The position numbers and the translations under genes were made by a program. From Octopus bimaculoides (lineage: Eukaryota), in the NCBI RefSeq assembly GCF_001194135.2, contig NC_068984.1, positions 84,424,184-84,488,183 on the forward strand: 64,000 nt of DNA, read 5' to 3'. Shown here piece after piece: positions 1 through 64,000 of the stretch. The notes under the pieces are model-generated. The model was not told the origin of the DNA. It ran no database searches and saw only the letters and a program-made list of their open reading frames with translations. The stretch's first letter is position 1; each line of letters begins with the position of its first letter.

Positions 1-48
1 ATATATATATATATATATATTTGCCTCTCCAAGAGAGAGAAAATGACA

Positions 49-200
49 GGCTTTTTTCAGTTTCCGTTTATCATATCCACTCAGAAGGCTTTGGTCGGCC
101 TGAGGCTATAGTAGAAGACACTTACCCAAGGTATCACACTGTGAGACTGAACCCGGAACCATGTGGTTGGAAAGTAAGCTTCTTACAACAAGGCTACGCC
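49..200 (-). mobile_element. tRNA-headed SINE, 5' part
   Basis: Reverse complement of the SINE head and body seen at 4504/5288. Confidence 0.75.
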
Positions 201-952
201 TTCACCTACTAATAAGTTTGTGTAATTACATTTGACTATTCATCCAAATCCTCTCCACCCAGCATGCCTGACTAAAAGCATATTAAAAGCAGTTTTTTCA
301 CCTCTTTGCTCTTGTATGTAATAATATATGCAAAAATACAGAATGGTGATAGTGAATTATCAGTTTTGACATGCACATACATACTTACATACGTACATAC
401 ATACTTACATACGTACATACATACTTACATACGTACATACATATGTATGTGAATGTGTATGTGAAGGCATGTGGTCTAGTGTTTCGCATGTTCAACTCAC
501 AATTACAAGATTGGGGTTTTGATTTCCAGACCAGCAGTGCATTGTGTTCTTAAGCAAAACACTTCATTTCATGTTACTCTAGCCCACTCAGCTGTAAATG
601 TGTTACCCTGTAATAGGCTAGTTTTCCATTCAAGGAGAATGGTCACTTGACCTCCTAGCCAGTGGAGTGTTATCATTCCAAAGCTACAACAATGCAAGGA
701 ACTGCATTGTTAGCAGTCGTACATAGCATTGTCCAATAGTCTGGCCAATACAGAATACAGATATATATATACATACGTATATATAGATAGATACATACAT
801 ACATACATATAGACAGATAGGCAGATAAGTTTTGACTTGTCTTATTGATTTTATATGTGTCTGTATATTTCTATATTTTTCACATGTATATACATATGTG
901 TGCATGTGTATGTATGTATGTATAAATATACATAATATCCTTTATATTTCAG

Positions 953-1098
953 CTTTACCTATGTTGGAGTCAGAACTAACAGAAGAAAAGTTTTTAGTTA
1001 ATGCCAAAGTCCAATATTTAAGATTCCTCATTCTATCAGGACACGACAGTTTTGCCTCTGTACACAAAGTAACAATAAATGGCACTTCAGTTCGCTAG
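953..1098 (+). CDS. IFT25: Terminal coding exon of intraflagellar transport protein 25 (IFT25/HSPB11); upstream exons lie before the window
   Basis: Acceptor tatttcAG at 951-952, then xLPMLESELTEEKFLVNAKVQYLRFLILSGHDSFASVHKVTINGTSVR*. This matches the recalled IFT25 C-terminus (human ..ATYLRFIIVSAFDHFASVHSVSAEG). AATAAA at 1218-1223. Confidence 0.85.
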
Positions 1099-1714
1099 CA
1101 CTATAACAGTTCTACATTTTCACATGTTCACATTTTTATTGATCCAAAGACCTTTTATGTCTGTTAAATATATAATTTATAATCAGGATTTACCTTTGGG
1201 CAGTTTGAATGTTATATAATAAAAGAATAATTGTATAATTGGTTGAATGTTTAAATATCTGAGAGGAATTGTAATTTATTGGAACTAAGACAGACTGCTA
1301 TTAAACACTTCTTATTTTGACCAGAAGTCTTAAGTGCTACTTTCTTTTGCTTGTTCACTTGTATTTTTTTAATATTTATCTATCTGTCTGTGTTTGTGTC
1401 TGTGAAGATGCATGCTCTAGTGATTAAGGTGTTGTATTCATGATCATTAGATCACAGGTTTGATTCTTGGACCAGATAGCACATTGTGCAATTGAACAAA
1501 ACACTTCATCTCATGTTACTCTAAGATTATTTCAAGATCTGATGTGTGGTACACTTACGCACCTGCACATGTCATGTTGATTTGATGGAGGGAGTGACAT
1601 ATGCACAAACATTTTATCACTATAAATTGATCATGAGGGTTGGTTGTTCAACATGAAGTTGCAGAACCATCTTCTGTTGTCTGATGACTGGAGCCTCCAT
1701 GACATGTATATCTG

Positions 1715-1820
1715 TACCTACCTACCTGCCTACCAACCTACCTGCCTACCTACCAACCTACCTACCTACCAACCTACCTACCTACCTACTTACCTACCTA
1801 CCTACCTACCCACCTACCTA
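1715..1820. repeat. (CCTA)n/(CCAA) microsatellite
   Basis: Direct reading; it produces the spurious TYLP ORF. Confidence 0.95.
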
Positions 1821-2523
1821 CGTAATGGGCGGACGCTAGTCAAAACGGCTCCACGTAAGTTGTCTATTTTTGTGTGTTTAAAAGTTTCATTGTCAAATAT
1901 TTTGTGTCAAAAAGTTGTCCAACAACATACACTTCCAAACTTGATTAATATTTACATAAGATTTTACCCCTCTGTGAGCAAAATTTCCAAAACTTTGAAG
2001 GTTTTTGTTGATTCATTTTAGCCATTTTTCGTTTTGAATATGGCAACTGGAAACTACGAGGCCAGCATGCAAGTCATGCAGAACGCTAGCGAGGCGCTAA
2101 AAACAACCGAGGAAGATTTTCCTAGCCTCCTGCTACCATTAGTTACTGAACCTGACAGCTTGAACGCCACTGCCACCACCACCAACAACAACAAAACTAA
2201 TGTCGCAAGGCCATCCACCATCACCACCACCAAAGACTTCAAGTCTGCCATCAACACCAACACTACTACTACAACAACTTCTGCTGTTACAACTACCTCC
2301 ACTGCTACCACCACCACCACCAAGGACCAATCAAATTTTGCTGAAGCAATAAAACAAAAAAGAACAATAGTCAAATCCACCGCCCAACAAATAAATGACA
2401 CAAAAGCTCTTCTTAGCAAAGAAGGAGATAATTTACATCACCACATTCCAAAAAACATCTTAGAAAACATGCAAAAAAGAACAATCATTTATAGAATTAT
2501 CAACATGAAAACAAGAAGACCAC
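1821..2523 (+). mobile_element. 5' fragment (5' UTR and ORF1 N-terminus) of a putative L1/Tx1-type LINE
   Basis: Begins right after a (CCTA)n tract. The Thr-rich ORF ends in ILENMQKRTIIYRIINMKTRR, similar by eye to VMKSMEEKTIVYKVYSVKEKN in the CCHC-containing ORF at 18003-19077. Confidence 0.45.
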
Positions 2524-3017
2524 ATTTATGTGGAAATGTTGGACGAGGTGTTACTCTGGGTCATAGAAACCTTTGGTGACCATTATATCTTCACTCAAGA
2601 TGAGGCTCCAACCCACATCCAATTTGACACAGAGGTGGTGCATAGAGCATTTCAGTGGTTTTTGAGACAAGATGGTATGGGCTCCCTCAAGTCCAGACAT
2701 CAATCCCATGGACTCTGCTATCTGGTCCATCTGAGAGAGTAATGTTTCTGTTCATTCTTATTCAAATGTGTCAGATCTGAAGAAAGCCCTTCTGTCTTCA
2801 TGGGTCAAGTTGGTTGAAGAGGTGGCACTGCACTCATGCAACTCAGTGACCACTCATTTGCAGGCTATGAACAAGGTGAAAGGTGGTCATTTTGAAATAT
2901 AATTACTGCAATGACAGTTTACATTAGAATATGTGTGCCAACTTTCATAATCCTACTTAAGTCTATTTTGAATAATTAAGAAATATCAATGGGTAAATCT
3001 TTCTGGGACACCCTGTA
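2524..3017 (+). mobile_element. 3' fragment of a Tc1/mariner-superfamily transposon, maT-like (DD37D), pseudogenised
   Basis: Reads FTQDEAPTH..(frameshift)..WAPSSPDINPMDSAIWSI...KGGHFEI*. About 37 residues separate the two Asp after frameshift repair. TIR-like end ctgggacaccctg followed by TA at 3016-3017. Confidence 0.75.
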
Positions 3018-3044
3018 TATGCATGTATATGTATGTATATACGT

Positions 3045-3430
3045 GTGTGTTCTTTTATTTGTTTCAGTCATTTGACCATGGCCATGCTGGAGCACCGGCT
3101 TTAGCCGAAGAAATCGACCTCAGGTGTTATTCTTTGTAAGCCAAGTACTTATTCTATCAACCTGTTTTGCTGAACTGCTAAGTTACAGGAATGTAAAAAT
3201 ACCAACATCAGTTGTCAAGTGATGGTGTGGTTCAAACACAGACACAGAAACATACATATATGTATATATACAAAGGGCTTTTTTCAGTTTCCATCTACCA
3301 GATCCACTCACAAGACTTTGGTCGGTTCCTGGCTATAGTAGAAGTCACTTGCCCAAGGTGCCACGCAGTTGGACTGAACCCGGAACCATGTGGTTGGGAA
3401 GCAAGCTTCTTACCACACTGCCATGCTTGC
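3045..3430 (-). mobile_element. tRNA-headed SINE, near full length
   Basis: Reverse complement of the 4504-5622 family, with head, CA/TA linker and 3' part. Confidence 0.8.
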
Positions 3431-3659
3431 ACCTACATAAACAGAGCCTCGAGATGAGGCTAGAAGGCTCAATATATTAGAATCATACCATTTTGCAGTG
3501 TGAAGCTTGAAGTCAATAGGCAAAAGAGTGAACTTGCAAATGAGCTAGAGAAATGATTTATGGGTTATCTCTTTATGTAGGGATTCCAGGGTGTATAAAT
3601 AGTAGTAGGATAAAACTAGTACTAAAGTAAAACAGGAATCGCCAATATGTCTAGAAAAC

Positions 3660-4345
3660 AAATAGTATTTATGATTTCGTAAATAGAGCTAATTAATATT
3701 TATCCAAAACCAAACCTGTAGAGTTTTTATAATGGTGTACTTACTGAAATATTCTAGAGACCAAACGTCTGTTGTCCGTAATGGAACTGACCAAAGTCCT
3801 TCCATCTCTACAATTGGACAATTATATTTAAACCAAGGGTAAGTTAAGACCGTTACAAGGGTAGACGTAAATAAAGAAGAAAAATGAACCAGTAAATAAA
3901 AAGGTGTGGGGGAGAAGACTGTCATAAGTGGCACGAGGCCTCTTATGCCCTTCCACACCATCTCAACATAACATAAAATAAACAATAAAAATAAGATGAC
4001 TAGCAAGCAATGCGGCTATCAACTTTTTTACAGTTAAGGGGAGACTACTGATAGTGGGGTGAATACTAGTAGAAATTACCTACGAAATATAATGCCAAAT
4101 CTGCTATCTTAAATAGCCAGCATACTTCCACGTGGTGGTAATACTAGACAAACTAGTAAATGTCTATTTCTGAAAGAGTGTTGGTGTGCAGCTACTCTAC
4201 TTTTCATTTCATTTTGGGTAGCTCCTATGTATATTCTTTTACTAAACTGTGTTGTGACTGTGCACTGGTAAATTACATCCTTACTTTTACAGGTATTTCC
4301 AAGGCACAATTATCCTTGTACTTTTGCCTTCTCGTATGTCTTAAG
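3660..4345 (-). mobile_element. Degenerate Penelope-like element, GIY-YIG endonuclease relic
   Basis: CLGNTCKSKDVIYQCTVTTQFSKRIYIGATQNEMKSRVAAHQHSF shows the IY..YIG and R...H..SF pattern of PLE endonucleases. The downstream part is heavily decayed, so boundaries are approximate. Confidence 0.6.
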
Positions 4346-4503
4346 AGGCAGAATGCACTCAGTAACGTGTAAACATTTACTTGTTTGCGGCTGTGTATCA
4401 CTGAAACTGTGCCAAGAATTGAGTTACTCGTTAGAAAAAGCCAAGCTTATTCATCTCACTAAAACATGTAAGATTAAATTAAGTTAAATTTATTTTTCAC
4501 ATA

Positions 4504-5622
4504 GGCGCAGGAGTGGCTGTGTGGTAAGTAGCTTGCTTACCGAGGCCTCTCCGGTGGGAAGTGTGCCCCCGGAGAGGAAAACTCTGCCAGCGGGAATTGT
4601 GCCGATGACAGAGTAGCGTGACGTCCCTTCCAGTGAGGATAATGATTATGTTATGTACTATGAGGGAGGGGCGGTGAATGAATTCTTGGACCGCGAGTGC
4701 GGCCAAGATAGGAGCTACTCGGAATGTGCGAGTAGTTCCACACGGCCTCCGCAGGTGACTGCGGAAGTTATAAATGACAACATAATGACAAAAGTCATAG
4801 AAAAATATAACCATAAAGATTTCTTCTACCTCGCCGCAAATTCAAGCCTAACAATAGACACTTGTTTGGCAGGGGTAGCATATCTGCTTGCAGAGGGGTG
4901 GAATGAGGAAAATTATGATATTTTTAATTGTTAATATATTGAAATTGTGTAAAAATTGTAATTTTAAAAGGAAAAAAAAAAGAACATTGTTTNNNNNNNN
5001 NNNNNNNNNNNNNNNNNNNNNNNNNNNNNNNNNNNNNNNNNNNNNNNNNNNNNNNNNNNNNNNNNNNNNNNNNNNNNNNNNNNNNNNNNNNNNNNNNNNN
5101 NNNNNNNNNNNNNNNNNNNNNNNNNNNNNNNNNNNNNNNNNNNNNNNNNNNNNNNNNNNNNNNNNNNNNNNNNNNNNNNNNNNNNNNNNNNNNNNNNNNN
5201 NNNNNNNNNNNNNNNNNNNNNNNNNNNNNNNNNNNNNNNNNNNNNNNNNNNNNNNNNNNNNNNNNNNNNNNNNNNNNNNNNNNNNNNTTCTGGGTTCAGT
5301 CCACTGCGTGGCACCTTGGGCAAGTGTCTTCTACTATAGCCTCGGGCCGACCAAAGCCTTGTGAGTGGATTTGGTAGACGGAAACTGAAAGAAGCCCGTC
5401 GTATATATGTATATGTGTGTGTGTGTGTGTTTGTCCCCCAACATCGCTTGACAACCGATGCTGGTGTGTTTACGTCCCCGTAAGTTAGCTGTTCGGCAAA
5501 AAAGAGACCGATAGAATAAGTACTAGGCTTACAAAGAATAAGTCCTGGGGTCGATTTCTTCGATTAAAAAGGCGGTGCTCCAGCTTGGCCACAGTCAAAT
5601 GACTGAAACAAGTAAAAGAGTA
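4504..5622 (+). mobile_element. tRNA-headed SINE, interrupted at 4541
   Basis: A-box-like tggctgtgtgg and B-box-like gggttcagtcc. Body and 3' end (gactgaaacaagtaaaaga) are shared with copies at 3045-3430 and 52627-52870. Confidence 0.8.
4542..4992 (+). mobile_element. ORF-bearing insertion inside a tRNA-derived SINE head; putative LINE ORF1-like 5' fragment
   Basis: The SINE consensus breaks at gcttgcttacc (4541) and resumes after the gap at 5288. The insert is GC-richer than its flanks, has a 93-aa ORF and ends in an A-rich tract. Confidence 0.4.
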
Positions 5623-7257
5623 TAAACATATGGCTCGAAATTTTGCGGGAGGGAACAGCTAGTTATATCGAATCCTAGTCTTTGAACTGGTGCTTTATTT
5701 CATCGATCTCAGAAGGAAGAAGAGCAAAGTTAGCCACGATAGGGTTTGAATTCTTTATATTAAATCAATAAAAATAGAATCTATTCTCTGCTCTATGGTA
5801 TGCTTTACACTGTATTCTTCACACCTAATACACCAATATTACCAGATATGACAAAGTAAAGGTATGAGAATTCCTGGGTAGTTTCGTTAACAAGAAATAT
5901 ATATACAATACAAATCATTAAATACGAAGCAGAAGAAAGGAAAAAGATTTTGCCTGTTTTCGCAACATAACTCAGTATCAAATTTTCATGTCAGTTTCAG
6001 GGTATTTAAAGCTATTAAAAATATGTATAAATCCAAAATTAGTAAAATTATCTCCCAGATAAGCGAAATTTACCCTGGAGGTAAATTTTCCCTCAGTTTG
6101 GTATTGTATTGTGCTAACAGAACTGCTTCATTACTGACTTTCATTACAATACTTCAATAAGAACCATTTAACGACTACAGCTAAAATATGATAAAGACTT
6201 TTGGGCCGTTTCTCCCTCTACATTGCATGTATGCACATACACAACAGACATGGTATACAAACTATATGGCAAGTTCTGGAGAAAAAAGAGAACACCGATT
6301 GCTTCGACATAAAGAATGGTTGGTATTACGTATCATCAATTCAAATGACGTCAGATTAGAAATTCGTAGTTCGCAATTGAACGATTTCTTTTCTGTTAAT
6401 TCCTGTTTGCATCGCCTTAGCTCTTTTCTTTTGTCTGAGGTTTCAGGTAAGTTGACGAGTTATACTCATTGCTTTGTTCTTCTAATCGCAGTTATTTTCT
6501 GTGTTGTGTTTAATCTGACTGACATTGTCCGTTGAAACATAGAGGTCTGTATCTTCAATAGATTTCGAGAACCGCTTTCCAAGGGTTATTGGTCAGTACC
6601 GATCGCCGATTAAGCAGACCTATAATTAAAAACAGTTCGGCTGTAACTATCTTGTCTTATATTTTTCAATCAGATTATCTAGCATCACTCATTATCCAAA
6701 GTATCCTTTCTTTAATATGCTAAGGTGTGATTTAAAGGAGATTTGATTGCCATTTCTAGAAAGCCACACGACCGAATAAATGCACTTACATTCATCTCTG
6801 ATAGATTGATGTTGGACTATTCGTTTAGTCCACTGCTCATATTCCATCATCGGCACTTTGTCTATGCAGTAGCGTAACTAGGAGGGGCAAGGGGACGGTC
6901 CACTCTGAGCGATGTTTTTATGGGGTCGGCGTTTTTGGGTCTGTTGCATAAGCCTGTATAAAAGGGGTACGGCAAACTCAAGTTATTCTACTGTGTCTAT
7001 GACCTAGATTTCTAACACTTGTAAATTGGTAACAAGTGGCAGTACAGCTAACCATTTTAAGTTGCTGGAACATTGTGTAAATGGCAAGTGTTTGTGCAAT
7101 GCTAAGACAAGATTCCTCCTATGGTTGTGCCTTAAATATAGAGGTGCTCTAGTAAGCAGACTTGGCTTAGTTTAATGACAATCTTACCAGTTATTGTTCT
7201 TTGATAAGTACTGACGTTCAATATTTAGTGTACGCTGTACTTCTATCCAGTCTCTAC

Positions 7258-7295
<38 letters not shown>

Positions 7296-8061
7296 CCGGA
7301 GTAAGCACATAAATGTGAAACAAGGTGGAAAAAAAGAGTACTCAAATACCAGAGGTAGAGTAGTATGCTTTATTTAAAAGCAGCAGAAATATCACAAAAA
7401 CTGTTACTCAGAGTTTCACGTTCCCGTTCGTTGGACAGTTTTGATAGAATGGAACAGAAATGACGATATAATCAAACAAAAACAGGAAAAAAAACTACTT
7501 TAAAAGATACACCTTTGAAAATGGTTTTGTTTCATTGGTCCTTTCAACTAATGGTCTTAAGCATGCAATGAACAAAATAGATTCAGTATAAATTCATCCT
7601 ATTGTAAAATCGAAGAAAACCTTAAATCGAAGGACAGATTCCTAATACATATGGTAAATAATCATATACGAAATATAAGTCAATTAATACATTAAAATTA
7701 AAGTTAAAAATTTTCACGCTGTATTACATAAATATTTTTTCAGCAGTATATACGCATACTAGACCATCTATAATATACATATATGTACACCAAAGTACAC
7801 TGATACATGTTCATAGTTATATACATATTGAGACACATATATAAGACATAAATATATACACAAATACACACATATATATATATACACGCACGCGCACAAA
7901 ACCTCTTAGTGTATACATATACAGGACGGTTATTACAGACGGGAGAAATAGGAAGTATACCTTAAGCGTAGGGAGGTGGGGGAGAAAAAGAAAAAGAAAC
8001 AGAGACGTAAAAACTAGCGAGCGAAAGAGAAGAGAAAAAAGAAGTTTGTTAAAAGAAGTTA

Positions 8062-8099
<38 letters not shown>

Positions 8100-10194
8100 G
8101 ATTTGACTCAGGTTCAGTCTTATTCCTGGCAGGATTTTTGTGGGTAGCGGGTTACTACCTGTAACCTTAAGTATCCACTAGCTTTCAATAGTCTTTCAAG
8201 TACTTAAAACCCTCCTGATAATCTTTCCTGTCCCTAAGAGGCAAATCTTCTGTAGAAGCCCTACAGGACATTCTATTCCAATCTCCTTCAACCATTTGTC
8301 TATACCTTTGCTTATTGTTCCCAATACACCAATTATTATAGGTACAACCTTTACAGTTTTCATATTCCACATTCTTGCAATTCCAAATTTTAAGGGATTG
8401 TATTTTTTTGTTTTTCATCTTCTTTCTTTACGAGCCTGGAATCAAACGGACATAATGGATAAATTAATAAGCAACTTCGCTTTTCCTTGTCTATTATTAT
8501 TGTGTCTGGTCTATTATTTTCTAGCTTCTTGTCCGTTTGAATAGGAAAGTCCCACAAAATCTTACAATTCTCCGACTCCAGCACTCTTTCGGCCCCGATG
8601 TTCACACCGTGTATCTCTCACTTCAGATCCCTATTTCTGGCATAGTTTCCAGTGTAAAACGTTTACAGATTGGCCATGTCTCCATTTCTTATATTCTTCC
8701 TGTGCCAACTTGGGACATTCTGCAACAATGTGTACCACTGCCTCCTTTCAAATTTCGCAGACTCTAGTTTTTTGACACATTCTCCCCATATTAATTTTTC
8801 CTCAAGTTTTTTTTTATCGTTTGATCCTGGGCTGCTACAGTCAGGTTCTCTATTTCCTTTTTTAATTGCCCTTTTTTTTTTATCCAAGCCCTGGATTTTG
8901 TTCCACATACATCTTCAGTGGCTCTCTAAAATTGACAACGCAGAAGTTTCTCTTCTATCTGTTTAACGTGCGCTCTTTGAATTCCATTCTTGTCCTTTTC
9001 TCCTATTCTACACTTCATCATTTGCTCCTCATTCACCTTCTTTAGTAGTTTCTATGTGCTGTTCTGTAAATATTCTAGCGAGCTTTTTCTTTCCATCTAT
9101 ACACACTCTTCCACAGCAATTAAGCCTCTTCCACTCTGATCTCTCTTCAAGTGCAATCGGTTGATATCAGCTTTCGGATGGTGGGCACCATTTATTGTCA
9201 ACAACTTTCTAGTTTTTCTCTCAAGTTTCTGTATATCATTTGTAGTCCAGTTTACAATTCCAACTCTATATCTGATTAGGGTAGACTGGGTAAAGAGCCC
9301 ACCTGGGGTAAAAGGCCTACCCTGCTTTGCATGGAGATGCATCAATACCCACATTTTCTGTTACAATACTTCCTGCCTTGATCAAATTATTTGTTTCTGT
9401 GATGTTGTTTTTCTGATGTATTTCAGAATTTCATTGACATTTTCCGTTTCTTGGTTGAATTTCTACCGGTCAACCTTTTTAAGGTTGCAAATAATGTCGC
9501 TATCGTTCTCCTGTAGTCTTGCCTTTATTCTGTCGTAGGTTGCCTTTTGTCCATCTGTCACGTCGCCATTAGTTTTATTGTCTTCTTTTAGATCATCTAT
9601 TTGTCTCTCGTCAAGCAAACTACCACTGTTCCTTTCCTGTGTTATGAGATTACTATTATTAGTAAGAATTGTACTTTCATCGTTATCTCTGCCTGCTATT
9701 TTCCAAGACCCGTCATTTGATGGCTTCGAGCTCTACTTCTGTGAACCAACGATATTTTTCTTATTGCTCTAGCTTGATCACATAGTTTCTGTTCCATGGG
9801 TTGAAACAATCCCTTTTCCCTCCAATGATCATACATACGTTGTCGGTAACCCCTAATTTGAGCACCATTTTACATCTACCGGGTTGCTCAGGTTGTAACA
9901 CTCCATGACCACAGCATTAACTTGCTTGCTCCATCTACGCCACGTGTGGTTGTCCCTTTTTGGATATCGACAGGCTGGAGCCAGACCAGAATTTCTGAGC
10001 CTGCCGGGTGCAACACTGTCACCATTAATGGCTTCAGTTTCATTACCACCGTTATTCGCAATATTTTGTCTATTTATTGTCACTCCTATGAGGTAGCGAT
10101 TATCAGGTTGCGCAATTACCAGTGTTTTTATTGTAACACCATCACTAGATGTATCATTAATCAGGACATGGGGAGACACCACCCGCTTCCTTTC
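8100..10194 (-). mobile_element. Dong/R4-clade non-LTR retrotransposon (RLE endonuclease), internally deleted (no RT core), in a (TAA)n tract
   Basis: N-terminal WSKQVNAVVMECYNLSNP; post-RT IRYRVGIVNWT..RKTRKLLTINGAHHPKADINRLHLKRDQSGRGL; RLE motif KILWDFPIQTDKKLENNRPDTIIIDKEKRSCLLI. TAA repeats lie on both flanks (8065-8099 and 10195-10210). Confidence 0.85.
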
Positions 10195-10647
10195 ATTATT
10201 ATTATTATTATCATCATCACTGATATCACTGATATTATTACTTTTACTTTTTTACTATTTGTCATTGTTAAATTAACAGACTCAGGGGTTATACAGGCCT
10301 GTGCAGGGCAGGGGTGGCACCAATTTCCAGCACTCTTCACGTGGACAGCCGCATAGAAAATTACACACTATTTTATCTAGCCTTTCTCAGCGATGTTCTG
10401 TCATGCAGAACAACTTTCCAGAGAGTCCATTGCTCACTTGTAATCTTCTTCGGTGAACAGGCTCTTCTTCAGTCTTCTATCGCTGTTGTCAATTACTGCC
10501 TTTATTGTTGTATCTATGTGTAATAGCAGCAGTGGTGGCAGCAATAGAAACAGTAGTAGGGGTGGGGTTAGTGGTAGTAGTGGTAGTTAAGCCTCAGATT
10601 CCAGTGCAATCAGAATAGTAGTAGTTGTAGTATTAGCAGCTGCAGCA

Positions 10648-10701
<54 letters not shown>

Positions 10702-10760
10702 CATCATCATCATCATTATCACCATCACCACCACTACTACTGTTATTATCATTATTACCA
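10648..10760. repeat. (TTA)n/(TCA)n compound microsatellite
   Basis: Direct reading. Confidence 0.9.
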
Positions 10761-10879
10761 TTTCCAATTATTATTAAAAGATTTTATTAAATGTTCTTTA
10801 TTTTCAACTTTTGTCTTGTACTTGAGATAATCATAAATATGTGGTTGTTGAAGGAAATAGTTGGGGGAAGAGTAGCAGC

Positions 10880-11335
10880 TTGGTGAATAGATCAAATTCT
10901 ACAGGTCTATAAATAGATTCGGCAGATCGTGAGGAGATCAGCCATAGCGACAAAAGAATCTTCGCACCCTTTGGGTCAGCAGAGGTCAAAGAAGACTTTC
11001 ACCGGTGTGACATGAAAACTGATAAAACCAGGAACTTCCAAGGCCTCAGGTTTTATTTCGGAGATTTCCTTCTCTTGGGTAGATTACCAACCAAGGTTAA
11101 AGAGCTTCTACCTGCCCATGAGGTAAGCTATCCCATTCCAGACAGATCACTCTTGAGTGCTACTGGTAACATGTAATCCAGTACAACCTGTCGCATGGTT
11201 GGATCGTTTGCGACGAAACTAACCCCAGCAGGCTTGCTTGGGTGAAGAGGGTGTTGTTGGACACCCTGCAGGGTGAAAAATAAGACCCGTCAAAGGGCGG
11301 AGGAACTCATGAGCAGTCAACAGCCATCCAACAAA
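10880..11335 (+). mobile_element. Probable 5' UTR fragment of an RTE-clade LINE
   Basis: ccttctcttgggtagattaccaaccaaggttaaagagcttc..., followed by acccgtcaaagggcggaggaa, resembles recalled RTE 5' UTR motifs. No ORF follows. Confidence 0.4.
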
Positions 11336-11629
11336 ATATCTATAAATATGTATAGATCTTTTTTCTTTTTCCTTTTTTCTTATAGTTATACATATGTATA
11401 TTTTTACTTTTATATATATATTATTTATATTTAAATCTTACTTTATTTATATTTTTACTTATACTTTTTTTATATTTATATATATCATTTATATCTAATT
11501 CTTACTTATATTTGCAAATTACATATCGTACTTTTCTTTTTTTATGTATGAATGAGCTACTTCGCGTCGGTCACTGGAGTGATATTTGATCCCTTTATAG
11601 AGTGTTTGAGTGTCGGTTTGGTGCCTGGA

Positions 11630-11660
<31 letters not shown>

Positions 11661-11664
11661 TATA

Positions 11665-13356
11665 CAGACATGCAACAAGTAAATAGACACCTTTAATTTT
11701 CAAAATCTTTTATTTAATACGCAGAGCGAACAATTGAAATGTAATCGATAGGTAGGACTACATTCTTTAGTATTTAGTTGACATTCCCTTTGCAGTTTTT
11801 AATTCAGAAACTCTTTTTGGCATTGAACCTATGAGCTTTGTGATTGTCTCTTGTGGAATTTCTGCCCACTTTTCACGCAACAATCGAAACAGTTTGTAGT
11901 AACGCCGTGCGCATGCGTAGTCTCACGCATGCGTGGAATTAAACAAGCAAGCTTTCNNNNNNNNNNNNNNNNNNNNNNNNNNNNNNNNNNNNNNNNNNNN
12001 NNNNNNNNNNNNNNNNNNNNNNNNNNNNNNNNNNNNNNNNNNNNNNNNNNNNNNNNNNNNNNNNNNNNNNNNNNNNNNNNNNNNNNNNNNNNNNNNNNNN
12101 NNNNNNNNNNNNNNNNNNNNNNNNNNNNNNNNNNNNNNNNNNNNNNNNNNNNNNNNNNNNNNNNCTAAAGATGTATATATTTACCACCTAAATAAATGTT
12201 GTTTAAGTTGATAGTCCGGAGTTCAGCGTTCCGTTATATTCTTTAATTTTATATAGGAAAGTCAGGTATACATCTAATGATGTGTAACCAACTTTCCTAT
12301 AAGTTCATTTTTAGATTTAGGTTTCTGTCGAGTTTTTCGTATAGCTCTATCTAGTATGCTCCAAAGATTTTCAATTGGGTTCATGTCAGGATATTGGTTC
12401 GGCCAAGGAAGTTTTTTGATCCGATTTTCAGACAGCCATTGTTGATTTCTTTTCGCTGTGTGGCATGGAGCTCCATCTTCCATGAATAAAATCTTATTTT
12501 TCGTTATGTTATCGTGTGAATTCATCGGAAGTAGTCCTTGCTTAAGTATTTCAATTTATTTTTCAGAGTTTATAGTTCCAACACATTCTATCAGCTCAGA
12601 ACGACCATTGCTGGTGACAGCTCTCCATACCATTACAGAGATACCGCCATGTTTCACAATTGGTTGGAGTCGTTTCAAATCAAATCTATCAATTTCTTGA
12701 TTGGGAAGCCTCCAGACCCAAACACGTCCACTGTCTGAAAATAATGCAAATCTGGATTCATCTGAGAAAATCACTTTATCCCAAAATGAACTGGATTTTT
12801 CTGATATTTCCTTAGCCCATTTCTTTCTTTTCATGATATTCATTGGTTGAAGGAGAGGTTTTCTTCTAACTGCTCGTTCATAATACCCAAGCTTATACAG
12901 ATATGTAACACACGTTCTTGGACTAACTTCTAGCTGTTTTGCAATGTCAGAAGCCTTCAAACGGGTTCGTTTTCCACAATTTTCTTCAATCATTGAAGCT
13001 TCCTTTCCGAGGGCCCAGGTCGACCGGGACGAGAATTTGTTGATTCTTTTCCTTGGGTCTTGAATTGCCTTATAATTCTATTAACAGTAGCAATAGGAAT
13101 TTGAAGATTTTTGGCAATTTTTCGCTGGCTAAGATCAGCCTCAGATTGCCCAACAATACGACCTCTTTGAAAATCTGACAGTTCTGCTGAATTTTTTATA
13201 CGTGGCATGGTTACTCTTTGCAAATGTTTAATATAATGACACCTGGAATGAAAATGAATAATTACATTTTAAATTCTACACCGCTGAAAACATATTAAGA
13301 CTCTTAGATCAGAAATTTTGAAAATTAAAGGTGTCTATTTACTTCCTGCATGTCTG
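11665..13356 (-). mobile_element. Tc1-family DNA transposon (DD34E) with both TIRs; transposase pseudogene
   Basis: 42-bp TIRs at 11665-11706 and 13315-13356 with 2 mismatches, in a TA context. HTH ([11 protein letters not shown]), SDESRF, MEDGAPCH-x-NPIENLW with 34 residues between D and E, and C-terminal SMPKRVSELKTAKGMSTKY*. Frameshift near 12995, stop at 12556, insertion at 11895-12301. Confidence 0.93.
11895..12301. mobile_element. Insertion nested in the Tc1 transposase with a 4-bp target-site duplication
   Basis: AGTT at 11891-11894 and 12302-12305. Removing the insert and one TSD copy restores KPKSKNEL|FRLLREKWAEIP. Ends are TGTAG...CTATA; contains the N gap. Confidence 0.7.
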
Positions 13357-13537
13357 TGTATATATCGTCTGTAAAACATAAAACCGAAAGAAGAAGCGCA
13401 CTCTAAGATATAGAGCAATACATATTACAAATGGGGAAGACTGATTTATGGGATTACCTTAGGTTTCCCGTCCATAAAGGATTTAGCTTTATGGCGTGTC
13501 GTCAGACCCCAAAACCTGTTGAACCAAGACCTCTTAG

Positions 13538-13574
<37 letters not shown>

Positions 13575-13858
13575 TGTGGGTGGGTGGATGTGTGTGTCCG
13601 TGTGTTCACGTCAGACTGTTTTTGTTTGTTGGTTTGTGTATGTGCAATTTTTTGTTTGCATGCGTACTTTTAACGCAGTTTTCTCCTTTTTATCAGATTT
13701 GACAACTAAGACTTCGACTATACTTGAAAAGGTTTCGTTTCTTCGCCGATGATCTACGACTTTCCAGAGCTACTTTTAAATTACTAATCCATCTTACTGT
13801 ATAAATATTTGTCTATCTATCTGTCTGTCTGTCTATTACTTTCTGATTTTCTGGTCCC

Positions 13859-14235
13859 ATGGATGATACAGCATTTTTCACTTTCGAACCAAAACCTCTA
13901 CAGACAATATGTATCGAATTTTTGGTGGGGAACCTGGACACATACCAGTCTTTACATACATTACCTGTCACAGTAGCTCAAGAAATATTTATTGCTGCCG
14001 ACCATAATAACCAATTTTCGATTCCTTCAACAACGGTCTTCAAGAGATTGGAATTATTTTCGTCGACTTTCACCAAGTATTTTGTCTCAAGCCTTTCTTT
14101 GCGCCATTCAAGTCATCTGATTAATTATTTGTCCAGTGAATTCACAGTATTTTCCGGAGTTAGTTCCCTCGATTTGAGTCACTGCAAGCTTGGAGATCGC
14201 CATTCAATCTTGTCCCAGTTGAATTATTTTACTAA
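13859..14235 (+). CDS. LRRC42: LRRC42 coding exon 1
   Basis: ATG at 13859. MDDTAFFTFEPKPLQTICIEFL...LDLSHCKLGDRHSILSQL resembles human LRRC42 (..LDLSCCKLGDEHELLEHL). Donor aa|GTGAGT, phase 2. Confidence 0.9.
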
Positions 14236-14785
14236 GTGAGTATGTTACTCTGGGCATTATATGTCTTCGATTATTAAACAATAAAAGCACGTGTTTAGGC
14301 TCCCAAGGCGGGGTGGGGGAGTCACCTCAGAGTCTTTTTTTTTCCTAGTGCCAGATTTATCAAGGTCAAAAAGTAAAATTATAGTAGTTTTATTTAAAAA
14401 AAAAAAAAATTTTTTATTGTTGAATATTCGCATTTTTCCTATATAATATATCGTATTGATGACATATAAGACACAAAAAACGTCTCAAAAAACCACCCTG
14501 CATCCTATATGCGAAGTTGCTTTAAATACTACATGCTTTGATGCACAAAACCATTTTTTCCTTAAAATTGCTGCTGAAATTGGAATGCGATTAACATCCG
14601 GCTTGTATACCATCAAGTACGGTAAGTAAATATTCTTATGGGTATGTAAAGAAAAGCGAGAATCAAACGACTTCTCCGTATGAATGATGGACGTAAATAC
14701 CAGTCACTACAAGTAATGTCAGTGGACTAACAGACACCGGAGTTTCGATTTGATTTTGCCTCCTCAATGGTAGACATTACCCAGT

Positions 14786-15005
14786 GGAGACGCGTGGCTT
14801 AGTGGTTAGGATGTTGAACTCATGATCGTAAGATTGTAGTTTCGATTCCTGAACCGGGCAACGCGTTGTGTTCTTGAGCAAATCACTTTATTTCACATTA
14901 CTCCAGCTGGCAAAAATGAGTAATCCTGTGACGGACCAGTGTCCTATCCAGGTGAGGAATATATACGCCATGGGAACCGGCCATTACGAATCGGTATGAC
15001 TCGAG
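14786..15005 (+). mobile_element. Second tRNA-headed SINE family (also at about 462-680 and 1405-1660)
   Basis: ggagacgcgtggcttagtggttagg (A box), gtttcgattcc (B box), then gcgttgtgttcttgagcaa..cactttatttcac, which recurs at 462 and 1405. Confidence 0.7.
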
Positions 15006-16545
15006 AAGGAAACTGAACTTTGTTTTGAATATTACCCGGTCCTTTGGAGCCAAGCGAAACACGTGTTTCTATCAACGGAAATCAGTAAGCAAAACATTTG
15101 TTGGTGCGAGCAAAGACTTACCTAACTGAAACAAACAGTACCATTCTTAATACATTCTTCACACTCGAACTTGAACATGGCTTTTTGCTGTTGGATAGAT
15201 AAGTATCCATTTCCTTCTATTTTTTACTGCTCTTTAGTTAGGACTGATATAGTTAGCACTGATGAAGTAGACCTATGATCAAAGATGCTCCACCTAAGGC
15301 AATTCCACCTTTTCTTTATATTTTTTGATAATGTATATCAAGAACATTATCCAATATATTCCCATTCTTTTTTTAATTGCACACTCTGTGGCATGAAGAT
15401 TTGATGACTATTTCTAATAAATAAGGATCATCTGGCGACAATCACCTGTGAATGTTCTTAAATCTGACATATTCTATTCTTTTCCAAGGTGGTAAAATAT
15501 GATTTTAGGGAGATTTGGTTGCTGTTTGTAACAGACTAAACTGATCTAGTTTTTTTTTTTTCATTCGCAAAATATGCAGTAAAAAATCTGAAAATCGGCT
15601 ATAATAATATAGTTTTCCAGTCTAATTGCTATGAAGGTATGATGTTGTGGAGAAAGTAATTGGAGGAAAAAGTTACAGATTTTTTAAAATATAAAAAAAA
15701 CTGTATTTTTAACCAATAGCGAGAGAGAAATTTTCTGTGTTTAGCGGAGCAGTGTCAACTTTAAAGTTGTACCCTGTGAAATAATACCTGTATCTTATAT
15801 TCACCTTCATAATGCCAAGAAACTGTATAAACATCGCAAACAACTTTTGCTATATATGAAAAATATGTAAAATATTAAGATGATTGACGAAAAATATCTA
15901 TAATAAAATTCTGATTGATAAATATAAATTTTTATTAAAACAAAACACGAGGGTGAAGTAAATCTCGTGGTGCGAAGAATCAACACAACATGCAGATGAA
16001 ACACAACACAATGTGCGGTTGTCATGGTAACACGTTGTTAATGCCTCGCTATCTGTTGATTGGCTAAAATTACCTAAATTTCCCAACTTTACTTCCAAAT
16101 AACATCAGATTCTTTAATTCACGAGATAACATAATTGGTTGGTCATAGTCAAAATTCAGAGTTGCATCGATACACCAAAATTGAAAGCAATTTGAGCAAA
16201 ATAAAAGGGGGTTCATTTTGTGAATGAAAAATACGAGATCCGACTAAACGCCCATATAGAAGTTTCCACGTAGGCGTATGACAGAGCGATGAATTGGCAG
16301 AAATTATAGATCAGTTTATAAAAAGCCTTACAGCATTTAGTTACGGTCGTCTGCTTCTTGAGTTGAGTACTAGTGTAGATTTAATCTCCAGCTTTCTCTC
16401 CCAAACATCAATGAAACTGATCCCCCTTTGATGAAAACCTTTGATCACTGAATTGGTGGCTAGATAAATTAATAGTAATAATTTATGTTGCATTTGTTTT
16501 TGTCTTTTGACATATTAACTTTTAACATATAGTGTTGTATTACAG

Positions 16546-16664
16546 CTTGACATTGCTTGCTCTTCGTGATAATGGGCTGAGCCATCGAGGTATTGATCAC
16601 ATGACGATTTCTTTACGCCTTCTTAGAGGCGGGCAAAGAAATTTACAATATCTTGATATTTCAG
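16546..16664 (+). CDS. LRRC42: LRRC42 coding exon 2
   Basis: tattacAG acceptor and cag|GTAGGT donor; 119 nt, phase 2 to 1. NLTLLALRDNGLSHRGIDHMTISLRLLRGGQRNLQYLDIS corresponds to human VTQLHLKDNCLSDAGVRKMTAPVRVMKRGLENLTLLDLS. Confidence 0.9.
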
Positions 16665-17508
16665 GTAGGTATTTCTTTCGTTATAATCAAATCAACACAT
16701 TTTGTTTTTAATTATTTGTAGGGTGGAGCATTGACAGAGACTGAAGAGCACGAAATGCAACGCTCTGTGTTATTAAGTTACGAACTTTTAAGCTATGATT
16801 TCAAACCCTGTCAAGATCAACTTTGCTTTCATTATTCATGGGTCGATAAAATAAAGTATCAGTCAAGTGTTGGGAGTTGATATTTTTACAATGCACTAGC
16901 TGTAGTATTTTGTCTACTGGGAGGCAGGCTATCTCATTAACCCAGAATAGTGGTAGAAGCCTCTGATGAGAAACAACGTCATATTGGTCAAATTTTGAAA
17001 TCACGTGATAAGGTTTTGTCCAAATACTTCATTCTGTGAGTTTATCTCACCAGGGAAAGATGTTTTGGCTTGCTCACTCGCAATTCCTGTATATCTCATT
17101 GAGGTTAGTGCTTTATGTGGCTGTTTGAGTTAAATTTTGACTCATTTCTAGCAATTGCCAGTGCTATTTTACACCTTCGTTTATTAATTTTACCTTTTTG
17201 GTTTTAATTGCTAATGTGCCACCTATATTATAATGTATTTAATACATCTTACTATATTAATTTATTATTATATCTTATTGTATTATATATATATATCATA
17301 TCATATCATATCAGTCTATGGATGATTAAATTATAACAATTATTATAGTGCATTGTTGTGCCATTCAAGACACATTATTTTTTTTACAAACAATACACAA
17401 TGCTTCAAGCGAACTACAATACTCTCATATATATATATATATATATATATAAGGGTGGCATTTATAAAGCTCTATCACTTTATCTAAGTTTCAATCTTTA
17501 TTTCACAG

Positions 17509-17597
17509 ACAATCAAGATTTAGATGCCAGTTGTTTAGAATACTTAAAGGTGTTTCCAGAGCTCAAATACTTAGATATATCAAATACAGCAATATCT
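17509..17597 (+). CDS. LRRC42: LRRC42 coding exon 3
   Basis: tttcacAG acceptor and tct|GTAAGT donor; 89 nt, phase 1 to 0. DNQDLDASCLEYLKVFPELKYLDISNTAIS is an LRR unit corresponding to human NPEITDAGIGYLFSFRKLNCLDISGTGL. Confidence 0.9.
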
Positions 17598-18076
17598 GTA
17601 AGTCTTTCTTGTATCTACTTTAGTGTGTGTGTGTGTGTGTGTGTGTATGCCTGCGTGCGTGTGTATTTGAGAGAGAGTGAGAGCCAGTGAAAGAGAAAGA
17701 GACAGATAGACAAAGGAAGAAAGGATGTATGCATGTGTGTATGTCTGGTTACATTTGTTTTACACTATCCGACACTTCTTTTATGTTACAGTTCACTTTC
17801 CTATATTTTAAACCTTCCTTGTATACTTCTATTTCTCTTATACGACACTCAGGCACCAACACGCATGTGTCTGTGTTTGCCTTTTCTTCCATGTTTACGA
17901 ACTTTGTATAGTGTGATGTCACAAAAACAGTAGAAACCACAGCAATACAGTATTCTTTAGATATAGTGCCATAATGTATCAAGGACTGCATTATCCAATA
18001 TATTACTGCTTTTTTAAAGCAAATGAAATTTTAAAATTAGACTGAGGTTTGTGACAAGTTAAGCAACTACTTTTTG

Positions 18077-19210
18077 TACTTTCTTGTGTCTGCTTCTTTT
18101 TTTCTTTTCTTTTGTGTCGGCGGGGTGGGTTTGGTGTCTGTGGGGGGAGGGGGAGTTGAGAAGGTATGGGTGGGATAGGTGCGGGGTTCACTCTGACTTT
18201 CTTTCTCTTCCTCTGCTTTCTTTCTTCTGCCACCTTCCATGGTTCTTCTTCGTTCACTTCTGTTACTGTTACTTCTACCTTTTCCAGTTCCTTTCCGGCT
18301 TCCTCTTGGTTTTCCTTATTATTTTTTAAAGGGCAGTCCGCTCTAATATGGCCCTTTTGGCCACATATAAAGCAACGAGGGATTTTGACCTCTACCCAAA
18401 CTCTAAGCACCGCTTCTCCTATTGTTACTGTTTCCGCCATTTTTTCTAAGTACTCTGCTGTACTCTGCATTATAATGTCCAACACCTTTCCTTTCCAATT
18501 AGGGGCCTCTGTCTCTGTGGCTTGGAGCACAGTCACTTCCTTTTCGCTTCCTTGAAGCACACCAACGCCACCCAAGCCACATCTTCTTCCAAGGTACATG
18601 GGTTGGAGGATCACCCTTTCTGTTCTTAAAGGGTTCTCTGAATGTTCCTTTGCCTTTCTCATGCTTTTGAAATGATCTTCTACAGTACCATATCGGCTTC
18701 CTCTGGCAAGATATGTTATATCCTGCCAGATTGGCCTCAATGCCTTTTCTATTGTTTCAGTTGATTTGTTCTCTATATTCTTCTCTTTCACTGAGTAAAC
18801 TTTGTATACTATCGTTTTTTCCTCCATACTTTTCATTACTTCCTGAGGTGGTGACGACTTCACATCACCACCTTCCCTGTTTATCATTTTTTTCGAAGTT
18901 CCTTAAATTGGTTACATTCACCTCTCTTCTTGAGACCTCTGTCGTCTCTGCAAAACTCCTCTTCCTCAGATACTTATCCACCACGTCGACCACTCACACA
19001 AAATCCTCCTCAGAAGACGACAATTCAGTCCCACTAAGGTCTGAATAGAACGTATTCCTTGTTGAAAACCTAGCCATCTCTCTTCAAATGTGGAGAGAAA
19101 TCAGACAAACAAATCACTGCAAAGCAGCACAAAACAATCATCTATTCTTTAACTAATACAAATCGACAATGTAACAAGTGTAACCAATTGAATCTAGACA
19201 GACACTGAGA
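18077..19210 (-). mobile_element. LINE (L1/Tx1-like) 5' UTR and ORF1 with CCHC zinc knuckle, 3'-truncated, antisense in LRRC42 intron 3
   Basis: ATG at 19077 (MARFSTRN..., one stop and one frameshift) continues into ORF 18887-18003 with CFICGQKGHIRADC and a Lys/Pro-rich tail. No endonuclease or RT follows. Confidence 0.7.
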
Positions 19211-20189
19211 ACGTCACTTTATATGAGGGATGAACCGGAAGTCCCTGACTTCCACGTCAACCGGGAGCTTCTAGAATGTCTGAGAACTTTCTAGAAGGCC
19301 GAGGGGGATTACTCTTGTTAAATCCCTTTTCCGTTTTGCTTTCTTGCTTGATCGCTAGGGTTCACTACATAGTCACTGGTATTACATTACTTTCTGTAAC
19401 TGTCACAATATACTTTTCTAAGACTGAAATTTTTGTGGGGAGGGGCCCAGTCGATTAGATCGATGCCAGTACACAACTGGTTCTTAATTCATCGAGCCCC
19501 AAAGGACGAAAGGCAAAGTTGACCTCGGCAGAATTTGAACTCAGAACGTAAAGATAGACAATCATAATATACAAAGATCTCTCATGGCACCAGTACACTG
19601 TTTACAAACGCTTACAATTTTAATATTTTCCATGAATTTTTCACAGGTCCAGCTAGTATGTATGATCCTTCCATACTTGCTTCCTTCACGTGCAATGGAA
19701 AATATCTAAGACATACTTGTTATTAAGTCAAGTAAGCACAAAATAAACAAAAACCTTAAAACAAGTGTTTTTATTAAATGAAATCTATCCAGAAAATGTG
19801 TGTGAATGATTACGTTGCATGCATGTTTCTGTTTGTGTAACTGTTACACTGGTGATGATGTTTTAGATTAACATAACCTTCAGTTTTCATCTGCTTACAA
19901 TCTCATTTTGATATTCATATCTAAATTTATGGCAGTTGGATGTAGAATTATTGTAGTGCTATATCTCTGATGGTCTACTGCTGGAGAAGATGGCAATAAT
20001 AATGCTGGATTGTAATGGTGGCAATGGGTTTTGATGTGAAGAAATAGCAGCCAAATCTCTCATGTTACACGTTCCCATCTTTAAATAAAAATGGCCACAT
20101 TGAAGAATGTAGTTTCTGATATACAACAACAGCAATAATGTCGTATTGAACTAATATATTTCATTATTATTTCCCCGCTTACTTTGCAG

Positions 20190-20379
20190 AATAAAGATGC
20201 TGCTTTGAGAAAATTTCCTTTAAAGATATTTCTGTCATCAACAAAAGTGGATTATGAAGATATAAAAGAGGATGTGTTTCGGATTGAAACCCTAGGTTGG
20301 GCAAGTCATGTCTTCAATTCTTGGTCAAAATGGTACAAAAATAAAACCAAACGATCTAAACATAGACAATATGCTCCCT
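20190..20379 (+). CDS. LRRC42: LRRC42 coding exon 4
   Basis: tactttgcAG acceptor and t|GTAAGT donor; 190 nt, phase 0 to 1. Contains IETLGWASHVFNSW, similar to human CKTEGWADQIVLQW. Confidence 0.85.
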
Positions 20380-21393
20380 GTAAGTCATTTGCATCATCCT
20401 ACATTTTTATAGTTTAACTGTTTTAATGATACATGGTTCCATCCTAATGCATGGTATCTTGCATGATATCTTGTGCATGTGTCTTTTTATCATAGCCTGG
20501 AACTGATCAAATTCTTGTGAGTGAAATTGAGTAGATTGAAACTGTATGAACAGCATCTGTTCTTAGGTAGAGAGAGCTTTAAAACTTACCTGTCACCAGG
20601 TTTCCCACCACCACCAGCCTTTGAACACCTTCAGCAGAGTTCATTCTATTGAAATCATTTGATCAAGGACTCCAGTTTGGGAATAACTCATTGTTTTGAT
20701 ATGCTACCTCCCACAACAGCTAAACATTAGCTGTGGTTTTCATTGTTCTTTTTTACACTGGTATCAGAGACCCTGCAAAAGTCATGAGCAATGCCTTTTG
20801 TCTCTGACAAAATCATAAAAAAAATTTGAGGTCCCACCTTCTCAGGTATAATTGATTACCTTAACCCCAATAGTTATTTTTAACAGGTTGTACAAATTTT
20901 ATTGACATTTTGAAGGGTAAAAGGCAAAGTGAATCTGAGTGGGGTTTGAATTTTAAATGGGAAGGGACATAAACCATGTTGTACAGGTTATTTCCTTGCC
21001 TACTATTGGTGGCAAGCACTCTTCTAAATATTGAATATCTTACATGGGGCCTACTATATTTGCGTTAGTTTCTTGTGGAGATATGTGGTACAAAGATATC
21101 CCTAAAATTGTATAAGATTCACATGCCTAAGATAATGCCTTCAAGATATTTATTCACTTGCAATAAATGAGAGCAACTGAAGGCTAAATAGGAGAGGAGT
21201 GTAAAAGGAATTTTAAAAAATGGAAGAAAAACAGATTGAGGAACAAAAAGAGAAGGTATGTAAAATATAAGAGCACCCTGCTCCATGAGATAACATGAAG
21301 TTCATTGTCTTGCAAGTGAGCAATATGTTTCTGTGATCTAAGTTGGGTTTTACACAGTAGTTGAAGATGATGTTGGTGTATTGTGTGGAGAGG

Positions 21394-21486
21394 AAAATTT
21401 AGGGTTGATTTGCAAGCTACATGCAAAATTTAGGGTTTATTTACAAGCTACATGAAAAATTTAGGGTTGATTTACAAGCTACATGC
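21394..21486. repeat. 31-bp minisatellite, 3 copies, each containing TTAGGG
   Basis: Unit aaaatttagggttgatttacaagctacatgc with 1-2 differences per copy. Confidence 0.9.
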
Positions 21487-22044
21487 TAAAATAAGACGTG
21501 TGAAAACCACATCAATGATGTATCAGTAGGACTGAACCTGGAACTACATGATTGTAAAGCAAACTTTTTAACCAAGCAATCAGATCAATTATTGATTTCA
21601 AACTCTGGCACAAAGCCAGCAATTTTGGAGGAGGGGGTATTACTTCATCCCCCACCCCCACCCCATCCCAGTGCTTAACTGGTACTTATTTTTATCAACT
21701 CTGAAAGGATGAAAGGTAAAGTCGACCTCAACAGATTTTGAACTCAAAACATAAAGATGGATGAAATGCTGTTAAGCATTTGGCCAGGCATGTTAATGAT
21801 TCTGCCAGATCACTGCCAACCAAAACAATAATTAACCACTGTAATTATTCATTATTGCATTTGTTTGTAGTGCACAATTCATAATTTTAGTGGTATAATA
21901 ACAAATAAAGAATGAGAATAAAACTCTCATTAGTTTTATTAGTATTAATTTAAACCCTCAGAGTTTTGCTTTTTCTTAATTTTCATTTACCCCTTTAGCA
22001 TTTAAACTGGCCATATCCAGTCCAAATATTCTACATCATCATCA

Positions 22045-22510
22045 TCATCATCGTCGTTTAACATCCGCTTTCCATGCTAGCATGGGTTGGACGATTTGAC
22101 TGAGGACTGGTGAAACCAGATGGCTACACCAGGCTCCAATTTGATTTGGCAGAGTTTCTACAGCTGGATGCCCTTCCTAACACCAACCACTCCGAGAGTG
22201 TAGCGGGTGCTTTTACGTGCCACCGGCACGAAGGCCAGTCAGACGGTACTGGCAACGGCCACGCTCAAAATGGTGTATTTTACGTGCAACCCACACAGGA
22301 GCCAGTTCGGCGGCACTGGCAATGATCTCGCTCAAATGTTTTTACACATGCCATCTGGCACAAGTGCCAGGAAGGCGATGCTGGGCACAGGTGCCATGAT
22401 GATTTCGCTTTTGCTTGCCCCAACAGGTTTTCGCAAGCCGAGTTTCGTGTCCAATGAAGGAGACGACATTGGCATGGGTGCCAGTCATCGAATTTAATTC
22501 GATTTCGATT
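22045..22510 (-). mobile_element. Abundant (GAT)n-tailed retroposon (SINE or LINE 3' end) with internal subrepeats
   Basis: catcatcgtttaac.tccgctttccatgctagcatggg...tttctacagctggatgcccttcctaac. Further copies at about 23965, 43350, 44660, 45755, 47405, 47880, 51137, 51968, 56518 and 56950, in both orientations. Confidence 0.8.
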
Positions 22511-25184
22511 TCACCTCTTTTATATTTGAACTTGCTAGATCTGACATCTCACACATATCCTACAAAAAATAACCATTGAAATCTGAAAGCTATGAGATAA
22601 TGCATGATTAATTACAAAAGAATGTGAATAAATAAGCATTACATTTGACAAATTAATCTGAATGCTAAAAGGTTTAGTATGTAATTGTCCAGAAGTCTAT
22701 TATCTAGGAGCAGTTGTCCTAGATTGGTCACTTGGCACAGAAAAGCACAAACATGATGATGATGATAATAACTACTGAGCTGCACTCAAACTGAAGGTGA
22801 CTTCTCCTTTCTTCTTTCAGGTGCTTGATAAAATACAATACCAGATAAGTATTGATGTTCATTTAATCAACTATTCCCATCCCTCAAAATTTATGGCCTT
22901 ATGCTAATATTAGGGATCACTTTAATATAACAAGCTGGCAGAATCATTAGCACACCAGGCAAAATGCTTAGCAGCATTTCATCCATTTTTATGTTCTGAG
23001 TTCAAACTCTGTCAAGGTCGACTTTGCCTTTCTACCTTTTGGGGTCATTAAAATGAGAACCAGTTGAACACTGTTGTTGTTGTTGTTATGATGGTAATGT
23101 GGATAAGGATGATGATGTTCTTTATTCTTTTCTTTATTGACAGATCCAAAAAAAAAGATGAAAAAGACAAAAAACAAAGGCAAAGGAAATTTCCAGTTGA
23201 TACTAATTAAATAAACCAATAAACAGGATTAGAATAGAAGAATAGGAAACAGAAAAGAAACTGTTACTGATTATGATGATTGTTGTGATGGTGGGTAGTG
23301 GTACAGGCCAGTTCAGATCAAGCAGTTCATGTAGCCAAAGATACTCTATCCATAATCATTTCATCTTTAATTTCATACACAGTGTTACTTGTTTTTTTTT
23401 TTTTGAGATAGTATTTTGTAATATAAGGGAAAAGTTGCTGTTATTTCTAGTAGGTCTAGCAACCCTCTAGAGTCTTTCTCAACAGTTTTGTGGTCATGAT
23501 AGTGATGATGACGACGACAATGGTGATGGTGGTAGTGAGAAGTTGGAGGAGGATGGTGATGATTATGACAATGATTATGATGATGATGATGAGGAGGAAG
23601 AGGACGAGGAGGACGAAGACGATGATGACTTGTAAGACACCAAGCTGATTAACTCTTATTAGCAACATCAGCTGTACTTGGGCTCCTACTTATTCATTAC
23701 AATGTAGATATTCCCAGGCAATCTAGACCAACAGTTGTTGCAATGTATAGCTATACAAATTCCAGTCTATATAAACACCAGTTGCAATCAAGCTGGCTGT
23801 TCTCGTATCTCTGATCCACTTGTCTCCTCAGCTTTTGTTGCATCTAAACCCCTTGGCCCTGTACTACCCACTATTCTCAGTCCTTCTACCCACAAACATC
23901 TGGAATTTTCACCCTGCTCATGTTTTACTTGCAACAGTTTAAATCAATGACTCTCAACATGTACAGGGGTTCGTGTTAGGAAGGACATCCAGCTGTAGAA
24001 ACCATGTCAAATCAGACTGCAGTCTGATGCAACTCACCAGCCTGCCAGCTCTGGTCAAACTGTCTGACCCATGCCAGCATGGACAATGGACTTTGGGACA
24101 CAGAATTGTGAAAACCTTTTTTTCACAGCCAATATACTACACCTATTCTCAGCCTAGCCAAACCAATCCCTCCAGCCAAGCATACTGTGTGAAAACTGTT
24201 TGCTATAGTATATTGCTATTCTAATGCTCTAGTGTGGATGTTTTGTTAAGTAAAGGATATAATTATGAGATATTAAAAACAAAGTTTTTTCCAACCACTG
24301 TTGGGGCACACATTTTTCTAGGAAGTTATAGCAAGGCCTGGGGGAAAATAGGTTGGGAGATGCTGGTTTAAATGGAACCTTAAGAACAAGGTCACTGATC
24401 TTGAAGGGCCTACAAAGGTGATGAGCACTGCCTTGTCTAGACTCAATGAGAAAAGAGATATATCTATTGCTAAACCTACACACATGTTGCAATATACACC
24501 TTTACTCATTATAATCTAAACATACAGCCATTGCAATCTAGATCTACATAGAAGTAATCTAAATCTAAATATTGCAACCTAGACCCAGATATGCTGCAAT
24601 TTATACCTACACATTAAGCAGTAAGCTGGCAAAATCATTAGCATGTCAAGTAAAAGGCTCAGTGGTATTTCATCTGTCTTTATATTCAGAGTTCAAATTC
24701 TGTTGAGGTTAACTTTGCCTTTCATCATTTCAAGGTCAATAAAATTAATTACTAGCTGAGCACTGGGGTTGATGTAACCGACTATCCCCATTCCCCGAAT
24801 TTCAGGCCTTGTGCCAATAGCAGAAAGAAATTTATACTTACACATTAAAATCTAAACCCATACATACCATAATCAAGATCTATATCTATAGCATTCTTAG
24901 CCTATTCCTGTAAAATAAAACCATGTTTTCATGTTGCATTTAAAACACACATCTGTACCTAAAACTTTTGTAATCAAGATCAACATGTGTTGCAATCTCA
25001 ACATGACTTTCTGTAATCTAATCCTTCTACAGTATTCTGTTACTACTGGAGTTCAAACCCTGGTCCCCCACATTTACAGCTGAAGGTATTTCTGTAGATT
25101 ATTGAAGAGGATTTCCAAGTGTGACCAACTGAAACTGAATATTATCCAATCATCTTGTTCTTCATGAAATCGGTCCTGTCAAGA

Positions 25185-25510
25185 AAGCCTTTCCTGTGCA
25201 CTTTGTGTGTTAGTGGAACACCAGAGACAAGTGAAGTTTAAGTATCTTGAGGCTGTGTTCTTGAATGATGGGAAGTAGGAGGTTGAATTGGATGCTAGAG
25301 TAGCAGGTGCGGGCATAGAAATGCACCAGCTTCAGCATTCAGTCCTCAGAAGAGGAGAGATTGGCATAAAAGCCAAACTCACTATCTTCAATTTGGTTTT
25401 CATGCCTTTCCTCACCTATGGTCATGAATGTTAGGTAATGACAGAAAGAGTATGATTGTGAAGAAGAGTGGCTGAAATAGGGTTCCTCCAAAGGGTCTCT
25501 ATTCAACAGG
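25185..25510 (+). mobile_element. RTE-clade LINE reverse-transcriptase C-terminal relic
   Basis: KFKYLEAVFLNDGK*EVELDARVAG...KAKLTIFNLVFMPFLTYGHEC*VMTER..AEIGFLQRVS is the typical RTE post-RT pattern FKYLG...PTLTYGHELW...AEMGFLRRV. Confidence 0.75.
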
Positions 25511-26088
25511 GTGCAGAACTCTCAGTCTCTCTACATTGTGCTACTTACCTACTTTTTAATTGCAATTGATAAAAACAAAAATTTGAAGTCCATATTCCAG
25601 AAATGGAAGATGTAGAAAGAGAAAACACTTTCAACCCTTTAGCACTTAAACCTGCCATATCCAGCTCAAATATGCTACCTGTTTTATTTTCAAACCAGCC
25701 TATCACACCTACCCTTCATTGTTATTCTAAGAAAAAAGTAACCACATCACTGAAATCTTAAAGCTACGAGATAATGCATGATTAATTTAAAATACTGAGA
25801 ATAAATAAGCATTACACTTAACAGTAATCTGAATGCTAAAGGATTAAGAGTGTCAAAGATTTTCCTCTGGAGCTTGTATTTTCTTTATAGGAATAAAACA
25901 AGGATGTTGTGTACTTAAAGCGTAAAGAGATAGTGTGGTCATAGAAACCACAGCAATACAGTATTCTTTAGATATAGTGCCATAATGTATCAAGGACTGC
26001 ATTATCCAATGTATTATTGTTTTTTTTAAAGCAAATGAAATTTTTTAATTTGACTGAGGTTTGTGGCAAATTAAGCAACTATTTTTTT

Positions 26089-26402
26089 GTTTCAGTCATT
26101 AGACTGCAACCATGCTGGGACACTACCTCCAAAGGTTTAGCCAGTATTTAATTTACATTTGGTACTTATTCTATCTGAACTGCTAAGTTAGGGGATATAA
26201 ACAAACCAACACTGGTTGACAAATGCAAACATAAAAGCCATACACAGAGTTTCTTTCAATTTCTGCCTATCTAATTCACTCACAAGAGTTTGGTTAGCCT
26301 GGAGCTATACAGTAAGAGACAATAGTGTAAGGTACCATGCAGTGGGATTGAACCCACATCCACATTGTAGGGAAACAAACTTCTTAATACACAGCCACAC
26401 CT
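26089..26402 (-). mobile_element. tRNA-headed SINE, degenerate
   Basis: tttcagtcatt..ctgc.gccatgctgg and ggtaccatgcagtgggattgaaccc match the same family. Confidence 0.65.
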
Positions 26403-29400
26403 GTTGAGTCTTCTTTATTTCCATCTCTTTATCAGTCTTGATTCAGATGGTCTTCTGGTCACCTTTAAATCATGCAATCAAGCCAACAGTGGAGCCTCTA
26501 AATGGTCATTCAACCTGCTAAAAATAACAAAGTTTCCTCAAATCACTCCACTTGGAAGAAGGTATGTTGAATAATATGAACCTGCACAAAGAAAAAAATA
26601 TAGGACAGTCACAGCTGGAATGCCTTTCATCCTCAGTCTACTCAATCAAGGTTTACCTGGGATTAGACAGTTCCATAAGCCTCTAAATGGTTGCTTGCCA
26701 AAACAGGGTCAGCAAACTGTCATGTTTTATGGTCAAGCCTGTGTAGTGGAGACATCTGGTATTCTTGACCCCAGACAATATCCCTGCTTACTGCTATCAG
26801 GGCAGAGATTACTGTCTGCAAGTGTGAGTCTGAGTGCTGTTATAGCACATCTCTCATCATCCTCTGGGGGAACACCTTTTCCATTTTGTCTGCTGGACCC
26901 ATGAGAAATATTTCTACATTATAAGAGGCAAGATTTTTCAAAATTAATTCAAATAAAGGCAGTGTCTTTCATTTATACAAAGAGGCAAGATTTTTTTTTT
27001 TTTAACTGGCTGGTAGTAGTAGTAGTCAGTCTTGGTAGTTTCAGTATCTGCTTCTTTCTATTTCTGCCTCCTCCCTCTACCACTGCATGCAAAATCCAAT
27101 TTGTCAGTACTTAGGTAAGGTAGAAACAACATCTCCATTCCCTCATCCATGAAATAAACAAGGAAAGCTAAGCCATTGATTCTGTTTTTGATTTTGTGGT
27201 GCTAGAGATCAAATAGAACAATGGTGCACTTCACACTGGAAGCTTCAAAGTAGCATTAACACCTTGGTCAATAAATGCTTAACCATATTTCTGAACAAAT
27301 TTTAAGTGCTTGAATAATATTTTCTAAAATAAAATTCAGATCACCAAGGGCCAATGGGTTTAAACTACTGACCCTATTTTATGTCTGATATCTATCAATT
27401 TGGTACCTTAACTGAAATCCTGTTAGACTTGGATTAGATTCTCAGCCAACTCACTGCATATGTTGAAGCTGAGCCATATCAATATCACAAGTCTGAGAGA
27501 ACTTCAAAAATCATGGGCAGACATGCCTCTCCTTATAAAACAAAAAAAAATTGCATTTATCTATTTATTCCTATACATTTTACATGAAATAATTCAGTCC
27601 TTACACTGTAAACCAACAAACTGTTTTTATATATCTAGTGACATGCAAGATAAACCCAATGCCCTGCACAGAAGGATCAAACTCACAATTTTTCAGCCAC
27701 TATATTGGTACAATTTTTTTCAAGTATGATAAATAGTAAGATATTGTTGCTGGAATTCACTGGCAGAAGAATGGAAAAGAACAAGAGCAAAATTTAAAAA
27801 AACACAACTAAGTCTGTGAAACATTTCCAAAGAGTTTATTATTCACATGAAAAGATAGTTCCACGAGAGCTGTCCCAACCCATACCTATATCGTACCTTT
27901 GATGTCCATCCTTTCTACCTACCAATCTTCCAAATTCCCTCCTGACTATAAGCTAGAAAATAAGGCAAAGAGTATGGTTGTATTTGAGGAAAAACACTCA
28001 CACACAAAGTCATTCAATCCATCTCAACAGACGAAAGAGAACATGTAAAAGTCACATACACACAGTAAACTCTAAACAACAAATCTGTGATTACAATTTA
28101 ATCTGGCAAGAAGCCTTTCCTTGCAAGCATAAGTTGAGTATTTTGCTCCAAGGAGACAATACATTGATAGTGAATTCTGGACTGGTGACATGAGCATGGT
28201 TTCTGAAATTGTCTAAGTATTTCTCATATAGGCAAAAAGCCTTACATCTATGGAGTTAAGGTAATTGAAAATATATGACGTTCATGCTTATCCCAACGTT
28301 AGTGCTATATGGGATACTAAATCAGGTTGAAGACAATAGGTTTACCAATAACTTACCTCTCCCAGAGTGGTCATCACCACAGTACAAGGAAATAGGGATG
28401 AGAAGTAGTAACATTCATGCATTGAGGAATTACTCTCAGATGTTACTAATTATAGTTCAGTAAAAGGTCAATTAAATGACGGTTGTAAAACTGACTTTAA
28501 TCTATAATTTTACTGATATATAGATATTTTTCTTTCCATCAACATCAGAAAGTGCTATACACATTAACAGGCATTTTGTACATAGGCACAAGGCCAGGTG
28601 AATGGTAAACTGTGATGTTCACATATCTCGAGTGAAGTGAAATGGCAACCATGTTGTATTAAAACAATTGCAAACTTGCTTAAGAGTAGTTCACACTGAT
28701 ATTCAAGTCAAAGTGCCACAATTGGAAGGGTGGCAAAAGTCAATAAGATCAACCCTGGAAGGATGAAAGGCAAAGCTGAAACAGCAAGATAATCAACTAA
28801 GAAAACAGCAATGCAACTTAATACCACAATGGTCTGATGCTCAACCAATTCTGCTAATCCACTGCCATAAATAATGATAATGAACTCTAATGTAAGCACA
28901 AGGTCACTAATTTGAGGGAAGGAATAATAGCTGATTAAATTGACTCCAGAAGGATAAAAGTTAAAGCTGAGTCAGCAGAACATAAGAGGGACATAACTAA
29001 ATACTGCAAAGCACACTGCCTGTCACCCTACGGATTCTTCCAATCCACTGCCCTATAAACAATAAGAGATCTATAAGAGATTATGTGACAATTCAGAGGC
29101 AAGCAATATTTCTTCCTTACCTAGTTACAAATTTAAATTCTATGACTGAACAAACATGCACCAGTAAATATGAAACTGGATAAGTGTCTTTTGTAACAAG
29201 TATGCACTTTGAATGCAGACATGCATGTGCATCAAATGCAGAGTTGTGCCATTATTATGCAGTGTTGTGAAAGTACAAATTCAATACATATATATATATG
29301 GCTAAAATGTCCAGATTTCCAGAAACAGCCAACCTCATGGACAACATATAGTAAAGGAAGCTTTTGTGTGTGTGTGTGTATGTATATATATCTTACCCAA

Positions 29401-32400
29401 GATATGCTGCATGGCTGCAGCACCCCAACAGCCCCTAAGGAGTTAAGGGACTTAACACACATATATATATATATATATTTAATCCTTTATATTGAACACT
29501 CAATATTTCATCTATTCAATACTTTATTTCATTGTACCATCTATTTTTATTTTATATTATATATTGTATATTCCATATTCTATACCCCACATTGGTTTTG
29601 CAGGAATATAAATAAAACATAAAAAACAGACAGTGTTGGAACTCTTTTAAACAAAATAATATATATATACATATACATACACACACACGGAAAAAAAAAT
29701 CAAAATGAGGGATGGAAATTCTTTTATCAGCCATAGAGACCAGGCTACAGCATTGTTTCAACACGATTGCACCAAAACTGCATTTATCTGCTTCCCATAC
29801 CTGATATGTGTATTTCTATGTATATTTATCCTCTTCTGTTGTTTTGAAGTTTTGATTTTTCTCTAATGTTCGTGTTGCACACAGCCTCAACATTTTTTCA
29901 TGTGTATGCACACATGAGCAGTGGCATTAATCATCAGCTTTGAATAAATAAATTCTTCTACATATATTGAGGAAATTTTCTCTGTATATATTTGAATCCA
30001 TCATTACACTGAGTTTTCTATTGTTATTACGTTCTTTAGACTGTAAAGAATATCAAAACAACTGGAAACTTCAGTGATGAACTGGAATCATAATTTTCAG
30101 TACTCTTGTTTCCAATCATTTGTACACACACACACATACATATAATGTGCATGTATGTTTATGTTCTTATAAAAGGTATACATTGTTTCCAGTGAAAGCA
30201 TGAAGGGATAGTTAATATTCATTGACTGATGCTCAATGAAGCTCATAGTTACGTTTTTACAAAACAAGTTGTATGGCTAACACTTTTGAAGCCTCTATTC
30301 ACCTCTGCCCAGTTCACCCAATAAGTTTAAACAAGATTCTGAAATTGAAATTGTCTTGCTACTACCTATGCTTGTCTTTTTCTTACAAGAGATCTTGTAC
30401 TGAACAATATAAAGATTCCACATTATTCTGGAGTTCCTATATAAGCCTACCATGCATATATAACATTATCTACACATCCTTTATATACACCCATATACTG
30501 ACCTCATCTGCTTTACAATGAGAAATAAACATATTTCTTTTAAAGCTGTGAAAATCTACATTTGTTAACTTTACATAACTGAGGACTTCTTTAAAAATGT
30601 AATTGTCTTTGTTTTTAATATTTATATGTGACTGCGCATTTAGGTTTGTTTTTCCATGCTAGCATAGGTTGGATAAGGATGTATTTGAGGTAGGATTTTA
30701 TAGCTGAATACTTTTTACCTGTTTTGCAAGTAAGGAATTATTTTCTTTTTATCCCACAGGCTTTAGAAAGTGCAGAGAAACTGGTTATGTCAAAGGATTG
30801 TAAATATTATTCACTGTTTTACACAAATAAAGTCATGGGATGGCTATGTTCTAGCATATTCACACATACACACACACACACACACAATGGACTTCAGTTT
30901 CCATCCACCAAAATTAACTTAAAATGCATTGGTCAGCCCTAGGATATAGTAGAAGACACTAGCCTAAGATACCGCACATTGAGGCTGAACTCAAAACAAT
31001 ATGGTTGCAAAGCAAACTTCTTAACCACACAGCCAAGCCTGTGCCTATATATATAACATATATATCAGCAGTTATTAACTACATCACATGAAGCAATGAA
31101 ACATGAAATGGATACAAAGGTGAGAGAAGAGAGAATGAGTTGTCGTTCTTTTTCTTTCTTGTTTCACCAAACACCGGTTGTTTGTATCAATAAAGGAAGC
31201 AGTGTTACCAAAGAATGGACACAGGAGAAAAAAATATGAGTGAGAAGTGGATATAATGTCATCATTTAGATGATGTAACTAAATAATATAAATGTAGAGT
31301 TTAGTAGATGAAATTCAAACTAAGGTTCATGTAACATTAGAACTACACATTACCAGCAGCATTATTGAACACACACAAACACAACAGGTATATTTGTTGG
31401 AGGACTGATAATCACATAATGATGAGATCATGTACATATATCCCAACACACAAACATACACACACCACTTTTTGATCAATTATGGGCATAGTTTTGAACC
31501 AGCCTACACACTGACTGCATCTCCAGTCTCACAGCAGGATAACATCAATCGGTCAACTTGATGCCATGATATTGGCCAACTTGGTTAATAAGACCAGCTA
31601 TGTCTGGTGCACAATGTGACTATATATTCTGGGGATAAGCAATATGACCGAAAGTGTACTGTAACAGACAGGAGGAGGGTATTAACTATTTCATGTCTGA
31701 TTGTTTTTTAAGACAAATAGCACAGCAAGAGAGGAAGAGGTATTAAAATTATCACCATCATTATTACACCAGACTCATCAAAGTAGGAGTATTTCTGTAA
31801 AGAGGATATGTGATGTTACTTTACTAAAAAGCTTGAGAAATGAAAGAAAGTCATAATTAATTAGCATGTTGTTACTTCCACTAATTGAAAGATTACAGAA
31901 GTAACATATACAGTCAAAGGTGTGTATGAATGTATTTATGTGTGTATATGTATGTATGAGTGTGAGTGCATATATATATGTATGTATAATGAAGAGAGAG
32001 TGAAGAAGAGAAAGAGAAACAAAACTAAAAGGAGGGACACTAGCAATTTTTTAAATAGACAAATGGTGGCTGGAAAGGAATCAATGTTTGGAATAAAAAG
32101 TGAAAAAAAGGGGAGTATCGGGGAGAGAGAGAGAGAGAGTGTGTGTATGTGTGTGTGTGTGCGTGCGTGCATGCGTGTGTATTCTGTCTCTAACTGTTGG
32201 TGTAAGTGGAAGAATGGACAGCTTCTCTGGGTACTGTATATTGACGGCAATTCAGTATCAGCTCCTGAAATGACAACAAGGAAGTGAAATCTTCATGAAT
32301 AGATGAGCAATCTTCAATTTGGCAACAGACTTTTATAAAATACAATTTCCACATTTGTTCTACATCCAAAAGTCCTCTACACTTGGTTAACCTAATAGAT

Positions 32401-33230
32401 CTACAAATATTGATCAGATTCAATTCTTTCTATCATTAATTTCAATCAAGGGTTTACACACATTTGTTAATACAAATCAAGATCATTAGCTGAAGCAATA
32501 CAAAGACTCAGGCTTGAAAGCTGTTCAAGTCAAAGAAATTTTGCATAATAGACCACAAGTGTGTTGCCAAGTTTTAAACATTTTGGAAACAGATATGGGA
32601 GATTTCTACCTTGCTTTTAAGGCAGGTAAAAGTAGAACAGTAAAGTAGAATAATCAAAAATCAATACTACTTTATCTAAAACACAAACAAGTATTTATAG
32701 TTATGTACAGAATCCTTTACTGTTCAATCCATATATTATTATTTTTTTTAAAATTTAATTTTATACTGATGCAATTTTATCTATTTGCTTGTATTCTTAT
32801 AGACATATACAATTTTTAAGGAATAAAAAGTTGGAAGTTTCTCAGACTAAATCTTCAACTGAGGAATTTATTCGGGGTTAAAATTTGAAGGAATTAAATC
32901 ACATGTCTTAAAATGGTGATATCTTTTGATTAACCTGAAACAATTTTGACATAGTGTTCAAAACATGATTATATTAATCTCAAAAACATTTTAGAGGGTG
33001 ACAAATTTGAACTTGGTATATTATTGCTATCTATCTGGTTAACCCCTGTGAGACTCAGGACAATGAGATACCAAGCTAATTAGAATACAACATTCAAATC
33101 AATGTTCTACAGATTCGGTTATCCCGATTACCCTGAAAATTCTTGAACATTGTATTAGAGTGAACAATAAAAGAGGCCATCATCAAATAGCATCAATGTT
33201 TTTAGAAGTCAACAGGGAACAGTCATTGTA

Positions 33231-33903
33231 ACTTCACATTTTCTAGTTCCTTTGACTTTTAAGTCATTCTGGAGCTTTGCAAAACACATTTTACAGGTTA
33301 ATTATGGTCTAACCAAATGTAGTATTAGCTTTTATGAACCTGCTGACTTTACAATGGATCCAGATAAACAGTGATAACAGACTGGTTAGTGGTGAGTGCA
33401 CAATATCTCTTAAAGAACTGCAGTATTGTTTTAATAAAGTAAAATTGGTGTGTAGCATCTATTCATAGCTTTTAACTTAGTGCTACCAGATGTACATTTA
33501 AATGCAACACAATCTTTAAGCCTTTACATGGTATTATTATGGACACAACTTGTGACAGGTGGTGTAGAGTAGCAATAATTTACTCAGAATTATTTCACTG
33601 ACTTTGCTGACATGAGACAGGAATGTCATAAACATCAGAACTACTCATTTTCAATCCTTTATAACATGTGACTTTTTTTTTAATCCTGAAGTTGGTTCAG
33701 TGGTTTTTGGAAAATGCTGAACATCACGACTTCACATTTCCTAGTCCCTTTGTCCTTTAAGTCATTCTGGAGCTTTGCAAAACACATTTCACAGGTTAAT
33801 TATGATCTAACCAAATGCAGTATTAGCTTTTATGAACCTGCTGACTTTACAATGGATCCAGATAGACAGTGATAACAGTGGTAAGTGCACAATATCTCTT
33901 AAA
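33231..33903. repeat. Direct duplication of about 180 bp (33231-33414 and 33729-33903)
   Basis: Both copies run acttcacatt...aagtcattctggagctttgcaaaacacatt...gtgcacaatatctcttaaa, with scattered substitutions and one 9-nt indel. Confidence 0.9.
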
Positions 33904-34579
33904 TTGAGTACACAGGGGATATCAAATAGACCTATGCAAGGAATATAACTAATACACATATAGATAAAACTAAGAACTTTCATAGTTGCAATGAAGCAAC
34001 TGGGTAAAAGCCATCCAAACAAATGAGATTTAGACTGAAACAGCCCATGGGACTATGTATAAAATGTTATCTTGTACATCTTTCTAACTGATTGACATTC
34101 AAACAGCTCAAACTTCTATTTGAATGCACTAATTGCAATAAATAAATAAATAAAAATTAAAATAGATAAAACAAAATACATGGATCAGAATTTCCAACAG
34201 CAAAGCAGCATATAGTATGTATGCAGAAATATGTGTGCATGTATGCATATATATACATATATAAATATATACATACACACACATATACATACAGCTAAAG
34301 TGCAGATTAAAAACTGGTGGGCAGGTGTCTATTATTTTTAATATTTGGCTTAGAAGTTCCATGTTAAAAGTTTTTGTGGCTTGTGATTTACTTAAAGGAA
34401 TTTCATATTACAAATATTTGATGGGCAGGTAGGGTTTGGACAGTCAAACATTTAAAGGGTATTTTTCAAGCTATACAAAAGGATCTAAAATTAAATTTAA
34501 AAAAAAAAACAACTAATATACAGAAATCTGATCCATGCATTTATTAGTTAAAAATTTTTTTTTCTTTTTTTCTTTCTTT

Positions 34580-34721
34580 TTAGTCAATCCACAAATCAAA
34601 CCTCGACCGATTGGATCCAGATTTTCTGCTTTTGGATCTTGAGCCTGATCTGGAACGTGAAGACGACCTAGAGCGGGAACGCCGTCTTTTTCTAGAGTGC
34701 TGCCTCTCAGTTGAGCGGGAC
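34580..34721 (-). CDS. ZRANB2: ZRANB2 terminal coding exon (end of RS domain)
   Basis: ataacAG acceptor in phase 2, compatible with the 42209 donor. Reads RSRSTERQHSRKRRRSRSRSSSRSRSGSRSKSRKSGSNRSRFDLWID*, with TAA at 34582-34580. Confidence 0.88.
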
Positions 34722-37700
34722 CTGTTATAGACCATGTAGATGTTATAGTTACGTAGTCACAGCACACACACAACACATACACACACAAAAATATATGGAA
34801 ACATTCAAAAGGAAACGCAGTTTAACCCTTTAAGGATAGCCATAGTTTAATTTCTGACACTTAGGACCAGACTCTTTATTCTTGCACATATTCAAACCGA
34901 ACATCAATTACATCAATGTTAACAATCTGGAAGGAACTGCAGAGATTACAGGCAGTTCCCCCTCTGACTCACTGATTAATTTACAAAATATAAAGAACTT
35001 AGTCTTAAGACATGGTTCATTGTCATGGTACATTACAAAAACAACAATAGAAAATAATACCTCTCTTAAACAATTTAAAAAAATGTACACCTCAACAACT
35101 GCATTAAAGATGGTGAAATTGCAACCATCATTGAAGTAGTTTTTTTTTTTTCTTTATTATTATTATTGAAGATTTTAGTCTGGTAGAAACAAACAAAACA
35201 TTTGTTTATTATACCAGTGAGCTATATTACCTCCATATAAATATGCCCATGAGAGAGCCTTTACATGGCCACTTGACATACTAGAAACATCAGTCAAATC
35301 TTCCACCAATCAAACCCCTATTGTCTTAAAAGGGGAAGGATATACACTGCTTTGGAGGAAAAAAGTGGGGTTAAATAGGCTGGCTGGATTGGCAACATGT
35401 AATAATTTATATAACTAACCAAACAAATCTATTCAGAGACACGAATTATCATTGTTTATATTGCTTAAATTGACTCATGTTGATGTATTGTACAAGTCTT
35501 CTTAACCATGGCTATCCTTTAAAGATTAATTAAGTAATACTGGTAATAAACAAATACCACTAACAAACAAGTGATATAAATAACAGTAACAAAATAGTTA
35601 TACATTTCTGAAATTACATCAAAAACTAGAATTTAAAATATAACAAAAACAAGCAAAACTGTCTCAATGAAAAAAAAATGCTTTAAACAGCTGTAAAACA
35701 TTGAGTTTAAGTATGTGCATACACAAATTTTATATATATATATATTATATATTATATTATATATTGTATATTCCATATTCTATACCCCACATTAGTTCTG
35801 CAGGAATATAAATAAAACATAAAAAACAGACAGTGTTGGAACTCTTTTAAGCAAAATAATATATTCCTCTATACACAATCATACAAAAAAATCCACCTTT
35901 TTTTGTATTTATTTTTACTCGCATATATATATATATATATATATATAGTAGGGTCTCCATATGTGAACATAATTTGTTCTAGAGTCATATTTGTCAACCA
36001 AATTATTCAATACATGAGTAACTGAAATACATATAAATAGAGATAATCTTTCTAAGTCAAACCCAAACATCACACAAAAGCATAAATGATGTTTTATTTA
36101 TCCATTCTGATCCAAGATTATGTTTTTAGTAAGACATATGAGAAATATTTTCTTTAAAAAATATGAACATCTGTAAGCTACATGAAATGCATGCATGCAT
36201 TAGTCTACGAGTGGTTTGCAGTTCAAATTTCAGCTCATTGGCTGAATAAAATTTTTTTCAGAAAAACTGTTCGCCATACAAGTTGTAGATTTCACTTATA
36301 CTCTCCTAGCATGTAAATACATGCATAGTCTACTCTTAGTTCAAGTTTCAGTTTATGCGGAGTTTCATTTTCTTCAGAAAAACCATTTGTTATTTAATTT
36401 GTTTGTTTAGAGAACTGTTCATATACAGGTACCCCAGTGTGTGTGTGTGTGTGTGTGTGTACATACACACACACACACCACATACATAATTTTACAGCTG
36501 AATAAAGTATACATTACATTCTCTCTCACACACATACATAAAGTGAATATGTTTACAGTTTTAAAAGATTTTATAAGAAACTCTATATTAAATACCTCAA
36601 GAGAACCAAGTATCACAATGAAATACATGTAATTAAAAAAGTAGAATGTGCAATAAGAATAAGACTTGACTGTGTTCAATAAATTACTTATTGGCAGAAG
36701 ATAGTAGTAACTAATGCTGTCAACACAAAGATAATGATTACAAGCAGGTTGGACTGGAAGGAAACAATGATTGTTTAAGGAGTGGTACATAATTCTTCAG
36801 AGTAATAGTATATGTCAGATCAAAACTTCAGTTTAATAAGTGTGGGAATGGGACCAAGACAATAAATTGGAGAAACAATGTGCATGAGCATGAGAAGGAA
36901 TTTCCAGAAATGTGAACTCAAAAATAAGTGGTTAAGGTGCTGTTATTGCCTTAAAGGAACCATGGAGAGTGGAGTGAGCTGAAGAAGTTTTGATTGATGT
37001 GTTGTTAAATGGATGAACTACCTACACAAGTGTTATACATTAAAACTGAGTTAATGCTATTTTCTTAAGTCATCTCTCACTTTTCTCATGCATACAAACA
37101 GAGCAGATTAGAAAAAATAGTTAACCATAAAGAATGAAAAGCACCAACAATACATAAAGGAGTTTGGATTTGAAGATTTCTGAAATTCATGTAGAAATGA
37201 AACTAAGGATATAAGACAGATTTTAAGATATCATGAAGGAAAGAAAAATGGCATTGGATATATAAAGAAAATAGCAAATGAGATCCATACTATTCTCCAA
37301 TTGAGAAAAATGCAAACAGCAATGGAAGAGTCTAAGGAAGCTAGCTTAACTCCTATTTAAAGGATGACATATTTTACATTTTACATTAGAATTTATGGAA
37401 TATTAATATTTAACAACAAGGGTTAGAAGTAGACACCTCATCAACTGTGATTTTATGGATTTTAACAAAAAAAAAAAAAAAAAAAAAAAAAAGTTTGACT
37501 TGTTGATAAAGATAGAAATTTTCAATCAAATTTTAAGGAGCAGCAGGTTTCCAATATTAAATCTTACAATAACAGGACTAATAAACACAAATCCATGTTG
37601 TCTGAAGGTTAATGCAACAAGATTTCATCAAACTTAAGAGGCCAAATTTAAAGAAGAAATAATAGTTGAGTAAAAGAGAATCAAATATTGATTTTATAGT

Positions 37701-38677
37701 CAATTAATGAGCAGATGTTGAGTACTGAACAACTGCTTGTCTCAGAACCAATAAAAGTAACATGCTGTAAAACAGCCGATTTTGTTAGAGTGAGCACACT
37801 CACATAATAGATCTATCTACTCAGAGTTAATAAACTCCATCCAGTAGCAACAAAGATATCAACAATAGGTTTTGGTCATATTGGGAGTTTCTGTGTGATC
37901 ATGTGATAATAGCAGTAGAGTTGCTCTCAAATCACACTGTCTTAATAAGAAAGAACATAGTGAAGAATGTAGACAGAGATGGTCATAGCTGGATCACCTT
38001 TAATTATAAGGTTGCTCAAAAAGTGCTAACTTGAAACTAAACAATAACAATAGATCTTAAGATAAAAATAATTTACTGAAAAAAAAAAAAGCCTAATCTT
38101 CCTCTAAATTTACACATATTTTTAATTTAACATTCTGGAACAAAAACAAGTGTTTAGAGTTTAACAACATTGAACAATAAAAAATGTAATGTCAGTTATA
38201 AACACATACACAAATACATACAAACATATATATGCATGTGTGTCTTCAAACATTAAAAGCACACAGTACTCACCAATAATTGAAATAAAAGGGGAGGAAA
38301 ACAAAGAGCAAGAAGGAAAGCAACAACCAGTTATATATAGAAATGCATGAACAGGCAATGATAATACTACAATAATTTGGAAATAAATCAGAGCTTAGAA
38401 AGTGTTCTTAACATCTAATCTTACAGATTGCTAAATTGTAAATAAACAGGGACAGCTGTTATTTTAAGTGTGTGTATTGGGTACCATACACACATCTATG
38501 TGTACATATATATATATACACACACACATAGATATGATCAATGGCAGAATCATTAGAGCATCAGAAAAAATGCTTTCAATATTTGTTAAAGTTCTTTACA
38601 TTCTACATTTAAATTTCACCAAATAAATTCTATCTTTCAGTATATAGGCACCAGTCTCTATTATGTACTGACAGCAA

Positions 38678-38743
38678 GTTACCTGAATGAAGTTAAAGAC
38701 AACATCAGACTACTGATGTTGTCTTTAACTTCATTCAGGTAAC
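38678..38743. repeat. Perfect 31-bp inverted repeat with 4-nt loop
   Basis: gttacctgaatgaagttaaagacaacatcag-acta-ctgatgttgtctttaacttcattcaggtaac. Confidence 0.95.
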
Positions 38744-41700
38744 TCCTGCGACAATATTGGTACCAAGCTGTACTGGCCCTTGTCTTTCCTTTGGACAATA
38801 TCAGTGATATGGAGAGGGACGACCAGTTGCAGAGACAACTGCTGGTCTTCCTTACAATCTTGCCCAGGCCTGTACTCTTGAAAACACACACTTATGTTAC
38901 TTCACTGCATTCTATCAATGGAGGCTGAAGCAAGACATTCCAGATTCAGGTTCTTGGTCTTATAAAACATACAAATACCAAAGAAGAGAGGATATACTAA
39001 TCAGAAGTGATTACATTATGTCAAATTGTAGTACTTACATATGTCTATTACTTAACATTGATTTTACATATAACCTTTTTTTCATTCTCAAACTATTATA
39101 AATATTCTCATGTTTTATAGTTTAGAAATGAACTTCAATTGTTAGAGTATCTTTATTTGCAACAGACACATAACATGGAGACAGCATTCGTGTACTATAT
39201 GCATCACTCTCCTTATTGTTTAACATCAAGCCCACTCATAAGCAGACCTATAATCAAAGATGTTCCAAATGTGAACATCCTGTCCTTTATCCAGACAGTA
39301 TACCTAACTCAAAGTATCCTACAGGGTAGAATGCAATTTGGGATTTGGCTGCTATATCTATTTAGCTCTCATCCCTCTCCATGCTCTAAAACTATAGCAG
39401 AAGTCACATTTGCCATTATAAGCTAACAAACATTCAGGTATTATAAATTACTAACAATGCTATCTGTTGATTCTTGGAGTATGTTTACAGCTAATTAGCC
39501 TGATACCAGGAAACCAAGTTCTATGTGTTCAATGGTCAGCAATTTAACAGCCACTCCACCCACCTTTACAGTGTATGAGGTGAGTGTGTGAGCATCCAGT
39601 GGATTCATTATTTATTTGCTGTGTTTGGAGGAAGAAGTGATGTCCATGACCTTTGCAGGCTCCCTGAGACTAATGAGCTTCATGTCTTTATTGTTCTATT
39701 TAGACTACTGCAGATCAACAACATCTGCAGGAAATACATGGGCAGAGAGAAGATTCTTGAAGGCTGATGTCCTAAAAAGGAAGGACTGAGCATAGAGGTT
39801 AATGTGTAGTTGGAAGGGAGGTTAAATGTGTAACAAGGGTGATGAGATACGGAGGGATGAGTGGGTTGGGGTGCCTGAGTGGCAGAGGTACAAGACAAAC
39901 CAGCTCTGAAGAACAGAGTAGTGATAGAAGAGACAGACAGAGGAGAGAGAGTATGCCTGTGCACTAGAGGTTGGAATGTGTTTGTGAATGATTGAATGCA
40001 AATCAGTTAAGTGGCCTGACCAAAAATAAAATCTGTCAAAGAGCTGAAGAACCAAGAGAGAAGTCAACAGCCAACCATACTTGAGGAATATATGGATGCA
40101 CCAAGGTGTTTGGCTATTAAAATAGACATTGTTGTACAACTAAGACTTCCTTGGGAATGTATATTTTGGATGGATGTATCGATGGACTGGATCAAGAAGA
40201 ATCAAGTTTTGGCTACGCAAATGTTTCAATGTCAGTTCTGAGATACAAACTGCTGATTAATTTTAGCATCAATTTGTCCAGCTGTGACAATTTTGAAGTC
40301 ACACACATACTAATTACAACTTAACTTAGGATATATACACAACAGACGGTGCAAAAATAAAGTTGTATGTTGCTGGTAGATATTTAAGAACCAATATACT
40401 GGAGCGAGAATGTACAACAGGAGGTGGTGGATGATTGAACCAGTAGAGAATTAGACCACATATCATATGGTTCTGGAGCTGATAAAAAAAGTACTGGACA
40501 AAATCCTTAAAAGGGATGCAGAAGCAACATGTCTAAGAATGAGCCAACAAAAGAGCCCTTTCCTAGTTGCTGGACTTGCTAGAAATAGCAGTGAAGTCTA
40601 CCTCAAATCACACACTAACATCTTGAAAAAATGACAATTTAGTCTTAGATATACTGTCTGAATAGAAGTTTGAGATAGTCACAGCAGAAATGTATGACCA
40701 TAGATCTGTCTGTCCTATAAATTCGCACTTGGAGTTAAATAACCCAATGATTGAATCAAGGTAAAGCAATAAAAAAAATATCAGAATTTGAACCAAATAT
40801 CACAGTCTGTTTTAACTAGCCAAAACTGGAATGTTTCAATAACAAAATATTAAAGAAATCAAAGCGTTCACTTTAATCAGCCACCCAATAGCAGCTTTCC
40901 ACTGGTTTTCCTCATAAAGATATAAGCTATAGATGGAATAAAAGATGTTTAACACTGATAACAAGACAAAGTGTATTTGTGTGTGAGTAATATCTTTTTT
41001 TTTACAACACTATTGTTAATTCTAGGTGCTTCAAATACCACATTTTTAGGGAAGAAACTGACAAAATTGAAAGCTTGGACAAGCTCTAAAGAGTCATTAC
41101 ATTTGAACAACATTACTACATGCATGCAACTATTATCTGGGGCAATTGCTGCAGAATTACTGACATTTAAATAATTTAAGCAAATTTAAATTATTTTTTT
41201 TTTACATCGAACATACTCCTTACCCTTAAAAAAGCTGAAAAAAATCCCCTTTTTTTGTTGCATATTGATATTTTAGGTTATAGAGAAACAAAACCGTTGT
41301 CACCACCATCAGTCAGCACACACCTTTTTCAGGACTTATAAAAGAGACATTTTGCTTTGTGCATTTGTATAGATATGGGTGTACACAAATGTTTAAAAGT
41401 TAGAAACTAGATATATTAAAAGAAAGAAAGACAGAAAGACAGCCACACACACACACACATAAAAAGAAAATTAATGNNNNNNNNNNNNNNNNNNNNNNNN
41501 NNNNNNNNNNNNNNNNNNNNNNNNNNNNNNNNNNNNNNNNNNNNNNNNNNNNNNNNNNNNNNNNNNNNNNNNNNNNNNNNNNNNNNNNNNNNNNNNNNNN
41601 NNNNNNNNNNNNNNNNNNNNNNNNNNNNNNNNNNNNNNNNNNNNNNNNNNNNNNNNNNNNNNNNNNNNNNNNNNNNNNNNNNNNNNNNNNNNNNNNNNNN

Positions 41701-42208
41701 NNNNNNNNNNNNNNNNNNNNNNNNNNNNNNNNNNNNNNNNNNNNNNNNNNNNNNNNNNNNNNNNNNNNNNNNNNNNNNNNNNNNNNNNNNNNNNNNNNNN
41801 NNNNNNNNNNNNNNNNNNNNNNNNNNNNNNNNNNNNNNNNNNNNNNNNNNNNNNNNNNNNNNNNNNNNNNNNNNNNNNNNNNNNNNNNNNNNNNNNNNNN
41901 NNNNNNNNNNNNNNNNNNNNNNNNNNNNNNNNNNNNNNNNNNNNNNNNNNNNNNNNNNNNNNNNNNNNNNNNNNNNNNNNNNNNNNNNNNNNNNNNNNNN
42001 NNNNNNNNNNNNNNNNNNNNNNNNNNNNNNNNNNNNNNNNNNNNNNNNNNNNNCTAAACACAGCTATATTTTTTTTAGAATAACAGGGAGAGCCAGTTCA
42101 CATGGCACCCACCCAAAAGATTGCATAATTATATTTTGTCTTCAATATTTTTTCTTATTCTTTGTTTTTTTTTTTTGTATTTTTTTTTTTACCCATTTTA
42201 CCAGTTAC

Positions 42209-42612
42209 CTGGACCTGGAGCCTGAACAGTTTCTCCTATGTGGCTGCCTCTTCTTCTTCTCATCTGACTGCCCTCTCTCTGATTCAATTTGTTGGTCTGA
42301 GGTGGCGCTGGATACTGAGGAAGACCGTGATCGAGATCTGGAAATGGACCGAGATTGCGAGCGCTGTGAGCTGGATCGTGATGAACGACTGGAAGATGAA
42401 GAAGGACTGCGAGAGTAGGACCGAGAACGACTCCGTGATCGGCTGCCTGAACCGGATGATGAACTGTAGCTGGATGCTGACTGAGAGGAAGACCGAGATG
42501 AACTAGACCGGGAACGAGATTTACGACTTTTTGATTTGTCATTCTCTTCTTCAGAGTCAACCAGTTTATATTTAGATAAATCACCATCTTCATCATCATC
42601 TTCCTCATCCTC
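42209..42612 (-). CDS. ZRANB2: ZRANB2 exon (acidic repeat and RS domain)
   Basis: caacAG acceptor and ag|GTAACT donor; 404 nt, phase 0 to 2. Reads EDEEDDDEDGDLSKYKLVDSEEE followed by an Arg/Ser-rich tract. Confidence 0.92.
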
Positions 42613-43897
42613 CTGTTGAAGATATTAAATAAAATTAAATAAATGAGAACAATGGAGCAAAGGTAGGTGTAATGATGTGGGGAAAAATTGATGGAGCAAA
42701 CAGTAGATAGGTAGAGTGTACAGGAGATAGATGATGGGAAAATATGAGTGTAGTGGAGAGGGGATGAGTGGAGGAGAGAGCAGATGAGTGAAAAGGAGAG
42801 AGAGACAAGAGAAAATGAAAAGGAGATGGAGCAAGTCTGTCTCTAGCTTTCTCTCTAAACCTCTCCAACCTTCCTTGTCCTACTGGGGTAGCCAAGTATT
42901 GCCTCTATAGTAAGACAACTATCTCTGTCCCTCTATCATAGTTTAACCTCTCACCTGGGGCAAGAAAACATGCAACAAAGACAGAACATACAGGGCAAAG
43001 GTGGAGAGAGAAACAAGGAATAAGTAATAAAGATCAACGTTTATGTATGTGTGTTTGTGTACATGTACATGTGTTTATACTTGTACTTTTCCAAAATTAC
43101 TATACTACAAGCAATGATGTTGCCATTTCCCCTATTGACAAATCATCCAATGGCTTTCAAACTTTAAAGACATATGGAATAATAGACCTCTTACTAGAAA
43201 AATAGATAAGAGTTAGGGACAAGAAAGGCATCTGGCTGTAAAAAATGCTTTAATAATAAATATTTTTCTAACCTATACAAAAACAGATATAAAAATAAAC
43301 AAAACATATTATATATATACATGCGCGCGCACACACACACATTTATATATCATCATCATCATGTCGTGCTTGAGAAGAAGACCCATCAAGCCAGATTGCA
43401 ATCGTGGCAGATACCGGTGTCGTGCTGGTGGCACGTAAAAGCACCTATTACACTCTCAGAGTGGTTGGCATTAGGAAGGGTATTCAGCCGTGGAAACCAT
43501 GCCAAATCAGACTGGAGTCTGTTGCAGCTTGCCAGCCCTGGTCAAACCATCCAACCCATGCAAGCATGGATAACAGATACTAAATGATGATGATCATCAT
43601 CATTGAAACTTGTGGCAGATTTTCTTGGGCTGGATGCTTTTCCTGACACCAACTATCATTGGCTTCGAAGTAAGGTAATACTTTTTCTGGTCCTTTAAAC
43701 AGCAATCAGTTCAACAGTCAGGCAGGTTTTCACAGAACACTTTAAACAAACAACACCATTTTGTATGAATGGTGTCTTTGTTTGCAGTTAGTAAGAAAAT
43801 GTCCAAAGAGGAAGTCAAAAATGCATCCACATACACCTAGGGCTAAAAATAAAAAAGAAAAACTACATAAAAACAATAAAAAGAGAGTGATATTTAC

Positions 43898-44068
43898 CTC
43901 AGAGTCCAGTTTGTACTTTGATACATCACCACCTCCATCCTCATCTTCTTCATCCTCTTCCTCCTCTTTATTGTCATCCTCATCAACACTATGAGCAGTA
44001 TCTTTTGGTATGGTTGTCTTATCTTTTTCATCATCAGCTTTTCGGAACTTTTTCTTTTTACGTCCAAA
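43898..44068 (-). CDS. ZRANB2: ZRANB2 exon (basic NLS-like segment and acidic region)
   Basis: 171 nt, phase 0 to 0. Reads FGRKKKKFRKADDEK...DVSKYKLDSE. The ORF track shows a different frame here. Confidence 0.93.
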
Positions 44069-44326
44069 CTAAAAATGGAGAAATAAATTGACATGAAGAG
44101 ATGTCAACAAACCATAGAAGCAACAAACAGAAAATAAAACTATCACCAGCACCTTACAATCTGACCAGAAAGGAAAGGAACAATCTGTAACTCATGTTTC
44201 TACCACAGTCAGAAAGGCAAAGTGATGTAAAAAAAAAAATGTTAAATTTGTAAAACTGACAATATATTTACGGAGATGTACTTGCATAGCAAGTGACCTG
44301 ATCTGAGATCGTGTGCTGGAACGAAA

Positions 44327-44614
44327 ACAATTGCAGCGTGGAAGGTGTTTATAAGCCATTTAAGAAACACACAAAAACCGTTAGATTCACTTAAACATTT
44401 AAATTTAATCTGCCAAAATATTTTCGTCGCTTTGAGACCGCGACCTGTTCACTGACAAAATACTGTGATGCAGCACAGAATTTTGTCAGTGAACAGGTCG
44501 CGGTCTCAAAGCGACGAAAATATTTTGGCAAATTAAATTTAAATGTTTAAGTGAATCTAACGGTTTTTGTGTGTTTCTTAAATGGCTTATAAACACCTTC
44601 CACGCTGCAATTGT
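44327..44614. repeat. Near-perfect inverted repeat, about 141-bp arms and 6-nt loop
   Basis: 44327-44467 is the reverse complement of 44474-44614, with 2 mismatches seen. Confidence 0.95.
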
Positions 44615-44949
44615 GACTATATTTATTAAGTCAGTAAATCTTAGTCTCAGATATACACACACAATCATTATCATCATCATTTAATGTTTATGTTCCAGGT
44701 TAGAATGAGCTGGACAGTTTGACAGTATCCAATGAGTCAAAGAACGACATTGTGCTCCAATCTCTGCTTTAGTATGGTTTCTACAGCTGGATGCCTTTTT
44801 TAATGCCAACCACCTTATAGCATTGTACTGGGTGCTTTTTTTAGTGCCTCTAGCAGGACTACAAACCCTAGGAGACGGAAATTGGAGTGGCTGGGATGGG
44901 AGATGGTGAGAGCATGGGCAAAGTTAAGAGAATTACTATCTTTGTTGGT

Positions 44950-45340
44950 AACAAAGGGCCTCTCTCTCAAAGTGAAAGGCAAATTGGATGATGCCTGAAT
45001 ATGTACAGCCATGCTACATGATAGTGATACATGGGCTGTGACTGCAGAGGACAGGCAAAGGCTTAAAAGAAATTAAGCCAGCATGCTTCACTGGATGTGC
45101 AATGTCAGTGTGCATATGTTTTAAGAAAAAGATTGGTTATAAGAGGCATCAGATGTAGTGTGCAAGAGAGATGACTGCACTGGTATTGTCATGTGATGTG
45201 TATGGATGATGACAGCTGCATAAAGAAGTATTGATCTCTAATTGTGGAGGGGACCTGAAGAAGAGATAGACCCAGGAAGATGACAAGTGACTTCTGGTGA
45301 TTTGCTGGGCTTGAGAAGACATGTCAAGCTAAGTGAAATC
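44950..45340 (+). mobile_element. RTE-type LINE 3' ORF relic
   Basis: LHWYCHVMCMDDDSCIKKY*SLIVEGT*RRDRPRK resembles LRWYGHVMRM...GRGRPRKTW. Confidence 0.65.
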
Positions 45341-46025
45341 ATGGCCATCCACACATACATGTTCTTTACAGCCATGTCCCCTACCACACACATACAATTA
45401 TCTGACCTCTGTCAAAACATTTTCCCAATACCTGCTGCATGCCCGTTAACTCTCTCTCTCTTATGTGCCTATCTGCCCATAACTCTCTCTCTCTCATGTG
45501 CCTATCTGCACACTTTCCATGCCCTCACACATCTTCCTTATTCCTGTCTCAGCCACTCCAATTTTCCTCACCTTCACTTGCTAGTCATGTCTTCCCCATA
45601 TCTAAACATACCCCTCTATTCTCTCTGTACTATTTATTCCCCACCACCACCACCACCATCACTGTTCTGTGTAAGTAGACCCCAATACATCTCCAAAACC
45701 ATCTGTCTCTTTATTTCTCTCTAAATTTCTCCCACTTTCTGTCTCTTACTGGATATTAGGAAGAGCATCCAGCCATAGGAACCATGCCAAAATAGACAGC
45801 TGGAGTGTGGTACAGCTCTCTGGGTTACCAGCTCCAATAAAACAGTTCAACCCATGCCAGCATGATAAACAGATGTTAAATGATGATTATATACACACAC
45901 ACACATTAACATGAAATATTCTATGCAATGCATGGAAATAAACATTCAGCAAAACTAACAGACAACAATAGTTTATAACGGACAAATGGACAGAGGCTGG
46001 TGCTGAACTATTAGTCCCAACTTAC

Positions 46026-46105
46026 TTCATCATATTCATCATCAGACTCATTCCTTTTGATGTATTCTACTACTTCATCTCTTTCCATATAACCACCACC
46101 ATAAC
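46026..46105 (-). CDS. ZRANB2: ZRANB2 exon
   Basis: 80 nt, phase 1 to 0, attcAG and GTAAGT. GYGGGYMERDEVVEYIKRNESDDEYDE corresponds to human GYGGGFNERENVEYIEREESDGEYDE. Confidence 0.95.
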
Positions 46106-46779
46106 CTGAATATTAAAAGAAAAAGGAAACAAAAACAGAGGTTAAATCATCGTTGCTGCCATCACAAACACATAATATACATGGTTGTGTGGTCAAAAAG
46201 TTTACTCTGCAACCATGTGTTTTGGGGTTCAACCCCACTATAAGACACACTGGACAAGTGTCTTCTACTATAGCCCCAGGTCAATCAAAGCTTTTTGAAT
46301 GAAACTGGTACAAGGAAACTCTTTACAGAAGCCTATTATGTGTATGTGTGCATTAGTTTATGTGCCTGCACAAGTGCACAACTGTTTATAATCTTTATTG
46401 ACATCATTTCCAGTTATTCTATGCTTTCAAAGATCAGAGGAATAAAAAAAAAAACTATTAAAAAATGGTTAATAAGGAGGGTGTCTAACCATAAAATGCT
46501 GCCTTAAGTAGTCCCTATTCAACCCATAATAGCATAGGAATATGGACATCAACTGAACAAACAAATTTGGGGGAAAGCTCTCCACCAGAGAAACTTCCTT
46601 TTCAAGGTACACTTCAATTTTAGCTTTTTTACTAAACTGATAAAATGACCCAGTTAGTTTTTTCAACTTCTAATAAAATGAAATTCTATTTGGAAAACAG
46701 AATTAAATAACTTACAAACGATACAGATTAATCAACAATAGAAAAAAAAACTGAATAAATAAATAAAAACCACACTTAC

Positions 46780-46862
46780 CCGTCCGTGGTTCAATCCTGC
46801 CATATTTCGGAGCATTGCACATGTTACAAGCTGTCCTTCGAGCCCAGTTCACATTACCACAA
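46780..46862 (-). CDS. ZRANB2: ZRANB2 exon (rest of RanBP2 zinc finger 2)
   Basis: 83 nt, phase 2 to 1, canonical AG and GTAAGT. Reads SCGNVNWARRTACNMCNAPKYGRIEPRTG. Confidence 0.95.
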
Positions 46863-48709
46863 CTAGATAGCACCACAGAAAAAACAACAGATAATCAACA
46901 ATTGTCTTCAGAGTTCTGCATAAAAGTCATATAAGACAACAGGTTTAGAAATATTTTTTTAACAGAGATCATATCTCCAGCCCTCATACCTCAGTTAATT
47001 TGTCTGTGAGGAGTAATATTCTGAGAGTTGACCCACCACTTCTTCCCAACTCTACCTCTGACAAAATTATCTTCCATTCAAAACCAGCATTTTTATATTC
47101 ATCACTCAGCATCCAATTATAGTACAGGTCCACACCAGAGCAGCCGTCTCTTACATACATTAGCTGATGTCTTTAGTGTTCAGCTGACTGGAGCTCTATC
47201 ACCATTATATATGATTCACACTGAATAAATGCTCAGATGCATACAAAGACATCGCAGACAGTACAGATACCAACACCAATGAAGGAGCCTCTACATAGTC
47301 ATTCAACTTGACAGAAAGAGCAATCAAATCTTTAAAAAAAGAGAGGGGGTGCACACTGTATAATGTATTAAATGCAATGTCTCAGGGGGAAAAAAAGGAC
47401 CCACTACATTCTTGGAGTGGTTGGTGTTAGGAAGGGCATCCAGCTGTAGAAACCATGCCAAATCAAACCGGAACTTGGTGCAGCTCCCCAGCTTACCAGT
47501 TTTCTGTCAAACTGTTCAACCAATTTTAGAAATATTACATTTCTAAATATCTCACAGAGATTTATAAAGCAATGGTTTGTTGCTTGTGTCACATGGCCAA
47601 CTGGAAACAGTGTTTCCTGGGGCTAAATAGCAGTAGCAGTTTTCCCTTTCCGGGGACTGCCACATTAAGTTGGCAACAAACCATCACTTTGTCTAACCAA
47701 TGTCGGCATGGAAAACAGATATCAAATGATGACGATAAAAACACCCATTCTGTTGTGTCTCTAGACAAGAAACACTATATTTATACCAGTCTGTCTGAAA
47801 AGGTTACTTCTACTTCAGGACTGAGTGGTTCAGTGATAAGGACAATCATCAAATGATGATTACAACAGAGAGGAAAGTAGTCATTATCATCATCATCATT
47901 TAATGTTCACTTTTAGGTGTTTGTATGGATCGGATGGAATTTGTTGAGGTGAATTTTCTACAGCTGGATGCTTTTCCTGTTGCCAACCATCACTTGTTTC
48001 CAAGTAACACAACATTCCCCATGACCAGACATGTTTGCCTTAAGGTGACATTTGTTTAGAACTGTCACATCAAGTCAGGGTAAGGAGACAATAACACACA
48101 TACATATACACAAACACATACGTATTGCATGCATGTATGTGATGGGCTTTTTCAGTTTCTGTTCACCAAATCCACTCATAAGGTTTTAATCAACCAGGAT
48201 GTATAGTAGGAGACACTCACACAAGGTGCCATGCAGTGGGACTGAAACCAAGACCATGCTGTTGGGAAGCCAACTTCTGACAACACAGCCACACCTAAGA
48301 AGGATAACTAATTATAAAAAAAATACAAAAAAAAAAAAACCTTCTGCTCAAACTCCCTGTAAATATCCAAAAATTGACAGGAGTCAAGTTTGTAATACAA
48401 GTTTGATCCTTTTAATATCAATCTTGCTTGACAGTACTTGTACTTAAGTATTCATATTTAAATTAAAATCTTAATTAATATCTAATTAAAACATATTTCA
48501 GATGGTCAAGCCAATAAGGGTGCTTCTATATGGTCCCATGACTTGCTAGAAATAGTAGTAAGACACCTCTAAAAAAATGTGATGATCATAGGTGGGGGTA
48601 GGGGTCAAACAATGACACCACCCTTTTACTGAACTTCACCTTGGTAATGTTGAAAACATAGCAATTTACTTATAGTAACAAAAGCTTTATAACAAATTTA
48701 TCAGCTTAC

Positions 48710-48815
48710 CTTTTACACTGCCAGTCATCAGCACTAAATAGACCCCTGCTTTTTTCTGCCATTGCCTTGCCAATCTCCGTTCCACCTTTCTTGTATGAGA
48801 CAATTTCTTTTTTAT
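48710..48815 (-). CDS. ZRANB2: ZRANB2 exon equivalent to vertebrate exon 3 (linker and start of RanBP2 zinc finger 2)
   Basis: ttctttAG acceptor and ag|GTAAGC donor; 106 nt, phase 1 to 2. KKGGTEIGKAMAEKSRGLFSADDWQCK is near-identical to recalled human KAGGTEIGKTLAEKSRGLFSANDWQCK. Confidence 0.95.
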
Positions 48816-51312
48816 CTAAAGAACAAGGAGTTTTAGAATTAGATTTGAGACATAAGAAACACAGTATAAACACTATTTGGCAAACTAATGGGGTAGCCAA
48901 TAAGTAAATATGCAACCTGCTGGATATGGAAACTAAATCTCACTCAAATCACACCCTTCTGTCTCAAAAAATAAAAGAGCTTTGGATAATTTAACCCTAG
49001 GTAAACTATTCTAGAAAAAAGGAGAAAAGTAGGTTGGTCACTGCTAGAACTCTAATCATAAATCAGCTTGATAAGGGCTGAGCTGAAGGTACACAACAAA
49101 GAAGAGAAAAGAACATTAGATAATGTTTGTAAAATGAAAGGAAAAAAGAAAGAGATGATCACAACTGGAACATCTCTGATCATGTCTGCTTGGTCAGAGA
49201 TGACCTAAGACTAAACTTATTTTACAGCAAGGTTCAAAATCTCAAATGTTAAATCAGAAGTGTTACCAGATAAAGTTTATCACAGAATTAACTGAGCCAA
49301 CAAGGAAACTTCTCAACCTGCTAGAAATAGTAGATGACTAAATCAAAACACATTATACTGTCTTATAAAGCAGTAGTTACCAAACTTTTTCAGGTTACTG
49401 CCACATTCCTAGCTGCCCTTCACCCTCACCACCACAAATATAAACCACTTTCTGCAGCAAATTCAAAACTGTATTTCACAAATAAAACTCAAACCTAATT
49501 AACCTATTAATATATTTTTTTACATCTGTCACCCCATTATCATCCCACTTTTCTTCAATGCTCCTGCCCCTGGATCTTTCCAATCCCCACCCCCACCTCC
49601 AAGGGGACAGTACTGCCCACTTTGGAAACCACTGTTATAAACCAAAGGAATGACACACATTAGATAATATAATCCGAGATATCCATCAGAAAATACACTG
49701 TTTTTGATCATATTTGATTAATCAAAGATGGCTTGGAATAAAACAACAGTTAATTCTGTTAAGAATCACAAAGACATATAGAACTGTGATTCCAGTTTTT
49801 GTTACTTCATAGATGATGACAACCTATGCAAGTAGTTCTCCGAGAAAAGTTTTTAAATGTATTAAAGGATGTAATATGTGTCCTGTGCTGAAGAAACACA
49901 ATGAAATATATGCAAATTTGAACTTACATAATCATCATTTAATATCCTTTTTCAATGCCAGCAGGGGTTGGATAGTTTGATAGGGTACAACAAACCACAG
50001 GGCTACATTAAGTTCCAATGTCAGCTCTAATGCCAGCCACTTTATAGTGTGTACTGGGTACTTTTTTTTTTTTTTTGGTGCCACCAGCACTAGAGAGGGC
50101 ACCTGGTAACTTGCAAGATGAGAAAAGAACAGGAAAAAGGAAAAAGCCCTCTCAGCTAAGTTGGAGCAAGTATTTGAATGGAGTGGTGGTATTATGCCAG
50201 GAGTAGAAAGGATAAAACATGACCGAGAGGCAAGCATAGGTGTCTTGTCATAGAGGAGATACAAGGCTACCCAACATTTTATAAGAATGGGAGTAACTAG
50301 AAAGGCGGCAGAGATGGTAGTAATGAGATGAGATAATAATCTGACAGTATCTAACTGGCCATTTGGCCTGTATTCTTGGAAAATACACTGCTCAATGATG
50401 ATGATGACAAGAGATCATGGCAATAGTGATGATGATGGTGGTAATGTGGATCATGGTGATGTCAGTAATATTGATGGTAGTAGTGATGATTTACTGTAGC
50501 TTTATAGTTATTTCTTACAACAACAATAATTTAATTCTATTGGGAGAAATTGGAATTGACATGAGGACAGAGCAGGCCCAAAGCAAGTGCTCTATTGGGG
50601 ACAGCTAGGATTTTGAGATTGGTGCTTGGGTGTTGAATGTCTTCCACAATAAGTTAAGATCCAAGTACCAAAAGCTTATAGGTTGTGGAAAGAGATCTTA
50701 TGAGACCTCTAACACATTGCTGTCTTCTCTCACAGTATCAACCAGAACAAGACAAAGTGCTCTGAGTCATAGAATAATAATAATAATATTTTCAGTTCAT
50801 TATAGCCAAGGCAAGTCTTTGTTGAAAAAGGAAAATGAGATATAATCAATTGGGTTGAACCAATATCACAACTACTGATTTTATTGAACCATGAGAGATT
50901 AATGATAAGACTGACCCAAATAAGATTTCAGTATGATTACCAAACAAACTAAAGCATCCAGGCTGGTTGTCAATAATTAATCCCTGTTTATGGCTTCCTG
51001 ATAACTTTCATAGGAATTAGATTACAAGTTGTGTATGTATGTATGTATATACATATATATAGTACGAAAAAGGAGGAAGAGAATTTCAATTATCCCCACA
51101 TGGTGAGTTGTAATGCAATATATATATATATATACTACACTCGGAGTGGTTGGCGTTAGGAAGGGCATCCAGCTGTAGAAACTCTGCCAAATCAGATTGG
51201 AGCCTGGTGTAGCCATCTGGTTAGCCAGTCCTCAGTCAAATCGTCCAACCCATGCTAGCATGGAAAGTGGACGTTAAACGATGATGATGATGATATATAT
51301 ATATATATATAA

Positions 51313-51925
51313 AATAAAAGAAGGAAAATGCACAGTTTTCATAGTTTTGATATATTTTAAATGAAAGAGTATTGTGGTTGTCGACCGGTTTTACTTTCGC
51401 TAATCATGACATTGAAATTATTGTAATTTTGTATTAAGAAAAGTTTAGTCCATGTTCTTGTATGAAAGTTTGTGACTGAATCAGCAATTAGAAAAATCTA
51501 AGTGGAGGTAATTGGTGATAGTTATTACACGGGACAGGGGAGGTAATTGCTCATTTTTGGAGTGTGATAAATAAACATACAAAAACTCATTAGCTAAAGT
51601 AGTGAGATGAAATATGAAGTGATGGATATGTGATCATGAATTAAAATATATACTGAGACCAAAGTTGGTTATGCATTCATATTTAGGTGTGTTCTGTAGT
51701 TTTCAATAAATAAATTTTCTTTATTTAAACATTCAGATTTTTCTACTTGTTGATTCATTCACAAACATTCATACAAGAAATTGGGCTAAAATCTTGAGAA
51801 AATACAAAATTACAATAATTTCAAAATCATGATTAACAAAAGCAAAAGCAGTCAACAACCACAATACTCTTTCATTTAAAATATATAAAAACTATGTAAA
51901 CTGTGTGCATTTTCCTTCTTTTATT
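51313..51925. mobile_element. MITE-like element with about 100-bp imperfect TIRs
   Basis: aataaaagaaggaaaatgcacag...gagtattgtggttgtcgac (51313-51409) is the reverse complement of gtcaacaaccacaatactc...gcattttccttcttttatt (51827-51925). Flanks are TA-rich. Confidence 0.75.
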
Positions 51926-51932
51926 ATGTGTG

Positions 51933-51967
<35 letters not shown>

Positions 51968-52620
51968 ATCATCATCATCATCATCGTCGTTTAACGTCTG
52001 TTTTCCATGCTGACATGGATTGGATGGTTCAACTGGGGTCTGGAAAGCCAGGAGGCTGCACCAGGCTGATCTGGCAATGTTTCTACAGCTGGACGTCCAT
52101 CCTAACGCCAACCACTCTGAGAGTGTAGTGGGTGCTTTTTATGTGCCACCAGCACAGGGGCCACGGGGGGCTGGCATCACCACGGTTAGATGGTGCTTTT
52201 TATGTGCCACCGGCATGGGAGCCAGTCAAGGCGGTGCTGATATCGGCCACGTTTGAATGTTGCTTTTTATGTGCCACCGGCACAGAAGCCAGTTGGAGCA
52301 AGGGGGCTGGCATCGACCACGTTCGGATGGTGCTTTTTACGCGCCACGGGCATCGGGAACACAATTACTATTTCCATTTTTGATTGTGATTTGATTCCAT
52401 TTTGATATTGATGTACTTGACACAATAGGTCTCCTCAAGCACAGCATGTTGCCCTACGATCCAAGGGTACTTTTTGAGTTGGCTGGTTATGCGACACTGG
52501 TGTAGGTTACAGTTGTGATCTCACTTTATTTGCCGGATCTTCTCAGTCACAGCACATCTCCAGAGCTCTCTGTCTTTTGTCATTTCCTGTAAGGCCCAAT
52601 GTTCGAAGGTCATGCTTCAC
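51968..52620 (-). mobile_element. (GAT)n-tailed retroposon, long copy with internal tandem subrepeats
   Basis: Same family as 22045-22510, with a repeated gtgctttttatgtgccacc motif. Confidence 0.75.
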
Positions 52621-53689
52621 TACCTCATCCCATGTTCAGTCCCACTGCATGGCACCTTGGACAAGTGTCTCCTACTATAGTCTCAGGCTGACCAAAGCCT
52701 TCTGTGTGGATTTGATAGACAGTTTATGTCCCTTGTAACTTAGCAGTTTAACAAAAGAGACAGATAGAATAAGTACTAAGCCTAAAAAAATAAGTCCTAG
52801 GGTTGACTTGTTCAATTAAAACCCTGCAAGGCAGTGCCCCAGCATGGCCACAACCAAATGACTGAAACAAAATAATTCTCACTACCTCAAGCTGTAAAGT
52901 GATCAGAATTACTTTTATTTTATTTTTTGTGTGTGTACAGGATAATAGTAACTTTTGTCACATATTATTACTTAGCCACGTATTGTAACAGAATTTCATG
53001 ACCAGACACAATCCTTGGACTGCAGTGGCTGATAGTGAGAACTAACTGGTTTCAGCCATTGGACTGTGGCCAAGCTGGTACATTGCCATCAAGAGTTTTC
53101 ATTGATTATATTGATCTCAGTACTTTCTCTGATAACTACTTAATCTCAGAAGGAGGAAGGGCAAAGCTGACACAGGAAGATTTTACACTCAAAACATAGT
53201 GAGATAGTCAATACCACAAGGTATTTTGTTTGATGTTTGATTCTTCCACAAATTTCTTAAGACTACAATGTAAGCATGAGGGATGTGCAATGAACAAAGG
53301 CATCTTCGGTAGTCTGCATAGTGGACTTGGAAGAGCTGCATTGCTGGGTAAACAATTCTTGGTTTGGAGGAGTTAATGAAATTCTCCAGGTGTTGTAGAC
53401 ATTGTTTTTCGCTTGAACAGCTACAAGTGAACCACTTGAGAAAGTGAGTTTTTGTAGCATGTGGAACGTGGAGGGGACATGCCTAAAAGGATAGTAGACA
53501 GTTTGAGAATGTCACATTGAACAATAGAGAGAAAGAAGATTAGAAAAACAGAATTAACAAGGTTGATTCATGGGTACTTCATTGCAATAAGAGATTTTTG
53601 TGGTGATATAAAATTGTTGTTTAGCTCTAGGTTAGCACTAATCAAGCAGACCGATGCTTAAAGAAGTCCCAGTTGAAACAATCTCATCT

Positions 53690-53945
53690 TTTCTCCAGAC
53701 ATAGTATATGGAGACCTACAGTTCTTCAGACAGTATATTTAGGACTGTATTAAGCAATATACTCTTCAGGCATATTGTATCTACGGCTCCGTTAAACAGA
53801 TGTACTCTTCAGACATAGTTTATCTAAGACAATAATAACCAATGTATTCTTCAGACAATATATCTAAGACTACACTATCCAATATGCTCTTTCAGGTATA
53901 ATTTATTAATAAGTACATTATTCAATGTGTTCTTCAGACAATGCA
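53690..53945. repeat. Degenerate minisatellite with a period of about 42 bp
   Basis: The anchor tcttcag(aca) recurs about seven times, mostly at 41-43 bp spacing. Confidence 0.6.
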
Positions 53946-55926
53946 TCCCTCATTTTTCTTATCATGGTTGGGTACAATTTAATCATAGCTTTGCTGCTAT
54001 TTCTATAAGATCAACCAAAGTTACAAAGGCTCCTACATTTGTTTCACTGATTGTTAGTAATGTTTCGACATTAGGTGATGCTCTTAATTTACATGTTCTA
54101 ACAGGAGAGATAAAAAGGTTTGTGATCAGTAAGCTATGTAATAAGGTTTGTGATTAGCAAACTATGTAATGAGTTCATTTTTATTACAGTTCATATATAA
54201 TTACATTTGTGTATTCAGTAACACTGCTTTCCTAACAATTTGTAAATTCTAAATTTCAATTCTTTAAAAAAAATTAAATCACAATAAATGAAAAATGTTT
54301 TTGAAGAAAAATTATAATTACCCATTTTGGAAATTTCGTTTTCCTCAATAGAGACAAGCAAATCACAGCTTTCCTCCTGGAATAAAACAAAACTATTTAA
54401 TATTAATAAATGCAAATTAAAAAAGAAAAAAATGTTTTTTCATGCTAATAGAAAGGGAGAGGAAAACAGTATGAAATTTCAGAAGGAAGACATGTGAAAT
54501 AAGATATCCTTAACTTGCAAAACAACAGTTAGAGACATGAAGGGCATTTTGGTTATAAAACGCTTCAAAAATATATTTATTCATCCTAAGCTACTAGCAT
54601 AGAAAACTGACATAAAAATGAATGAATTGAATATATATATATACACAAATACACATACACATAAATACATACATATATGTCTATATACACATAGTATGTA
54701 TGTATATATACATACCATAGTAGTCATCAACTCAATTTCAAGCTTAGCAACTTTCTCATTGCAGACATCTAACAAGTTTAATAAGGTTTCTACCTACTTC
54801 TGATTTTGTTTTAAACTTTTTAAGAAATGCTGCACATAATTTTATCAAAAATCACATCAAGAGCAGCTCCCCAAGTGTGCATTCATTACAAATGAATTTT
54901 CAGCCCAACAGTATGAGTACATCTTGGCACATAAAGGACAGCATATATATATATAGACATACACACACACCTGTGTGTATATGCATGTATCTATGTATGT
55001 ACGTGTGACAACTGCCATCTGAGAAGTGACAATACTGAATATGCAGGAGAGTAGCAGCTATGTAATTCTATAAGGTGTATTAAATGTACACCATGATTAT
55101 ACAAGAAGTATGGTGGGATCAGAGGTAAGCTGACAGAGAAGGAAGACTTTGCATGAGTAGTTAGCAGTAAGAAGCAACTGTAAATAAATTCTTTCAAATG
55201 CTTGGAAGATTCCATAGAGGTAACCGATAGCTTCACTTACTTACATATTTTAATTAGCAGAAGAGGTGAGTACTCTGAAGGCATAGTAGCCAGGGTAAGA
55301 GCAGGATAGAAAAAACTTTAGGGATCTATAACCTCTCTTGGTAACAAAGGAATTCTTTCTGAGTGAAGAGTAAATTGTATGAAGTATGATGTTGCAAGAC
55401 AATGAAACCCGGTCATTGAATGTACAAAGACTAAAAAGAAATGGGATGAGCAAGCTGGGCAGGAAATGAGATATTAGTATGCATGAAAATGAACCATAAA
55501 TGAGCTGAGAGAAAAACAGGAAGTAAAGTCAGAGGTAGTGTGCAAGAGGTAAGACTATGCTTGCATAGGTATGTGATGTGTACACAGGATGACAATTGAA
55601 TTAGAGAAGTGCCAAGCAATACAAGTAGAAGCAATCTGTGGAAGAAGAAGCCCAATGGGTAGAAGAGGTGAAAATCATCTGAGAAGGCTGAATCTCATGA
55701 AGGAGGGGATTGCAGTAAGTGGTGAGACCCTGCATGAGAGAAAAACCCACCCAACCCAATCAAGTATGGAAAAGCAAACATAAATTGATGATTTTATTTT
55801 TGTATTTGGTTTGCAAGATTCTCAATATGATCTTGTACATTGAAACACATTTTGCTGCATTCCTGTAGATTCATTATACTAATAATGAATCTATAATTAT
55901 ACAGCAAAATCTGTTTATCATACTAA

Positions 55927-56283
55927 TAATAAACACAGTGGTTCTATTTCATTTATTATTATCAGTCAGTTAACATTAAACCAATTGTTTGATTAATTGT
56001 TCAGTCAATCAGCTAGATTTATCAAAATCCTTTTATTGCCATTCACAATCTTAGCAACAACATACCCTATCTAACTAGCAGACAGACCTGAAGCTGACCT
56101 GGAATAGGAAGGGCATGTCATTGATGAGGGTGAGAATAGCAATGAAAGGACTTCGACAAACATGACTGATTGATAGATTGACCGAACAATTAATCAAACA
56201 ATCAATTAGTTAACTGGTTAAATGTTAGCCGACTGACTAAAAATAATAAAAGTGAATGAAATAGAACCACTGCACATTTATTA
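55927..56283. mobile_element. MITE-like element with about 85-105-bp imperfect TIRs
   Basis: cagtggttctatttcatt...gattaattgttcagtcaatc (55927-56010) pairs with gattgaccgaacaattaatc...aatgaaatagaaccactg (56176-56283). Confidence 0.65.
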
Positions 56284-59014
56284 TTGGCATAATGAACCTC
56301 CCAAGATACAACAAAACTGGTGATGATTCATATGTACACACATAAGCAGTCTTTCAAGTATGTATTGTAGGTCAGACGTACAGATGAGCAAACAGGTTTC
56401 ATATATACAATGGAAGTGAGGGATATGAATAGCAACAAGTAGATAATATGTATACAAAGAAAAAAACTGTATTGATGTATGTAACTGCACATATGTACAC
56501 ATAAACATATATATATATCATCATCATTGTCGTTTAACGTCCGCTTTCCATGCTAGCATGGGTTGGATGATTTGACTGAGGACTGACGAACCAGATGGTT
56601 GCACCAGGCTCCAATCTGATCTGGCAGAGCTTCTACAGCTGGATGCCCTTCCTAACACCAACCACTCTGAGAGTGTAGTGGATGCTTTTACGTGCCACCA
56701 GCACGAGAGCCAGTCAGGTGGTACTAGCAATGGCCACGCTCAAATGGTGTTTTTTACATGTCACCTGCACAGGAGTCAGTCCAGCAGCACTGGCAACGAC
56801 CTCACTCGAATGTTTTGTTCACGTGCCAGTGCCACTTAACTGGCTCCTGTGCCGGTGGCATGTAAAAAGTACCATTTGATCATGGTTCATGCCAGTACAG
56901 CCTGACTGTCCCTTGTGCCGGTGGCACAAAAAAAGCACCTACTACAGTGAACTTTGCCAGATCAGATTGGAGCTTGCTGCAGCCTTCTGGCTCGCCAGCC
57001 CTCAGTCAAACCATCCAGCCCATGCCAGCAAGGAAAGTAAACGTTAAACGATGACGATGATGATGTATATATATATGTTCTGTGAAAAACATGTCTGGCC
57101 ATTGGAAATATTACTTAGCTTGGAACCATGCAGCAGTCAGTAACAAGCATTGCTGTTGAGTCAAAGCAAAAAGACTCCGACTCCTCTACTATTGGTACCT
57201 CCAACTCCAACTTCTCTTTATGTAATTATGTGATTGTAGTCTACATAACTCATAAAGCATATGCATATGCTTGTACTTTGAGTAGGCCTATATGTTATAA
57301 CTGGTTTATATAAAAGAATAAAGATATTGTGAGTTGGAGTCATAGCCAATATAGTTTTACCGACTCCGACTCCAGCTACCCCTTAATAGTTTCTGACTCC
57401 AACTCCATGGCCCTGGTAACAAGCCTGTCGCAGTAAATTCCATCTGACCAATATGAGCATGGAAAAGTGGATACTAAAACAGTATTGAATACACATCAGT
57501 CATTGTTTAAGGATTGTTTTACTACCTCATTACAGACTAGACAAGATATAGGGAAACTGTTGCCAAACAGTTTCCCCATGATTTTTTAAGGGTGATAGCA
57601 TGGTCCAAAGGCAGAAAGTCTACAACAATTAAAAGCAAGTAGCAAATTGTTTCAGCCTGTACACCTGTTGATAGTATGTAACTCACTGCCACCTGTTTCA
57701 CTAGACTTTAAACATCACTGTAACTTTGGCGTAAGAGGCAAGAGAGTTTGTTTACACTTTGCTCAAAGTGCTGCCTCAAGTTTCCTGAGGGAAGGAGTGA
57801 CTAACACTAAATCACTTGCAGTACAAATAGTGACAAACAGACAACTCCTTTGTATCAAATGATATTTTAGTTGATTTTGTCTCAGACAAAACAGAAAACA
57901 ATTAAGAGTTAATAGCATCCTTAGAGAATTCGGTCAAACTATTCTATTTCTTTTTATTTTGAAACACTAATTTCATCTTTTTGTTTTTCTTGTTACTCTA
58001 AATATGAAGGATTTCTTATTCCATTTCTCATGTTTTTGGAGGAGACGTACTGTCCATGGCTTTCCCATATATGTAAATGAATTGTAATATATTATTTTAT
58101 CAAGAGAGGAAAAAGACTTTTCGCACATTGACCATCAGAATAGAGACTTGGTGGATAATAGTTTTAAACTGACGTGTGTGTTACAACACTCATAAGATGT
58201 CACGAAGCTTTGAATTCACATAAATGACAATCATAGGGAGTTATGGTAATGAGACCACAAAAACCTTTACAAATTAGAAAATTTTCTGCGATATCCCTCA
58301 ATTGTTTTTACAGGACAAATTGGATAATGTAACCCAAGTTACACTATCCCTGAAGCGATACGAACAGGTCATAGCAACAACAACAACAACAACAAAGACT
58401 GGGAAGAAGGGGTCTTTTGTGGTCACCGAACGTGGAATTGATTTTAATACTCTTAAACGCAGAAAACTGAAGTTCGGTATTAGGATAAGGTTAAATTTTG
58501 AAATTTACTGTATCTCTCCTCATCTATAATACGTGCTGTTTAACTTGAGGCCAACCGTAACTGATGACCATTACATCTTTTTTGTATGTCTAGTACAACA
58601 TCGGCCAGTTTATCTTTAAGATAATTGGTATGAGGGAGTGATATGGGGGAATTTGGCTGCTATTTCTTGCAGACCGAGCAACTGCGATTTATAAGTGGAA
58701 AGAGAACGGAAAGTTGTCGCTGTATATATTATATAACCAACGACATTGTAGGAAAGTAAGTCAAATGAAATCGTTTCAACAAGTATTATTTACAACCAGT
58801 CGGTGATATCAGGTGTCACAAAAACCACCACGTATCTGAAATTATTCTAGCGTGGGACACACTCACTCTAAACATATCAGCAGATGGAGAAATGAGGACG
58901 GCGTGAAAGATTAAATGATTTCTCTCACCCCAAACGTAAAAATAGAAAAAACATTTCCAACAAGGAATGGGAACTTGTAATAATTATTGTAATTTCTCCA
59001 TCTTCTTTTTCCTC

Positions 59015-59060
<46 letters not shown>

Positions 59061-62000
59061 NNNNNNNNNNNNNNNNNNNNNNNNNNNGGGGGGGGGTCTA
59101 TCGGAAGTGACTACAGACCACGTCGAAACATTCAGCTAGGTGTCGTAACACGCACAAAAGACTAATAGTTTTTTTTTTTTTTTCATTAATTCTAATATTT
59201 AATTTATATTTGCCAAAAACGAAACATCGCTTGTATATGTTTATTTACTAAGTTTCTTATAGGATTACATATTCATTTTATCTTAATATGCGACACAACG
59301 CGGAAAGAGCTAAGGCTATGTAAGAATGTGGATATTAAGGGTTATGTACAATAGCGAAGGCATGCTTACTTCCAGTATGTCATGTATTAGGGAATCCCGT
59401 CTCCAAAAAAGGAGGTAATGAAAATAGCCAAGCAATTTAGATAAGGAGAAAATGAAACTGCTGTTAACTGCTCAGAAATATTGCTTAAGAAATGCTTATA
59501 TACCGAAATACGAGTCGAAAATGTCTTTGTTTTCAGTTTAAAAAATACCAAAATAAAAACATGGTTAAATAAACAGAACTGAACATCGTTTTTGTATAAT
59601 TGAGTCTCATAAATTCATCCATGTGACAATGTAATTTTTGTACGACAAATCATTTCAGAATATTGTTTACATTTTTTCCAAATGTTTTGTAATCATACTG
59701 TAGGAACCCCAGACAATGGATCCATGAATTTCATATCACTAATAATATTCGTATCTTATTTTTCAAATAAATTCATGTGAATACATATTGAAAAGAATTC
59801 CCAAACTTTGGTTTGTAAGGTGACTTGAAAAAATAATAATTTCTAGCATAGGTATAAGGTTGCAAATTTTAAAGGAAAGAGTTAGTGGATTACATCAATC
59901 CCAGTACTTTAGTTTATCGACACCAGAAGAATGAAAGGCAAAGTTACCCACAGCGGTATTTGAATTTGAAATGTAAAGAACCGCAAAATATTTTGTCCGA
60001 TGCGTAAAGCATCCTACCAAGATACTAGCCTCACTTGAAATGTTCCATTTTCTAATTTCAGTAACTCTCATTAACTCCCCTAGTCGCGGGCCCCCCCCAA
60101 CGCTTATTACCGAATTTGTGTTTGTGTATATATACAATTTTGTTTTTAATAAGTGAAAGTCACAGTATGACTCAGCGGCCTAGTGTTTCGCACACGGCAT
60201 ACACAAGACTCTCGGCCCTGGGTCACTTTGTAATTTATGCCGATTAAAAGTAAAATATATATACTAAATGTATTGAGTTCTTTTTCTCTTTGNNNNNNNN
60301 NNNNNNNNNNNNNNNNNNNNNNNNNNNNNNNNNNNNNNNNNNNNNNNNNNNNNNNNNNNNNNNNNNNNNNNNNNNNNNNNNNNNNNNNNNNNNNNNNNNN
60401 NNNNNNNNNNNNNNNNNNNNNNNNNNNNNNNNNNNNNNNNNNNNNNNNNNNNNNNNNNNNNNNNNNNNNNNNNNNNNNNNNNNNNNNNNNNNNNNNNNNN
60501 NNNNNNNNNNNNNNNNNNNNNNNNNNNNNNNNNNNNNNNNNNNNNNNNNNNNNNNNNNNNNNNNNNNNNNNNNNNNNNNNNNNNNNNNNNNNNNNNNNNN
60601 NNNNNNNNNNNNNNNNNNNNNNNNNNNNNNNNNNNNNNNNNNNNNNNNNNNNNNNNNNNNNNNNNNNNNNNNNNNNNNNNNNNNNNNNNNNNNNNNNNNN
60701 NNNNNNNNNNNNNNNNNNNNNNNNNNNNNNNNNNNNNNNNNNNNNNNNNNNACTATATAACTAAGAACAAATACATTGGGAAAATTAAGAGCGTACTTCG
60801 GAACAACCAACCCTCTTTTAAACCACACCCTAGTTGTTTGAGGCACGCGCACAGACGAAAACAATGTGGTCATGGCTGGAATGGCCTTTGATCATAGGTC
60901 TGTCTGTTTTGGCAGGACTGCCCAATGGTTAAACATGTTTAGAAAAGGAGTCTGATTTTCACATCCTCAATATATATATAACGTCAGTCATGCCTGGCAT
61001 TGATTTTATCGATCCCTACAACCTAAGTAGATAGCAAGGTGAAGTCTACACCAGTAGGATTTGAACACTGAATCAAAAACATCGAAATTATTGGCAAAGA
61101 TTTTGTCCAAGGTCGGCCCTGATCACATTGACCTATATAATCAAAAGCGTTCCACAAGTGACCATCTCGCATTCTTGTATGTTAGGGACTACATTATCTA
61201 TTCTATTCTTGTTTAGCCGACAGGTCGGCCCTGCTCGAGCATACTTATCATTAAAGGCCTTCCAACAGTGACCATCCACTTTTTGTATATTTTGTATATC
61301 AGGGACTATCTTGTCCAGTATACCTTTAAAGATGATAGGGTGTAATTTGAGAGATTTTTCTATTTGTCAGGTCGCTCGCCTACATGAGGCTCCTTCTTTG
61401 ACACGAATGGAAAAAGCGTTTGTGCGGGCTGACGCTCAAGTGTTTTAGATGTAAATTGTCCCTATAGGCCACAATACTTCAGATTCATATATTACATTAA
61501 AGAAGTTAGAAAAAAAGAAAGTTGAATCTGTTTATGTGCGTCTCAATGGTATTTACCTTATTTGCCATAATAGCCAAAATATACATAAAAGTTTCAAAAC
61601 TACACACATTGCCTACGTTTATCTACGTGGTGCAGAATGTGTGCATCTGCATATATGTTATGCAGTTTGTTCTTAACGTGCACAAATTGTGATGCGGTTT
61701 GCTTGTAACATATACACGTATCGATATTGTGTAGTGTTTATAGCATGCATGTGTACAGATGAGTGTCTGAAAATCCGAGGCAGTTATATATTTGTAGCTA
61801 TCTGTATACATGTTGCAGTTAGTGTTTATAACATGCATGTGAACGTATTCGTGCATGTATTATTATACAGTATACAGGTATTTTCTATAACGACACGAAG
61901 CTCTACGTAAGGTGGTGTGATGATTATAGTATGGTATTGTGTAATATAGAACTAGGAAAAAAGCAAACATACAAACCAGTTTGTTTATTGCTTTCTTTCA

Positions 62001-62768
62001 CGTCAAACACAAAGACTGGGCCGGTTTTTTTCGGTTGTTATTTATTTGTTGTTCTTTGATTCCGGACTGATACAGCAAATGCAACAACAAAAATAATACT
62101 AATAATTAATTTTTTTTTTAAATAGTTATTTCCTCTTATATTGTTCTGATCAGAGATGAAAAAATAATAAATAATACCAGTGAAATTTATTCCCGCCAAC
62201 ACCCGTCAGTTGGGATTATTTCGAGTCCGAGGTGGCAAGAACTAGACATTGACAGTAACTTAACATGACAGACATTGTGTGCAAGATTAAAATAAAATCT
62301 CGCCCAAAGTCACGACAAGACTCCAACGAGATTTAGCGGAACAAATTCGACTTTCAAAACAATTAATTAAAAATCTTAATCATTGTTTTACTTTACTTTT
62401 GTTTGAAGTTAGGAATATATATATTTATGTATGTGATAAAAAAAAAGTAACAAAATAAATCGAGAAATTTCTGAACATGTAATGAAATTTTTTTTCGTAA
62501 CAGGAAGCTAAATCGCAACACCTTTTTCCGGCTCGCCGGGCGCTTTAAAGTCGTGCCCTGCAGGATGCGAATTAAGAGCCCACTAAGTTGATTATATTGT
62601 AGCTTTAATGCATCTGTTAACTTTTTCTATATACAGAACTTTCAAGGAGTTATAGAAGTAGGATTTTCCGTGTGAAGATCATTCCTTGGTCAGGCAAATC
62701 AAAATAATCACCCATACCTATTTATATCTTTATCTTTTATCTGTTTCAGTTATTAGACCCCCAGTACT

Positions 62769-62801
<33 letters not shown>

Positions 62802-64000
62802 NNNNNNNNNNTATATATTGTTTGTTTTTATGTCAAGTTGTTTATAAAAGCAATTTAAACATTAAACGAAGGATTACTCAATACTTTTTACTTGAGTATA
62901 AAATTTTACAAGGAAAAAGGTTGACCATAACTTCAAAATTTCAGTTTCCACGCCTTCAGTACAGTCTTATGACAACAAGTAAATATATGTCTGTGCAAAT
63001 AAGTGTTTTTTAAACACATAGCGACAATGAACATTAATTCAATAAAGGACTCAATACATTTATGATTTATTAAAAGTGACATCAAATATATATTTATATA
63101 TATATTAACTCTCTATATAAATATATATATCCAGTTTCAGGCAAGGAATGAAATTCATAGTCCTAGAATCACTTGGTAACTTTACCAATTAGAAATTATA
63201 TGTGCATGTATGTACGTATGTATCATTTAATATACACAAGATTTAAATTCAAACTACTATTAAATCTATACATTGTCAGGCAAGCATGTATAGTATACTG
63301 TGTGTTTCCATGCAATCTTTCAGGCTCAGATATACAACATCGCCGGTTCTTTTTTGAAAGTAAGAAAGGACACTGGTCTTTGAGAAAAACGTGAGAAAGG
63401 TTGAGAGGACGAGAAAAGGAAAAATGAAAATTCAGAATTGTGTCCTCTTGGCACATTTGAATTGGAATTAATGTGGTTGGTGTAAGTTGATTCAATGGGA
63501 GAAGGTCAAAGTTTGTAAGACTACATGCTAAATCTGCAGAGGTTGATGTTACAAGTTCAATAAAAGAAATTTGATCGGATGCTTACATTTAATAAAAATT
63601 TCAGAATGGGAATTGGGAAGTTAAGTAGTATATAAGAGTGCTTAAATCTAAAAAGGATATGGGATCTTTCAGCTACAAAACCTGCATCTCATTGAACCAT
63701 TAACATATGGTGTGGATCATTCCAAAATGCACCACTTGATGCTGTGCAGTGTGTAGTTGGCCTTTGTGAGTCCCAAACGTGGCCAGATAACTTTGTAGCT
63801 TTTTTCTTATCCATGTGTTAGAAAGACGAAAAGTGGTTAGCATATCATTTTTTAAAACCACTTTCTCATATACCAATGGACTTTTTCTTTTGAGTTTCCT
63901 TATTTTGGAACACTATATTGACTTTAGTTTCATAAACCACTGAGTTAATTATACATTCTTGATTGAGTGGGCAAGTTTCTGGCTCTCAGCAGTTACGACT

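Follow-up and report, generated by a model that had tools for sequence, protein, structure and literature searches.

How a gene that faces away from IFT25 in other animals comes to stand behind it, on the same strand, is the question raised by a locus of Octopus bimaculoides. IFT25 and LRRC42 form one of the better ancient divergent gene pairs, and their linkage has served as an argument for a ciliary role of the poorly characterised LRRC42; the human genes (HSPB11 and LRRC42, at 1p32.3) are such a pair. The window considered here, a stretch of 64,000 nucleotides, is part of the chromosome-scale contig C4, and the features found in it are collected in Table 1.

Table 1. Features of the window, with positions counted from its first nucleotide.
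Feature	Position	Strand	Remarks
IFT25/HSPB11, fourth and last coding exon (residues 92-139)	953-1098	+	acceptor tttcag just before 953; stop TAG 1096-1098; AATAAA 1218-1223
Assembly gap 1, 295 N	4993-5287		within an O. bimaculoides-only repeat insertion of 1118 bp (4504-5621)
Tc1/mariner-type transposon, decayed, three broken ORFs	11656-13268	-	HTH_SB, HTH_Tnp_Tc3_2, DDE_3
Assembly gap 2, 208 N	11957-12164		inside the Tc1/mariner-type copy, nested insertion
LRRC42b exon 1, with ATG	13859-14235	+	identical to P0013
LRRC42b exon 2	16546-16664	+	P0013 mapping
LRRC42b exon 3	17509-17597	+	P0013 mapping
Retroelement gag-like ORF, 299 aa	18003-18902	-	CCHC zinc knuckle; inside LRRC42b intron 3
LRRC42b exon 4	20190-20379	+	P0013 mapping; 20379 is the gene end given in the preliminary description
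LRRC42b exon 5	23144-23214	+	stop TAA 23212-23214, then AATAAA 23218-23223
ZRANB2, exons found so far	42205-49851	-	RS-rich tail 42205-42624; acidic exon 43742-44068; zinc-finger exons 46763-46861, 48712-48807, ~49819-49851

That the last exon of IFT25 is followed by an LRRC42-type gene, both on the plus strand, had been noticed in the preliminary description and is borne out by exact mapping of the corresponding NCBI proteins. The 48 residues encoded by the IFT25 exon belong to the O. bimaculoides IFT25 homolog (P0005, 139 aa), the remaining three coding exons of which lie upstream on the same strand (C4:84412360, 84419747 and 84422591). The only solved structures matched by the exon are those of IFT25 (human HSPB11, 1tvg, E 4.5e-6; Chlamydomonas IFT25, 2yc2, E 1.2e-4, and 8ruy), and the whole protein matches PF00754 (F5/8 type C, galactose-binding-like) above cut-off, at E 8e-8, its single-domain size of ~140 aa fitting IFT25. 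A human IFT25 query, which agrees closely with the gibbon protein P0008, found three collinear exons on C4 and no other genomic match at E < 1, and the named homologues of the octopus protein are all IFT25; the gene is single copy and a reciprocal best match.

The downstream gene, here LRRC42b, is a complete five-exon LRRC42-type gene (13859-23214, plus strand; "LRRC42-like"). The NCBI protein P0013 (281 aa) maps exactly onto its exons and every border is GT/AG; the gene as first described was real, but its last exon had been missed. Membership of the LRRC42 family is indicated by a match to LRR_6 (E 3.6e-6), by the presence of the family layout (a conserved N-terminal helical region, LRR_6-type repeats and a GW-containing C-terminal motif) and by 22 invariant columns in an alignment (A1) of octopod, bivalve and fish LRRC42 with three further sequences. 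Among the 20 hit clusters checked (of 93 hits) there were 16 named homologues, all LRRC42 or LRRC42-like with the exception of that from Aplysia ('uncharacterized'). The O. vulgaris model of this gene (P0003) is a transposon chimera.

The order of genes on C4 is LRRC42a (minus strand, 84.3996-84.4069 Mb), IFT25 (plus, 84.4124-84.4253 Mb), LRRC42b (plus, 84.4380-84.4474 Mb) and ZRANB2 (minus, ~84.466-84.474 Mb). LRRC42a encodes 289 aa and lies outside the window, upstream of IFT25, in all three of the Octopus genomes compared (O. bimaculoides, O. sinensis and O. vulgaris), and a bowfin LRRC42 query found exactly two loci in the 2.34-Gb O. bimaculoides genome, the two that flank IFT25 (63.4 and 61.4 bits). 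An opposite-strand layout with the 5' ends facing is absent for IFT25 and LRRC42b, which share a strand, and present for LRRC42a and IFT25. IFT25 and LRRC42 are also head-to-head in gibbon (L014), amphioxus and mussel, which indicates that the linkage is ancient, as had been proposed. The ancestral head-to-head unit is intact in Octopus, because LRRC42a stands in that orientation to IFT25 just upstream of the window; octopus thus resembles vertebrates in having a divergent pair, and differs in that the tandem pair of the window makes use of an extra paralogue. The distance from LRRC42a exon 1 to the IFT25 ATG is 5.4 kb in O. bimaculoides; in both O. sinensis and O. vulgaris it is 6.4 kb. In mussel the two ATGs are 2.2 kb apart, and in amphioxus they are separated by 444 bp, all of these being coding coordinates and not transcription starts. 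Since the octopus spacing is of this size and known from coding coordinates only, a promoter shared by LRRC42a and IFT25 is unproven.

Compared from end to end, the two octopus copies share 41% identity, and they form one clade (SH-aLRT 99) that is sister to bivalves, with branch lengths of 1.17 for LRRC42b and 0.47 for LRRC42a. Constraining LRRC42a to group with bivalves cost 26.5 lnL (p-AU 0.033), in a tree that was obtained by a quick search and has long branches, and for a group chosen after the tree had been seen; the cephalopods compared were the three Octopus species and Argonauta. The family assignment is confirmed, but one-to-one orthology with human LRRC42 fails, as there are two octopus co-orthologues in one octopod clade, and the copy in the window, the faster-evolving of the two, is on these comparisons an extra, lineage-specific in-paralogue. 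Both octopod copies are of a short form and, in contrast to vertebrate LRRC42, lack the N-terminal extension (~80 aa) as well as the C-terminal tail with its final DLLNSY; an LL-x-Y C-terminal end is kept in other invertebrate LRRC42.

A further clue to the history of the locus is provided by ZRANB2, which is tail-to-tail with LRRC42b and the next identified gene downstream of it. The preliminary description had drawn ZRANB2 in on the grounds that it shares a human chromosome arm with the other two genes, an argument that is too coarse; the real signal is closer, in the convergent arrangement of an LRRC42 gene and ZRANB2 in both mussel and octopus. In Mytilus trossulus (L017) IFT25, LRRC42 and a ZRANB2-like gene lie within 13 kb, the last of these being the next identified gene downstream of LRRC42, tail-to-tail with it as in the window, and assigned by its Pfam match (Zn_ribbon_RanBP) and RS-rich tail only. 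The difference is that mussel has one LRRC42 and octopus two, each with one of the two ancestral neighbours. ZRANB2 is single copy in the O. bimaculoides genome. A palindromic segmental duplication was also considered and rejected, as it predicts a second ZRANB2 and the genome search found none. In O. sinensis a minus-strand model of 324 aa ends at the position matching 32.26 kb of the window, and it may be either a gene between LRRC42b and ZRANB2 or an isoform of ZRANB2.

Taken together, the findings indicate that LRRC42b is very probably a functional paralogue, the product of a local LRRC42 duplication that took place in cephalopods before the lineages of Octopus and Argonauta parted, and that its same-strand adjacency to IFT25 is a by-product of that event and not a remodelled bidirectional pair. 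The simplest route would start from the state seen in mussel, with IFT25 (minus) head-to-head with LRRC42 (plus) and followed by ZRANB2 (minus). LRRC42 would then have duplicated in tandem, after which the whole unit of IFT25 and LRRC42a would have inverted, so that the divergent pair stayed whole and LRRC42b was left beside ZRANB2. The same end state would be reached by another order of events, in which LRRC42b sits at the ancestral site, retaining its mussel-like neighbour ZRANB2, IFT25 alone was inverted, and an inverted LRRC42a was later inserted upstream to re-create the divergent pair secondarily. However, the chance re-creation of an ancient divergent layout is less economical, and the shorter branch of LRRC42a fits a copy that kept the ancestral regulation, and this order is considered improbable. 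A duplication in the cephalopod lineage might have split the ancestral neighbours of LRRC42, LRRC42a keeping the divergent IFT25 and LRRC42b the convergent ZRANB2, and IFT25-LRRC42-ZRANB2 would then be a block at least as old as the ancestor shared by bivalves and cephalopods; the chances of this being right or wrong appear evenly balanced. If it is right, LRRC42b amounts to a natural experiment in which an LRRC42 gene has been uncoupled from the promoter of IFT25. With one octopus paralogue coupled to IFT25 and the other not, expression could be used to test whether the divergent layout drives co-expression with a ciliary gene.

It might be supposed that LRRC42b is a functionless duplicate in decay, given that its branch is longer than that of LRRC42a and that the O. 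vulgaris model is chimeric. This is very unlikely, as the five exons make up an unbroken ORF in O. bimaculoides and O. sinensis and likewise in Argonauta, the splice sites are canonical, and comparison of O. bimaculoides with O. sinensis gave a dN/dS of 0.08 (22 synonymous and 7 non-synonymous differences), which indicates that purifying selection acts on the gene.

The model of the preliminary description was that of a single LRRC42 inverted relative to IFT25, the bidirectional promoter being broken and the linkage held by cis-regulatory constraint. It fits the window alone, in which IFT25 and LRRC42b are tandem, but because three Octopus genomes carry, just beyond the window, a second LRRC42 head-to-head with IFT25, this model has very little left to recommend it. 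The LRRC42/IFT25 unit is left unbroken in octopus, and there is therefore no evidence here for loss of a shared promoter with the linkage kept. Nor is a constraint on the tandem pair indicated, since in Argonauta hians IFT25 and LRRC42b are 1.3 Mb apart and the adjacency is accordingly not tightly constrained. LRRC42a was not found within 10 kb upstream of Argonauta IFT25, and the divergent pair may have been broken or lost in that genus. Comparison of non-coding sequence around both genes between Octopus and Argonauta produced matches to repeats and low-complexity sequence only. A scan for RFX X-boxes in three consensus forms found none upstream of LRRC42b and none in the intergenic regions between IFT25 and LRRC42 of the three Octopus species, mussel, amphioxus and gibbon. 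The sole match, GTAACCGTAGGCAAC, is in Argonauta, 414 bp before the ATG of IFT25, with 0.14 matches expected by chance in 10 kb. A shared X-box is thus unsupported.

The interval between the last exon of IFT25 and the start of LRRC42b is 12.76 kb in O. bimaculoides and 10.6 kb in O. sinensis (record coordinates compared), and no gene has been called in it in O. sinensis or O. vulgaris. It had been described as holding only transposon debris, and a frame-broken Tc1/mariner copy and SINE-like repeats were indeed found, together with two runs of N inside repeat insertions, both clear of exons. The flanks of the first gap (4401-4503 and 5622-5669) map to adjoining positions of the O. sinensis assembly, which has no N. 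Both flanks of the second come from one Tc1-like copy, and elsewhere in the genome more than 40 copies of this transposon have the base matching 11893 joined directly to that matching 12304, so this gap falls in a nested insertion. Chance re-adjacency or a scaffolding error, which the preliminary description had raised and which the two gaps, flanked by repeats present in thousands of copies, might invite, is extremely improbable, as the adjacency is present in all three independently assembled Octopus genomes, ~52 kb around the two genes are collinear with O. sinensis, the gene order in O. vulgaris is identical and each gap has flanks that belong together.

The conservation of IFT25 and LRRC42 in octopus has already been published. 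A bilaterian 'ciliogenic' cluster, glis1/3-rfx3-ndc1-hspb11-lrrc42, has been described, with its genes within 100-600 kb, and octopus is stated to retain it intact; between human, amphioxus, octopus and brachiopod, conservation is reported not to extend to neighbours beyond these five genes (Yasuoka et al., Mol Biol Evol 2020, PMC6984359). The main text of that paper mentions neither two octopus lrrc42 copies nor ZRANB2, and the reading by duplication plus inversion and the ZRANB2 link in molluscs are small additions to the published cluster; apart from the pair of paralogues, the present result is ordinary comparative annotation. Of genes like its other members, NDC1 is at 84.09 Mb of C4 and an RFX gene, assigned at family level from its best DNA-binding match, is at 83.93 Mb, 0.3 and 0.5 Mb respectively upstream of LRRC42a and IFT25.

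The window occupies G000:C4:84424184-84488183 (+) of the 2.34-Gb Octopus bimaculoides assembly and opens with the last coding exon of IFT25 (HSPB11), an AATAAA lying 120 bases past the stop codon. When the 48 residues of this exon were compared with all solved structures only IFT25 entries were recovered, including human HSPB11 (1tvg, E 4.5e-6) and Chlamydomonas IFT25 (2yc2 and 8ruy), and P0005, annotated as the O. bimaculoides IFT25 homologue (139 aa, PF00754), has the same sequence at residues 92-139. A human IFT25 probe, later found to agree with the gibbon protein P0008, mapped to C4 as three collinear plus-strand exons, with no other convincing match in the whole octopus genome. A run of 1,200 N (G000:C4:84422984-84424183) sits in the last IFT25 intron immediately before the window start, where it may be a true gap or withheld sequence, and two other long N runs occur at window 41475-42053 and about 60290-60750.

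The next gene, LRRC42b, is defined by mismatch-free mapping of the NCBI protein P0013 (281 aa, named "LRRC42" or "LRRC42-like") onto five exons, with GT/AG at every intron border and a TAA stop directly followed by AATAAA. The preliminary description had recognised the gene, but ended it at 20379, the end of exon 4, and missed the fifth exon. LRRC42b is not decaying: O. bimaculoides and O. sinensis differ by 22 synonymous and 7 non-synonymous changes, a dN/dS of 0.08.

Features of the O. bimaculoides locus and gene arrangement in other animals
Feature	Position	Strand	Remarks
RFX DNA-binding exon, best match	G000:C4:83927324-83927509	-	0.5 Mb upstream
NDC1 exon	G000:C4:84091836-84091967	-	0.3 Mb upstream
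LRRC42a	G000:C4:84399566-84406913; exon 1 84406521-84406913	-	289-aa paralogue; loci L009, L025
IFT25, four coding exon starts	C4:84412360, 84419747, 84422591, 84425136	+	genome mapping
IFT25, last coding exon	window 953-1098	+	tttcag acceptor just before, TAG at end
Gap 1	window 4993-5287		inside 1118-bp insertion found only in O. bimaculoides (vs O. sinensis)
Tc1/mariner-type element	window 11656-13268	-	HTH_SB, HTH_Tnp_Tc3_2, DDE_3
Gap 2	window 11957-12164		both flanks parts of one Tc1-like copy
LRRC42b exons	window 13859-14235, 16546-16664, 17509-17597, 20190-20379, 23144-23214	+	P0013 mapping
gag-like ORF, 299 aa, open	window 18003-18902	-	CCHC zinc knuckle; in LRRC42b intron 3, antisense to gene
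ZRANB2	window 42205-49851	-	RS-rich tail, acidic exon, RanBP2-type zinc-finger exons
Gibbon (L014)		LRRC42 -, IFT25 +	head-to-head; LRRC42 428 aa
Amphioxus (L018)		IFT25 -, LRRC42-like +	head-to-head, start codons 444 bp apart
Mytilus trossulus (L017)		IFT25 -, LRRC42-like +	head-to-head, 2.2 kb apart
Argonauta hians	IFT25 near 10.17 Mb, LRRC42b near 11.50 Mb, same contig	both -	1.3 Mb apart

The two genes are separated by 12.76 kb containing SINE-like repeats, two N runs that leave the exons untouched and a broken Tc1/mariner copy split over three frames. More than 2,400 first-look candidates for this element were found genome-wide, and many copies are 93 - 96% identical over a 238-bp end, which suggests that the family has been active fairly recently. 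Loci L012 and L007 of O. sinensis (N-free and identical over their 9,364-bp overlap) were joined as a reference, and its comparison with 84 kb of O. bimaculoides gave 21 collinear plus-strand blocks of 87 - 93% identity, beginning 20 kb before the window and ending at window position 32,658. The flanks of the insertion holding gap 1 (window 4401-4503, 99%, and 5622-5669, 98%) match adjoining O. sinensis bases. Gap 2 falls in a nested insertion, because in more than 40 other Tc1-like copies the base matching window 11893 is joined directly to that matching 12304; further out, its flanks at 9345 and 13303 show collinearity with O. sinensis, and the two species differ in the 3 - 4 kb that these flanks enclose. 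The plus strand of O. sinensis CM016862.1 carries both the end of IFT25, at 106,321,767, and the start of an LRRC42-like gene, at 106,332,404, and O. vulgaris has an LRRC42-like model beginning 8 kb past IFT25 on the same strand, with no annotated gene in the interval in either species. A scaffolding artefact is thus ruled out by both species and by the gap flanks, and the adjacency, with the same-strand order and intervening transposon debris originally reported, is real.

LRRC42b exon 1, scanned with HMMER against 1.84 billion representative proteins, yielded 93 matches. Of 20 hit clusters examined, 16 bore names, which were all LRRC42 or LRRC42-like save that from Aplysia (uncharacterized), the clusters spanning fish, amphibians, lungfish, amphioxus, sea urchin, Ciona, bivalves, gastropods, Nematostella and Trichoplax. 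The second-ranked match, a 289-aa "LRRC42" also from Octopus and here designated LRRC42a (O. sinensis P0014, O. bimaculoides P0106 and O. vulgaris P0107), could not be seen in the preliminary description because it lies outside the window, 17 - 25 kb upstream of its start. Bowfin LRRC42 matched only the LRRC42a and LRRC42b loci in the whole octopus genome (63.4 and 61.4 bits). LRRC42a and IFT25 face away from each other, their start codons 5.4 kb apart in O. bimaculoides, and in O. sinensis and O. vulgaris the strand opposite IFT25 carries LRRC42a at an upstream distance of 6.4 kb. The proposal that a local inversion had broken a divergent pair therefore fails in all three Octopus species, in which LRRC42a and IFT25 may share a promoter.

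Full-length identity between the two copies is 41%; they share a C-terminal motif Y/F-Q-L-[VI]-L-x-K and, in alignment, neither has the N-terminal extension or the long C-terminal tail of vertebrates. Maximum-likelihood analysis of 30 family members placed the octopod a and b groups in a single clade (SH-aLRT 99) beside bivalves, with stems of 0.47 and 1.17 substitutions per site for a and b; forcing LRRC42a with bivalves to the exclusion of b was 26.5 log-likelihood units worse (p-AU 0.033, for a group chosen after the tree was seen). Within the cephalopods compared, all Octopoda (O. bimaculoides, O. sinensis, O. vulgaris and Argonauta hians), the duplication predates the Octopus-Argonauta split, because A. 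hians has a clear LRRC42b orthologue (P0002, 82% exon 1 identity).

Elsewhere the arrangement was head-to-head in gibbon, amphioxus and mussel; LRRC42 was not found within 10 kb of IFT25 in the sponge Dysidea (L015) or in Priapulus (L016), nor IFT25 within 10 kb of LRRC42 in Trichoplax (L019). Gibbon was the primate examined in place of human, in which HSPB11 and LRRC42 are head-to-head neighbours on chromosome 1p32 and ZRANB2 is on the same arm (1p31). ZRANB2, single copy in the O. bimaculoides genome, is tail-to-tail with LRRC42b, and the same convergent adjacency occurs in M. trossulus, where a minus-strand Zn_ribbon_RanBP gene 8.5 kb beyond the LRRC42-like gene has an RS-rich tail and is ZRANB2-like. 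In A. hians a glycosyltransferase, not ZRANB2, lies downstream of LRRC42b, and the 10 kb upstream of IFT25 yielded no LRRC42a. That species has an RFX X-box-like motif (GTAACCGTAGGCAAC, L011:9587) 414 bp before the start codon of IFT25, for which the three Octopus species showed no counterpart.

The most likely history, as judged from gene order and the tree, begins with an ancestral mollusc in which IFT25 (-) would have been head-to-head with LRRC42 (+), itself tail-to-tail with ZRANB2 (-). If LRRC42 was duplicated in tandem and a unit of IFT25 plus LRRC42a was then inverted, the result would be exactly the Octopus order LRRC42a (-), IFT25 (+), LRRC42b (+), ZRANB2 (-), with the divergent pair kept whole and LRRC42b beside ZRANB2. 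Alternatively, IFT25 alone may have been inverted and a new inverted LRRC42 copy then inserted upstream, which yields an identical end state. Under either order the same-strand adjacency of IFT25 and LRRC42b is a by-product of local duplication, and the cis-regulatory constraint once proposed for it finds no favour in A. hians, where the 1.3-Mb separation argues against tight constraint.

The linkage of IFT25 and LRRC42 in octopus was already known, since a bilaterian cluster of glis1/3, rfx3, ndc1, hspb11 and lrrc42 within 100 - 600 kb was described by Yasuoka et al. (Mol Biol Evol 2020, PMC6984359), who report it as intact in octopus. The NDC1 and RFX positions on chromosome-scale C4 are consistent with that cluster. 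The main text of that paper mentions neither two octopus lrrc42 genes nor ZRANB2, and none of the papers searched names LRRC42 together with ZRANB2. The small additions are thus the second LRRC42 gene, the divergent pair found to be intact and the ZRANB2 neighbour in molluscs.

Several gene models deserve comment. A 324-aa minus-strand O. sinensis model has no recorded Pfam match, and its last coding exon (L007:29466-29877) aligns with window 32258-32658 (-), the two being 94% identical; this may represent either an alternative 3' exon of ZRANB2 or another gene situated between ZRANB2 and LRRC42b. The O. vulgaris LRRC42b model P0003 (312 aa; L013:31746-33735) is a chimera that misses exon 1 and consists of a transposon-derived N-terminus, LRRC42b exons 2-4 and then intron read-through. 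In the Mytilus-like model P0019 (241 aa) LRRC42 exon 1 is fused to IFT25 exons 2-4, which is impossible from a head-to-head pair unless the source segment was inverted or misassembled.
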